Assembly (NCBI RefSeq): GCF_025526975.1
Contig: NW_026515671.1
Location: forward strand, 1,302,001 to 1,366,000
Direction: 5' to 3'
Source: Fimicolochytrium jonesii
Taxonomy: Eukaryota
Length of the DNA stretch: 64,000 nt
In this document: positions 1-64,000 of the stretch, one piece after another
Position numbering within the stretch: the first letter of the stretch is position 1
Layout of the letters: each line of letters begins with the position of its first letter
Made by a program: the position numbers and the translations under genes
Notes under the pieces: generated by a model
What the model saw: the letters and a program-made list of their open reading frames with translations, nothing else
What the model was told of the DNA's origin: nothing
Database searches by the model: none

Positions 1-989
1 CAAGCTCCCCAACATAACCACCGAATTCCACGCCCTCCCGCAAACCGCCTACACCCTCCGCCGCCACGCCCTCCAATCGTCCTACTCGAACCTCCACGCC
101 TCTTTATTCCCACACACGCTAATCGAGCTACACAGCACAACAACAACCACCCACAAACTCGTCAACCGCACCCGGAAAACGGAAGCCAAAACGACCAAGA
201 AGCTGCTCAACGTCGCGGACCTGGTCACGTACGCCGAGGGGAAGAACGTCGCTATGCCTAAAGCCACGGGGGATGACGTAGCAACGAAGGAGCACACGCG
301 GTTCTTGAAGAGCTTGGGCAACCCCGTGGTGAAGATTGGGTTTGAAGCTGAGAATGCCGACGGGAATGGGGAATTCGAGCCGCTGGGGAGGGATGTATTG
401 ATCGAGCTGTTTGCGGAGACGTGTCCGAAGACTACGAGGCATTTTCTGCAGTACGTGGATGGCGGGCAGGGGGGGATGAGTTATTTGGGGAGCGGGGTCT
501 CGAGGGTCGTTAAGGGGGGATGGATTGAGTGTGGAGGTGAGTGGGGGGTTGGAGATGTTGCAGGAAATTCCACATGCATGGTTCAGATCATTCTGCTTCT
601 GGTAGAAATCCGCGGTCCAGATGGCCAACTTCGCACGGGAAATGTCTTGGAAGGTCAGTTGGACCCCCACCTACGCTCGCTAAACACATGAGAGAAGACC
701 TAACTAACCCCTCCCACCCCACCCCCGAACACCAGATGAAAACTTCATCCACCCGCACGACCCCTACACCCTCCACCTCATCCCCTCCTCATCCGGCCCG
801 CACACATCCACCACACCATTCATGATCACCACGGCCGCGATGCCCTGCTTCGACAAGCGATATGTGGCGTTCGGGCGCGTCCTGGAGGGGCTGGAGACGT
901 TGCTGGCGATCAACGGGATTGAGTGTATTCATGAGCGGCCGACGAGGGGGATTAGGATTAGGGACATTGAGCAGTGGAAGGAGGAGTAG
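1..989 (+). CDS. Cyclophilin-fold protein, PPIL6-like (5' end probably outside window; spliced)
   Basis: Spliced frames give VLIELFAETCPKTTRHF..SYLGSGVSRVVKGGWIECG / DENFIHPH..FMITTAAMPCFDKRYVAFGRVLEG..ERPT; stop TAG 987-989. The degenerate active-site motifs (RVVKGGWIECG rather than RIIPGFMCQGG) resemble PPIL6. Confidence 0.75.
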
Positions 990-1454
990 GTGATCATAGC
1001 AGGGTAGAGTAGGGTTGGGGGGTTTGACAGGTGCGACCGTTTATGCGAAGTATGATAGGAAGTCTTGGTAGAATAGGAGGTCGCTTTTGCAGAACATCGC
1101 ACTGTGGGTCGGTGTGACCTTGATGAATGCATGCGGGCCTGTGCGAGACTCGGTTCCCAGCCCAAAAGCAAGCCCCGCTCCGTGACGTCGTCAACGCGTA
1201 TCGATATGGGGGAATGCCATGCGATCGACGATCCACCTCCCAGACGGGCTGCAACCACAACGTTTTGCCGCATCGCAGGAAACCACGCAAGAGCAGAGTC
1301 AACGAGATTTCTCAGGAGGTATATAATAAGAACGCATATAGCTAGCCGTGCCCCTTCTCTTTCTACCGTAAAAGCATCACATTCCAGATCACTTAGTTTT
1401 TGGCGATACAGCTTTAGTATCCCGCGCCTTCCATCTTCCGCCGTCGAAAGGTCA

Positions 1455-3473
1455 ATGCCTTCTGGCCTCCTCCTTCCAACGCCGTACACCCTACCTCTCT
1501 CCCGGCTCGCTCTTCGCACCCGTATCTCTCTCCCAAGAGTCCCCACCACCCACTTCCAAAGCCTCTCAACCACCCCCATCACCAAGATGCCCGCCCCCAT
1601 CATCACCGCCAACGACCTCGAGAATGGCCAAATGAAGTCAGTCGACGTTGGTGGCGACCAGAAAGTGCTGATCGCTAAAGTGCAGGGCAAAGTGTATGCC
1701 ACGACGAACAAGTGTACGCACTTTGGCGCGCCGTTGGAGAAGGGCGTGCTTACAGCCGATGGGCGCTTGACTTGGTAAGACATTCATACGAAAGTCAAAC
1801 ACCCAGACGAAAGGGAGGCGGATAATTGACGGCATGATATGTTATTCAGTCCATGGCACGGCGCCTGCTTCAATGTGAAAACCGGCGACATCGAAGACGC
1901 CCCAGGCATGGCCTGCCTCAAAACCTTCCCGGTGGCCATCTCCGGCGACAAGATCCACATCGAAGTCACCCCCGAAGCCGCCAAGCAAACCGTGCCTATC
2001 CCCAACCGGCCGTCCCCAAAAAAGGACGACACGGTCGTGATCATCGGCAACGGGTCCGGCGGTCAGTCCGCCGCTGAGGCGTTGCGGGAGCACGGGTTTG
2101 GTGGGAAGATCGTCGTTTTCGGGAAAGAACCGTACCTCCCCATCGACCGCACCAAGCTCAGCAAAGGCCTGGACGTGTCCGCGGAGAAGATCGCGTTGCG
2201 GCCTGAGGAGTTCTACCGCGAGCGTGAGATCGCGCTGCACGCCGAGAAGGAGGTCAAGGAGGTTGATCTTGCTAAAAGGCAGGTCACGCTGACCGATGGG
2301 ACGACGCAGGGGTACTCGCATCTTGTTCTGTCGCCGGGCTCGTATCCCCGGCCATTGGACGTGCCTGGGAAGGAGCTGAAGAATGTTCATTTGCTGCGGT
2401 CGTTGGTGGATGCCAATGCCTTGCATAAGGCGATCAAGTCGAAGGAGAAGCCGAAGGTTATTATTGTTGGGACTGGGTTTATTGGACTGGAGTTGGCGTC
2501 TGTGCTTGCGAAGGACGGGACTGCTTGTGTGACCGTCTTGGCAAGGAATGAGGTATGGGTCGCCACATCCATCCGCTTTGGAGTCCATTATGTTAGACTG
2601 AGGCCTGTTTTCGAACCAGACACCACTGAAGCCCGTTCTGGGTGAAGAGATTGGAAAGTTCATCAAACGATGGCACGAAGAAAAGGGAGTGACCTTCAAG
2701 GTCGCGCAACCCAAATCGTTCGAGCCTTCAGGTTTGTCCCCTCGCGCATGCACCCTTTCCGGTGATATCGTCCTGGATTGGCTCGAACTGACTGTCCTTC
2801 TTCCATTCTCGCAGTGGTAAACCCGTCAGAAGTCGGCACAGTAAAACTCACCACCGGCGAAGAACTCGCCGCCGACGTCGTCCTAGTCGCCATCGGCGCC
2901 CAGCCTGCCACCACCTTCCTCAAACCCACCGGCCTCCTCAACGACGACGGCTCCATCGAAGTCGACAACTTCCTCCGCGTGCACTCCCACCCGGAGGTCT
3001 ATGTCGCCGGCGACGTCGCGCGGATTCCCTTGGGGGGGACCGACCAGAAAGTCCGCGTGGAACATTGGAACGTCGCCCGCAACACGGGGCGCTCCATCGC
3101 GCGGAACATCGCCATTGCCTCCGGGTCCCAACCCCCTGCGTCCGCAGATTCCGAACTGGAACCCTTCACGAAAGTGCCGTACTTCTGGACAGTCCAATAC
3201 GGCAATTCCGTACGATACGCCGGCGGCGGCCCCTTTGACGAAGTGTATGTGGACGGCGACTTGACCAGCAAAAAAGGTGATGAGACCAGCTTTGTGGCGT
3301 ATTATGCAAACAAGGGCGCCGTTGTTGCCGTGGCGAGCCTGAATAAGGATCCGGTTGTGAGTCAGTTTTCGGAGCTGTTGAGGTTGAAGAGGGTGCCGAC
3401 TTTGGCGGAGATTAAGGGCGGCAAGAGTATTTTGAGCGTGCCATTGGGCCCTGCCAACGCTGCGAATTTGTAG
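1455..3473 (+). CDS. AIF-like (AIFM3/Nfrl type) Rieske [2Fe-2S] + FAD-dependent pyridine nucleotide-disulfide oxidoreductase
   Basis: Rieske motifs CTHFGAPL and C-PWHGACF joined across an intron; GxGxxG motifs (IIGNGSGG, IVGTGFIGLE), AGDVA, RVEHWNVA, VPYFWT; several short introns. Confidence 0.92.
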
Positions 3474-3641
3474 AGACCACCGCCATTGTCGCTAGGAGCT
3501 TCGATATCGTTTCCATTCTTTGTATACCCATGTATAAATCGTACCTATGTGACATTTTCCAATGATGCAACGTTTCGTTTCCCCCAAAAAAGTGTGTATA
3601 TTTTTCTGCAAAAACAAACCTATGTACATGCGTCGACCCGT

Positions 3642-4136
3642 TCATTTGGACGCCATCTTATACCCAGCCGTATCTAATATCTGCACCCCGCACATCGCAC
3701 ATATCCCTGGAAAATCGAATGGCAGGTTAGCTTCGACCGCCCACCATCAACCCCCAACTCCTACCTACTCCATCCTCTCCCACCTACCATTCTTATAAGC
3801 ACACCCCTGACAATAATGTCTCCCCGCCTGATGCACCGTCTGCTTGCACACTTTGCACTTGGCAGCATAGGGATTGAATTTGCCGCTTTTCTTGGACGAT
3901 AGGAGTTTATTTTCGTTGAGTTTGCGAGTGGAGGTGGAGGTGGAGGGTGTTGATGAGGAGGAGGGTTTGGAGGAGGATGTTGAGGAGTTTTTAGATGCGA
4001 ACGGGTCGGTTGTTGCAAGGGTTGAGAGTTTCTTTTCGCCTGGATTGGGGGGGTGGGAAGAGGGGTATATGCGGTGAGTTTTGGGGTGGGGTGCAGGTAA
4101 TGGACGGGAAGCAATCTTACACTTTTTGCAAACCAT
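3642..4136 (-). CDS. CRIPT: Cysteine-rich PDZ-binding protein (CRIPT)
   Basis: MVCKK-[intron]-EKKL..RKLNENKLL..CKVCKQTVHQAGRHYCQGCAYKNG-[intron]-ICAMCGVQILDTAGYKMASK*. Confidence 0.93.
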
Positions 4137-4527
4137 GGTTGGAGGAAGGATAGACGATAGATTGACTCTAGTGCCGGCGTCTGCAGGGGATCGGGGCGTC
4201 CAACCTGAAAGTTCGCAAGCAGGAGGAAGGCGACAGTACGAATATCATGGTTCCCAGCCGGTCGGCCCGTACCGCGCTCCGGGCGGGCGGTGCCGTAATG
4301 ATCGTCCGGAACTGTCAGCGGCAGCGCCTTCTCTTCTCTTTCCCTTTCTCGCTTGCTTGCTCCGATTTAAGCTCAAACTCCCTCAAGCAAACCAGCTGCC
4401 AAACGTTCTAGACGTCCAGCGCACAACGTTGACCCTGTCGCCTTACCCGGCCTCTCCAACTCTCTTCCTTCCAGCCCGCCCTCCTCACCCCATTCGTCCT
4501 CCCGGGGAACTCCGAAGAAAAGGCGCA

Positions 4528-5505
4528 ATGCGGGGAGCGATGGCCTCGACACCCCGCCAATGGTGGTTCGCCCTGACAGCCATCATTACAGTCATCACAA
4601 TATCGCTCTCCTACACGATCCTCGTCTCCCAAAGCAAGTTCAGCTCCATCACACTCCCCTCCACTCTCCGCAACACCTTTCTGAACCGGGCTCAGAACAG
4701 AACCGCTCAACCCGAATACGTCGCAATATGCCTCTCGGTCAAAGGCCAAGTCCGCGACCTGCCAGAATGGTTCATCCACCACTACCACCACATCGGCATA
4801 CGGAGGTTCTACATCATGGACGACGGGACAAAACCGCCCCTGTCTGAGCAGCCGGAGAACCACTACGGTATCCCACGGTCGGCCATCACCTTCCAGTACT
4901 TCGACGAGACGGACCGCATGCCGTACATGCAGAACCACATGTACAACGAATGCAACCGCCGGTTCCGCGATCGCCATACCTGGATCGCATACATCGACGC
5001 CGACGAGTTCCTCGAAATGACCTCCACTACAAAGAGGGAGACGCTGGACGATGTCCTCCGCGAGTTCGAGAAGGACCCGAAAGTCGGCGCTGTCGGCGTC
5101 AATTGGCAGGTTCACAACTCCAACAACCTCACCGAACGGCCCCCATCCGCCCGCAAAGGGTTCACGAGATGCATCGTCGACGACCCTGAACAGGACAACC
5201 GACACATCAAGTCCATCGTGCGGACCGCGTACTACTCATACCCCACATCCCCCCACTCCTTCTTCACAACCGACGACACCATCACGGTGGGAGAAAACGG
5301 CGATAAAGTAGATTACGCATTTAGACGGCCTATTACACGGCAGCGGATGGCGCTGCATCACTATGTAGTCAAGTCTAAGGCGGAGTACGCGGCCAAGGTG
5401 CAGAGGGGCAATGGGATGGATCAACCGAAGGGCTGGGACTTTTGGGACCATGTTGAAAAGATGCCGAGCGTTGACTGCATGTCCATGGCGCATTATTCCC
5501 CATGA
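4528..5505 (+). CDS. Glycosyltransferase family 92-like (GT-A fold) type II membrane protein, intronless
   Basis: N-terminal TM anchor (WWFALTAIITVITISLSYTILV), EWFIHHYHHIGIRRFYIMDD, WIAYIDADEF (DxD), HIKSIV, LHHYVVKSKAEY. Start at 4528 or 4540. Confidence 0.82.
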   Translation: MRGAMASTPRQWWFALTAIITVITISLSYTILVSQSKFSSITLPSTLRNTFLNRAQNRTAQPEYVAICLSVKGQVRDLPEWFIHHYHHIGIRRFYIMDDGTKPPLSEQPENHYGIPRSAITFQYFDETDRMPYMQNHMYNECNRRFRDRHTWIAYIDADEFLEMTSTTKRETLDDVLREFEKDPKVGAVGVNWQVHNSNNLTERPPSARKGFTRCIVDDPEQDNRHIKSIVRTAYYSYPTSPHSFFTTDDTITVGENGDKVDYAFRRPITRQRMALHHYVVKSKAEYAAKVQRGNGMDQPKGWDFWDHVEKMPSVDCMSMAHYSP

Positions 5506-7837
5506 TCCTGTGATTCCGCATCTGTATCATAGTAGCATATAGTAGCTTTTTTTAATCATCGGCATATCACGGCGTATTTATTTTGCGAACGTCCTCGGAA
5601 TGCCGAAGACGCATAGTCCAAGTAGGATGACCCCTTCCTCGAAGATCCTTCTCGCCTCCCTGTTTGAGCGTCGGGCGAATCCCTAAAGGGAGAGGTAAGA
5701 AGTGGTAAATCCTACGACTGACTTACCTTTTTAAAGCTCCTCCATCGTCTGCCGAGGCGAAAGATCTACCACATCGCGGCCGACTCCCCTGCCGCCATGC
5801 CGCCAGCATGCCCTCATGCCAAGAGTGATGCCATATGTGATGAGAAGACGAAAGACCTTAGCCTGTTCCTGCCAAGACGGGACAGAGGTGTACCACCAAC
5901 AAGAGAACTTTTCCGCGTCTGATCGAATGTTGCAACTTCACGAGCCACTCCTCCACGTCCGATCCTCCATCTCCCTCGCGGTCCAAAAGTCCAGAGCCCA
6001 GAACTGAAAACGGATCCGTCTGACAATCGTAGAATACGCCTCACTGATGCCATTGATTGGAAGTCGTCGTTGTCGTAGAGCAAATCCATGGTATTCCGGG
6101 CGCGTTGGGGTCAAAGGTAGCCAGGCCGTATTGCCACGTAAATTCACGGCTCACCACACATCTTTCTGTCCGAGTCTTGCGACGCCGACTTGCGGATAGG
6201 CGACACCCATGTGGGAAGGGGCGAGAGAGAGATGAGAGTCCATATGCATTGCGAGGAAAGGAACACAGGCACGGCGTTCAGCTTGCTGCCAATCCGAGAC
6301 TTGCCGTCGACCCTGCGAAAGACAAAAGCAAGGAAGCATAACAGTTGTCAGCACATGGTAATCAAAAGCCGCGGTAACATTGGTGTGTACGAATGACGGG
6401 TGGAGAACGAACACCATAGTGCTTCCTACCTATCCTCCCCAGCGGCGGAAGGGAGGACTGTCTCAGTAGTTCTCGAAGTTGAAAGGATGGTGACGAAGAC
6501 GGGACACAGTGAAGTGCTGCCTACCTATCCTCCCCAGCGGCGGAGGGGAGGACTCGAGGGAGGACTCGACTCTTGACAATTCACGAAGTTGAGAGGATGG
6601 CGGCGAATAATATTGCGTTGCGGTTTGTCGAAAGGTCGATGGCAAAATGGCGATGTGTCGCGGTTTCGTAAGGCACGGCGTCGATCGGTCAGACGTTGTT
6701 GGCGACTTGTATGATCGGACACGTTTCGAAGGGGTGCTGCCTACCTATTGTCCCCCGATATCGCTCAGGAGGAGAGAGGAATCAGATCAGTAGATCTCGG
6801 GAGTCGAATGGCGAGACGGCGTAGTGTGTGTGTCGAAGTGGCCGAGCGTCGAATGTTGGTGGCGAACTTGGATGTTGCCAGATATTGGATTCCGAAGATC
6901 GGACACCCCCAGGGAGGGGGTGCCGCCTACCTATGTCCCCCCGAGAGGAGGAGGAATCAGACCTGGAATGCGAAGGGGAAGTCGAAGTAGTGACCCAGGG
7001 GATTGGCGGATTTCCGGGTTTGCGAGTCGTCGAAGGCGTCGAAGGCGTCGAATGTCACCGTCGAAAATCGGCGCGAATCGGTACTGAATGACGAATGTCA
7101 AAGTGATGGCCTGGCGGGTTGTATTGATGGGTTGACGGGTTGACGGATTGGCGGGTTGGCTGGTTGTCGAGATGTCGAGGGGCGTGTGGCGAGTGTCGAA
7201 GGCCAAGGCGAATCGAAGGTGAGTGTCGAATGGCGACCTGGCTCGAGCATCGAAGGCAAATGTCGCTAGCGGTCGTGAATATGGTGCAATGTCCGATGTC
7301 GAGGGCCGGACACCCCCCCAGTGAGGGGGGATGCTGCCTACCTATCCATTCCCCGCTACCAGAGGGGGGATGGAATCAGGCCTCAGTAGTTCCCGAAGGC
7401 GAATGGAAGTCGAAGGCGAGCGTGAGTCGGATGTCGATGCAAGGCGAGTCGATTGTCGAGTATCGGAGTGGCGAGATGTCGAAGGCGGCGAAGACGGGTC
7501 GATTGTCGAATGGCCTACCGGGGGGCTGGTAAGGAGTCGATTGTAATTCGGGGAGACGAGATGTCGAAGGTGGCGGAGGCGAGTCGATTGTTCACTGGTG
7601 AGCCGGACTCAGTATTGAGTGGCACAAGGGCGAAGTATTATCGGCGTGATATTTTGGAGGATGGCAAGATGACGTATGCGGAGACTTACCGAGAGCGGAA
7701 GATAGTGAAATGGTCGGTGCCGCGAGATGTCAGGCGTCGAAATCCACGGAACAGCTGTAGGATGGTGAACTGGCATCTGCGGCGAACGAAGAAGGTCAGT
7801 GGTATTCCGCGGCGAAAAAACGAGATACTGACTTGGG

Positions 7838-8345
7838 CGTCGGACGCCGAAGCGCTGCCTACGTATCCCGCGTGGGGACTCAGACGTCACGTAGTTCTGA
7901 GGTCGGGCGCCGTAGCGTTGCCTACGTATCCCGAAGGAATCAGACCCCACGTAGTTCTCGGACCGCACGCCGTAGCGCTGCCTACGTATCCCGAAGGAAT
8001 CAGGTCGCACGTCGTTCTGAGGTCGGGCGCCGTAGCGTTGCCTACGTATCCCGAAGGAATCAGACCCCACGTAGTTCTTGGGACCGCACGCCGTAGCGCT
8101 GCCTACGTGTCCCGAAGGAATCAGGTCCCACGTAGTTCTTGTACCGCACGCCGTAGCGCTGCCTACGTATCCCGAAGGAATCAGGTCGCACGTAGTCCTG
8201 AGGTCGGGCGCCGTAGCGTTGCCTACGTATCCCGAAGGAATCAGACCCCACGTAGTTCTTGGGACCGCACGCCGTAGCGCTGCCTACCTATCTTCCCCGT
8301 TGGCGATTGTCGGGGGGGAAAGAATCAGGCCCTGGTAGTTCTCCA
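7838..8345. repeat. Tandem array of ~60-bp units (8 units including divergent flanking units)
   Basis: Core GCCGTAGCG(C/T)TGCCTACGTATCCCGAAGGAATCAG; GCCTAC core at ~7857, 7920, 7980, 8040, 8101, 8161, 8221 and 8282. Confidence 0.95.
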
Positions 8346-8358
8346 GGATATGTCCCCA

Positions 8359-8590
8359 GGATTGCCCAGTCCAGATTGCCGAGTCCAGATGAACGGAATG
8401 ATACCGAGTCCAGATGAATGGAATGATGCCGAGTCCAGATGAACGCAAACCAGATTGCCGAGTGCAGATGAACGGAATGATGCCGACTCCAGATGAATGA
8501 TTGCCGAGTCCAGATTGCCGAGTCCAGATGAACGCAATCAGATTGCCGAGTCCAGATGGCTGTATCGAGATGGCATTGGCGAGTCCGTGG
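8359..8590. repeat. Short degenerate tandem repeat (GATTGCCGAGTCCAGATG-type, ~10 copies)
   Basis: Repeated (GAT)TGCCGAGTCCAGAT(GAA) with variable short spacers. Confidence 0.9.
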
Positions 8591-11171
8591 ATAGGGATTG
8601 CCGGGCGGAGATTGTCGAAAGACCGGACACCGAAGTGCTGCCTACCTACCTCCCCATGGCGATGTCGAAGGGGAGGATCAGGTCTTGGTAGTTCTCGGAA
8701 TCAAAAGGAACGCCGCCGAGTAGACATTGGTGGATCGACATTGCCGAGTCGAGTGTTTGCTAAAAGACCGGACGCCGATTCCCGAAGAGGTGTGCCCGCA
8801 GCAAAGCTAACGGGAAAGCTGACAGAGCGGGCGTTGATGAGGATTAGCGATGCGGAGTGTAGCGTGGAATGGACCTTGAGGAAGCAGAAGGTGGTCAGAA
8901 TGAGAGCCATACAAGAAACGATGTGCAAAGAGGGCTAGGTCATACCGGGGCGATGGGTGCCCCGAGGCAACCCCGATCCCAACGAAAGACGGTCAGATGC
9001 CGAAGGGAGGGTGTGTTGAGACCAATGACGCGAGGTATAGGGGCGAAGTGAATAAGGAGTCTTGGCAAGAAAGTACTGGAGGCGACTTGCGTAGGAGTGA
9101 TGGGTGGTAGGCGACAACTGTTATATCCGAGTAGCGTGGCTGACGACTTCCGATGCTCCGATGATGTGAGATGACTTGCGACGATGGTGGATGATCTTGA
9201 TTATTAGGCCTCAGCAGCCGAGACCAACGGAAAGTCCCCGTCGCCGCATGCCTGCCCTTTCAGTGAGTCTTTGAGCCAAAGTCGCCAGCCTCACTGAAGG
9301 GCTTTACCATGCGACGAGGACAAGCGATGGTGCATTCCACTGAGCGTGTGGCAGGCGAATAGTGGAGGGAATGGAGAGTAGCGTGGAGAGCCCATGGACT
9401 AAATGAAGTAGAAGATCATGAGACCATGAAAAGTTGAGAGAGGCAACGAAGAACGTACCAGGGCGATGGGTACCCCCAGGCAACCCAGAGCCTGATGAAC
9501 CAGTAGAGGTTGCAAGTAGTACTGCCAATGATGTCGACGTCTTGATGCCTTGATGTTGGGATGCGGGTGGATAGTGCTGGATAGTGCTGGGTAGATTGCC
9601 GAGTAGCGTGGCTGACGACCTCCGAGTGTCCGACGACGTGGTATGAATTTGGAGTGACTGTAGACGCTTGATCTTGGTATTTGGACCGGAGACCGAAGAA
9701 TGAACGGCGACACTTGCGGTAGAAGCGTGATGACGATGACCGATATTAATATTGCGGAGCGCCGACGATGAACTATTGAAGCGTGCTAATGACCGGCGAA
9801 GAGTAGATGTCGTAGTGATGAAACGTTGCCGACGACGGCGAATCACACCAGTTTTACCAATTCAATCATATCATTGCCTCTCCATAGAGGAGCGAGTTTT
9901 CAGGCCGGTGCAGTTATTGCATCAACGGTCTTCCATCCTCACCAAGAAAGAATGACCTTTCAACAATGATGCGACTTCACATGGGTTCGCTGGGTGGGGA
10001 TTATCCAGGGTTCGCCGGCGAAAGGTACGCTTGAGGCTTCGAGTGAGCTGACGACGAAGCAAGGAGTCGCAGGAGGCTGAAGTCGGAGTGGGTGCCGACG
10101 GAGGACGCGTCGAAGGACTTGATGCCGTAACTGCTGCGCGGATCTTGGGTGCACGGTGATCGAGCGCACAACGAGAGTTTTGAAACGAAGCGGTCTTGAT
10201 AAAGCGGTGAGGGCGAAGGTAGCAACGTCCGACGAAGTAAGGCAGGCTTGAAAAGGACCTGAGGGTTGTAGGTGAAGAAGGTGAAAGAAGTCAGAACAAG
10301 GACGGAGGATGACCCACAATATAAACAACATACCATACTTACGTGAATCAGTGACGACGATGACTTCATTCGTTGGGCTCAAGAAGCGGTGTGGAAGGTA
10401 GGTGGTACTGAGAGACAGTCTTGTGGTATGGTGAGGATGTGTGACGAGTACACCGGGTGCTGCCGTAAAGCTCGGGTCCAAGTCGGTGATGACCAAGAGA
10501 GGTAATGCTTGTTGAAGATCTTGAAAGCCGATGATCCGAGGCATCTGGAACCCGCTTGGTTTGGCCGACGACGACGGTGTAGGTACTAGTCGACGAAGAA
10601 CTTTTCACGACGAACGATATGGTGGTGGGACCTTGGCCTTCGGGTATCAAGATCGAGAATCTTGAACGCGTATCGCACGCGTGGGTGAAATAGCCGATGA
10701 GGATGAAGGAGCCGACGAACTTGAAGGATCTTGTAACCACACGAGAGGGTCTTGGGCTTCTTGTGGTTTGCCGATGATAGCAAGGCGACGATGAGCCTTG
10801 TATGGTAGATCGTGAAGACGATGTCGGGCAGAATCTTGAATGGCGAGCGGGTAAACGCGTAAATAACGCGTGCTGGCCAGCGAACTTGACAGCGATGGAT
10901 GGATGGAAGACCTTGAGAGCGACGACCGCGAGAGTAGATGAAGGCAAAAGACAGTGCGAGCGATGAAGGCGCCGACGAAAGCAAGTGCGAAAACATGTGG
11001 AACCGTTGTATGTGATATGCGAGTACGGGTTCGAAATCGAGTTTGGATGGGCGAAGGAAGTTGGGAAAAAAGCGATGGGGGAAATCGCTTCGAGGCCAGT
11101 ATTTATAGGCTGCGAGGTCTGGGCGAAAGTGGCGAAGGCGACCACTCTTGCGCCACTTCCCGAGCCGGGCC

Positions 11172-11478
11172 AGTTCTGGTTTGACGTATCGAATTGCGCA
11201 AGTCGCGCAGGGGTATGGCGATAGGGATGGGATGGGCCTGAGGGGTTGATTTCGCTAAGCGGAAAACGCGTCCCCGCACGTTGAGGTAAGCAGACTCGGA
11301 CAGGGCAACTTGACCTCGCTGCCTGCCGAGTTCTAGGTTGACATATCGAATTGCGCAAGTCGAGCAGGGGTATGGCGATGGAATGGGATGGGCCTGAGGG
11401 GTTGAGTTCGCTAAGCGGAAAACGCGTCCCCGCACGTTGAGGTAAGCAGACTCATACAGGGTAACTCGACCTCGCTGC
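11172..11478. repeat. Two-copy ~157-bp tandem duplication
   Basis: AGTTCT..TATCGAATTGCGCAAGTCG..GCGGAAAACGCGTCCCCGCACGTTGAGGTAAGCAGACTC..GACCTCGCTGC starts at 11172 and again at 11329. Confidence 0.95.
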
Positions 11479-13034
11479 AGGGATGGTGGGTGGGTGTAGT
11501 GGATCACGATTATCCGGTCGAATTCGCCACATGAATGTTTAGCCGGTATGCGGGAATAGCGAGGTGGGGAAAAAAAAGTCGAAATCGCAAGGTCGAGATA
11601 ACAATCCATGGTCGTTTCTTGATATGGGAAGAAGCGATGATTCAGATGGAAAGCCAATGCATGGACAGCCTAGCTTTGCAGCGGGCCATAGGAAAGTTTC
11701 TGTGAGATGAGTCAAACGAGTCGATGAGGGCGTCGGTCTCGAGCCAGTATGCGTTTGACGGCGTCATTGGGCGTCTACTACGTTGCTGGTTGCCTTGGGA
11801 TTGACGGTGTTTCATGACATGGGAGAAAGCGATGATTCGACTGGAAACCACTGACACCCGAGCTTGTGCATGGGGCAAAAGGGCTCGATGCAGTAGCCGG
11901 GAGGCGAATATAGCACCTGAAGCCAGAGACATGCGGCGATTTGATGAGAAATGGGTCGTTTATGAGTGCTGCGGTGGAAATGCCGGTCGTCCCTTGCGAT
12001 GAACTTGATATGGAAAGCCAAATACTTGGACAGCAGACTTCCCCCCGCCACCAAGGGTTTAAGCGATTTCGGGTACACATTCGATGCAGCCGGGAATGAT
12101 TAGTGACCATCGGCCCGTATGAGAGCTGAATGAAAAGCACTGTTGGTTCCGACGACGCAAATACCGGGTGCAAGGATGATGACGTTACAGTGCGATAGGA
12201 CAGCTTCCGTTTCTTGGGATGAGCACATAGCGAGTGCGACGACGAGCAGTGCGCGGTAATGTGGTAGCTCTGACCTCGCGCAAAGCACAACTTAGATACC
12301 ACCCCGGAACAAAAAACGAGCAACTCAGCATAGTACCAAAAATCAAAAATCTGACGAACGAGGGGGAAGGGCATCCCCCCGGCTCTTATACCTGGCCGTC
12401 ACAACTCCGAAAAAGGTGGCGCACCGCGGAGTTTGTTTACGTTGAGCAAACTCTGCTTCGAACAAGCTTAATATGTGTTTGCGCGGAGGATTCTGATAGG
12501 ACTTCATCAAGAGAAAGGGAGGATTCAGTACTGAGATTGCGGCGCTTCGCTGGGCAGAAGGTGGCTGGAGTGGGGTTTGGACAAGGTGGATGCTGGCGCT
12601 CTCAAGTTTCTGGTTTCAATATCATGTTGGATGGTGATGGCGACCTTCAAAAAGGATTTTTTTGGTACATCGAACACAAGATTCAATGTATATTGCCATC
12701 ATTTTGGTAGCGGGCATGTACGGCGGAACTTTACACGAGAGATGGGACGGGCGTTAATAGACTGGGGTCGGGGAAGCGAGGTCTTGAACCAGACATGGTT
12801 GATGGAAAAAAGCGCCTTCGTACTATTGCAAAAGTCTCTTGTAACTTTTAATACGTCGAAATGCGTTCTACTCTAAATGTATACGTACGCCGAAACGTCT
12901 GCCAAAATAGTTGATTTGTCCACGATGGCTAGCTTATAGAGGAAAGCTATCTAGAAGCACCTTGTCTAATCACGCCGCCAATGCGCACTCCCGTTCACCA
13001 CACCCATCCCAAAAGATCGATCCCTCCCCTCCAC

Positions 13035-15269
13035 TCACAGCAAAACCTTATGCACACCCCCAACCTTCACATTCCCCCCACCAACCCCCACCACCCTCCC
13101 CTCAACCCTACTCGTCCCCTCTAAACACGCACAAAAAATCGCCTTCCCATCCCTCGCCACCTTCACATGCCTCGGCGCACACCCGGGATCAATCGTCCTC
13201 ACCGGCGTCGCATTCCCACTCGCAAGATCAAACACCTTCACGCCCCCCGTCCCGTTATTCGCGAAGGCGAGGTAGAAGTATTTTTCGTCCGTGTCGACGT
13301 CGAAGGATTGGAACGAGGTGGAGGTGATGTTGGCGTCGGCGATGTTGGAGATGACGCGGGTGGCGGTGGGTGAAGTCGCCGCCGGGTCCCATTTGTGGAT
13401 CGAGCGGGTTGAGGAGCGGAACCAGGGGATCGAAGGGGAATCGTAGCGGTCTTCCATCATGTGCACGGTTGTGGTGTCGTTTTGCTCAAAGGGGTAGGAT
13501 ACGCCCACGAGGGCGCCTAAGCTCTGTGGATTTGGGACCAGGGACCAGCGCACGACGGTACCGGAGAGGTAAAACACGCGCACCTCGTTGGAGGTGGCGG
13601 AGAGGCTGACTGTCCACACCGGGTCGTTGGGGCGGGTGAGGTCCCAGGTAAAATCTTTGAGCGGGACGCCCGTGTAGGTGTTTCCAAAATCGACCAATTG
13701 GAGAACGGGGGGTTTGCCGACGATTTGGTAGATGGTGAGATTGGTGTATGTGGTGGCGTCGCCGCCGAGGAAGAGCGCGTACTGCCCGTCGGAGGTGAAG
13801 AGGGTTTTTTGGACGGGGTGTGCGAGGGGTTCGGAGAAGAGGGCGCGGCCGTCGGTGAGGGTCCAGAGACGGGCGATGTTGGGGCCCGCGGGGTTGTTGG
13901 AGGCTGTGAGCATGATGTCGTTGTCCGTGGGCGATATTGCGGCCGTGTAGCCGTCGTAGGATCGCGCGTATGTGTTTGAGTTTGTGTCATAGAGGTCCCA
14001 AGTGGGTGTGTTGGCTGACCCAGCGAGGAGCCATCGGCCGTCGGGGGACAGACGGGAACTGGAGTAGACCTGGTTGTTTCGCGAGGCGAATGAGGAAATC
14101 GTCCCCGACGGGTCGCTGTAACTGGAGCGCTTCCGAGCTTGAAATGCGTAAATTACCGCGACCACGGCAAGTATTAGCAGGATGCATCCGATTATGCCAA
14201 TGACCCTTATTTTGCGTCCACTCAGGCGGCGACGTAACGACTTCTTCACCGGTGTTTGGCTCTTTTGCGTAATCAGGAGCTCGGTAGAAGGCGGGGAGCG
14301 AGCCAGCGAAACGATTGCAGCACCACCGCTTGACGATTGTCCATCATCAAACCTCGATTCTGGGGAGCTGCCTGGTGCAGCCTCGATATCCCTATCCGCC
14401 ATAGACCCAAGCCCCATCATTGGGAGATTCTCCTGCCTCCAGAGACGCTTCTCGGCCGCTAAGTTCGAAGACCCTGCAGTGCTTGACATTCCTGCCGCTT
14501 GTAAGTAATCCTGCAACGCTTTAGCATCCGACATATCCGGGACGCTTCGTCTTCGTCGTTGAACTGGACGCGTGCGTGGCAGCGACGTGTATTCCGGCGG
14601 TGTATCTGATCCCATCGCCGAGTCAACAAATTCCGCGGCCGAGCTTGAGTTCGAAGCTCCTGCATATGTGCCACGTCTCGGTACTAAGTTTATCACGGCG
14701 AGAACTCTGACCATTCCATTAACATCTAAGCCTCCTAATTTCGGCAAGGACGTGTAAAGGTATTCCAATGGGGAGATCTCCAAAGCACTCGGGAACAGGA
14801 GGGAGACAAGCTGCTCATCCCTCTCGCCATCATCGCCCAAGTCGTCCCCGCCATGCGTTGCAGAATCCCACAATCGCGGGTCATTGAAGGAGACGTTCTC
14901 CCGGATGATGTCGAAGAGGGTCAGATCATGCGGATTGAATTCCAATGGCGAGCCTTTGAAGAACTCTGCGGCGATGAGACGGCGGAGTGCGGTGCCTGTT
15001 TGGTTTATGTTGATGTTTATGACTGCACAGGCTCTGGACCGTCCGAAGACGGCGACGGTTATTGGGGTTTGTGACTGTAAGGTGGTGGTGGTGGTGCCGC
15101 CAACAGGCGTTGGCTCGGTTGCCGTACCATTGCCGTCCCTGTTGGGTGCTGATATGCTATCGGTATTACTGGCGTTCAAGGTGACGGCGTCCGGCGCTGT
15201 CGAACCTGGGGTATCTCTTCTCTCTACCGGCTCCTGTACGGTCGTAGCCGCTGGTGTTCGTTCCGCCAT
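13035..15269 (-). CDS. 744-aa protein: Crinkler (CRN)-like N-terminal ubiquitin-like domain, single TM helix, C-terminal WD40-like beta-propeller
   Basis: Intronless ORF; ITVAVFG..ININQTGTALRRLI..HDLTLF..VRVLAV (CRN-N like); TM VIGIIGCILLILAVVAVIYAF; propeller blades SPDGRWLLAGS, ARLWTLTDG, FTSDGQY, VKVFDLASG. Confidence 0.7.
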   Translation of the reverse strand: MAERTPAATTVQEPVERRDTPGSTAPDAVTLNASNTDSISAPNRDGNGTATEPTPVGGTTTTTLQSQTPITVAVFGRSRACAVINININQTGTALRRLIAAEFFKGSPLEFNPHDLTLFDIIRENVSFNDPRLWDSATHGGDDLGDDGERDEQLVSLLFPSALEISPLEYLYTSLPKLGGLDVNGMVRVLAVINLVPRRGTYAGASNSSSAAEFVDSAMGSDTPPEYTSLPRTRPVQRRRRSVPDMSDAKALQDYLQAAGMSSTAGSSNLAAEKRLWRQENLPMMGLGSMADRDIEAAPGSSPESRFDDGQSSSGGAAIVSLARSPPSTELLITQKSQTPVKKSLRRRLSGRKIRVIGIIGCILLILAVVAVIYAFQARKRSSYSDPSGTISSFASRNNQVYSSSRLSPDGRWLLAGSANTPTWDLYDTNSNTYARSYDGYTAAISPTDNDIMLTASNNPAGPNIARLWTLTDGRALFSEPLAHPVQKTLFTSDGQYALFLGGDATTYTNLTIYQIVGKPPVLQLVDFGNTYTGVPLKDFTWDLTRPNDPVWTVSLSATSNEVRVFYLSGTVVRWSLVPNPQSLGALVGVSYPFEQNDTTTVHMMEDRYDSPSIPWFRSSTRSIHKWDPAATSPTATRVISNIADANITSTSFQSFDVDTDEKYFYLAFANNGTGGVKVFDLASGNATPVRTIDPGCAPRHVKVARDGKAIFCACLEGTSRVEGRVVGVGGGNVKVGGVHKVLL

Positions 15270-15975
15270 GTTCTCCCCAGCGTTTTTCGAACCTTGTCTG
15301 GGTTTCTAGTGGTGCAGGAGCCCAAGAGGTTCCCTGAGCTCACACCCTGTCGTGGTAAGGGTCAGCGCCTGTTGTCAGTGGCCTCTCGCTTCCTTTTTGA
15401 ACCGACCTGCACCTGCAGCGCCCGAAAAGGCCCCCCAGATATCACCGTCGTCCATCCACAGAGGCCGCTTGGACAGTAGGGCGCCAAAAGCAACAACAAA
15501 CCGCAATGAATGATTATAGCGGCGGCACACAGGCGCAAATCGACAGTGACGGCGCTCCTTACGTAAGTCATCTACTTCCTGCGCCACGCCTGCGCCCCAG
15601 CCAGACTCGCAAACAAGGGGAATCGGGTGTTTCCGGGTGGACGCCAAACCAAAGAGAGAGACAACGCAAAAGACAGGGTATACGTCACAAAGCACCCACC
15701 ACGCAAATAGTAACTGACCCTTGGCTCCCGTCTCAACTTTCAATCAGAAAAGTCTCGTCTCCCATGAATGATGAATCACTTGGCTGTTACTATGCGCGCC
15801 CATATCGATGGCTAAAAACTACCGTCGGAATACAGTAAGAAATTTTCCTCAACCCGACTGGGCCCCTCAACCCGACAAAACCCCCCTTCCATCCCGCAAC
15901 TCCATCCCGCAACCACAACGCATCGCTTCCACGACTCCCAACCCACCTCACCCACAAACACATATATTGACAGCC

Positions 15976-16660
15976 ATGTCTATGCCCGCTGGTACGTATC
16001 CGCCGTCTCGCAGTACTCCCCTTTTGTCGGAGCTGGTGAAACTCTCAAGATTTCGAGGCCGACCGAATCGTGGGAAAATCACTGTGCCCCGGAGAACAAC
16101 GAATTGACCGTCAGACTCCCTCTTCTATCCACATAGGTAACGCCACTAACGGAGCTAAGCTCTTCAAGACCCGATGTGCTCAATGCCACGTCGTTGAGCC
16201 TGTAAGTAAAATTCCCGCCATCATACCTCCGACGATTGTTTCCCCGAGCGGAGTGAAGACACGATGCGAAACAGTGAACGAGAAAACTCAACTCTCCGCT
16301 CTCTCTTCCTCTCTCACAGGGTGTCAACAAGGTCGGCCCTTCGCTTCACGGTCTCTTCGGCCGTACCTCGGGTACCGCCGCCGGGTTCTCGTACTCTGCC
16401 GGTATGCAAAAGAAGCAAGTGGTGTGGTCTGAGGAGAACATGTTCACCTACCTCGAGAACCCCAAGAAGTTTGTGCCTGGCGTAAGTATCAACAGCTCCA
16501 GTCCTTGTCCGACGCTTGCCGGCGTATGTCGGACTTTCGAATCAATAACTCATCACATCCTACTGTTCCTCCCAACCAGACAAAGATGGTCTTCGCCGGG
16601 TTCAAGAAGCCCCAAGATCGTGCGGACACCATCGCCTACCTCAAGGAGGCCACCGCTTAA
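15976..16660 (+). CDS. CYC1: Cytochrome c (4 exons)
   Basis: [13 protein letters not shown] (CxxCH), [31 protein letters not shown]; three canonical introns; TAA 16658-16660. Confidence 0.98.
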
Positions 16661-17160
16661 TTTATCCCCCATCACCCATCCACACTGCCACGCAACACAA
16701 CAATTCTCCACACACACACACACACACAACGGCGATGCCATAGAGATGACCCCGTTCCGCACCTGGACGGGCGATTTACCCTCCCATGGCATTACGCCTA
16801 CCATTCTTCATAGAGGCCTGAACAATCTTTCTTTGTCGGTCAATACCAAATTATGCGCTGTTCTTTTTTGAAACCTCTCTCCAAGTCCCTTATGAATGGA
16901 TTCTTGTTTCATTACTTGCTTAATCGGGCGGAACGAACAGCACAGTGGAGGGTGAATTTTGGGAGTTCCAATGTGGAAGGGAAAAAAAGAGTTCCAACGT
17001 CCTCATCTCTTTCGAGGGTCAAAATCTCAATTTGAAAAGAAAAGACAACATCTCCTAAATGTACAAGAACCCACATACGAAAGTACCGCTGACTTCAGCT
17101 ACCTACGCCCACCCACTGGCACTCCCCATCACCCTCCCTCCTCCTCATCCACCCACACCG

Positions 17161-18535
17161 TCACGATACCCTCCACCTCCCCCACTCCCGAAACACATGC
17201 CACCCCCCTTTACTCGGCTCCTCCTCCTCCCTGACGAGCTCATAGTACGCCACGTCCCATCCCTCACACTCGAACGTGTACACCCGCGCGCCGCCGTGGG
17301 GGTCGCGGAAGAGCGGGGCGAGGAGCGTGTCTGCGTGGTGTTTCATTTCGGCTATGTTGTCAAGTTCGAGGGTTTCGATGGGGGTGAGTGGGTGAGTGTG
17401 GTTGTTGAGGGAGCCGAGGGACTTGGATTTGCTGTTCCGTCGGTGGTTTGGATGGTTATGGTTGTGGTGGTCCCCATGCCCAGCAGCAGCCAGCGACGCC
17501 GGTATCCCCCCCGCACACCCATTCACCGCAACAGCCTCCCTCACCGCCGTCCCCACCATCCTCTTCGCCCCTGCATCCCCTCCACCCGCTCCGGCCACAT
17601 CAGCAATCCTTCCCCCCCTGTTCGGATAATACGCCATACTGATATGATCCCCCCTCTTCTTCGCCGGGCGATTCACGAAGCGGCCCGAATTCTCGAAGAG
17701 TTCCATGATAAGGTTTTGCAGTTCGGTGATTTCGGGGGGTGGGAGGATGGGAAGGACGAGGCAGCGGGGGTTGTGGGGGGGGATGAGGGGGGGGAAGACT
17801 TTTGTGGGGGGGAGGAGGAGGCGGAGGTGAAGGGCTGGGGTGTCGGTGGTGTCGGTGTCCGTTATGGCGTAGATGTGCGGGGGGGTGTCGTTGAGAGGGT
17901 CCTGGGTGGTGGGATGTTGGGGTGGCGATTGTTGTTGTGGTGGTGGTGTTCTTGATGTGCTTCCAGATCCCGTTCCAGATCCCGTTCCAGTTCCAGTTGC
18001 AGTTCCACGTCCATTGATCTCCCCACTTCCACTTCCACTCCCTCCCCTCCTCTCCCTCCAAACCTTCTCCGCCGCCGCCTTCAACGCCGCCTCCACCATA
18101 CCCACCCCATACGCCTCCAGCTCCTCAGCCACACACTGAAACGTCCTCCTTATCTCTCTCCCATTCTTGTCCTTGGGCACGTGCAAATCCCAGAAGCCCG
18201 TGAGCGAGCAGTGCGGGTGGTACGCGTGCGCGTCGGTGGGGCCCCATGACGCGGCGGTGGTTGTGCGGAAGGTGTCGAGGTGGGCTCGGAGGGGGGTGCT
18301 GGGGCGCGGCTCGAGGTAGAGAATCATCTGGTGAGAGGAGAGAGGGGGTTCATGAAGGAGGGGGGTGTTGAGGATATGAAGAACCGAAGGAGGGTAATTG
18401 GGTGTGAGTGGGACGTGGCTTGACATTGGGGTTTGACGTGTGGACGATCTTCGCATCGGTGACATGATTTGCGGCGTAGCTTTCGAGTCGGGAGAGATAC
18501 ACCTCCTCTTGCTCTTCCCTGTCTCCTCCCTCCAT
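17161..18535 (-). CDS. Hypothetical protein with two HxS motifs (2H-phosphoesterase-like); start uncertain
   Basis: ORF 17161-18465 contains ILYLEP..AHAYHPHCSLTGFW and GDHISMAY, and ends WDVAYYE..WHVFREWGRW. Confidence 0.6.
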
Positions 18536-18940
18536 GCTTTTCGATTCCCAAGATGGCTTCTCGTCCGTTCGACAATCGTGGCGTCCCTCGTTCACTCCAC
18601 GTCCCGACTGACGTGCGAGAGGACAACGACATGGGGTCGATGTCCCCTCGCCGTGTCGTCGCCTTGAGGCTTCTTGATACGTACCTTGGGCATTGTTGGT
18701 CTATGTCTATTGGCGTTGCTGGCGTTACTGGTGGTTGGGGTGCTTGGGCCGTGAGAAAAAACGCGTCCCACAAACAAGAGAGAAGGACCTCCACTCCAAC
18801 CCAACATTACACCCACATTACCCCGGCATCCAACACGGCAGTGGCGAACAGCTCAGCACTATTACCCCGTACGCCAGCAGAAGAACCACAGCTGAAACCC
18901 CCGTCGTCACGCACCCACTCCCCACGTTCGTTCCATAACA

Positions 18941-21159
18941 ATGGGAAAAAACACTGACAAACTCTACGTAACGCACTCCGAGCACGCTGCCGGGCCTGGG
19001 TAAGCCCTCCTGTTTCACTGTCGCCCCTTCCCACAGTCCTCGTCTAACATCCTATCCCTTTTTCAGAGGAGCAAAGCGATATACAGGCAACGAGTTCAAG
19101 CGACTGCCATTCAGTTGTTGCGCGCTGTCTTTGCAGCCTTTTGAGCACCCTGTGTGTACGAATGAGGGAATGGTGTTTGATCTCATGTAGGTAGGGACTA
19201 AACCGAGGAGAGGAGGGTAGAAGGGGGAGGGGAGGGAGATGGGGAGGTGTGTTGTTGGAGTTCAATGAGGCTTCGGCGAGGGAGTGAGGCGGGCCGGTTG
19301 AAAACGGCAATTCCTACGAGCCAGTGCCCGGAAGACATGTATGCCGGCCGACAAAGCGAGCATAGTGCAGCGGAGCGAGTGCGATAGCGTTGAGACTTGA
19401 GGACACATGAACACAAAGACAAAATCATGGAGTACCGGGCCCTAATGATGTTCACATTGTTAGGAATATTGTGCCATGGCTGAAGAAACATGGAAATAAC
19501 CCAGTAACGGGCGAAAAGGTAAGGTCCCGGGCGAAGCGGTGTTCTGCGCATAAGTGTAGCATGAAATGCCCCTTTTCTAACAACCCACCAACCCCAGCTA
19601 GAAGCGAAAGACTTAACAAAACTCCACTTCCACAAAAACGCCTCGGACGCCTACCACTGCCCCATCACCTTCAAAGTCTTCAACGAAAACACTCACATCG
19701 TCGCCATCAAGCCCTCAGGGCAGGTCTACAGCTACGAAGCCGTCGAGCGGCTCAACATCAAGACCAAAAACTGGACGGACCTCATGACCGATGTACCGTT
19801 CAAGCGGAAGGACGTCATCACCCTCCAGGACCCTCATAACATCACGATGCGGAATATTACGGATTTCTACTACGTGAAGAAGGATATGAAAGTCGAGAAC
19901 GAGGGCGCGGGGAAGAAGGAGGAGGATAAGATCAACGCGTTAGGCGCAACAGAGAAACTCCTAAAAACCCTCGCCAAAAAAACCGAAGACAAAGCAGCTG
20001 CGAAATCCAGCCCCACTCCAACAACCTCACTAACCCCTTCCTTCGTCTCCCGCGACAAACAACAATACAACGCAGCGCACTACTCCAACGGCGCGGCGTC
20101 GTCATCGTTCACGTCCACCGCCGTGCCCGTGCAGACGCAGAACCCGGCCGCGCTGATCGATGAGGAGGAGTATATGTTTGAGCGCGTCAAGGGGAAGGGG
20201 TATGCGCAGCTCAAGACGAATCTCGGGGATGTGAATTTGGAGTTGTTGTGTGGGGATGCGCCGAGGGCTTGTTATAATTTCATCAAGTTGGCCAAGAAAG
20301 GTATCTGGTCCGTGTCTTTCTCTCCGAACCACTCTCTAGTCCTCACTGACACCGCCACGTTTCCGCAAAGGCTACTACGAAAACACCCTCTTCCACCGCT
20401 CCATCAAAAACTTCATGGTGCAAGGCGGCGACCCGACCGGCACGGGCCGCGGCGGCGAATCCATCTGGGGCAAACCCTTCCCGGACGAGTTCAAGTCCAA
20501 CCTCACGCATAGCGGTCGTGGCGTGCTGAGTATGGCGAATAAGGGGAAGAATACGAACACCAGTCAATTGTGAGTACCCAATGGATGGACTGGGCATGTC
20601 GACATAGGAGGGCCACGTCCACTCACAGTTATGGTGCCACAGTTTTATAACGTACCGCTCATGCCCACACCTCAACAACAAACACACGGTTTTTGGGAAA
20701 GTAGTCGGCGGCCTCGACGTGCTCACAAAGATCGAGCAGGTGCCTACCGACGAGGCCGATAAACCAGAGGTATGAACCCTAACCCAGTAACGCCCATCCA
20801 AAACACGCGAGAATTCCTACCTGACAATCAAACCGTCTTCTTTACCTTTTTCGATCACACAGAAAGAAATAAAAATCCTCGCCATCCAAATACTCATCGA
20901 CCCCTTCGACGATTTCCAAAAATCCCTCGAGTCCAAAAAAGCTCCCAAAGGGAAAAACCCCTCCACTTCCACAATCTCCACACCCCCAGATAGTACAAGC
21001 GGTGTGGGTAAATACCTCGCAACACCAGCGCCCAGCAAAACCAAACGACAGGCAGATGATGGGTTGGGGATCGACTGGGGTGGGGCTGAGGAGGTGGTGG
21101 GTGGTCCGCCGGCGAAGAAGAAGGTGAAGGGTGGGTTTGGGGATTTTAGTGGGTGGTGA
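18941..21159 (+). CDS. PPIL2: Peptidyl-prolyl isomerase-like 2 (U-box + cyclophilin, Cyp60 type), multi-exon
   Basis: [84 protein letters not shown], ends GFGDFSGW*. Confidence 0.95.
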
Positions 21160-21501
21160 GAGGAGGGTGGAGAGCGATGTGTTTTTAGATACAGGTGCTT
21201 CCCCGGGACTTCAGGATTTGGTGAACATCAGAGGGTAGCCCTAGCTGTAGCTTTCTTTGTCTAGAGGTGATCTCTTAATGAGATGCATCATAAGGCGCCC
21301 GATGGGAGCACGGGAGAGCCAATCGGAGAGCCAAAACGAGCATTCAATTGCACAAATGGAATGGGAGAAATGAACGTAGTGAGAGGTCCTAGAGAGAGAT
21401 CTATCTAGGGTTCGTCTGCGTGTGTGTGCGTTGGAGTGCTATAGCATCCCATCAGCCACAGAGTCCAACCGTGTCATCCAACCATGAATTCATCCACCAC
21501 C

Positions 21502-23171
21502 CTAAACAACAACAGACCACTCATGCTCAATCTCGCCATACTGAATCCCCATAATCGTATCCGCAATCCTCTGCGTCAACGGCCCCGCCTGCGCACTTTT
21601 ATCATTCGGATCCAGCGGAATCTTCAAGTCCACATCCTTATACCTCACATTCTTGATCGGGCTGACAATCGCGGCGGTTCCTGATCCAAACAGCTCGTGC
21701 ACGCGGTTCTCTTCCACAGCGCGGCGCAGCATGGGCATGGTGAGGGCGCGCTCGGAGACTTTGAATTCTCCCCATTGGCGCGCGAGGGAGAGGATCGAGT
21801 CGCGGGTTACGCCGGGGAGGATGGTGCCGTCGAGGGGTGGGGTGACGAGTTCGCGTTCGCCTTGTTCGTTGGTCCAGTACATGAAAAAGTTCATCGTTCC
21901 GACTAGAGAAGCGATAACCTTTAGCGTCCGCTTCTACCGGTTTGCCGCACCTGAAAATACAAATAACTCACCTTCAGTGATAGCCTCCTCCTCGCCAAAG
22001 ATCCACAGGTTCTGCTGGTATCCCTTTTTCGAAACCTCGATCTGAGGCCTGATGCCAGGCGCGTAGTTTCCGCCGATCTTGGCGTCACCTGTTCCTCCAG
22101 GCCATGCGCGGACGTAGTGCTGTGTTGCGTAGAGCGAAACTGCGGCGAAACCTGTTTTATAGTATGGGCCGACGGGCGATGCGATGACGAAGAGGAGAGA
22201 TCGGTCCGATGGTCCGACGCCTGCGAGTGGGAAAACAGTAAGTCTCATTGTTGATGTGAGCTGGCTCTGCTCCATTAATACTCACCCAAAGACTCCTGCG
22301 TAGCCATAGCGGTAGGCCGTAAGTACAGCGAGTAACCCCTCTCCGATGGAATCCACGAGTGATCAACCCGCAGCAGCTCCTTAATGCACTTCAACAGCTC
22401 GTCGTTGTCGAAAGTGGGCAGGGTCAACCTCTCACACGACTTCTTCAACCGCGCCATGTTCATGTCGGGCCGGAAGAGACGGATCCGCCCTTGCTTGTCT
22501 TTGTAAGCTTTCATGCCTTCGAAACATGTCATGGCGTAGTGGAAGACGGTAGCTGATGGGTCGAGGCAGAGCTTGCCGTACGGCTGGATCTTTGGCGTGG
22601 CCCATCCTGTCAAAAGCGGGAGGAGTATTGTTGAGTGATATTATATCATACGTTTGACTTGGGTGTAACAGGATTTCCTACTCGCTGTTACTCGCGAGGG
22701 AGATTCGGGGTCTGTTAAGCACGAAAGCTCGCAAGCGCTCGCAAAGCACCTACAGCCAGTACTGCCATCCTCAAGCATTCCCGCGTCAATAGCGGGCCTC
22801 ACGCAAGCGATGCTCTTGATCCCCCCGCTTGCACTCCTTCGCACTGACGGCCCACTAGCGCTCCCCAGCTAACCGTCGCCTGCCAGTCCCAACCATCCCT
22901 ACCCTGCCGCCGCTCACAGTCGCCATCACCGAGACCTACCCTTCGTGCTATCCCACTCAATCGAAAGCATGTGGTCCGAGAAAGTCCTCCCGAACTGCAA
23001 CTCCTTATTCGCCAGCTTCGTCTTTGGCGAGTCCGTCAACTTCTTCTGCAGGTTTGCGCTCTGCAGCGGCGCCAGGGTGGAGGCGGTAGCGAGTGATCTG
23101 CTGCATCCTGCTGTGGGGCGGAGGAATGGCGAGGCGCGGGCGGCCAGTGGGGTGAGTTTCCGAAGGAGCAT
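21502..23171 (-). CDS. BAT1: Branched-chain amino acid aminotransferase, mitochondrial precursor
   Basis: Arg-rich presequence, [69 protein letters not shown]. Confidence 0.96.
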
Positions 23172-23373
23172 TGTTGGCGTGGGTAGAGCGGCGATTGCGA
23201 GTGGACTGAGGGTGAAGGATAGGACTGTGCCAACAAATAAGTAGTGCTGTAATGAGAGGGAAAAAAAAGGAGAAACGACAGCTCTCATGGGACGTATCCG
23301 GTGACTGCGACGCCAGGGTAACCCCCGCACCTTATCTGATTGGCGTCCGAGCCGTCCGATTTTGATTGAACGC

Positions 23374-24228
23374 CTAAAGCAAATCAGTCGGATCCACCCC
23401 GCTTGTGTTTAGACACAACTGATGATTCACGGGATTCATCGCTCGCTCGCGTACGCGTTTCGGGTTGGCCCTCGGGTTGCTTTGGTTTGCAACGCCGTGG
23501 GCTGCCGTGGGACGCTTCATCAGGTCTCCCCTTCTTCTTTTGTATGCCACACCGTCATTCATTTCGCCCTCCGTGCATGAAAAGGCTAAACGGGAACTCG
23601 ATGCTCTCTCATTCGCAGGAAACTATCCAACTGACAAATGCATTTACAAGGTGGCGCAAGGTGTCCCATCGCATCTGTCCTCGGTACTGCATCGTCCCAA
23701 TCACGTATCCCCCGATCAAATGGAGAGGAAGGCCTCAGCCGCAGGAACCTTGCTTCCACCCTGCGTAGTCTTCACCGGCGCGGCCTGCGGTTGAGCAGCA
23801 GCAGCATTCACATCAGTGAAAGACCTCCCAAAAGCGCGCAACGACCCAGTGGAAGATCCGAATGAAGTCTGCGACTGCATCCCCAAAAACCCGCCAGGCA
23901 GATTTCCTCCTGGTGTTCCCGGGCGATTGATGGCGTTCGGTTGAGACAAGTCTTGCATGACGCGGCTTGGGAAGGAGCCGACGTAGCGGAGATGGCCCAT
24001 GATTGCCTATATTTGCCCATGCAATGAAATGTGAGAAGATCGTCCAATAACTACTGAACTTGAAGGTAAGGAACTCACATCAATAGACGATCGACGCCTC
24101 GCAGAATTGAAATCTGCCGGCCCAGCGCCGCCGCCGGGCGCCGCCCCTCCCAAACCCGTGTTGGCCTGGGTGCTCGTAGTAGGAGTGTTGCCAGGCAAGT
24201 TGGGAATCGACCGACCGAGGGGAATCAT
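23374..24228 (-). CDS. Hypothetical multi-exon low-complexity protein (structure uncertain)
   Basis: Consecutive minus-strand ORFs (24228-24007, 24000-23716, 23562-23374) with protein-like composition; no family recognised. Confidence 0.3.
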
Positions 24229-24805
24229 TCTCTTCCCTCACGCACAGAGAGTAGATGTCGAGGGAGTGTAGACTTTGAAGATTGTTCTCAGAGCTTCGTC
24301 GATGGGTGCCAAGTGGTGGATGGAAAGGCGTAGAATGCGCGAAGTCGGCAAGCAACGAAAGATGGTGGAGAGTGCTGCTCAAATAGAGATGGCCGTGCCT
24401 TCTTCCGCTCTCCTTCTTATCTTGCCGGCCCTAGATATGTCTCCCCAGAAGCCATGGTCAGTAAGAGTGAGCTTTGTTGGCGATAACCTTACTCTCGTTC
24501 TCACGCGACCTCTTTGGGACCTGGCATCGGGTTGCCCTGTTTGCCTTTCTGCTAAAGTTGTCAAAAGCCGTCAACAAGGCGGAGGAAATCCCAGTCAACA
24601 CAAACGCGGAAACGGAACTTGCACAGGGTGCAACTTCTCGTAGCCCAGCTCTGCTCATTGCAACCTCACTTCAGCGGAATCTCTCACGGCAACATCCCCA
24701 GCTGCAAGTCCCGTCGTCGGCGGCACAGATACCTGAGTATATTTAGAGTATACCCCCTTTGGACTCGAAAAGTTCAATAGCGAAACAGCACTGCACTCCC
24801 ACGCC

Positions 24806-25207
24806 ATGTCCCAACAGTCCGCCCTCCGGCGCATCTTCTCCCTCCGCTCTCCCTACCCCTACCTCGCCGCCGCCACTGCCGGTCTCAGCTGGTGGACCTC
24901 AGTCGTCCTCTCCGGCGTAAACGTTCAAAAGTCGCATTCCGGCATCTTCAAAGCTGTCATGTTCCATCTCCGCCACAACCCAGCCGCCAAGCAACTCCTC
25001 GGCACGGACATCACCTACGACGCCAAGCGGGATCATAGCGTGGAAGGGGACGTGAATATGCAGAAGGGGCAGGCGGATTTTAGGTTTGGGGTGCAGGGGA
25101 GTGAGGGGAGGGCAGAGGTGAGGTTTAGGGGGAGGGGGAGGGGGGATAATTGGACAAGTGAGGTGTTTACAGTGGTTACGCCGGAGGGGAAGACGGTTAA
25201 GTATTAA
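24806..25207 (+). CDS. COA1: Cytochrome c oxidase assembly factor Coa1-like
   Basis: 133 aa with one TM segment, S.IFKAVMFHLRHNPAAKQLLG..I..VEGDVNMQKGQADFRFGVQGSEGRAEVRF, typical of the Coa1 family. Confidence 0.8.
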   Translation: MSQQSALRRIFSLRSPYPYLAAATAGLSWWTSVVLSGVNVQKSHSGIFKAVMFHLRHNPAAKQLLGTDITYDAKRDHSVEGDVNMQKGQADFRFGVQGSEGRAEVRFRGRGRGDNWTSEVFTVVTPEGKTVKY

Positions 25208-26086
25208 GGGGATGAGGATCAAGGAGAGGGAGATGGAATGTGTTGTTTTTCGAACCTCTGTGGAACATATGCAGAAAAGCGGAAACCCTTGATAGAGTAT
25301 TTAAGATTAAGAGCTGGGATTTCTTTGATGTGTTTGGACGATGTTCATGCTGGATAAAGCCAATGAACCCATTGTCCACAAGAACCCTCTATGTACGTGT
25401 ATATAAGTCCCCTTGGCGGCTGATTTGGGTTCAGGAAAACGAATGCCATTTATATGTTTTCAGCACTCGCCGAGAGGGAGGATGTCTGCTGTGCTTCAAC
25501 GCTATCGAGTGGACGAAATGCCATCGTAGACGGAAGCGCCTTTTTTGGTCTTCGATATTCGAATAGATATCGACCGTCTCGCACGTGGCGCCACGGATGG
25601 GTTCTCGAGTACAGTCTATCCGAGCCCATACGGTGGCGTCGGTGAAAGATATTTTCAGAGTCCACCAGAAAGTCACAACTGGGAAGAAAAGAACTTTGGG
25701 GGTTTCGATGGGGTTTTTGATGTGAGAATGGGTGAGACGCGCGCTGACATAATCGAGCGCGCGCGTTCGAAAAGAAGGTCGAGAAGGTTTTTTCGCGGGA
25801 CGTGTCAAAACCTTCGTTTTCTTCACCGGCAAGAAGGCACGGATGTGCTTCCTTCTGGTGGCACAACCCTCGTTTCGCAACGGTCGAAGCTATCGGTGCC
25901 ATGGACATGGGCACGGCAGAAGGCGACGCTGGCATGATGGGATGCCATGGAGTGTGTTCTCCGGTGCCCATACCGCTGGCGTCTCACCGCCAACGCACGA
26001 TATAAAACGCTGGTCGGTTTTCGTTGCGTCCCAAAAACTCTCTCTCACTTCCACGCCCGCCCGAAGAACAAATCAACGCAATAAAG

Positions 26087-26778
26087 ATGAACTTCTTACT
26101 CGTCGCTTTGGCTGCTTTCCAAGTCTTGTGCGCGGTAAGTATCTCAGGATTCTCCGTCCGCACAACGCCTGCCAATGCCACCCCCACCCCCATTCGCACT
26201 ATATCTAATCAGCTATCCTCCCATTCATAGCTGGTGGCCGCCCGTGCCCTCCCCGCCCGCCTCTTCCACCGCCAATCGACCCCGGCCCCAAGCCCACCAG
26301 ACGGTGTCGACGGATGCGCATTCACCGTGTACAACAGCGTGTGGACGTTCTACATCCCCACCAATGAAACCTTCCCCGTCGACGCGGCAGACGCGTGCGA
26401 GAGCCATGGCGGCGCGCTGGCCAAGCTGGAGTATTACAATTTCTTCAATGTGTCGAATGCCGCGTATGATTGTGTGGGGGCGGGGAAACAGGTTGTTGTG
26501 TCTTCTTGGTGAGTTGGGATTGAAATTTCTGGCGTCGTGCTTTGAGTCCGGACGGACCGTGCTTCCGCAGATTCCTGACAGCGAACCCACTTTGTTTTTG
26601 CGCATCTCAAAGGAACGGAGACGACTACGGCGCGGTCAACATCACCCTCCAGCTCGGTCCCACGAGAGGTCCCGGCGCCGTCACCGCCCTGTCAACCGAA
26701 GAGGCAATCAACAACTCTTACCCATATCTCTGCCAATATCTTTCGCTCAGTGGGGATGCCAGCCCTTCTTTCAGATAA
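26087..26778 (+). CDS. Small secreted Cys-containing protein, possibly C-type lectin-like (3 exons)
   Basis: TATAAAA at ~26001; signal peptide MNFLLVALAAFQVLCA; AADACESHGGALAKL..CVGAGKQVVVSSWNGDDYG..YPYLCQ. Confidence 0.7.
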
Positions 26779-27309
26779 TGAAGAGATATATGAAAAACCA
26801 TGCTGGCGGACTATAGATGGGTGGGGATCACGAACGTCATATATTACTTGTAGAAAGGATGTCTGGATCGCCCCATTTTTGTGTTTATGTATCATTTTCT
26901 TGTACATCGGATGTTCATCGTAATGAAAACCGGGCGCAAGCCTTGTTCCTGCACTGCCTGCATGTCCTGACTCCTATGTCCATTCAGTATGTTGTCAAAG
27001 CTTAGTGAGACTGGGGTCGCTGTGCTGATGCGCGAACTGTGCCACACGAACAAAGGGCAAATCGGGGCGTCAGGGTCGAAAGTCTCGAAAGTCGCGCCTC
27101 CTTCTCCTTCCCGCTTTTCTCGTCCGTAATTGTAAAGGCTCGGAAGCAATCCTGATAACCATCTCCATCAAGTCACTGCCTCATCAGTGCAGAGGCTCAA
27201 CTCCCGCTCTCACCGCGTGCCGGTATCGCTGGCAATAGCGAGTTTTGGACCTATTTCACGACCGGAAAACCCCGACGGAACACTTCCTCAGCATTGCAAA
27301 GAGGTCGCT

Positions 27310-29497
27310 ATGAGTTTGTTTTCACCACCAAGAAGCCAGCAAAATAAGCTGCAGCAACAGCAGCAGCAACAGCAGCAGCAGCAACCATTACGTCCAGGGA
27401 CTCAGCAGCGTCTTCCGGCCTCGCCGTTGTTCCAGCCACGCAGCTTGAATGACTCCCTAACGTCCTCACCGCTCTTAAAACCCGCGACCATCGAACAGAA
27501 GCCTCCGCCACCGCCGCCATATCGTCTTGAGAACGACCCAGTTCAAGGCCGCTATACTGTAGCCTCCTCCGACGTCCCCGCCAACACCGCCCTCTTGACT
27601 TGCACACCCTACGCCTACGCTATCTTCGACTCCCACAAGAAGCGAGTGTGCGGGGTATGTCTGGACTTCAACGACAATGGAGCTTTTCACCTGCACTGCA
27701 GGAACTGCGACCAGGTGTATTTGTGCTCACCTGCTTGCCTTGCTAACCTGCTGGCGAACGGGCATCATGTGGTGTGTGGGGCTCTTCGGCGGTTGGCGAC
27801 GCATAAGGCGCCGCAACATGAGAAGAGCGTGTTGAAGATTCTGCTGATGACGCTTTATGCGCGGTAAGGCCGTTGATGTACAACGCTGCGTCTTACATCC
27901 CTTCGTGACCGCCGCTGATACCACGTCTTGCGTCCCTCAGGCATGTGGAGCGCGGCCGGAATGTGCATATATCGAATACGTTGCGGGACGCGATATCGTT
28001 GGCTTCAGCACCACCATTTATACTGAATGGCAGCGCGGCAGAAAACAAACCTGCTGGGTCAGTCCAGCAGGGCAGTGATCAAGCATCAGCATTAGGCGAA
28101 GCTGCCATTTTAGGGACGGGAAAGACATGGGCGGAGGTGGACAATCTGCAGTCGCACTACAGCTCTTGGCCGTTGGAAGATGCGAAAGATTGGCGAAAGA
28201 CGAAGAATCTGATAGTAAAGCTGCTCGAGGACTGTGGCTTGCTGGAGAACGGTGACCGGGTGCCGCCAATACCCCGGGGAGATCCGTCGGACTTTGTTCT
28301 GCATCTGGTCAGTAAGATTGAAAGCAACGGGTTCGGGTTGTGGAGTCCGAAAACCGAGCAGTGTATGGGGAGAGCTCTTTTTCCCAATGCGAGTTACTTC
28401 AATGTGAGTGCGATGGAGATTCTTGGCGTCGCAGTATTTCTGGTTGCAGTATTGCACGAAAGTCTTACTCCATCGTAACTCCCGAACAGCACTCCTGCGA
28501 TCCCAACACCAGCGCAACCCAAGCAGCAGACGAAATAACATTCCGCACCAAGCGGCCCGTGAAACAAAATGAGCCGCTCACCATCTCCTACATCGACGCC
28601 AACATCCCACTCCACGCGCGTCGCTCACGTTTACAGCAGGAATACTACTTCCATTGCATGTGCAGCAGATGTGTAGCTGAAGAGGCGCGGGTTCCGAGCG
28701 CGGCGAAGGTCGGCTCGCCACGCCCGAGCTCTATTCCCAACATGGACTTAGGAAAGGATCAGGGTATGGGATCGGCCAACGCGCTGCACCCGCTGCACCC
28801 CCTGCCGACGAATCCGGTGATGCAGAACGCATACCCGCGGAAAGTCACCTACGAGAGGAGCTTCAATCAGAATCGGAACCGTGGAAAGGCAGTCAGTCAT
28901 GGACCAAATAGAGCGGCACAGGGGCCCAAGGGCCCGTTCAACAGAGTGGACTCGGTACCGACATCCGCAACACCCATAGCAGCACCCACAAACCCAAATC
29001 CCATCCCCACACCCGACGCACCAATACTATTACCCATCTCGCAGCCATCGCGGTACCAACCCGTAGTGCTGTCGCCACCAACCCCACCACCTTCATCCCC
29101 AGCCGCCGTCGAATGCATCTCCCCCGCTTCAGTGCTTGCTTCCAGCGCACATCTACATTCGGGGATATCCTCACCGCCCATTACCAACCAGTCGGTCATC
29201 ACCCCACCGCGGGATACCTATTCCAATTCACACGGTCCATCCTCTGGCGGTGTGCCCAAATCTAGACCACCGCCCCGGCAAGGTCAGGCGCCGCGACGAC
29301 TTCCGCTAGGTGCCCCGGACGTGTCGGAAGTCCGGCAACGTGCGGTCGCAAATATTCGCAAGCTGAGCAATGCCCGACCTCGGCGGCAGCAGGGGCAGGT
29401 ACATAATCAGCAGAGACCCGCGGGGCAGTATCAGCAGCAACAGCACCAGAACACACCCAAAGACACGCCCGCGCCGGCATCATCACCGGCGTCGTGA
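27310..29497 (+). CDS. SET/MYND (SMYD/Set6-like) lysine methyltransferase with polyQ N-terminus and low-complexity tail
   Basis: GRYTVASSDVPANT, MYND-like CGVC..CRNC..CSPAC..HHVVC, ESNGFGLW, ALFPNASYFN-HSCDPN, LTISYID, YYFHCMCSRC. Confidence 0.9.
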
Positions 29498-31421
29498 TAG
29501 ACTTTGGCCTCTTCATGGGGGGTTTTTTTGGGGGGAGCGACGTTTGTAGGCAGAAGCAGGCAGTCAGGTAGACTTTCGTTTCATAATACAGGCGCTCTTT
29601 CGTGATCTAGTAGATCAGGTAGATTTCAGAGGCACATATTCTCATACATACATTCGAAGTGGCTAGGACTTTGGCAACCTCACCACTAGGAAGAATATAG
29701 AATCGCCTGTAGGTTGCAGTGCCACAGGGCGTCGTAATGGCTACGTCGGGTATTTGATGTGGGAGACCGAAAGCAAACTCATCTATGTGACTGACTGTGG
29801 GCGGCCTTTTAATTGCTTTTCGTAGCCCTGTGCGCGACATCAATCAGGTGTCTGCCGCCCGGGGCAAGCGAGACGAATGGAAACAAAAACTCTCCCATAG
29901 CGATAACCATCCTTGCTCCTGCAGCGAAAACCCTTATTCATCATTCTCAATCGCCTTCGTCACCTCCCACCTCTCGCTGCCGAGCAGCGTTCCCGGGGAA
30001 GGGAAACACGCAAAAGAAGCTAGCGGACCGCATGTTTCGCATCAGCGGTGGGCCGCCACATCGGCGTGCAAATTGCCACGGATGTGAAAACGCACTTGCA
30101 GGACAAGGAGGAGCATCTCCTCCACAGCAGAATGCAGTTGCTGAACTGCTTCCACATGGACTTGTGCACATGACAGTTCTGGACACAGGCGCGGAGGATG
30201 GTATCCGTGTCGGAGGCACCGTGCTGAAGTGTTTAAGAACATCTATCCTACGTGTCCATGTATCTTGTACGTCATATGATAGAATTCACCCGGTTCCTGT
30301 GCGAGCGATCCCGAAAAGAAAAAGGTGGGTGTGATTTGCAATATATTTCCATCTTGGATGCGAATTCTAGTGTTTCCACTGGCCTCTCAGAATCGATTCG
30401 GCGCGGTCCCGACCACTCGGTAGCACTGTCAGTTACCCCGCCCGCCTTGTCAGAGCTACTCGGACATTATGGCGGGGACTTCAAGTTAACATCACGTTGG
30501 GTTCACCTGCAGCTCAACGAAACTTTTCATGGAATCTTCAGCTCGAAGTCCACATAGTAGGCGGGTCGTAGTCTGCTCAGCTGTGCGTGCATCTTTCCTG
30601 CGTTTTATTGGGACTTCAGCCTTCAAACAAGCTGCGGCCGGAAATGCTACCCAGTAACTGTTGGTGGGGACTGCTTATAAGGAAGTGTATGCTCTAATCT
30701 ATATGGGGTTCCCGTTTGGGGTGGACCTGGCTGTCGTGTTGCATGGTTTTGAGAAAATGTTTCCAAAAAGCTCGTGCAGTTATTCTCACGAATCAGAACG
30801 ACCAGGGTGAGCTATGCACCTCTTACTAGTCAAAATCTCTGTTCTCCGTGTTTCTCACATTACCTTTATTATATCCCATCCATCCTCCATGGCAATCTTA
30901 CGACGAGATCCCAACACCTTCACGACTTATCAATCCGTCTTCGAGATCCCAGTTCCCAACACCCGTACGGGCCAACAGCAACAACTGCAAGATAGTGCTT
31001 GTCTCCTAAGGCAAGGCACGCCGAGCTATGGCGTTTTGTAGTACCCCGCGCATAACCATCCCCGTGGACTACTCTCCAATGGGAGCCTCGTGGTGGGGTC
31101 AAGTATGGTTTTGTGGTTGTCGAATACAATCGACGCCGAGGAACTGCGAGATTGAATAGATTTTGGATCGTGAAGCTAGAAGATTATTCAATGACCCCGG
31201 AGCAGAAGGATCGGATGTTTAGGAACAATACTAGGTTGTTTGGCTGGGATAAATCGACCCAGTAAAGTAATGCGATTAAGTTGATTGAACAAGGTCGATG
31301 ATGTTGACGGAAGCGGCTATATATGTGGAAAGTAGAACCGAATAACGATTGATACGCCAACGGACGCTACTTGACGGGCATGGTGGATACGACATCAAAA
31401 CATCTCTCACCGCCAAAACAA

Positions 31422-32792
31422 TCATTCCTCATTCTCAATCGCCTTCGCCACCTTCCCTAACGCGCTGAGCGTCGATGCACGATACCCTTGCCCAAACAAA
31501 CAATAGTGGTTGAGGTAGTGATACCTGCCATCCCCATTCCGAACGGGAGACCGGGTGAGTTTTGCCTTTCCGTGTGCATGTCGGCTTGACTATTCCAAAC
31601 TTACGCCTGATACAGCTGCAAGCGGACCTCGAACCCGCTGTGTTTCGGATGCACCTCGTGGTATGCATTGAAGAAGTCTGCCCGTAACATCGGTTTGATA
31701 TGTGTTTGTTCCTTGATCGAGGGAACGGAATGAGGATGTCATAGCCGCGGCGGAGCATACCTGCCGAAAACCCGCCAAAGACCTTCATGATAGCCAAATC
31801 AAACTCCGCGTGGCTGTACGAAGCGGCCGGATCGAATATTAGAGGCTCTTGCCGTGCACTGTCCACACCCCAGTTCCCGCTCCCTGCTCCCTCACGGCTG
31901 ATGAGTAGCTACTCTGACAAAAAGCGGAACCTTCAAGAGGAAGCTCACAGAGATCTCCGTGTACCAGGCTAGGCCTGACATCCAGCCCTTTGAACAACGT
32001 GGCGACACCGTCCATCACGCGAGGTCCCAGGCTCCTCAGCTCCTTGTCGCCGGGATGTTTCTCAAGCACCATCTGCAGCAACGGCTCAAATCTTCTCTTT
32101 AGCAGGAAAGTTGGCCAGTCAGATTCCCAGGTGTTGTCCTATGGGGATTCCGCTGGTTTGAGCAGTGGGAAGCGACTCTTGACGTGCATCAGCCATACCT
32201 GCGGCGTCGAGCCACACATGGTGACCACGTCAAAGCCAAACTTCCCGTTGGGAGACGGACACTTATGCATCTCGGCAAGCTTGGATGCAAGCTGTCTGTC
32301 CACCCGTCTTCCTGACCTGCAAGAGCAGTTCATATCCAGGTCTTCCAGATTTCTCTCCCTGGTGGAAATACCTTGAGACCAAGTCGTGGAAAGTGGTCAC
32401 CAGAAACGATCCTCCCCTATCATCTCCATCAACTAGACGGCCAAACCCTAGAGGCGTTGGAGAGAAACCAGGCACTGCTTCGGAAATGGCGTTCAAGCTT
32501 TCGGCTTCTCCTTCGAACATCTGGAGGCTTGAGACGTTTCCATCGCGATTGACCTACGAAAAAGTGGCTGCCATCACTGAAGAGGTCTTGACTTCCTACA
32601 AGGCAACGTCTGGTTTTGCGGTTTCCTCCGGTGCCCGAGCGCTACCTTTACGAAGTAGTCGCCAGTGTCAGTGACGCATTTGAACGCTTCGTTGATGCAG
32701 CCGCCGGAAACGGTTTTGATAGTGTGGAGTTTCGTGCATAGGGCGAGATCTCGAACGAGGATGCGTTCGAGCTGAGCGAGAGGGGTGGACAT
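31422..32792 (-). CDS. Fructosamine/ketosamine-3-kinase family protein (many short introns)
   Basis: VSGGCINEA..YFVK, MFEGEAESL, FGFDVVTMCGSTPQ, PSLVHGDLW-SGNW, IFDPAASYSHAEFDL, YHYLNHYCLFGQGY. Confidence 0.93.
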
Positions 32793-33066
32793 GGAGGTGG
32801 GAGAGGTCGATGCGTTGAGAAGACCACTGGGCATAAGGGATCTGGACACTGTTGTTGACCCGACGCTCCCGACGAGATGTACTGTACTGTAACACTGGAT
32901 GTAACAGTTGCGCGCCTTGTTGAACTTGTCCCCGTTTCAAACTTGAAATTGGCCTCCGATATCCCAGACACAGCAGAGTCGCCGGCGGAGGACAACAACG
33001 GCTTCGCAGCAGACTGGAAACACCCATACGTAGTCGGCAGGCCGGTGGATAGCATATCAATCAGCA

Positions 33067-34523
33067 ATGTCGGAGAAACGGAAAGCAGACGCTGGTTCGG
33101 CTCTAGTAGCGACGAAGAAACCCAGGGCAGACAATGAATCTGGTGGACTCGCGTTGGCGACGACTGGTGGGCGGGGTGGAGGCGCTATCATACGGAAGGT
33201 GGGTTGGCTGACGAGCTATGCTTGGGAGTTATATGGGTCGCCGATCCATTTCGCCGAAGTGTTGTGGCCAACTGCTGATTTTTCAACCTCGGGATGATAG
33301 ATCAAGAGGACGTCCGACTTACAAGGCCCTATCATGCTCTTAACCGGCCACCAAGGAGAAGTCTTCTCCTGCAGATTTAGCCCATCGGGGCGCAACCTTG
33401 TGTCTGGGTCTTTTGACCGCCTGATATGTGAGAAAGCTGGTGTGCAAAACTTTCGAGACGCGGGCTCGATACTGATATCCGATCCTTTTTGCAGATCTGT
33501 GGGAAGCACACGGAGAGTGCAAAAACTACGGGGTGCTGAAAGGACATGCGGGGCCAGTATTACAGGTCCAGTGGTCGAGCGACGGAACAAAAGTGTACTC
33601 TGCGTCGACAGACAAAACACTGGGAGTATGGGATGCAGAGGTTGGAGAGCGCATCAAGAAGCTGAAGGGCCACACCTCCTACGTCAACTCATGCGCATCG
33701 ACACGGCGGGAAGTAGGCGGCACGGACTTGATTGTATCGGGAAGCGACGACGGTTCAGCGAAAGTGTGGGACCCACGCGTGAAGCAGGCGGTGCACTCGT
33801 TCGAGAACAAGTTTGCGATTACCTCCGTTGAGTTCAACCAGGACGGCGGACTGGTGTTTGCGGGAGGGCTGGACAACAAGATTAGGGCGTGGGATATGCG
33901 GAAGGGGGAGGTTGCGTATACGCTGGCGGGACACTTTGATACGGTTACTGGTTTGCGGCTGAGTCCCGACGGTGATATGCTTTTGAGTAACTCCATGGAC
34001 AATACTGGTATGACTTTTGTTTGTGGGCTTGCTTTTTTGAGAGCTTTGGACTGACGATCTCTACTCTAGTCCGAATCTGGGATGTAAAGCCTTTTGCAGC
34101 CTCAGGAAGCCGATTGACGAAGATCCTTGAAGGTATACGTCACTCACTGGTCCACCACCGACGTTGAAAGAGCTGACGATCTGATGTTGTCTCCAGGCGC
34201 ACCGCAAGGCTTCGAAAAGAACCTACTACGCCCTTGCTGGTCACCACACAGTGACTTTGTCGCAGCAGGAAGCGGTGATCGGTCGGTGGTTGTCTGGGAT
34301 GTGTCGGCGCAGAAGATCGTGTACAAGCTACCGGGACACAAAGGAGTATGCAACGAGGTGGACTGGACACATAGCATCATTGCGTCTGCCAGTAACGACA
34401 AGACGCTGTTCATTGGAGAGCTTAATGTTGATGTAGGTGTTTTGGGTACTTTTTCAGTCTGCGAGTTGAGAACTGGAAGCTCATGATGGTACTTCCTTTC
34501 GATCTATTCAGGAGGTGAAGTGA
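33067..34523 (+). CDS. SNRNP40: U5 snRNP 40 kDa WD40 protein (Spf38/SNRNP40)
   Basis: RTSDLQGPIMLLTGHQGEVF, GHTSYVNSC, SGSDDG, LSNSMDNT, FEKNLLR, YKLPGHKG; divergent from the FN3K gene. Confidence 0.93.
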
Positions 34524-34984
34524 GGCAAAAGGTTGTACATGGGAGTGGAATGTCTGTAGATGGCATAGGTGGACTGCAAAACGGTTGCAGTAAATATTAA
34601 GGGCATATGGGGGATTGCCGGGAGGTGTTGAATCTACCGCGGGGTCCATATCGCACCTGCCTACCTGCGGCTGACCACGACCGCTTGGCTGTATATGTAC
34701 CTAACATAAGCAGATGGCGTAAGGAGTATTTTGCCATCCGTGTTCAAGGCGTCCACGCTGTTCTGGACGAAAGTGAGAAGGGGGAGGAGTTGGACGACGC
34801 GAAAAACGACGTTTTGCTGTCAATCACGTCTCGCACGCCAGCGCACGGCCTTCCTCCAACTCCAACTTCCGCATGCCGTTTTCAAGTCTGCGTTCCGTTC
34901 CATTCAACGTCCATAGTTTACAGCGGCTCCCGAGCAATACAGCAACGGCGCACACGTAGCCCCTTGCGCAACACGTCGACAACC

Positions 34985-36588
34985 ATGGCAGGCGCCTCCC
35001 CCTTGAAAACTGGCAACGGCGCGCAACGCAAACGCGGCCGGCCCCTCAAAGCCCCCATAGACGACGACTCCGTGGTCATTTCCGACTCCAGCGACTCCGA
35101 CACCTCCCCTCGTCCCGCCAAAAAGCTCTCCCAACCCCTCCCCACCCGCCGCAAACTCGCCCCTACCTCCACCACCCGGTCTAAATCCACCACCAATGTC
35201 GACGATTTCTTCGATATGGGCAAAAAAGGGTCGGTGGGGACTATCCGCGCGACGATGAATGTGCAGAGACGTCAGCCGGTGAGGAGGAATGGGAGTGGGT
35301 CGAGTAATGAGTCGGCTACAACTGCGGGGTCGCAGATGGGGATAGGGGAGGCTGTGCTGGGGTCGCTGGGTGCGCGAGGGGAGTTTGGGAGGGTGGGGAG
35401 TTTTGGGCCGGATAAGGTGGCGGCATTGGATTATGCGTTGTCGGATAGTGAGGATGAGGAGGAGAGGTTGGTTTTTATGGTTGTTTCCTGGTGTGGTAGG
35501 ACGTGTGGGCCTATGACGCTGACATCTCTCGATTTATTCAGTGGAAGGCAAGCGAAAAGAGGGAAGAAACCGGTCGAGAAGACGCCACCCGTAGAACGAG
35601 AACCATCTCTCTCACCGCCTCCATCACCGCCGCCAGAGGTCCCGGAAGACGTGATCATGTCCCTATACGTGAGAAGGTACGTCCCGCCGATCACCTCCCT
35701 TACTCACCCTTCATTCGCTTACACCTCCTCTCATCCAGCCAAGAACTCAAACGAACATGCAACGAGCTCCGCGCACCCGAAATCCTCGAATACGAAAGCA
35801 CATCCCTCTCCACACTCGACCCCGCCCTGATGGATCTCGCAAACCCGTTCACATCATCGTCCTCATCCTCCGATTTCCAGGATTCACGGCCGATTACGAT
35901 CCGGGTTGAGCGGAAACGATACCCGGCCGTGCCTGATGCGGAGTTTATCAAGCCTCTGAAGTTGCGGTTACGACGGGTTCGTAACCAGCCCCCGAAACCC
36001 TGCATTTGGTATTCTCGATGATGTTAACATTTAACCCCCCCACAGGACCAGCCCTTCGACCACCTCATGGCCGCCGTCTGCAACCAATGGTCCCTCGACA
36101 GACAGCGAACCGTCTTTCTATGCCGTAACGCGGCGCTGTTCAAATATGGCACGCCCGCCGCGCTCGACATGGACGACGACTCTGTGCTTGACGTCTACAA
36201 CAAGCCCGAGTATGATGCGTTCAGGCTCGCGTCCAATGCGCCGTCGCCGCCTCGAACACATGCCGATTTCTCGACGGGGCCCTCATCACATTGCGGCGGT
36301 GCGTCGTCGTCCGCACAAGCCCCCGGACCAACCCACGCCCCCATAGAGCCCACCGACCCCCTCGTCGCCATCAAAATCACACACAACACCACCGCCCCGC
36401 TGAAATTGAAAGCGAAGCTCTCGGCGACGGTGGACGAGGTCATTGACGCGTTTGTGAAGGCGAGGCATGGGCCCCCGGCCGGTACGAGTTTTAGGATGAT
36501 GTTTGAGGGGGAGATGTTGGGTGGCGGGGCGACGTTGGAGGGGTTGGGGTTGGAGGATGAGGATGTGGTTGAGATTCATGCGCGGTAG
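34985..36588 (+). CDS. Rad60/Esc2/NIP45-like protein with C-terminal tandem SUMO-like domains
   Basis: Low-complexity N-terminus with SIM-like VVISDSSD; SLD1 (ITIRV..FKYGTPAALDMDDDSVLDVY) and SLD2 (VAIKI..FRMMFEGEML..LGLEDEDVVEIH). Confidence 0.75.
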
Positions 36589-36956
36589 GGATGTGCTACG
36601 GAGGAGGAGGGGTCGCTGAACGTTGGGCCGGGGCTATACAAGTTATATAGGGGGCAGGTCGGCTGAGGAAAGTTGACATGAACACCAACACTCCTTTCCC
36701 AGATTGGAATCCATGTAAATATCAAAGTGCTCAATGCAACGTGTTTTGGAACATGAAAAGGGTTATGTGCGACGAAATGTTTTATTTGCAGTCATTAAGA
36801 AACACTGATTGTACAAGCAAGCGGCTAATGATACAATCAAACTTGGTGGTCGGGGATACATCTCACGCACGCATGCGGTATATGCGAGCTCAGCAATACA
36901 AAAGGAGAGACCCAAAAAATGTGCAAAGACATAGTGACGAAGATGCTCGAAGCGGT

Positions 36957-38230
36957 TTACACGTTCAACTCGCCATGTTGCGGTGCCGCGGCCATGTGTG
37001 GCACGCCAGCAGCGCCCGCGCCACCAAACATCGCGTCGGAGGGCGCGCCAGCCACCGGGGCTCCGTACTCGCCGCCCCACCCAGCCTTGCGAGTTGCCGG
37101 GCGGACCAATGGACCGTCGCTGGCGCCGGGGGCGTAGCGGAAGAAGTTCTGGCCGCCCTTGGGGAGTGGGATGTGGTTGAAGCGGTAGTCGAAGAGGGCG
37201 GCGTATTGGAAGCGGTAGGCGCCGGTGGCGACCATGCTGCCGATGATGGCGCCGCCGAGGACGTCGTACCAGTGGTGGTACTTGTCGATGGTCAATGAGC
37301 CGGCTGATCGGGAGAGAAGACTTATCTCAGTATGGGAGTCTCTCAACTCAGTCGTGAGAAAGGCAGAGATAAAAACTCACCAATGAGGGTAGCGGCAAGA
37401 ATAGGAGCGTAGAACAGAAGAAGCTTCCAGAACGCGGGACGGTAGTTTGAGAAAATCTTCAACTTGGCGTTAAGATAGTACGACAGATACAAGAACCCGG
37501 CAAACGCAGCGGTCGAGTGTCCACTGGGGAAGCTCTCAAGCGAGTCGTTGATCTCTTTCTCGTCACCCGTGCACACGCTCCTGTCGACCATGATGCCGCT
37601 GAAGCCTTGACCAGCGTTGGCTAGGGCGGGGGGGATGCTGGGCTTGCAGACGGCGTAGAAGTGGGGGCGGAGACCGCCGATGAGCCATTTCAGGAAGACT
37701 TGGAAGACCGCGGCTGTGACTGGAAAAGGAAAAAGAAAGGGGAAGTAAGGTCAGCATCGATTATCGACCGTCACACCAAAAGACAATAGACTTGGGTAAC
37801 TCGCCCCTCGCCTCGCTCGTTGCAGACACTTACTCAAGCTGAAGAGAAGACCCATGATCGCCGCATTAGCATCGTAAAAGCTGCGAATCCTGATCTGCAT
37901 CAAGATGATAAACAGCGTCGGAATCGTAAAAGCAAGGAAAGCGGCCAGCCAGATGGGAATGATGTTTTTCTCCAACGGGTAGGCAAACTCTGGGTATACG
38001 ACCTCTCCATCCTGAAAGTAGATGGGGAAGAGGCGGTTGGGTGCGGGCCTGAGCATGTAGATACCGAGCCCGAGGGCGCCCATGCAGGCCATGATGATGT
38101 AGTCGGCGGCATAGTTGCGGATGTAGCCTCGGGGGGTGAAGGGTTCGTCCTTGTACACAGGCTGGTTGCCCGAAGGGGGAATAGTGCCTGCACTAGGGTT
38201 CCTGTTGCTGCGGAAGTGTGGTATGGCCAT
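36957..38230 (-). CDS. PAP2-family lipid phosphate phosphatase (DPP1/LPP1-like)
   Basis: KWLIGGLRPHFY, SFPSGHS, DKYHHWYDVLGG catalytic motifs; TM segments. Confidence 0.93.
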
Positions 38231-40007
38231 CGTTCACGGTTTGATCTCGACAAGTCGGTGGGGTGAACAGGAGGTAGCTGCCAAGTCGGAAGTGTGGTGT
38301 AAGATATAGGCGCGCTGGTCGACGAGTCGGATGTAGAATGTTGCGAAGAGCAAGCAACCCAAGCGTTGGCCGGTGGTGGTGGGCGGGCGGATGAGGCTTT
38401 TTGCGGGTGTGGAGTGAGCGGGGAATTCCGTTGGAGCGTGGGGGTATTTATACGAGTGTAATAGTATGGGGAGTCGACCAAAAAAAAAGGGGAACAGGGA
38501 AGAGAGCGAGTGACGTCTGCGATTATTCCAAGGAGCTCATCATCATCATCATCCATCAGTCGGCCGGTCCCTTCAACCTTGCATGGATGCCATTTTGCAG
38601 CATGTAGCAGGTTGGGGCCAAGAGCGAGGGGGCCAGCAGCCAGATCATTCCGCAGCGAGAACAAGAACGAGCCAAGTGCTTGTTCCAATCCGGCGACCGT
38701 CTCCCTCTCACAGTCTCACCCTGCCATACAATCAGACAATGACCCCACATGGACCGCGTTCTTGGCCGCGCACCTCCGAGCATTCGCGCATGATGTCATT
38801 CCCGCACCTTTCCATGGCTGCGTGAGGGGTCGTTGAGTCACTTGCGTGTCACTGCACGGTTGGCGCCCAAGAGTGGCGCACCCCCCGTCCTAGTGTGATG
38901 TCATGCCTCCATGACGCGCATGTTCTCGCTCTGCAAAGCCACGCGCTCCAATTGGAATGTTCTTGTTGGCGCGTACACCAATAGATTTTACATAACCCAC
39001 TCCGCTCCGGCCACTGTCAATCGCACCACCATCCAATGGCAGGCAACCCATGGGCTCTCACATAGCTTGGCATCACGCTCGCATTCATGATTCATTGGCA
39101 AGGAAATAAGCGTATCGCGACTAACCTCCCTGTTCACGAATGTGGGGTCGTTCCAACACATGCATTTGACTCACGCCAAGAGACGTTGAACTGAAGAAGC
39201 CCAAGAAAAAAACGTCCAGCGCTTGGCGATATTCATCTACGGCTATCAGCATAACAATAGCCAAGTCAGCAGGCAACGGGATGGGTCAAGGACAGGTGGG
39301 CTGAACCCTGGGCGCTAGATTTTGGGGGGAAAACGCTGATGGGATGACGATGCCGATGGATGCAGACTGGCGAGGCTCATTTTCTCGCGTCGTGATGCCA
39401 GGCACAAGAGTGTCCAGTCGAGCCGGCGATGACCACAGGTGTCCGCAACGGAATTTGAAGGGCCATAGTGTGGAATTCCACGCCTGGGCAAGCTCACTTC
39501 TCAATGGATGCCCACACACACACAAAGGCCACTCCATGACATGACTCAAACGAAAACGCCATTTTATTTTTACTCCCGTCAACAACGAACTATACATCGC
39601 AAAGACGAACCGGAAAAAGGAAGAGCACCCAAAAAGTAAAAGGTCCAAAAAGAGAAGAAAAAAAGACACCGCCACCAGACCGCACTCACGCAAATCGAAC
39701 CCCCACACCCAGACCGCCAAAAGCCAGAGAGAAAAAAAAGAGATACCACCGCACCCTCGTGACAGCACCGCAGCCAAAACGAAAAGGAAATACGTGGGGG
39801 GTGGGTATACGCAGATTCCGAGAGGAGGACGGGGGTCATGTAACCGTGAGGGGTGTTCGCGCACGGAGGGAAATCTCTATGCCCCGAAGGACGGGTTTGT
39901 TTGGGTTGCGCGGGATGGTGTGCGGGGTATTGCTTAATTCAAGGGGACGCCGCTTGTAGTGGGATTTAGTCGTCCTCGTATCTATCAAATGGAGGCATTG
40001 AGTGAGT

Positions 40008-42345
40008 TTAATGAGAAACCAGGGCGCCAAAGGCGCGAAAGTAAGGAAATACGCACCGATTCATCCTACTAAACAAAGAATGCGCCGCCGAGTTCGGCCG
40101 TCCCGCACCAGTGAAATCCACTCCAAACTCAAACCCAAACAAGCCATCATCGTCCCCAGCGCGCTTGTGGCGGCGTTGATGTTGGCTGCCAGTCGCATCC
40201 GCACTGAGCGCCGCACCAGGGAGAGACGCGTCGGGACCGATGGTTTTACCAGTGGGGACACCTGCGGAATGCGGGACGGTGTAGGGCAGGTTCAGGGCCC
40301 CGTTCGCAAAGTATGACGACGCGGACGCGATCAAGGCGGCTGACGCCGCTGGAGTGGTGGCCATACTCGCCGGGATAGCGATCGGAGGCGGGCGGTGAGC
40401 ACGCACGGCCGGGCTATGACTGCCCCGTACGCCGCCACCGCCATGACGTTCCTGATTCTGGTACTGATTCTGGCTGTTCTGGGCATAGGTGTGTTCGGTG
40501 GGCGGGTTGTTGCTCTCGTGGTCGGTGCTGCGGGACGACGGCGGGCTGAGGCTGCGGTCGCGGTCGAAATCGGGGTCGGGGATGGCGGAGGAGCGGCGAG
40601 AGGACGAGCTGGCGCGCGTGTTGCTCGTGCGCGTGGTTTCGCGGTCGCTCAGGCTGGCGTGCCGGGAGATTGGGCGGGGCCGGGAGATGGTCGAGTCGCG
40701 GTCGGAGTACGCGGTTGCGATGGAGGTTTGACTGCCGCCTTTGTCCATGGAGGAGAAGTCTGGTTTCGTGATCGGGAAGCTGTCGTGAAGGCCGCTTAGG
40801 GACGACGAGAGGATCCTTGACCCTTGGCGAGACACGTCACCCATGATGGTCTCTTGGGAAGCATGCGATGAAAGTCCAGGAAGCGGGTGGGCTTCGGTGT
40901 CTGCAGCAGCAAAATAAGCTTGCATGGCGGAAATCTTTTCCTCGTCGTATGCAGGAGGAACATGTGCCTGAGTTTCGAAAGGGTTGGCCGATCTGGTGCT
41001 GTGAGGGATTATGAGAAGGTTAATGATGTGGACAGCTGTGCTAGCCAGCGAACATTCGCGACCAGTCTTCCATCATCAACGCACCTGTCCCTGTAGAACT
41101 GATCCCGCTCTTCACGCTCACGAGCACGGTCAATAAGCGCCGACGCCGTCGGTCTGTTCGACTTTGCCGTCAAGAGGGCTTTCATCGGCACCGGCTCGAC
41201 TTTGATGTTCGTCTCGAGCTCCAGACGCTGGGTCTCCTTTTTGACTTCGGCCTCAGTATCCTTTTCTAGTTTGATCTTCACCTCTGCTTCCGGTTGTGCG
41301 GCTGGTAGCTCGCTGGCAGCGCGGCTGCTGTGGCCAGGGATACCAGGCGGGTCTGGAGTACGGCGCCACATGAGGAGCGGGTCAAAGATGATTTCCGGTT
41401 GAGGTCCCCAGCCCTTCCCTTCCTGATTTAATCAATATTCGAAACCGAGGTAAGCATCTCCGCGTCATCGCTTCAGGAGACTTTTTCAGTGGGAAAATAT
41501 ACCTTGAAAGCCGCAGCATCTTTTCCATTCAATCCATCCTCAGCGAGATCCCACCGCATCTTGTACTCGTCAAAACCACGAACGTCGGGGTCTGGGAGAA
41601 AATCCGCGGCTCCCTGACCGAATCCTGCCCTTGGCCTCGACTCACTGCTGTTACTGCCGGCCAAACTGCCCATGCTGCTCCCCATATTCAGCAGGTTGCT
41701 GCTGCTGGTATTGTTCGGCCGGTCGTTCCAGTTGGATTCTTTCATCTGCCCTGGCTTATCCATCCCTTGCGCGTAGCTGTTTCCCACGGCAGGGTATCCA
41801 CTGCGCATGCCGGTATTCAAACGGGACGTGCCGGCGGGGTATCCTCTCCCGCCGTTAGCACCCATCATGCCAACGCCGCCCATACCCATACCGTTCATCC
41901 CCATTGCACCAACGCCCATACCCCCCATGCCAACATCGTCATAAGCGCCCCTGCCCATATATCTATCCGCGCCAAACCCCATTCCGCCGCCATTCCCCAG
42001 CCCCGCAGGTGGATACGCCATCATATTCATCCCCATCCCCATGCCCATCGCCGCAGCCGGGTTTGAATAACCCCCCACCCCTCCGCCGTTCGGATATCCC
42101 ATTCCATAACCCGCAGCTCCGCCCATCCCGCCCATACGATACGGCATTTGGGCGGACGATTGCCCGCCGGCCAGGCCCATGTGGGGCCCTCCTCCCCACC
42201 CTCCACGTCCGGTGGCTCCCATGGCGGCTGCTGCGGCCGCGGCTGCTACGGAGTTGGTGTATTGGTTGAGGAACTCCGGCTCGTCGTACATGCCGTAGGG
42301 GTCAGGGAACACCGACCCGCTGCGCCTGTTCCCGCGCATCATCAT
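40008..42345 (-). CDS. Hypothetical low-complexity protein(s): Gly/Met-rich segment plus Ser/Arg-rich segment; exon structure and gene count uncertain
   Basis: Long minus-strand ORFs 41473-42345, 41009-41371 and 40008-40925 separated by intron-like gaps. Confidence 0.5.
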
Positions 42346-43611
42346 TTGATCGTCGTAGAATCGGTTCTATTTTTCGTTTTGGTGAGACGGATTGCAGAGA
42401 GTATGGGCGTCAGACAGTTGCAAACGAGAGACGGCGAACATAGTATGGGCTTACCATTGGACGGAGTACACCTGCTTCAAGGACAGTGTCCAATGGGTTG
42501 CTTCGTGTTTTACTGCTGAACACCTGGAGGTGTAACTCTCGGCGAAAGCTCTTCAGCTGAGAGCAAGTTTTCTTCTACGTCCGGCAAGGGGGCACAGCAT
42601 GGGAGAGTGGGTGGCAATAAGTTATATGCAGTATGATAACAGTGTGGGTTTTGGCTGCCGGGGGTGGTTGCGAGTTCGCAGTGAGCCGGTCCCGTCAAGA
42701 AGGCCAGCGGGACAGGCAAACGGCGCGAAGGTTTCTGTCAACACGTAAGCGGGTTGGCCTTCGAACGACCCCTTGAGACCCCGCAATCACGGGAACGGGC
42801 TTGCCTCGGCTAACAAGGACATGTAAAGGTAACCGGCAGCGGAGTCATAATCGCATCGTCTACGCTTTCTACATGCTCGCTCCCTAGAATATGTATTGTC
42901 CCAAGAAGGACTTTGGGGTGCTACCATGTCAAGGGAATTTTCCTGATTGCTCGGAATACAGTCACAGAAAGAGAAAAGTGTTTTTGAGAGACATGGGCTA
43001 CTCCAAGATCAACAAATTTTTTTCTTCACTTCAATACACTGTTTTCAGCCCTCTCGGAAGGGTCCATTATCGTCCAAGTTTCCTCTGACGTTACATGCTC
43101 CTGCTTCTGCTGCGGCGTGTCATCCGCGAGTGCTTGCTTTTGGCAGGCGTCTTACGACTCCGGGCTTTGCTGCAGGTACGGCTTTTGCTCCGACTACGGA
43201 TCCGGCGGCTACGGGCCGTTTGCCTCCCTCCACCATAGTAGATGATATTGTTGACGTTCGGCGACTTTCTCCACAACTCGTTGTGGTTGCGCCAAACGTC
43301 ATTGGGGATACACCCGACGCCTCTCCACCAGACGTGGCCTTTGTCACAATACGGCTCGCGTTCGCGGGCCGGTGTGATACCCAAGGCGTGGTGCCGCCTG
43401 TCTGTTTCGTCCCTGTTCACTCGCAGGATGGAGGTCAAGCGTTGAAGGTGAGCCATTTTATCATGGTCTTCCATGTAAGTGGCAAGCAAGGACTCGGTCC
43501 GTGTGGCCTGTCTTTACTTTTCTGCCTCATAATACAAGTTCCAGGGTTTGTATCGTTCCTCGGGCATTGGCAGGACCCGAGTGGCGGCGGGTGGCGGGGG
43601 AGGTAGGTTGT

Positions 43612-43766
43612 TCGCTTGCTGTTGACGCAAGTCCAAGGCCCCTTCATAGCTTGAGCGGTGACGGGTGGCCGGGGAGAGTTCCTGCTGTTGCTATTGCTCG
43701 CTAGCTGTTGACGCAACGTCCAAGGCCCCTTAATAACTTGAGCGGTGACGGGTGCCGGGGGAGGGT
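43612..43766. repeat. Two-copy ~86-bp tandem duplication
   Basis: TCGCT(T/A)GCTGTTGACGCAA(C)GTCCAAGGCCCCTT(C/A)ATA(G/A)CTTGAGCGGTGACGGGTG at ~43612 and ~43698. Confidence 0.9.
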
Positions 43767-43980
43767 CCCCGCCTCCAATGAACCCCATCAACTGTTGCAA
43801 CATGTCCTCTTCTTGCTTCATAGATATCTAAAATGTTTCTTAACTCTTCAGGCTCGGGGCAAATGGCCGTCACCGAGACCCAACCATCCGAGTCTCTGCC
43901 GCTCCCTCTCTGATCGCTCAATTGTAACCGGCCGCCGATTTCTCCCCTTCTTGTTCGCTTCAGGAAGTTCGAGTATAGCG

Positions 43981-44809
43981 CTAGTTGCGGTTGTCCCCAC
44001 CACCCACTGGTCCAATAGGAAAAGGTAAGTGAGGCGCGGAAGACCTATAGAGCAACCTGTCGCTCTTCTCCATCTCCCGAATCTGAGCCAGTTTGTTCAG
44101 GTAATAGATTGCGGTCTTCTTGTTCTCCTCCTCCCATTGTTTCCCAGCCTGTCGCGAGTTGCTCGGCGCTTCGAATTCAGACTCCAACAAGGCGGTAGCC
44201 ACAGCCAGAGTCATTCGATTTCCCTCTATGTCTTCAGCCGGGTGAACGTCGGAACTCGCAACTTTCAGAAGCTGCATCGTCTCGGCGAAAGTGCGTTGTG
44301 ACAGCTGAGCATCCGGAAACCACTCCTTGCAGATCCTATCAGCCCTTTTCCCTATCATGTGTCCGAGCTATCTCACGGGCTTGCCCGATAGACATCTCCA
44401 GAATGTCATCTTCTTCCCAGTAGGAAGTGGTATCTACCGCCAGAAAGGCCCGCTTCAATTCGTACTCTATGTTGATGGCGATCGTCCTTCGGATTGAGCT
44501 TTCGTGGGTGTCGGTAACGAGACGGGCTACTTGTTGAATCAACTTCCCGGTCTTGATAGCGAGATCGTCCACGGCGGCCTGAATCGTGCCCACAGACGAT
44601 TCAAGATGCTCTGTGAACGTGAGGACAAGCTCGACCTGATCCTGAAGCTGCCGGATACGACTCGTTGTCACGGCATCGCGCAGTTGCTGACGTTTCTGAC
44701 GGAGGTCGTTGAGCTCGCCCGCATGCGCCACCTTCTGCTCGACGACCATTTTCCTGCAGAGCTGCAGCTCATGGAGCTGGGTGAGAAGTTGAGCTCTGCG
44801 TGCTTCCAT
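43981..44809 (-). pseudogene. Coiled-coil hypothetical protein, frameshifted near 44340-44360 (pseudogene or unresolved intron)
   Basis: ORF 44809-44339 (heptad-rich) continues in another frame as 44358-43981 (ICKEWFPDAQLS..KKTAIYYLNKLAQ). The obvious GT..AG candidate does not restore the frame. Confidence 0.45.
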
Positions 44810-45214
44810 GTTGAATGTCGTTCCTATACCACAGGCACAGTAGCAACCACAGGCACATACGTTAGCGCTGGACTCGTGACGTTAGCGCGGGCGTGGGTGC
44901 TAACGCGTGTGAAGCCACGTTAGCGCAGGACGAATGCCACTCACCATGCCTACAGCCTTCACGCTCGGCCTTGACGCGCGGCCTAAAAGGAGCCCTCCTT
45001 CCCAACCACCTTCCCTCCCAACGCAATTGTGAGCAGTAGGCCTCCCCGCTTTCACCTTCAGCCGCCACCAGGTAGCAGCCGCAATTCCTCACCGCTCTCA
45101 GCCTCATTACCACAGCACTGACGTGAGCTCTTTGACACACAGCCATCGCGGCAATCACCTGCAGCACCTCATCTCTAGCACGCACAGCACAGCACAGGCA
45201 CAGCACAGCCAATC

Positions 45215-48116
45215 ATGTCGCTCCAGGGGCACCTGTGGTGTGGCTTCTTTACCGGAGCCACCACACCACGGCGGAAGAGGAGGAAGGTTACTCCGGCTAC
45301 CCCGCGGCTGCCCATAAATCTGCCAGCCGCTGTGCAGACACCATTGCAACAACCCCCGCGATTCGAGTTCCCACCGTCTGTCCAACGCCACTTGCCCCAA
45401 GCAATTGCAGACATGGTTAGCGAGAGTTCCGGCGAGAGTTCCGGCGATGAAGACGGGCAGCAGCAGCAGCAACAGCAGCAAGGGCTTTCACCCGTGGACA
45501 GGGGCCTGCAGCGTCCGTTGAACCTCCCCGCTCCCATCCCGTTCCTTTTTCCCAGCACACCGGGTGGACCCCTGGTGTATGAACCCCCGCCACCACCACC
45601 CCCTCAACGACCCCGCTCGCAAACACACGCCAGCACCAAGGTTTCGCTTCACCGAATCATCCATAATCAAGCTCAAAGGGAGCAAAGGGAGCACCTGACA
45701 GCATTCATCGGCAATGTTCACATCCTTGCGCGCCACACCACCTTCTTTCTCAAGTACTACCTTGGTGAGTTTTTGGGGTACACTGCACTGTATATTTCCC
45801 ATGAAACAATGCCCTGACCGCAATGCCCGCCACAGCTGACCGTCCTCTACACGATTTCCCGGACATCACCGACAGGCACATCGGTGTGATGTTTGAGCTG
45901 CTCAACAATCCAGGCTACAATGGCAATCCGGTCATCGCGCAAGAGTTGCGTCCACGGGTTCAAGACTACTGTGATGTTCACGGATTCGCCCCCATCCGCA
46001 TGCGAAATTGCCAACAGACCGCAGCGTACACGGCTACGAGCATCTTCACAAACCTCAAAGTCAACGTACAAGAGCATTTCATTCAAATGCTTCTGCGCTA
46101 CGTCAATGAAAGGCTTGGTTTGAAACAAGTCGTACTGCATCTCCGTAGAGCCGGAGTCAACCGAGCGCAGCGGAGACGGTATTATCAGCGGTTCCGTCAA
46201 TTTACAAAATACGCGACGTTTGAGGAGTTTCCAACCGAAGAGGAGTTTGCCCGGCTCACACGACTTGAGCGGACTGTCCTCGACGAGCTATGGGCTCTGT
46301 TTCCTCCCCAGGATGAGCCGCTTGCGTACAGCCTTGCGGTGGACGCAATGCCATATTTAGGTGAGTTAGTATATTTCCGCCCCCCCCCCCCCCCCGCTTC
46401 CTCTTTTGTCTAATCATGGTCCGCACCTGCCTCGCCTCATCACAGGTGCCTATTGTGAGCTCTCACGCCTCTATGAGCGCCGTGGAATGCGGCTGTTTTC
46501 GGCTATCCCGCTGCGCAAATCTCGAATCCAGTCATCTGTTCGGATCGACACGCTGATCCTAGGCACTCATATCCTGGGCTTGAGCCGAAGTCGCATGGGG
46601 AAATTCACCGATGAACGCAAGCGGGAGCTGTGGGGGCAGTTTATCAACGTGAATGTAAGTCTCTATCCCTCTGCGCTTATTTCACTCACCTCACGTCGCT
46701 GAATGACGGATTGCAGGACAAGGTCTTCAAGCATCGAAAGAAGCTTGGTCTTAAATTTGATGGATCAATCAGCACAAACGGGTATTCCGCTACCATCCAC
46801 TTCAAGAAGCCAGGGCTCAAGTATGGGCATTGGGCCCGGAAGCGCAGCAAGGCCCAAATGCGGGAAGAAGTCAAGCAGCTGTATTTTCAGCACCACATCG
46901 CCGAACTACGGGAGGCTCCAAACATCGTCAGCATTGATCCGGGCAAGCGTGACCTCTTGTTCTGTCGAGACATCAAGAAGGAGCGGCCATTTAGGTACGT
47001 TTCAGTTGATTACTACTGCCCTGCTGTCCCCGCTACCCCCCCCCCCACCCCCGTCTCCGCCCGCCAGCCCCCCGTCTCCACCCGCCAGCCCCCCGTCTCC
47101 ACCCGCCAGCCCCCCGTCTCCACCCGCCAGCCCCCCGTCTCCACCCGCCAGCCCCCCGTCTCCACCCGCCAGCCCCCCGTCTCCGCCCGCCAGCCCCCCG
47201 TCTCCGCCATCCCCGTTGCGGCGACATTCCGTTGCAGCGTCCTCACAATTCACCACCCCATATCAGATACACATCCAATCAACGGGCGGTCGAGACAAAG
47301 TCTCGGTACTTTCAAAGAGACATGAGAGAGCGAAAGATCAATGCCGGCATCGCTGAGATGGAATCACATATTCCATCGCACAAGAGCATGAACATCGAGG
47401 CGTTCTCAGCGTTCATTGTGGATCACGTACATGCGGGTATGATGTATCATGCATTGTCTTCAAATTTGGTAACACGTGGGCTGACATCTATATCCCAGAT
47501 CCCGCCCTGGATGAGTTTTACCAGGATGAGATTCACGTCGCTCGCAGATTCAAGGTGTTCTCACTGCGGCAAAAGTCTGAGAGCAAGCTCATCAAAAACA
47601 TGCGACGCCTGTATGGAAAGCATTTTTCGGTCATCTTGGGTGATTGGAGTGACGCTGGAAAAACCATGCGCTTTCAGGAGTCATCAAAGACCAAAGGGTG
47701 AGTGACCATCATTGTTTTTTATGTATCATTATGCTAACTCATCATGGAACAGATTCCGCACACTCTTTGCGAGAAACGGCATTCCATGCTACTTGCTGGA
47801 TGAGTATCGAACGTCGTCCGTGTGCCCACACTGCCACGGGCGTGTGAGGAAAAACATCCAACGCCGGCTGTCACCTCGGCCGTGGCAAGCTCGAAAGGGA
47901 AGAATGGAATTCGTCCATGGATTGGTGGGTTGCCCCAACCCCGAATGTATCAACCAAGACTGGACGCCATTTGAGATTCCTGGAAGACGACCACTACGAC
48001 TACGGATGAAAGTGCACAATCGGGACGTCCTAAGCACCAAGAATTTCGTCTCGATTGTGCGCTCGGTGGTGTTTGGCGATGGCCGCAGACCAGACGCATT
48101 CTCCCGTAACCGGTAG
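45215..48116 (+). CDS. Fanzor1-type (eukaryotic TnpB homolog) RNA-guided RuvC endonuclease, 7 exons, ~764 aa
   Basis: Exons 45215-45764, 45836-46360, 46446-46654, 46717-46994, 47267-47436, 47499-47697, 47753-48116 (2295 nt, all GT-AG, frame-consistent). Motifs: FDGSISTNG, RuvC-I IVSIDPGKRDLL, RYTSNQR, VILGDWS, RuvC-II LLDEYRTSSVCPHC, zinc finger ..HGLVGCPNPEC, RuvC-III HNRDVLSTKNF, C-terminal RPDAFSR. Confidence 0.92.
47048..47208. repeat. 21-bp minisatellite (7 full + 1 partial copies) inside Fanzor intron 4
   Basis: CCCCCGTCTCC(A/G)CCCGCCAGC repeated at a 21-nt period; the intron is 46995-47266. Confidence 0.97.
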
Positions 48117-48145
48117 TCTAGAATTTTCACCCCATTCCATTTTCC

Positions 48146-48352
48146 GTGGTGGTTATCTGCCATCCACATCATTGTACCTCTGCCTGAGGCGTCGCCGATG
48201 ATGGCAACTTGTATTCCTTCATCGTACAACGTACAACGAAGTCTTCTTTACATATGGCTTGACACTTGGAGTGCAGCCTCCACGGTAAGACGCGCACGGA
48301 CACCCATCATCAGTGTGCCAAGGCCATAGGTGACACTTCGACAAATGCACAG
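48146..48352 (+). ncRNA. Candidate Fanzor omegaRNA (scaffold plus putative 3' guide); ends uncertain
   Basis: Directly downstream of the Fanzor stop. Stems: CATCATTG/CGATGATG (48167-74/48196-203), TATGGCTTGACACT/AGTGTGCCAAGGCCATA (48253-66/48312-28), TGGAG/CTCCA (48267-71/48278-82); possible pseudoknot CACC (48301-04)/GGTG (48329-32). Confidence 0.5.
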
Positions 48353-49279
48353 GACCCTGGCGCGGGGCGGGGGCGGCCCGGCGGCGGAACTGGCGGCGCT
48401 GGAGGGATCTGCGTGTCTGAAGTTTTGTGCAGACATGGCATGCCGTTTTGCATATGGCTGCAGTACCGCTGCCAGGAGACTCGAGATGATATCGTATGAG
48501 AAAGTTCAGTCTGGCTTCATGACACATGTGCAGTCTGGCCTGTGGACACTCAGATTTCCGTAGTCCGTGCAAATGGTGCGGCCAGTGAAGGTCGCAAAGG
48601 ACTGTTGTGTGTTTTGTGTGTGTGTCCACGTCATGACGGCCCCCTGTCGATCGGTCACACCATTGTTGCCGCCTCCACAATTCTGGGAGGTTTTGCGAGA
48701 GACTGCGCCTGCCGGGAGCGTCTGTCCCAAAGAGAGGGTCAAGCTGGAAATCCTTCCTCCTGCGAGTCTTTCCGGCTGTGTTCCATGGATCCTGGGCCGG
48801 TTGTCTTCTGCCAGAAGAGAGCCTTCACGACAAAAGCGCGGCGAGCAAGCCCTGTCTGTCCGCCTCTCTCGTCGCCACTTTCCCTCCCGCCCCGCCTCGC
48901 CCGCTTTCGCTTCACACTTCCTCACTTTGAGTCTCAGCCAACTCTCGTTCGGAGGTCACAGAACTGCCGCTGTTGCTTTCCTTTCACACCTCCCACCTTG
49001 CGAAAGCGCACCGCGTCACTAGCCGTCACAACTCGCTAGTGCCGTCTTGTCGGGCCCAAAGTTATACCGCAAATACTAGTCTGCGACCAAGATCCCTTCC
49101 GCCAGCATCCGAGAGCCACCCTTCAAACCCGCGGCCACTACCCTTACATAGTCAAGCCCTTCCAAGCCCTGTCGTGGAGAGTCGAGATCAACTTACATAT
49201 ACAGTACGGCTTCCGCAGACGACAAGGCGCGTCAGTCCAATCACCATAGACCGCAATACCATTGGAACACCCAGCGACA

Positions 49280-52200
49280 ATGGACCGTCGGCAGACACCA
49301 TACCGGTCGTCAGTACAGGGCAGCGTGCAGGAAGAACGAGCCTACTCAGACACCTTCCTCCCTCTTTCCAACAACTCGAGCGACTTTGTGCCCGCACATC
49401 GCAAAACGCAGTCCGTCGAGATCTTGACGGACTGGCTCAACGCTCGCCCCGACACCACAACACCACCTTCACCTACCGCTTCTCGCCCCTCATTAGCAAC
49501 CCCGACGCCGAAAGTCACGACGCTCAAACGAACCAACACCAACCGCTATAAGAACTCGCCATTACGCAACTACACATATTCACCGAAATCGATAGAGGAC
49601 CTGCGGGAGGCGTGGCGCCAGCATAATCCCTATAAGTTGAAGAGCGTCTCGCCGGATCGGAGGACGGATAACTCCTCTACTTCGCCAACATCGCCCGTTT
49701 TGGCTTTTGCCGCTGACCTGCCGCCATTACCAGCGTTGCCCGTTCCGGAGGATGGCTACGTGTCCGCAACTGATGGGTCGATGACGGATTTCACGGATGT
49801 TGATGCGGAGGAAGGCGCCGCGGTGAGATCGTCTACAATAGAGGTCGAATCGCCTCAGGATCCCGAGTCTCCGGCGCAGAGCAAAGGCGGGAATTCGGAG
49901 AATACGTCGTCCCCCACGTTGAGCATTAACGAGCTGATAGACGGGTATGACGCCATGCGAACATTGGGGAGAAATCCGGAATCTGCAGTGAAGAGAGCTG
50001 AGACCCAGCAGAGTCCGAAAGCAGCGGACGAAGATGTGTTTTACACGCCTATGGGCATTCCACCTGCGGCGGAGGGCTCATATTTCCCGGCACGACCTAC
50101 AGCTGGCGGCGCCTCGAATGCTGCACCTATCCCGCCGCCTAGGAATGGAAGCAAACACGCGGGTCCGAGTGATGCGAGAACATGGGAGGCTATCATCGAG
50201 CGACTGGAAGGATGGGTGTCGATGTTGGATGCCATGTCTGAGCGACATACTCGGACAAGTCAAAGCACGCCTACCCCTGCTCCGAACTCCTTGTCGGTCC
50301 GAACACATAAGGATGCGCCTTCAGGAAGTCAAAGCGTGCGGTCGCCAACCTCACCGCTACCGAGTGGAGCTCCGCGAAACAACTTCAAGTTCCAGGTAAC
50401 AGTGGGCGAGGACAATCGGATCCATATTGAGATCGACCCGACAGGTGCCGACATTGTCGCAACCTCGCCAACTGTGCAGGTCGCCAACATCCAGGGCCGT
50501 GAAGACGTGTCCTGGGAACACGACGCAACGAATCGCTCGACGCCCACCCCTTCTTCGAATCCTCGTGACCTCAGCTGGGATAGACACGGAAAAGAACGTT
50601 TCCCAACCACAGACTCGGCTGTATCAGGCGTCGGGTCGTTCGAAACCAGCACACCGGCGTCATCGCCTCGGAAGCTTACCACCCTCACCCTTCCATCATC
50701 GTCATCTCTTACTTACACAAGCGCGAAACAGCCTGGAATTTCATCCCCCGCGAAGACGGCCAGCGATCCTGGCTATATGTCTGCCAATTCTTCCCTATTG
50801 ACATTCGGCGATCTGGTGCCGGACATGTCGCATGTGATCGTGAACCCGGGGCAGCATCTCAAACAGGTCTCAGTGGTGCCAGGCTCGCCGATACGAAATT
50901 TGGATGAGGGTCACAAGGCTAGTATCGTGAATACCGCAACCCGTGCGCCAGCGGGTGGTGTAGCAGCAAATAGCGGGTCACGGGCGGGGCCATCCTCTCC
51001 CCTGGCGTCCTTGGCTGCAAAGATTTCATCGCTCGACAATGGTCAGGAATCGTCAACCTCTTACCACACGGCCGCTGAAAACCCATATCCCGAAGAAGAT
51101 TCGACTCCTAGTCCCTTTGACGAACCCTCTGGCCCACACAACGCCGTCTTTGAGTATGTCATCGACACCGGAAAACACAATGTTACCAAACACCTTGTAG
51201 CGGCAACGCCTGTCAAATTGGTCGAGTACCTCACCACGGATGCTCCCCCGGATTTCGTAGTAGATTTCTTTATCACTTACCGGGTCTTTATGAGCGCAAA
51301 GTCGCTGATGAGTCTGCTCCTGCAACGAGTGGTGTGGTGTCTCAGAGGCATGTGGAGCGGTTCGGGGACACAGGAAGGGAGACGGCGCCTCGTGCTGGTG
51401 AAAACGCTGATGCTGTTGGAATACTGGGTGGATTTGCAGTATGATGTTGATTTCGCACCGTCGCGGACGCTGAGGGCTTCGCTGAACACGTTCCTGAAGA
51501 CGAAGCTTGAATCGCATCCAAACCTTGCCAATGGGTCAACGAATCGACAGACGCGGTCGGATGCGGGTGAGGAGGAGAACGTGGCGGCACAAGTGCGTGC
51601 ATTGCAGGACCTTCTGGTTGTGAGGAAAGAGCAACGGCGCATGCGGAGCAGGAGCCGCGATCGTTTGAGGAGTCGAAGTAAACATCACAGGTCTGGCGCA
51701 CCTTCTCGCAGTTCCCACCGGCACAATCATTCAGACGATGAGACCCGGTCTGGCGGACACAGCGACACGTCGCACCGACGGAGGTGGCATGGGGATCAAA
51801 CGGAGCCCACGCTTTATGTCAACAGGATCAAGGGGAGTGATACGGGAAGTAATCGCAGCCCGCCGAATAATAGTGCAGAAAGCGTCATCTACGCGGCGGG
51901 CGGCAAGAGTTCGCCGGCTCCCTCTGTTGGAAGAATCGACTCACCCGACGCCCGATCGCAACCGTACATGTTCTTCCCGGAAGTTAGGCCGTCGGTGGAT
52001 ACCATCCGCTCCGGGGTATCATCGCAGGTCACGGCGGCGTCGTCTACCGTGCCGGGTCAACAAAGCCGGACATGGAAGTCATGGATCTTCCGAAAGCATG
52101 GACATCGGGCGACAATCCTAGATCCACCGCCATCGGAGGGCAGTCATCTTTCTCCGAAATCGTCGCAATTGTCGCTGCACATGGCAGGAAGTCGCTCGAA

Positions 52201-53947
52201 CACGCCTACGCCCTCTCTTCCCGACCCGCCGCACCCTGGCGCACAATCTATACATCGGTCTTTCCTTGTCGACTACCCGCCTCATGCTCTCGCTCAGCAT
52301 TTTACGCACATCGAGCAGCAGTACATCCTGCAGGTCGATTGGCCGCACCTTCTCCTCACGCAGAGCTGGAAAGTCAGATCCAGCGCGGGATTCAAGACTG
52401 TTCCGGACGTCTGGAGAGTGGTCGATAGGTTCAACGCGACATGCTGGTGGGTAGCCCGCGAGCTCAGCAAGTGTGAGGGAGGCGCGCAGGGAAAAGCGGC
52501 GATGCTGGAGCGGGTGGTGGAGATGGCGAGGATCGCGGCGCGGTGGAGGAATTGGTCTACGGGGCTAGCCTTTGTGTTGGCCGTGCAATCAGTGTGGCCG
52601 CTGCAGGGCGGCGAGGGACCAGGTGTCGATTCGTACAAATTCGCTTACGATACGTTGCCGTTGGGGATCCATGGCGGTAGCGGTGGTGGCAACAAGGCAC
52701 CGCCGACTGTTGCGAAGAAGGCCTCGTCTGCGAGCTTGGGACACGGTGGCGCATCGTCTAAGGAGGCTGGAAAGGACGGCGTTGTCAATGTATGGCATCA
52801 TGTTCCCGAGTCCACTCGCCAGGCCTTCACTAAGCTCCTCGAGTTTGCCGACCCCGCCCGGGCCAAATTCGCAAAGCTGAGGGAGGTGCAAGAGACGTGC
52901 GCTAAGGAGGTGGTTCTGGATTGGGATACTTGGTGGTCTGAGCGCCCTGATCGTCGGAAGGCGCGCGTCGACACCAAAGGCAAAAGACCCGCGGTGGGTG
53001 CGTCGTCAACCACAAAGCCTACACGGCGGATGAGACGAGCGGACATGTTATCTTGGACGAATCCGGATGCGGCTCACGAAGATGAAGACGAGCCACAGGA
53101 GAAGTCGCTGTGTGCTGTGCCTTTCTTCGGCCTCTTCCTCAGCGACCTAGCGTACGTTGATGAGGTCGGATGGTTTTTCGAGCCTTTCGTTGGCCCCGGC
53201 TCGTCATCCGAGTCGTCTGGGTCGGACCATCAACGTCACGGGCGCATCCAACAGCAACAGAAACAGAACAAGGACGCGTTCCTCACAGGCCCGCCACGCC
53301 ACCGTAGCAGTCGCTCGCGATCGAAGTCCCGGCCACGGACACCCCCGAACCAGACCGAGTCTGCCCCCGGGTTGTTGCCCGCTGTACCCCCGCTCTCTCC
53401 CTTGTTCAAACCGACAGACACAACGTTCTTGTCCTCCGTCGTCACTGCTGCCTCGCCTCCGAAATCAGAACGCAAGGACCCCGCGCTGCCTACGTCCGCA
53501 TCAGAAGCAGGAAGGTCGGTGCCGCTGGCGTCGTCTCACGTGGTTGCGACGACGACCCCCAGTCAGTCTTCATCACCTGCCACCGTCAAACAATCATCAC
53601 ACCCGCACCACTCACCCCAACGTCTCGTCAACCTCAAACGCGCCCGCCGCACCGCCGCCATCATCCGCAACTTCCGCTCCTTCCAGATGCCCGAACGGCG
53701 ATACCCGCTCCTAGACGACGACGACAGCGACGACGACGGTCTGGACTGTCATAATGATTACCACCATGATGATGGCGACGCGTATGGCGATCACCACCAT
53801 TATCGATACGAGTACTACAATTCCGATCTAGAGCCTCGGAAAGCGGCTGCTGCGCGACAGCGGACTGAGCAGGAGGTGGCGGCTACGCGGCGACGGAGGG
53901 CTGTTCTGGCGGAGGGCGTGAAGAGTCTGGGGGGATTGTTGGGGTGA
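49280..53947 (+). CDS. Large RasGEF (REM + CDC25 domain) protein, Lte1-like, intronless ORF
   Basis: REM: ATPVKLVEYL..DFVVDFFITYRVFMS..YWV. CDC25: LAQHFTHIEQ, FNATCWWVAREL, NWSTG, AVPFFGLFLSDL, LVNLKR. Confidence 0.85.
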   Translation: MDRRQTPYRSSVQGSVQEERAYSDTFLPLSNNSSDFVPAHRKTQSVEILTDWLNARPDTTTPPSPTASRPSLATPTPKVTTLKRTNTNRYKNSPLRNYTYSPKSIEDLREAWRQHNPYKLKSVSPDRRTDNSSTSPTSPVLAFAADLPPLPALPVPEDGYVSATDGSMTDFTDVDAEEGAAVRSSTIEVESPQDPESPAQSKGGNSENTSSPTLSINELIDGYDAMRTLGRNPESAVKRAETQQSPKAADEDVFYTPMGIPPAAEGSYFPARPTAGGASNAAPIPPPRNGSKHAGPSDARTWEAIIERLEGWVSMLDAMSERHTRTSQSTPTPAPNSLSVRTHKDAPSGSQSVRSPTSPLPSGAPRNNFKFQVTVGEDNRIHIEIDPTGADIVATSPTVQVANIQGREDVSWEHDATNRSTPTPSSNPRDLSWDRHGKERFPTTDSAVSGVGSFETSTPASSPRKLTTLTLPSSSSLTYTSAKQPGISSPAKTASDPGYMSANSSLLTFGDLVPDMSHVIVNPGQHLKQVSVVPGSPIRNLDEGHKASIVNTATRAPAGGVAANSGSRAGPSSPLASLAAKISSLDNGQESSTSYHTAAENPYPEEDSTPSPFDEPSGPHNAVFEYVIDTGKHNVTKHLVAATPVKLVEYLTTDAPPDFVVDFFITYRVFMSAKSLMSLLLQRVVWCLRGMWSGSGTQEGRRRLVLVKTLMLLEYWVDLQYDVDFAPSRTLRASLNTFLKTKLESHPNLANGSTNRQTRSDAGEEENVAAQVRALQDLLVVRKEQRRMRSRSRDRLRSRSKHHRSGAPSRSSHRHNHSDDETRSGGHSDTSHRRRWHGDQTEPTLYVNRIKGSDTGSNRSPPNNSAESVIYAAGGKSSPAPSVGRIDSPDARSQPYMFFPEVRPSVDTIRSGVSSQVTAASSTVPGQQSRTWKSWIFRKHGHRATILDPPPSEGSHLSPKSSQLSLHMAGSRSNTPTPSLPDPPHPGAQSIHRSFLVDYPPHALAQHFTHIEQQYILQVDWPHLLLTQSWKVRSSAGFKTVPDVWRVVDRFNATCWWVARELSKCEGGAQGKAAMLERVVEMARIAARWRNWSTGLAFVLAVQSVWPLQGGEGPGVDSYKFAYDTLPLGIHGGSGGGNKAPPTVAKKASSASLGHGGASSKEAGKDGVVNVWHHVPESTRQAFTKLLEFADPARAKFAKLREVQETCAKEVVLDWDTWWSERPDRRKARVDTKGKRPAVGASSTTKPTRRMRRADMLSWTNPDAAHEDEDEPQEKSLCAVPFFGLFLSDLAYVDEVGWFFEPFVGPGSSSESSGSDHQRHGRIQQQQKQNKDAFLTGPPRHRSSRSRSKSRPRTPPNQTESAPGLLPAVPPLSPLFKPTDTTFLSSVVTAASPPKSERKDPALPTSASEAGRSVPLASSHVVATTTPSQSSSPATVKQSSHPHHSPQRLVNLKRARRTAAIIRNFRSFQMPERRYPLLDDDDSDDDGLDCHNDYHHDDGDAYGDHHHYRYEYYNSDLEPRKAAAARQRTEQEVAATRRRRAVLAEGVKSLGGLLG

Positions 53948-54628
53948 GATGGAAATCGGGGGTCGAACACCTCACCTATTGCTATTCGGCGAACGCGAAA
54001 TTTTCTCTGCCTTGCCACGCTCCTCGGTCGTCCCATCTCGGAAGCCAGAAGAGACGGCGTGCTCGATGCGAGGGATCAATATTTCCCCTGCTCTTGCATC
54101 TTTTGCGTATCATATACGGGCTCACTGCCCGGGCTACTTTTTTTTTGGATGTGTCTTCAAATTCGGCGTTCTTCTCGTCCTGCGTCAATCCTTATTTCCG
54201 TACGTGTATAGTACCTGTAATATGTTTATCTGCGCCGTGTGCATGTAGTTACCACCGTAGTGTATCGTATAGTATTGGAGCGAATGAAAATCAAAGTTTG
54301 TAAGGGCCCCAGTACATGTATGTACAGTACATATTCGACTTAATGGCAATGCGCGGACAAAAGGAAAGATGGCATGGAAAAAATATCTCATTGATTCGAA
54401 ATAGCTGTTCTACGAAGATCTGATAAGACTATCGTAGCTGGCACATACGGTGTGGGTTGGATCTGAGTTGACTGTGCTAGCTGCAGTTGAGGGATCGCAA
54501 GAAGATGGGGGAGACGGCCAACGTGGCAGAGTGGGTAGGGAATACCGAAGTGTGCAAGTGCGCTCGACCTCCCGCGGGGCACTACCCAATGATTAGATGG
54601 GCCTCCAGCGCAGTTTGGAAGTATGGCC

Positions 54629-57314
54629 TTACACAGCCCAGGCCTGTTCAGTGCCCGTCAAACGGACCTGCTCTTCAGAACCCTGCCTCTTCACGATGGT
54701 TCCGATGTTGTACACCTCTTCGTTGGCCTGGTTCAGAAGTGTGGTGACTTCTGCGACGTTCTCGGGTGCGACGATGAGGATCATGCCGATTCCGCAGTTG
54801 AATGTGCGGGCGAGTTCCGCTGTGCACAGAAGGGAAGGACGTTAGATGGATTTATGATCACCAATGATCGGTTGGGTGACTATGTATGTTCTTTCAAAGA
54901 GTGCTACGTACCATCAGCGATATTGCCCGCCTTCTTCAACCACTTGAACATAGGCGGTAATGGCCACGTCTTTGCATCAATCTCCACACCCACCGAGTCC
55001 GGCAACGCTCGTGGAATGTTATCCGGGAACCCGCCCCCAGTGATATGCGCCATCGCCTTGATCAACTTCCGTCGAACGGCGGGGAGCAATTGCTTGACAT
55101 AGATCCGTGTGGGAGTGAGGAGGGCCTCGCCCAGCGTTTGGCCTGCTTGTGGGGGGGTGAACGGGCACGGGGTGGTGTAGTCGACTTTTGCGCGGGCAAC
55201 GACGTGGCGGACGAGGGAGAAGCCGTTAGAGTGCACACCGGAGGAGGCGAGGCCGAGGACGATGTCGCCTGGTTTGACGCTGTCGAAAACGGGGAGAACG
55301 TCGTTGCGCTCGACGGCGCCGACGACGAAGCCGGCGAGGTCGTAGTCGCCTGTTTCCCGGATCGGATGCGAGTGAGCTTCTGCAATATGAAATGGGTGAG
55401 GCATGTGGAGCCCACTACATTACGTACCGTGTTCGTAGATCCCAGGCATCTCAGCGGTTTCGCCACCGACCAAAGCACAGCCTGCCTCTTTGCACCCTGC
55501 CGCAATACCGGCAATGACATCCCGAGCGACGTTCACTTCGAGCTTGCTGCTTGCGTAGTAGTCGAGAAAGAAGAGCGGTTCTGCACCTTGTACAATGACA
55601 TCGTTGACGTTCATGGCGACCAAGTCGATACCTGCATAACGGTACATGTCAGCCAAATTCGCTATGTGACATCGTGGCTTTCGAGCGACATACCGATGGT
55701 GTCGTGCTTTCCAACACTCTGAGCAATCTTCAGCTTTGTGCCAACTCCGTCAGTGCCAGACACCAGGACTGGATCCGAGTACCCAGCAGCCTTCAAGTCA
55801 AACAAGCCTCCGAAGCCGCCGAGATCAGCATCCGCTCCGGACCTCTTGGTGGCCTTCACAAGCGGTTTGATCAGCTCTACCAGGTCGTTACCGGCATCAA
55901 TGTCCACACCAGCAGCGGCGTAGGTGGCACCACCTTCCGACTTCTGTGATGCGGAGGAGAGCGCGCGGTGGCCGATATCTTTGCGATACTGGGCACCGTC
56001 AAACTTGACCTTCTCGATGAGCGCGTACGCTTGTGATAGAGCTTGCTTCAGGTCGGCGGCGACACCTGTCACGGCAATGACGCGCCCGCCCGACGTTTTC
56101 AGTGTTCCATTGCTCGACTGTGTTCCGGCGTGGAACACTATTCCTTCGCTGGACCCTTGGTTGATTGTGATGGTGGCTCCCTTCTCGTAGGCGCCGGGGT
56201 ACCCTTTTGACGCAAGCACGACGGTGGCAGCTGACGCCTTCTTGAAGTTGATCTTTACAGAGTCCAGACGTCCTTCTGCCGCCGCGAGCATAATCTCGAA
56301 CAGATCGGACGAATCGTCTAGGAGAGGAAGGATGACCTGCGTCTCCGGGTCGCCAAACCGAGCATTGTACTCGAGGACTTTTGGGCCGTTAGGCGTCAAC
56401 ATGAACCCAGCATAAAGTACACCGATGAAAGGGTGACCATCACGCCTCATTCCATCGATAGTGGGCTGGAATACCGTTTTCTGCACCTGAGCAGCGAGTT
56501 CAGGCGTGAAGACGGGTGCTGGCGCATATGCTCCCATCCCACCAGTGTTGGGACCCTTATCGCCATCAAACGCGCGTTTGTGGTCCTGGGCGGCCGGCAT
56601 CGTCACAACGGTGTATCCGTCGGAGAACGTCAACACACTGACTTCCTCGCCCGTCAAGCGCTCCTCAATCACAACCTCTGCTCCGGCCTCGCCAAACACT
56701 CGGTCAATGAGAATCGTCTTCAACGCGTCCAAAGCCTCCTCTTTCGTTTCAGGCAGCAGAACTCCCTTGCCTGCGGCGAGGCCAGACGCTTTGATGACGA
56801 GGTTGTGCGGCTGGGATTCCACGTACGCTTTGGCGCGATTGAAGTCGGTGAACACCTCGTAGGCGGCGGTCGGGATGCTGTGCTTCTTCATGAAATCTTT
56901 CGAGAATGCTTTCGAGCCTTCCAGGCGAGCTGCTTCCTTCGAGGGCCCAAAGCATGGAATCCCGACCTTCTTGAAGGCGCCCTGAATGCCGTCGACCAGG
57001 GGCTGTTCTGGGCCTGGTACAACGAGTGCAACGTTGTTCTCCACGGCGAATTTGACGAGTTCTTCGAAAGTGGAGCCATAGGAGACGTTGACGTTTTTGA
57101 CTTTGCCGCCGGGGATAGTATCCGTGCCTCCGTTGCCTTTCAAATAGAGACAAGGCCTCAGCATGCCTTTTCAAGATTTTGTGACTGGTTGGGACGCTCT
57201 CTGGTGCATACCTGGGGCGACGAACACCGTCTTGACCTTCGGAGACTTCGCGAGAGACAAGGCGATGGCGTGCTCACGGCCGCCGGAGCCAACCAACAGC
57301 ACGGAAGCGGACAT
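54629..57314 (-). CDS. ADE5,7: Bifunctional phosphoribosylamine-glycine ligase / phosphoribosylformylglycinamidine cyclo-ligase (GARS-AIRS)
   Basis: [94 protein letters not shown]. Confidence 0.97.
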
Positions 57315-57557
57315 CTTGTAATGTCGATTCTGAGCGATGTGTGGGAATGCTGTTTTCCTGCACCCCGAGGTCTCTTTCCCAACTGTTGTTGCGCCTTTTT
57401 GTGAGATCAGATTGATGTGAAGCGATCCCCTTCCAAGCGCGTCTCGCCTGCGCATCTCACTTAGAGTCACGTGCGGGTTTATTTGGCGCATCTACACTAC
57501 GCCTACTAGGCCATGATACACTTCAATCCGATCAAGGTATAGTGAGTGATACTACAT

Positions 57558-59170
57558 CTACGCCGCCTGCATGCCTGCCTGCTCCTGCTGCTCCTTCCAC
57601 TGTTTTCCAACAAACCGCGCCGCCTCCCTCAGACTCGCCTTGACGGCGTACAGCGGCGGTACCCACGCCCGCACGCTCCACTGCTCAGGGAACACCCCGC
57701 TGGCTTGGGCGAGAGCATCGCAGAACGCCCACTGCTTGTCGTCGAGAACGTGAGTCGTCGTTGCGCGCCTGAAATCGTAGGTGGCCGTCGTTGGTAACGA
57801 TGATGCCGTTCCTATTGATTGCAATGCTGATTCGGCTGATGACGCTGAAGGATGCGCATAGTCAAACTTGCCGGCCAGCATGCGGGTCGCAGCGATCGCT
57901 TGCACCTCGAACAGCGGGAAAGGAGCCACCTTGCTAGGGGCGCCGAGAAATAAGATCCGTGGAGGTGATGGTGGTGGTGATGGGTCGTGCAGATCGCTGG
58001 GATGATCATGCGCGGCTTCTTCAGGCTTCCCTCCCACCATCCCACCTCGCTGTCCGTCGTATGCGGGCACTGGTTGTGACTCCGCATTGGCTTTCACATC
58101 CGCGTACGCCTGTGGATCTATCGTTGGTACCATGTGCCATTGCAGCGCAGGGAGTGCCCGGTGCCTCAAGAAGTCGTAGACAAACTCGTAACCCGTCGCG
58201 GCGAGCACTGTGTCCACATCCTCCGCGACGGAACCGTCCTCAAATCGTACGTGTCCTGTGACGGGATCGAAACGGGATATGCGCGAATGGAGGACGGGGG
58301 TATTGTACATACCGTCATGCCCTGCAGTCGGTGGAGGTGGGCAAGGAAAGGACCGATGAATCTGCTTTGCTACGGGCTCAAGTTCGGCACTGATGTCCCG
58401 TGCCGATGGCCCATCTCCAACGACCAAAACAGTTTGGCCTTTATATGGGTCCGGGTTCCGGTAGTAGATGGAGTGGATGACCCGTCTCCTCTTGTTCTCC
58501 CACTTCGGCAGGCCTTCCCAAGCCGGGGTCCGCGGGTGGTTGTAGTGACCCGCGCACACAAGGAGATAGTCGAAGAACTCTCCCTCCCCCTCTCCATCTG
58601 CATCTCCATTTCTTGTCCCAGAACACCCATTCTCCTCCCTACTCCTCACCCTCCATCCGCGGGGCTCCTCAACAAACCTCGCCTTTGTGACACGTGTCCC
58701 AAAGCGCACATACCGCAGCAGGTCGAAGCGCTCGGCATAATCCCGAATGTACTTCCTAACAACCTGATGCGGTGGGAAGAGTGGAATCTCGGTGTCTGGG
58801 AACGCGTGCGTGTAGAAGGCCATGATATGGTGGGGCAAGTTGGTTGTTAGAGAATCATAGATGGGTGAGGATGGGATGTTGCCGCTCGCTTCACCGGAAT
58901 GGGACGGCGGAACGGGAGGATGTGGGTCAGGGACCCTAAACAAAGCCAGTGAGTGAAAGAGTGGTTTAGCCGCCAGTGGTAGTGAGCGTGGGGAGATGAG
59001 TGGATTCCGAGGTGTTCCACGTACCAAACTCCGCCGACGTCAGTTTTTGCCTCGAATGCGACGACATCCCAGGAGCGAGTGTGAGGATAGTCTTTGAAGG
59101 CCTTGAGGGTGGCAAGGCCGCAAGGCCCTGCACCAACGATGCAGACTCTCGGGGCCGCTTGCAACGACAT
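57558..59170 (-). CDS. Flavin-containing monooxygenase (Fmo1-like)
   Basis: CIVGAGPCG, DVGGVW, SPIYDSLTTNLP, VCAGHY, IHSIYYRNP, VVGDGPSARD, LAATGY. Confidence 0.9.
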
Positions 59171-60053
59171 TGAAACAGAACGCTTACGCGGGGATGTTGA
59201 ATGAAGATGCCTCGTCGGTCTTGAGCGTCGCTTATCGCCAGTGGGCGTGTGGCTGTGCAACCGTTGGTCGGGAGTCGCGACAATCCGCTGTCAACCGTCC
59301 CGTCAATGCTGTCGTTTTGCTCAGTCTTGGCGGTCGGCGATCCTCCTTCGAGCACAGGCAGATGCTTGGCACATCGCCGAAAGTTCAAGGGTGTCCGTGT
59401 CTCCGTGTCTCGGCATCAACCTAACATCTTCAGGCATGTGAAAGACTCGGAATTCGGAGGGAAAGCTCCTTTCACTGTGGCAAAGTTGGATCGGCATCGT
59501 GAACTTCGACGTTGCGGGGATGGATGCAACGCACCACCTGAACCGTACTGTAGCCGCCCGCCGAAACGACCGCTCCACAGTCTTATGCGGCATCGCTGGT
59601 GGCTCGCAAACGCCGCATCTGGCACGCCCCGCATCGCTCAGCCTGCTCTTGACCGCATCAGGGACGCTGCGTAGATTTCTTGGTTTCTGCGTTTTTTCTC
59701 GGATTTCGGGTTGAAGATCCAGCTATGGCGCGATAGGGGGGAAGACTTTCTTTCCTTTTCGATGTCTCGGTAGAAGCGTGGCAGGAGAGTTGACGTCTTG
59801 GCAGGGTTCCTAATAGTCCTGCAGCTTCGTTGTCGAGTAGCTGGAGTCGTCTGCAAGGTGGAGAAGACAGTGTAGGGACCGTAGGCTAGGCGTCTACGAA
59901 CGTTGAGATGGGGATAGTACATCAAGCAGAATGACTTTAAAAAGAGGGCGGCGGCGTCCTTCCCCATGCGATCTCAAGCAACCCATCAAGCATCGGCGCA
60001 CACATACCTCCCTACTACCAACAAACCACGCAAAGTTCCGCCGACATTCAAAG

Positions 60054-61138
60054 ATGCCGCACGAAGTCCCCGCCAACTGCACTATCGAGACATGTCCCCA
60101 CGAAGCCGTCATCAACTACTTGCCCGTCCTATCTGGCAACATCTTGTATCTCATCTTCTTCGGCATTCTCCTGCTCGCCCATACGTTCATGGGCATCCGG
60201 TACCGCACGTGGACGTTCATGGTCGGAGTGGTGCTCGGGATTTTTGGGGAGATGGTGGGGTATGCCGGTCGGTTGATGATGCGAAATGATCCGTTCAACT
60301 TCAATACGGTGTTGATGTAAGTTTTCTGGTGGAGAGTAATATGTTCGGCCTGGACCTCGGTTTGATAGCATTTCACTGATGTGTGACATGATGTTTGCAA
60401 CACAGCTCCCTCATCCCACTCACGCTCGCCCCAGCACTCCTCTCCGCGTCGATCTACCTCACCCTCTCTCGCATCATCACCATCCGCGGCGCCCACCACT
60501 CCCGCCTTCGCCCGCCCACCTACACAGTTCTCTTCATCGCGTGCGATCTTACGGCCCTCATCCTGCAGTCCGCGGGGGGCGCGATGGCCTCGGGAAGTGA
60601 GTCCAACCCCGACCAGGGCAAAACGGGCCTGAATATCATGATGGCGGGTCTCGCTTTCCAGGTGGCGAGCTTGGCGCTGTTTTTGGGACTCTGGGCGGAG
60701 GTCGATTGGAGGGCTCGTCGCGGGGCTGATAAGCGGGTTGAAAGCGGGGATGCGGCGGATATGTTTGTCGGGATCAGAAATACGGCCGCATTCAGGCGGT
60801 TTGAGATCGGTGAGTGGTTGCATCCGTTTATCGCATTTGGTTGGGTATGCATCTTCTGACTTTGTTCATCAGCCCTTGCAATCTCCACCATCCTCATCTT
60901 CATCCGCTCCATCTACCGCGTCGCCGAGCTTGCCGGTGGCTTCGACAGCGAGCTAGCGAACAATGAGCCTCTATTTATGGTGCTAGAAGGAATGCTTATC
61001 ATTTTAGCAAGCGGCCTCCTGGCTATCTTCCATCCCGGCCCGGCGTTTGGTGGGTGCTGGTTAAGTGCGGCCACGGCTAGGAGGCCGGATAGTGCCGATA
61101 CTCTGGAGTTGGGCGGGACGACAAGAGTTATGGTGTAG
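60054..61138 (+). CDS. RTA1-family (7-TM lipid-translocating exporter-like) protein, 3 exons
   Basis: CTIETCP..YLP, GEMVGYAGR, LAPALLSASIYLTLSR, FIACDLTALILQSAGG, IMMAGLAFQV, IRSIYRVAELAGG..NNE. Confidence 0.92.
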
Positions 61139-61686
61139 GATGGACGTTGATTAGGACCGTTGGACTCCCTGTTTCTTTTTGAAGCGTCTGCTTTTGCTGG
61201 GACGATGTATATAAGGGACTCTTAATATCATGGCAATGATCCAAAGAAAAACGGATGCTGCCGTATATGCGACGTCTTTTGCAACATCAGAAACCCAAAT
61301 ACAAGCGTCACTCCGGAAGTGCGTGCGTGGCGGCTCGATGTGAATAAAGCTCTACTGGCAATTATTATACAATGTGCCGTTCACGGTCGAATGTGTATCT
61401 GCGTTGGAAGTCAAGCGGGTAGCCCCGAACTACGCCGAAAAAAGCGTTGCTCACTCAGCTATTGCTATGGATGGGATGGCCTACATACACTATGGAAGAA
61501 TTTCTTCTGCGCGACCGCCTCTCTGCGTTAAATGTGACCTTTTGGTGATGATGAGGTTACCGTTGATACTGTCGTCCTCCTCCGTCCTTAAGGTCTCGTG
61601 GCAGCCGGCACCTCCACTTTTCCGCTCGGAAGATTTGTGGACCGCAGTAAGGCGTTACTCTGAACCCGCGGCCAAACTGGTCATCA

Positions 61687-64000
61687 TCACTCGATTACCG
61701 AGACCTTCCAACCCGCACCGTTTTTCCGTAACCGCTCCCCGTCCTCGGTCGGCCCGAGCACCGCTATCGAGCTTTGCGCAGGGACGAGGTATCGGTTTGC
61801 AACTTCCTCAATTTGGGAGAGGGTGACGTTGAATAGGCGTTCGCGGCGTCTGGGAAACCGCGTGTTAGTATGCTCGATGAGAACGTCAAGTGCGGGGTAT
61901 GGGGACGAAGCTTACTCTTGCTGCATTTCCTCGGTGATGCCGTATTGGAACAATGCCATACCCTGTTTTGACGCAAAGACAATTGAGGAAGCGCATGGAT
62001 CAGTCAGTTAGTCCTCCCCGTTTCAAGATAAGCCCCTAACGTCCTCCCTCTTCCGCATTATCCATCGCACATACCTCATCAGAGGCGCTCTTCGGCGCAT
62101 CCACATTCTGGAACACAGACAATTTCGCCTCATCCAGCTCCCTTTGCCCCAATTCCCTTGTCGCGTTCGCGGCCCACTGCACCGCTTTCTTATACGTGCT
62201 GAGGGTGTTGTCCAGACCTGTGGGTGGGTCGCGGTACGAAAATAGAGACATGGTGCCTTCCAAGGGCGAGTAGGATGCACCACCGCCGTAGGCGCCGCCT
62301 TTTTCGCGGATCTCGCGGTGGAGGAAGTTGTGGGTCATTAAGGAGGAGAGGAGCTGAGCGAAGGAAGTTTAAATAGGATGTAAGCGGCTAAGTGCAAAGT
62401 GTTCCGGAAGTCCTGGAAGTTCCACCGGGCATTACCTGGAGCGCTGGTCCATCGGCGTGCGTATACGGCACGCCCAGATAAGACTTTGCAGTGAAATTCA
62501 CCGCGATGGGGAGTGCGAAGAACTGCTTGCCGAACGTCGGCGCCGACTCCTTTCCAGGCTGTGCTTGTGGCGCCACTCCATTCGTCCACTTGAGCCCCTC
62601 CAAAAGCCCACCCATCTTCTCCGCATGCACATTACACGTCTCCGGTACAGCATTCACCGCCGCCCTGGTCGCCGCCTCACTCCTCAAAACGGCCTCGGAA
62701 ATCTCCTTCAGGGTCGTTGAGATCTGTTCCACGTCAGCGACCCCATTCCGCGCAAGCCCGCCAAGGAACCCGACCTGGGTCAGACCAGACAAGGTCTCCA
62801 GCAGTGCGCCGGACTTTGTCAGTCCCGCCGCGGCGGCTTTCATGGCGTAACGATGGCCGCTCTGCACGATTCCCTGGTTGGCGTCGCTGGCGCTGGTGAG
62901 GACGACGGTCTGCAGGCGTTCGAGTTCCTGCCAGGAGGCGGCGGCGATAATCTCGTGGAGGAGGTCGTACATGTTGCCGATGTTCTTGTCGAGACAGTTG
63001 GACGACCAGAGAAGGGCGGCGTTGAGTTCGGTAAGACACTGTGGTGTGGACGATGCGAGGATATCCGCACCGATTCCGCCTGTGTATTTGCGGACCGCTT
63101 CATCTAGGACGGGAAGTGATCGCTTGGCGGTCCCGAGTGCAGCGAGAGCCTAAAAAGTACTAGGTCAGCAGCAAGTTTCGGAAACGAGGATAGATGTTGA
63201 AGGAAAGCCCTCACATTGGTGTACAGTGGTAGGTATTTCACCAACTCAGGTGGCATGGTGCTCACGTCCTTCTTTAGAGATACGTACGACACGCCATTGG
63301 TAGCCGTTTTTCGCCATTGTACGGGAGTTCCGGCAAGCACAGTGTTCTCTGTTGGGTACGATTTTCCGTGTTTAGCGATGTCGTTGACGGTCAAGGTCGG
63401 CAGGCAAGAGATATCTTGCTTCCCCTCTTGGCTCTCCGCCAGCTTGAGACCCTCCTCATAGATCCGCTTCTTCTCAGTTTCTGACAAAGCCGCAATCTTC
63501 TCATTCAATCGCTCCTTTTCGTTCAGGTTCAGCGCGTCATTGTATTTCTCATCCGGCTCCATGACGAATGTCAATCGGTGCTTGTTGTTGAGAAAGTATT
63601 TCTCGATTCGTGATTCAAAGAAGCCCGGCTTCACAATCTCCTCCCGCAGCCGCGCGATATGCTCGGTCACCTGCAGGAACTCTAATGGGTCGCCGCCATG
63701 TACCCAATGGCTCACAACCTGCTGACCGAGCATCATACCAAAATTGGCTTTGCGGTGTTTTAGACCGAGCTCGGTTTGATGAATGACCGTTTCGATGCGC
63801 TCCGGGTCGAAACCTGTTTGTGCGGCCGTACGAAGCACATCCATGATCTTGTTTTCGACAGTTGCTTCGTCCTCCTTTTTGATGCCCTGCACACCAAATG
63901 ACACGTTCGTGATGCGAGTGTGCGAGTTGTAACCTGTTGTGACAGCAAAGTCTGTTCCGATTTTCGATTCGATGAGCGCTTCGTACATGGGGGCGGCGGC
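61687..64000 (-). CDS. CYM1: Mitochondrial presequence protease (PreP/Cym1, M16C), 3' part; starts beyond window
   Basis: YEALIES, LPTLTVNDI, ATNGVSY, SGHRYAM, FLHREIREKGGAYGGGA, SYRDP, VFQNVDAP; stop at 61687-89. Confidence 0.94.

Follow-up and report, generated by a model that had tools for sequence, protein, structure and literature searches.

The window considered here is a stretch of 64,000 nt from the chytrid Fimicolochytrium jonesii (NW_026515671.1, positions 1,302,001 to 1,366,000 of the forward strand), and positions below count from its first letter. At 45215-48116 on the plus strand it holds a Fanzor1 gene, close to that for SpuFz1 of Spizellomyces punctatus, whose seven exons, joined via six GT-AG introns, give an uninterrupted frame of 2295 nt (764 residues and the stop codon). 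The first-pass annotation, made from the letters alone, had proposed a six-intron frame of 765 codons with introns of 71, 85, 62, 272, 62 and 55 nt, all GT-AG, and that is exactly what was found; also as it claimed, CTRAY branch sites are present in introns 1, 2, 5 and 6 and absent from introns 3 and 4.

Gene structure and splicing

Exon 1 (45215-45764, +; residues 1-183) specifies about 130 disordered Pro/Gln-rich residues followed by the first WED strand and the first REC helix. Within it the basic stretch PRRKRRKV (residues 18-25; 45266-45289, +) is, from its sequence, a likely nuclear localisation signal, and is one that we take to resemble the SV40 type. N-terminal nuclear signals are common in Fanzors according to the available text of PMC10530073. 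Intron 1 (45765-45835, +; 71 nt, GT-AG, branch CTGAC at 45814) leads to exon 2 (45836-46360, +), the REC domain, where Q243 and Q244 correspond to SpuFz1 Q129 and Q130, A247 stands for N133 and the loop 207-216 is without an Arg for R96, all mapped by eye. Intron 2 (46361-46445, +; 85 nt, GT-AG) contains a run of C, and exon 3 (46446-46654, +), shared by REC and WED, has R406 in alignment with SpuFz1 R291. Intron 3 (46655-46716, +; 62 nt, GT-AG) is followed by exon 4 (46717-46994, +), with the WED hairpin, N449 (46777-46779), Y464 (SpuFz1 Y345) and the RuvC-I aspartate D502 (46936-46938). Intron 4 (46995-47266, +; 272 nt, GT-AG) contains a minisatellite, 7.5 copies of a 21-nt unit at 47048-47205, and in the paralogue P0033 another repeat, which is read through, occupies the same place. 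Exon 5 (47267-47436, +) specifies RuvC helices and exon 6 (47499-47697, +) the RuvC part with GDWS and the lid loop; introns 5 (47437-47498, +; 62 nt) and 6 (47698-47752, +; 55 nt) are both GT-AG with a CTRAY branch. Exon 7 (47753-48116, +) carries the RuvC-II glutamate E661 (47802-47804), the zinc finger C668-C709 (47823-47948), the RuvC-III aspartate D735 (48024-48026) and the stop.

Retention of any single intron brings a stop within 1-110 codons. The deposited protein KAI8824436.1 (P0001) is residues 202-764 letter for letter, so that the database model uses introns 2-6; it omits exon 1, and the intron-1 junction is present in 6 of the 52 models compared. When the spliced protein is set against 13 related metagenomic or assembly loci, no intron-sized gap is seen at any of the 66 junctions that could be tested, out of 78 (six in each of 13 loci). 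Judged on such comparisons, the gene model is more than a chance joining of frames.

Is exon 1 truly part of the protein? In the predicted model of P0022, a full-length paralogue, residues 1-127 have pLDDT below 50 and a strand lies at 134-140. The first 130 alignment columns are filled by a mean of 4.6 of the 57 outside homologues, and columns 135-180 by 45 of the 57. By eye, H138 and K142 of the window protein align with SpuFz1 H21 and K25, which touch the guide duplex. The strand and these counterparts make exon 1 needed, and the spliced model is better than the database one.

SpuFz1 itself is intronless. Several of the related loci are themselves interrupted elsewhere: their introns fall at two positions, one behind the NxR helix (near residue 278) and one behind HGLL (near residue 702), both recurrent in relatives and neither used in the window gene (L001 ~650-750; L002 ~1236-1300 and ~2576-2638; L003 ~388-560; L007 ~4036-4097). 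The six introns of the window gene are unlike one another, and from the sequences they were most likely gained in the F. jonesii lineage.

Identity as a Fanzor1

All the motifs claimed at first sight are present: IDPG (D502), GDWS (625), DEYRTS (E661), CxxC (668-671), CxxxxC (704-709) and NRD (D735). The Fanzor pattern given in the available text of PMC3627910, D-X(125,275)-[TS]-[TS]-X-X-C4 finger-X(5,50)-RD, is matched by D502, 161 residues, T664 and S665, the finger C668-C709, 24 residues, and R734 with D735; the RuvC-II glutamate is in the rearranged position, E661 being followed after six residues by C668.

Both profile and structure comparisons bear out the identification as a Fanzor. P0001 matches the SpuFz1 chain 8gkh_P over 543 of its 563 residues (phmmer E 3.5e-139), and the last exon alone retrieves, among solved structures, SpuFz1 (E 7.4e-28) and PpFz1 (E 1.1e-10), together with 13 protein clusters, all from F. 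jonesii. The predicted models, of P0001 (pLDDT 76.6) and of P0022 (pLDDT 82.3; 88.6% identical to the window protein), were used for fold searches. With P0022 seven Fanzor1 chains come first (E 1e-53 to 1e-19) and Cas12f next (5e-6), the TM score to SpuFz1 being 0.92-0.93 with an rmsd of 2.7-3.2; P0001 gives the same order, with the seven Fanzor1 structures on top. The protein has the enlarged REC/WED fold and resembles solved Fanzor1 more than it does TnpB, Fanzor2 or Cas12. Among 1.84 billion representatives searched, 1893 relatives reach E 0.001 or better. In a quick tree, which leaves the sister group of the F. jonesii rows unfixed, four F. jonesii rows group together (100) inside an 18-row group (91) that contains a SpuFz1-like protein. 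With Pfam, neither the seven exons nor P0001, P0012 or P0022 reached a family cut-off, and the top match was Cas12f1-like_TNB at E 0.004; a precomputed label, PF26935, is on record and is absent from our own Pfam results.

The neighbours of the Fanzor gene in the window are spliced fungal housekeeping genes, for which reason an endogenous giant-virus setting was rejected; even the best segments of 30 viral loci show a match of no more than 20-38%.

The likely right end and a candidate guide RNA

The earlier description of the gene was sound; what it missed was the right end and, with it, a candidate guide RNA. Two soil metagenome runs from one study, X1 and X2, contain pieces of a close relative. 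Three X1 contigs depart from the window after 48213, their flanks agreeing at only 0.55, and the sequence at 48213 ends in TA, 97 nt past the stop. The RNA of SpuFz1, as described in the available text of PMC10432273, has a 75-nt scaffold ending at the TA of the element and a guide of 14-15 nt from the flank. A 75-nt scaffold that ends at 48213 would begin at 48139, and the 19 bases from that point agree with the start of the SpuFz1 omegaRNA at 14 positions (by eye; P 1.2e-5, fixed register), including U5-C6-C7, which in SpuFz1 touch the protein. A TA target duplication at 48213 is, we strongly infer, where the element ends on the right, with 48139-48213 as RNA scaffold and 48214-48228 as guide, the evidence for the end being contigs of one run (X1) from a related organism. 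For the likely 75-nt scaffold (48139-48213, +) the contig exits, the SpuFz1 register and folding concur. The predicted 15-nt guide (48214-48228, +), host flank to the right of the element, follows from the SpuFz1 layout and the X1 contigs, and has no second match with fewer than four mismatches in the window.

Stem-loop 1 of the likely omegaRNA (48146-48167, +) has seven pairs, with pair probabilities of 0.63-0.86, and the loop TTATCTG, one base more than that of SpuFz1. By eye, three two-sided changes and one one-sided change separate its stem from the SpuFz1 stem with all seven pairs kept, and a seven-pair first stem is a feature of three solved Fanzor1 RNAs in the published text available. 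It is the only hairpin of its type on either strand of the window. The same hairpin lies 3' of the stop in L004 and L008, two of the 31 usable related loci (five more were too short and seven not entered), against a background of 0.003 per 330 nt, and 29 of the 31 are without it by the hairpin rule used. The P values for the hairpin and for the 19-base match are both generous, since the rule was widened to a 7-base loop and the 19-base span picked after the candidate had been seen. A second stem in the SpuFz1 register would have four pairs, two of them wobble, with pair probability near 0 and at a cost of 6 kcal/mol, and folds of the whole region are not unusual (z -0.75 to -1.92). Beyond its first stem the omegaRNA is, in the available reports, little constrained. 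A likely right end, a seven-pair stem-loop and a target duplication within the scaffold, the marks of a Fanzor1 omegaRNA, are all found here, at the level of sequence only.

A longer stem between 48146 and about 48280 was dropped as lying beyond the inferred element end, and the one Rfam match is at chance level. Contig depth is 19-21 at the right end and 2-8 in the gene body; the higher value might hint at gene-less copies, but depth here is no copy number.

The left end and a presumed mover

Immediately upstream, at 43984-44809 (-), is a gene corresponding to P0209 (KAI8824435.1), with relatives P0210 and P0211 at 45-50%. It has a frameshift near 44350, which P0209 bridges by an intron over what is coding sequence in the relatives; it received no Pfam or Atlas assignment and, when considered as a transposase, was not recognisable as one. 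With a single model in F. jonesii and two relatives elsewhere, it probably lies outside the element, and the left end is thus expected in 44810-45214, the stretch most likely to hold both that end and the promoter. No inverted copy of the right end was found there, alignment scores being at background, and none of the left-end candidates 43533, 44856 and 44951 rises above background. At 44856 there is CATA, after which the sequence is unrelated. Of the six short pieces obtained by comparing runs X1 and X2 with 43200-45440, five (35-41 nt) have the look of chance; the sixth, of 65 nt, covers 45079-45143. The terminal inverted repeats of ~30 nt that mark the Spu-1 type are thus not seen: the right end is at a TA and has no inverted copy in 44810-45214. 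The alternatives are decay of the left end in this copy and an element of some type other than Spu-1. The same stretch has CGTTAGCG three times (44860, 44880, 44918) and CACAGGCACA three times (44830, 44848, 45193), and neither occurs elsewhere in the window; these repeats could be promoter or subterminal binding sites. A bacterial promoter scan was set aside as not applicable to a fungus.

No transposase family was found among 145 window frames of at least 125 residues, a scan in which short exons could be missed; the 13 other frames, of 158, share sequence with the Fanzor gene or with the gene upstream of it, and the coding frames of those two genes were scanned separately. The earlier statement that no transposase is in sight is upheld, and so is the proposal of a non-autonomous element. 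Two related Fanzor1 genes have clear inverted repeats, unlike the window copy: L012 at 3542-7509 (35 nt) and L007 at 1721-4580 (135 nt). L012 has no long transposase frame inside. Its ends have what we take to be a Tc1/mariner look.

Copies in the genome

Cluster look-ups gave 61 F. jonesii models of the family on 33 contigs, every one of which aligns to the gene; the multi-copy, mobile context in a eukaryotic host is that of Fanzor1, and such numbers signify a mobile family rather than a single host gene. E661 is covered by 51 models, on 31 contigs. Triad and finger are together in 19 models, five of which also have the exon-1 strand; most family models are short or broken. Last-exon identity has a median of 91% (43 models). 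The copies were compared as annotated protein models, not as genomic DNA, and since one locus is in places split over adjacent accessions, the figure of about fifty loci is a minimum taken from annotation and no count. Coverage is about 10 models at the N-terminus and about 50 at the C-terminus, an excess that is biased because the search used the last exon. P0022 has all six junctions, and the introns and the N-terminal arm accordingly predate the spread. Run X1 pieces differ from the window at 21 codons, 13 of which change the residue, and the X2 piece at 11 codons, 8 of them silent.

Residues and the prospects for activity

The catalytic triad D502-E661-D735 and the four zinc-finger cysteines are intact. 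No paralogue that covers E661, C668, C704, C709 or D735 has a change there; D502 is retained in 27 of 28 and C671 in 51 of 52. The lid loop is identical to that of SpuFz1 at 13 of 17 positions, and RuvC-I has DPG instead of the SpuFz1 DPN, as does PpFz1. Mapped by eye, SpuFz1 Q129, Q130, R291, Y345, R387, R407, R414, R481, Q482, K483, R531, W570, W596 and N604 have identical counterparts, and N133, R415, R419, R420, W603, Y602, K562 and S567 are without a kept one.

In 83 columns that are at least 70% conserved in the 57 outside homologues, the window protein differs at 13. One of these is N449 in the WED domain, which is Asp in all 57; among paralogues it is Asn in 19 of 23 and Asp in 3, P0022 and P0023 being two with Asp. 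No role for this Asp was found in the Fanzor literature as far as its text is available, and Asp to Asn is a mild change. The REC loop that bears R96 in SpuFz1 is five residues shorter here, and as aligned it has neither Arg nor Lys to enter the TAM groove. According to available portions of the literature such an Arg is conserved in three Fanzor1 structures and its match is essential in GtFz1; it is also absent in P0054, and hence is not a strict family mark. With Ala for SpuFz1 N133, a target motif other than CATA is predicted. W467 is private to this copy, 19 of 24 paralogues having Arg. Over 746 positions this copy departs from the family majority at 38, and 11 of these changes are private to it, on account of which the open frame is no proof of selection; over residues 540-764, 8 of 43 paralogues are nearer the family majority than this copy.

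The original wording 'probably active' was too strong: it passes over Asn449, the want of an R96 counterpart and the 11 private substitutions, and neither a left inverted repeat nor a transposase was found. We would put activity of this copy as rather better than an even prospect.

A proposed mechanism and its rivals

The reading that we favour, and hold to be fairly probable, is of an intact six-intron Fanzor1, one of about 50 copies, likely carried on a non-autonomous DNA transposon, whose protein likely binds the right-end RNA and would cut the empty site left after excision. The gene structure, the triad, the zinc finger, the kinship with SpuFz1 and the many copies are its firm components. 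By analogy with SpuFz1, the spliced protein would enter the nucleus via its basic N-terminal signal, read a short motif ending in TA to the left of the target, a motif predicted to differ from the SpuFz1 CATA, and cut both strands with its one RuvC site. From SpuFz1 biochemistry and TnpB homing, protein and right-end RNA would recognise and cut the junction that excision leaves; if bacterial TnpB is a guide, repair from the sister copy would then restore the element. A transposase elsewhere in the genome would be what moves it. Restorative homing has been demonstrated for bacterial TnpB and is extended to Fanzors in the review PMC13565253, as far as its available text goes; no homing test for a Fanzor was found in the available Fanzor literature.

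Might the frame be open and the nuclease nevertheless dead or much weakened, the family spreading passively by means of a transposase elsewhere and this copy simply not yet broken? The Asn of 19 of 23 paralogues at an otherwise invariant WED Asp would accord with that, as would the lost groove arginine, the private W467, the weak second stem, a family consisting mostly of annotated fragments with exon-1 strand and triad together in only five of 61 models, and the 13 residue changes among the 21 differing codons of the X1 soil pieces. However, the triad and zinc finger are nearly invariant over about 50 paralogues, two-sided changes keep the first stem-loop, the exchange at 449 is mild, and 8 of the 11 codon differences in the X2 piece are silent. 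We regard a dead nuclease as unlikely, though well short of far-fetched. A shade more doubtful, and more adventurous, is a still-active lineage that gained its six introns and disordered arm before spreading to at least 50 sites and that rebuilt its DNA-reading surface (no groove Arg, Ala for the TAM-reading Asn, Asn for Asp), so as to use a motif new or looser than CATA on an element without matching inverted ends.

A place for the gene in host service at a fixed position, the 'domesticated' option of the first-pass annotation, would explain the six introns and the long N-terminal arm, and the intron sites not common to relatives and a window devoid of transposase and of an inverted repeat pair are compatible with it. 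Against this are the 61 related models on 33 contigs, most of them short or broken, the presence of exon 1 and the same junctions in other copies (in P0022 all six, so that introns and arm predate the spread), a right end that joins differing flanks in another organism, and the fact that this copy is not unusually near the family majority; domestication is extremely improbable. Hardly better, though just short of that extreme, is an element larger than the Fanzor gene, starting at 43533 and with the frameshifted upstream gene as cargo. Eight bases at 43533 do match the right end in inverted orientation, but about 0.5 such matches are expected among the 1994 TA sites, a second occurs at 36637, 43533 is inside a run of broken reading frames, and the upstream gene has a single F. 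jonesii model.

Comparison with known systems

SpuFz1 and its element Spu-1 (PMC10432273; PMC3627910; PDB 8GKH, 9CEU-9CEZ) come from Spizellomyces punctatus, which is of the same fungal order as F. jonesii, Spizellomycetales. Identity is 42-44% in structural alignments; domain order, triad, zinc finger and lid are the same, both elements are multi-copy and Fanzor-only, and in both a 75-nt scaffold begins about 22 nt past the stop and ends in TA. The SpuFz1 gene, however, is one intronless frame of 638 residues, whereas the window gene is split by six introns and its protein has a disordered N-terminus longer by about 120 residues. Inverted repeats of 30 nt bound Spu-1, which duplicates TA and has CA just ahead of its left end; for the window element no such repeats were found and the end sequence differs. 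The protein differs in DPG for DPN, the missing counterparts of R96 and N133, and Asn for the WED Asp. PpFz1 of Parasitella parasitica (PDB 9CF0-9CF3; PMC11423790, available text) shares the common Fanzor1 fold, DPG at RuvC-I, a first loop of TTATCG type and a short second stem; identity is, however, about 21%, and its RuvC insertion is missing from the window protein. Intron-bearing Fanzor1 genes of CrFNuc type (PMC10530073; PMC3627910) have in common with the window gene a host-like intron density and N-terminal nuclear signals, the gain of both in Fanzors being already described in the accessible part of PMC10530073, which gives up to ~9.6 introns per kb for Fanzor1 genes, as compared with 6 in 2.3 kb of coding sequence here; they ride on algal Helitrons, whereas the window gene has no assigned carrier.

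The gene had been called likely uncharacterised; taken to mean unseen, that is overstated for the family. Yoon et al. 2023 (PMC10711439) have 33 F. jonesii proteins of the family in Table S2 as Fanzor HMM hits, all of them pieces, the longest of 410 residues. Neither KAI8824436 nor any of five long paralogues looked for is in that table, and the available text of PMC10711439 gives no gene structure, ends or RNA for the F. jonesii entries. A literature search for Fanzor in Fimicolochytrium or chytrids turned up no publication that deals with this protein; Fanzor and Fimicolochytrium occur together in a single paper, where Fanzor is named in the references only, and there was no match to the F. 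jonesii protein in nine supplementary files of PMC10432273 and two of PMC10530073.

The window gene is a further Fanzor1 close to SpuFz1, not a new kind of system; what is new, as read from sequence, is the likely right end at 48213 and the likely 75-nt guide-RNA scaffold. SpuFz1 is the most engineered Fanzor editor and is restricted to the CATA motif. A natural relative at ~43% identity, with a full protein model, a compact predicted scaffold and a guide boundary, is directly testable for another motif. Database models hide such genes, the deposited one being without the first WED strand and the published census having only fragments. About 50 copies in one genome, moreover, make it possible to test whether selection acts on Fanzor activity as the element transposes, and how six introns come to be gained by a mobile gene.

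Other features of the window

Two weak tblastn matches to single distant Fanzor homologues, at 6755-6907 (-; E 0.005) and 28541-28726 (+; E 0.007), are probably chance. Open frames at 13038-15305 (-; 756 residues) and 17164-18591 (-; 476 residues) have no Pfam match. To the left of the upstream gene, 43091-43830 (-) has a run of coding-like frames, interrupted by a stop and by shifts, and an 87-nt duplication (43619-43797); it is possibly a decayed gene. A long RasGEF gene (49250-53947, +) begins about 1 kb right of the element end, and tandem arrays occupy 7844-8558, one with a 60-nt unit (7.4 copies) and an adjoining one of 25/54 nt.

Follow-up and report, generated by a model that had tools for sequence, protein, structure and literature searches.

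A spliced Fanzor1 gene of Fimicolochytrium jonesii and the probable omegaRNA locus downstream of its stop codon

The RNA of SpuFz1, the Fanzor1 nuclease of Spizellomyces punctatus, is described as two stems with a 6-nt linker, without the pseudoknot of ISDra2 TnpB (Saito 2023, PMC10432273). According to supplementary file 5 of that study, the omegaRNAs of SpuFz1 and PpFz1 open with TCC followed by a 7-bp stem that is capped by the loop TT(A/G)TCG, and U5, C6 and C7 of the SpuFz1 RNA are reported to be gripped by W570, R414 and R387 (PMC10432273). In the account of Yoon 2023, the pseudoknot belongs to TnpB and Fanzor2 RNAs and not to those of Fanzor1, in which the last bases of the scaffold form a stem that includes the TIR and TSD (PMC10711439). 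The first stem-loop is reported to be constant at 7 bp while the region beyond it varies freely (Xu 2024, PMC11423790), and the lengths given for known Fanzor1 RNAs run from about 70 to 229 nt (PMC10432273; PMC11423790). The Spu-1 element is described with a 33-bp TIR and a TA duplication (Bao and Jurka 2013, PMC3627910), and intron-rich Fanzors with nuclear signals and up to ~9.6 introns per kb have been reported (Jiang 2023, PMC10530073). Table S2 of Yoon 2023 (PMC10711439) lists thirty-three F. jonesii proteins as HMM hits, and the accession of the gene analyzed here is not included in that table. F. jonesii was not found in the searchable supplements of Saito 2023 (PMC10432273) or Jiang 2023 (PMC10530073), and one paper was found that names both F. 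jonesii and Fanzor, which it only cites (PMC12247965). A description of the RNA of this family was not found by full-text literature searches; other supplements, subscription papers or patents may contain one. The kind of system is known, and the locus adds one more Fanzor1 ortholog and a likely omegaRNA locus, with no new mechanism.

The window, i.e. the whole 64,000-nt stretch of F. jonesii DNA that was analyzed, had been the subject of an earlier note, which took the gene upstream of positions 48146-48352 for a Fanzor. This was borne out: the gene is an intact Fanzor1 matching SpuFz1 (PDB 8gkh) with E 3.5e-139 over residues 20-562 of the NCBI gene model P0001. Its features are as follows.

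45215-48116 (+): Fanzor1 gene, seven exons and six GT-AG introns in the splice model, single terminal stop
45215-45764, 45836-46360, 46446-46654 and 46717-46994 (+): exons 1-4, splice model
47267-47436, 47499-47697 and 47753-48116 (+): exons 5-7, splice model
45765-45835, 46361-46445 and 46655-46716 (+): introns 1-3, GT-AG
46995-47266, 47437-47498 and 47698-47752 (+): introns 4-6, GT-AG

The spliced product comprises 764 residues, is open and does not correspond to one ORF in the DNA; the last base of its stop codon is 48116. From residue 202 to residue 764 the product is identical to P0001 (Fimicolochytrium jonesii), by which five of the six splice junctions are independently confirmed; for the first junction, 14 of 41 other family models agree. 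Similarity to the solved Fanzor1 extends over the full length, REC and WED insertions included, with 277 of 615 aligned residues identical to SpuFz1 (45%). In the alignment the RuvC triad D502/E661/D735 corresponds to D383/E541/D606 of SpuFz1, the rearranged glutamate lying immediately ahead of the zinc finger, and the four-cysteine zinc site is present. N385 of SpuFz1 is replaced by glycine, likewise in three other homologues of alignment A1, and the TDG motif reads TNG. Matches to SpuFz1 contacts comprise W688, R534 and R506 (aligned with the UCC-gripping W570, R414 and R387), Q602, K430 and R435, together with the guide-binding H138, K142, R271, R601 and R651. Most residues holding the stem base and the guide in SpuFz1 are retained; several C-terminal contacts to stem-loop 1 are unlike those of SpuFz1 (e.g. 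W603, Y602, R572), and the alignment has an 11-aa insertion there. Among the TAM residues of SpuFz1, Q129, Q130 and R291 are retained, N133 is an alanine (A247) and R96 falls in an alignment gap. Because of the latter two the enzyme may read CATA less strictly than SpuFz1 does, or have a different TAM. Judged from its sequence, the Fanzor1 gene is intact, with its catalytic and most RNA-binding residues retained. The N-terminus (45215-45590) is a low-complexity extension of ~125 residues that includes a basic, NLS-like segment (residues 18-25); the extension is absent in SpuFz1 and common to the longer family models. Intron 4 is filled from 47028 to 47216 by a GC-rich minisatellite with a 21-bp unit in about eight copies; in model P0035, which represents another copy, the end of intron 4 is visible and the repeat region is shorter.

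Shortly past the stop codon, two features resembling the 5' core of Fanzor1 omegaRNAs were identified.

48139-48145 (+): predicted omegaRNA 5' leader ending in UCC, matched by eye to SpuFz1, PpFz1 and the related loci L001, L003, L004 and L007
48146-48167 (+): stem-loop 1, a 7-bp stem interrupted by one bulge, with G-C as the innermost pair and the 7-nt loop TTATCTG, from folding and the covariance model

The core begins 22 nt past the stop, and at 48143-48167 a 5' UCC is followed by a 7-bp stem-loop 1, as in Fanzor1 omegaRNAs, the loop being one base longer (UUAUCUG vs UU(A/G)UCG in the known ones). Stem-loop 1 formed with a pair probability of 0.90-0.98 in all five folding contexts, and the hairpin 48146-48167 gave a z of -3.46 (1 of 200 shuffles) in a region chosen after being seen. 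Ten related loci were compared, two of which are the same element (L001 and L002) and three of which end before the 3' region (L005, L006, L010). Each of the four distinct close homologues for which 3' DNA was available (L001=L002, L003, L004, L007) is followed by the core, and none was found in the distant loci L008 and L009. By eye, the stem letters vary widely among the homologues with pairing retained, and between the conserved RP motif and UCC there are 56 nt in the window vs 53, 59, 40 and 33 nt in the homologues. A covariance model built from the four related loci alone, with the window left out, ranked the window site best within 48050-48700 (651 nt around the stop; 8.8 bits, E 0.062); over the full 64 kb the site was a weak third of five matches (E 6.1). 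A descriptor with a 6-7 nt loop found the window site and two others in 128 kb (both strands) and matched in 1 of 40 shuffled strands; the strict 6-nt-loop version misses the window site, the extra base having been allowed after the site was seen. At a background of 2 per 128 kb, the chance of such a match within 60 nt of the stop is ~0.001, again with the loop relaxed post hoc. Rfam gave no match in the interval and one chance match elsewhere (E 2.2). Taken together, these results make it likely that an omegaRNA starts at ~48139. The proposal of the earlier note that its interval likely encodes the omegaRNA of the upstream Fanzor is supported by this core, which begins seven bases before that interval and had been missed, and not by the stems on which the note relied.

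Two other readings of this DNA were discarded. An antisense RNA at 48140-48259 (minus-strand z to -4) was not accepted, as the same inverted repeats explain the folding, and a Helitron end at CTAG 48118-48121 was ruled out because the core lies beyond CTAG. Two homologues showed peculiarities of their own. In L004 (3190-3242) the core overlaps the last gene codons and the predicted scaffold of ~53 nt is shorter than any in Saito's table. In L003 twelve bases at the predicted guide start (2896-2907) recur 830 nt upstream of the gene (227-238), by chance or as a long target duplication.

The pairings described in the earlier note exist at chance level. Fourteen Watson-Crick pairs with three bulged bases can indeed be drawn between 48253-48266 and 48312-48328, but the two arms form a 12-bp duplex of -12.9 kcal/mol and all of 60 interval shuffles contained a 14-mer duplex of this stability or better. 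TGACACTT does occur twice (48260, 48331) and nowhere else in the window; an 8-mer repeat nevertheless arose by chance in 360 of 2000 shuffles (18%) and in 147 of 308 real 207-nt windows. TGGAG (48267), CTCCA (48278), CACC (48301) and GGTG (48329) were all located where the note had placed them, but none exceeds chance. Upon ensemble folding only the outer 8 bp of the 14-bp stem formed (p 0.2 to 0.8, context-dependent), and CACC/GGTG was not among the helices above p 0.15, in a program that cannot fold pseudoknots. The folding z of the plus strand was -0.19 for 48117-48360, -0.66 in a second whole-region run and -0.18 for 48253-48332. This weak overall folding was not counted against an omegaRNA because the presumed scaffolds of related loci gave -0.38, -1.62, +0.19 and -4.85.

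For a scaffold ending in a double-stranded stem, folding offered three competing closures, at 48229-48236, 48328 and 48332-48335.

48173-48204 (+): 5' arm of the closing stem (predicted, favoured), pairs with 48304-48335
48304-48335 (+): 3' arm of the closing stem (predicted), with the scaffold/element end at 48332-48335, from folding and the double-stranded end of Fanzor1 RNAs
48253-48328 (+): stem of the earlier note, outer 8 bp predicted, with a rival TA-ended boundary at 48328
48172-48236 (+): competing short second domain, in which TTGTAC pairs with one or the other GTACAA and CGATGA/TCATCG lies inside, 91-98 nt scaffold
48333-48350 (+): predicted guide, ~15 nt of flanking DNA, first base between 48333 and 48336

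The long stem formed with p 0.5-0.9 when folded to 48345-48352 and yielded to other pairings once the GC-rich DNA beyond 48355 was included. Its duplex energy of -34.5 kcal/mol was equalled or bettered in 8 of 1000 shuffles and in 18 of 419 other 151-nt windows (4%), a modest margin over chance, and it starts five or six bases after stem-loop 1, a layout as in SpuFz1. As Fanzor1 scaffolds end in a double-stranded stem, an end at 48332-48335 is predicted; closure by the long stem is the best single candidate, at somewhat under an even chance. The end near 48332 that the earlier note had proposed falls within this favoured range, although the argument behind it was wrong; for the guide register several candidates compete, the ACACTTCG of the note among them. 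A guide of ~15 nt is expected by analogy to the 14-15 nt guides of SpuFz1. Closure on TA at 48328 by the outer 8 bp of the note's stem would cost ~8 kcal/mol vs the long stem and is improbable, even though it resembles the CTA closure of L001, L003, L007 and Spu-1. If the TAM were CATA, an end at 48328 would be self-targeting, since the junction reads CATA followed by the guide. Another end, or none at all, is rather unlikely. On balance, we slightly favour an omegaRNA of the upstream Fanzor1 whose scaffold begins at ~48139 and finishes at 48328-48335, most likely at 48332-48335, closed there by a double-stranded stem and without a pseudoknot.

The same 5' core could instead belong to a short scaffold ending at 48229-48236, with the note's stem as flanking DNA. 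We consider this unlikely. Folded only to 48250, TTGTAC/GTACAA and CGATGA/TCATCG form with p 0.76 and 0.85, and local hairpins fold first during transcription. The resulting 91-98 nt are close to the size of the SpuFz1 scaffold, the 5' arm begins U-x-G like U35/G37 of SpuFz1, and an end at 48233 would be TA-ended and would match CA|TACGTT, at the candidate left end, over 6 bp in inverted orientation. However, such a 6-mer match is expected at ~6% in 230 nt and was chosen after the fact, the stem at 48233 would be closed by three weak pairs only, and the domain has a z of -1.74 (10 of 200 shuffles), its helices being displaced in the longer fold.

The TnpB-like ending supposed by the earlier note, in which the 14-bp stem and a CACC/GGTG pseudoknot finish the scaffold, is very improbable. 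The pairs can be drawn and the end point fits the favoured range, but a pseudoknot is reported for TnpB and Fanzor2 and described as absent from SpuFz1 and other Fanzor1 RNAs (PMC10432273; PMC10711439). Moreover, for any 4-mer the chance of a perfect partner within the stem is 15%, and the inner five pairs of the stem lose to GCGCAC/GTGTGC. It is also improbable that there is no working omegaRNA, the extra loop base having damaged the core, or that the element runs into 48340-48900 with its guide outside the interval. Consistent with such damage or a different end, the loop has 7 nt vs 6 nt in the homologues examined, its last G is reported to touch the active site in SpuFz1 (PMC10432273), the covariance-model score is weak and no TIR or TSD rises above chance. 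The S. punctatus protein is moreover described as able to use RNAs of gene-less copies (PMC10432273). Against this stand an ORF intact across six introns and a core at the expected distance with its pairing intact.

At the other side of the gene, a candidate left end was found by repeat search.

44856-44926 (+): candidate left end, CATA (44856-44859) followed by three exact 10-mers and one inverted copy
44859, 44879 and 44917 (+): exact 10-mer copies, within 70 nt
44880-44905 (+): inverted 10-mer copy forming a 9-bp hairpin

Three 10-mer matches at one mismatch equal the chance count for the whole window, and it is the clustering of exact copies that is notable; the motif was not found downstream of the gene. 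The clustered 10-mers look like transposase-binding repeats. The gene model P0035 is similar to the window up to ~44917-44924, which places the left end upstream of there, with the exact boundary predicted. No inverted match of >6 bp was found between 44840-44882 and 48170-48420, and no convincing inverted repeat between 42500-45215 and 48117-49260 or between ends at 48200-48700 and 1-45215. The TSD candidates ACA, GCACA and CACAGG do not exceed chance, by which 0.7 six-mers are expected. The Spu-1 arrangement of a ~30-bp TIR, CA before the left end and a TA target duplication was thus not recovered, and because no such TIR was found the window element is not classed as Spu-1, though it may work like it. 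An 18/20 match to the joined flanks at 3245 (-) in an oxidoreductase gene was attributed to chance, as 6 of 150 random blocks did equally well. On the minus strand, successive ORFs (43091-44881; 180, 125, 128 and 132 aa) that begin ~50 nt away from the candidate left end gave no Pfam match, and the first of them has no longer homologue; on both counts this also holds for the upstream minus-strand ORF 44339-44809. The series may represent a host gene that is broken or spliced. Among the homologues, L007 (2847-2860 and 3327-3417), on a metagenome contig, is a compact element resembling Spu-1; its scaffold ends in CGCACTA (z -4.85), and upstream of its gene CA is followed by an imperfect inverted copy.

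The gene belongs to a multi-copy family. Forty-two related gene models on 26 differently sized scaffolds are named Fimicolochytrium jonesii, some being fragments of one locus, and host genes with introns flank the site (RasGEF from 49262; SET, WD40, GARS and others), which identifies the window as eukaryotic; family and setting together place the gene on a multi-copy eukaryotic mobile element. An ortholog from Gaertneriomyces (P0036) is 56% identical. Other family models retain pieces matching window introns 2 and 4, and rows of Table S2 of Yoon 2023 (PMC10711439) retain, by eye, pieces like introns 5 and 6; the copies therefore appear to have spread as DNA, introns included. No transposase domain was detected among 30 exon-sized window ORFs, and neither a second nor a gene-less copy of the 3' region occurs in the 64-kb window. 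Among 89 proteins compared, no gene model of another copy reaches into the 3' DNA, and none matches the open minus frame 48222-48824 (one of six frames). Viral contigs contained no protein relative and no exact match to the 22-nt core pattern, and the prokaryotic genomes searched for protein relatives yielded one truncated contig only. In the gene model P0062 a tyrosine-recombinase-like domain (PF00589, E 5.6e-4, below cut-off) is joined to a fragment of the window Fanzor; this is probably a nested insertion, and also a lead for a mobilising enzyme. Elsewhere in the window, clustered 60-nt, 14-nt and 25-nt tandem repeats and duplications of 99 nt and 59 nt at 6400-9650 and 11164-11478 are possibly another decayed mobile element.

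With the favoured end at 48332-48335, a transcript through the right end of the element would be trimmed to an RNA of ~210 nt, made up of ~195 nt scaffold and ~15 nt flank. The RuvC and zinc domains would hold stem-loop 1 and the WED domain the base of the closing stem. The flank-derived guide would direct the nuclease to the element-free version of the locus, beside a TAM, and repair of the break from the element-bearing copy would leave the element in place. Keeping an element in place via break repair is a role taken from TnpB work. With no transposase found in the window, the element would depend on mobilisation in trans, as DNA, given that introns are retained by other copies.

Among Fanzor1 enzymes, SpuFz1 has been taken furthest towards genome editing. 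An intact relative that is 45% identical and differs in TAM-reading residues is a direct candidate for another targeting range, once its guide RNA has been mapped. The 5' core offers a practical route to Fanzor1 omegaRNAs from DNA alone, and with so many copies in one genome the boundary could be computed quickly from the assembly that contains gene model KAI8824436.1. A bolder and doubtful reading is that a SpuFz1-like six-intron family, recently amplified, was captured by a different, TIR-less kind of element and uses a ~2.5x longer omegaRNA, a 7-nt loop and a relaxed or changed TAM. If true, it would supply an intact natural ortholog whose targeting range is new, and would allow the rebuilding of the scaffold end after a change of transposon to be tested on ~40 copies.

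Compared with known systems, the window element is most readily set beside SpuFz1 and Spu-1, with which it shares the protein identity noted above, the catalytic triad and zinc site, UCC and a 7-bp stem-loop 1 shortly past the stop, and the nature of a multi-copy non-autonomous chytrid element. Unlike SpuFz1, which is encoded by a single ORF, the window gene has six introns and its protein is ~125 N-terminal residues longer; the SpuFz1 RNA has a 6-nt loop and a 75-nt scaffold, whereas a 7-nt loop and a predicted scaffold of ~195 nt (or 91-98 nt) are found here. The 30-33 bp TIR of Spu-1 has no counterpart at the candidate ends, and the TAM residues N133 (A247 here) and R96 (gap here) are not conserved. 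PpFz1 of Parasitella parasitica and GtFz1 share the 7-bp stem-loop 1, and the PpFz1 loop TTATCG is one base from the window loop, but their proteins are far more distant (PDB 9cf0, E 1e-40) and the PpFz1 scaffold is the shortest known. The Helitron2 Fanzor1 of Chlamydomonas reinhardtii is likewise described as spliced and multi-copy, with its guide RNA in the 3' untranslated region; it differs in host and clade and in its Helitron2 carrier, and its cleavage is reported as not detected (PMC10530073). Matching ends of the Helitron2 type were not found at the window element. As described in PMC10711439, TnpB and Fanzor2 also draw their omegaRNA/reRNA from the right end with a flank-derived guide, but these RNAs end in a pseudoknot, whereas Fanzor1 RNAs end in a TSD-containing stem.
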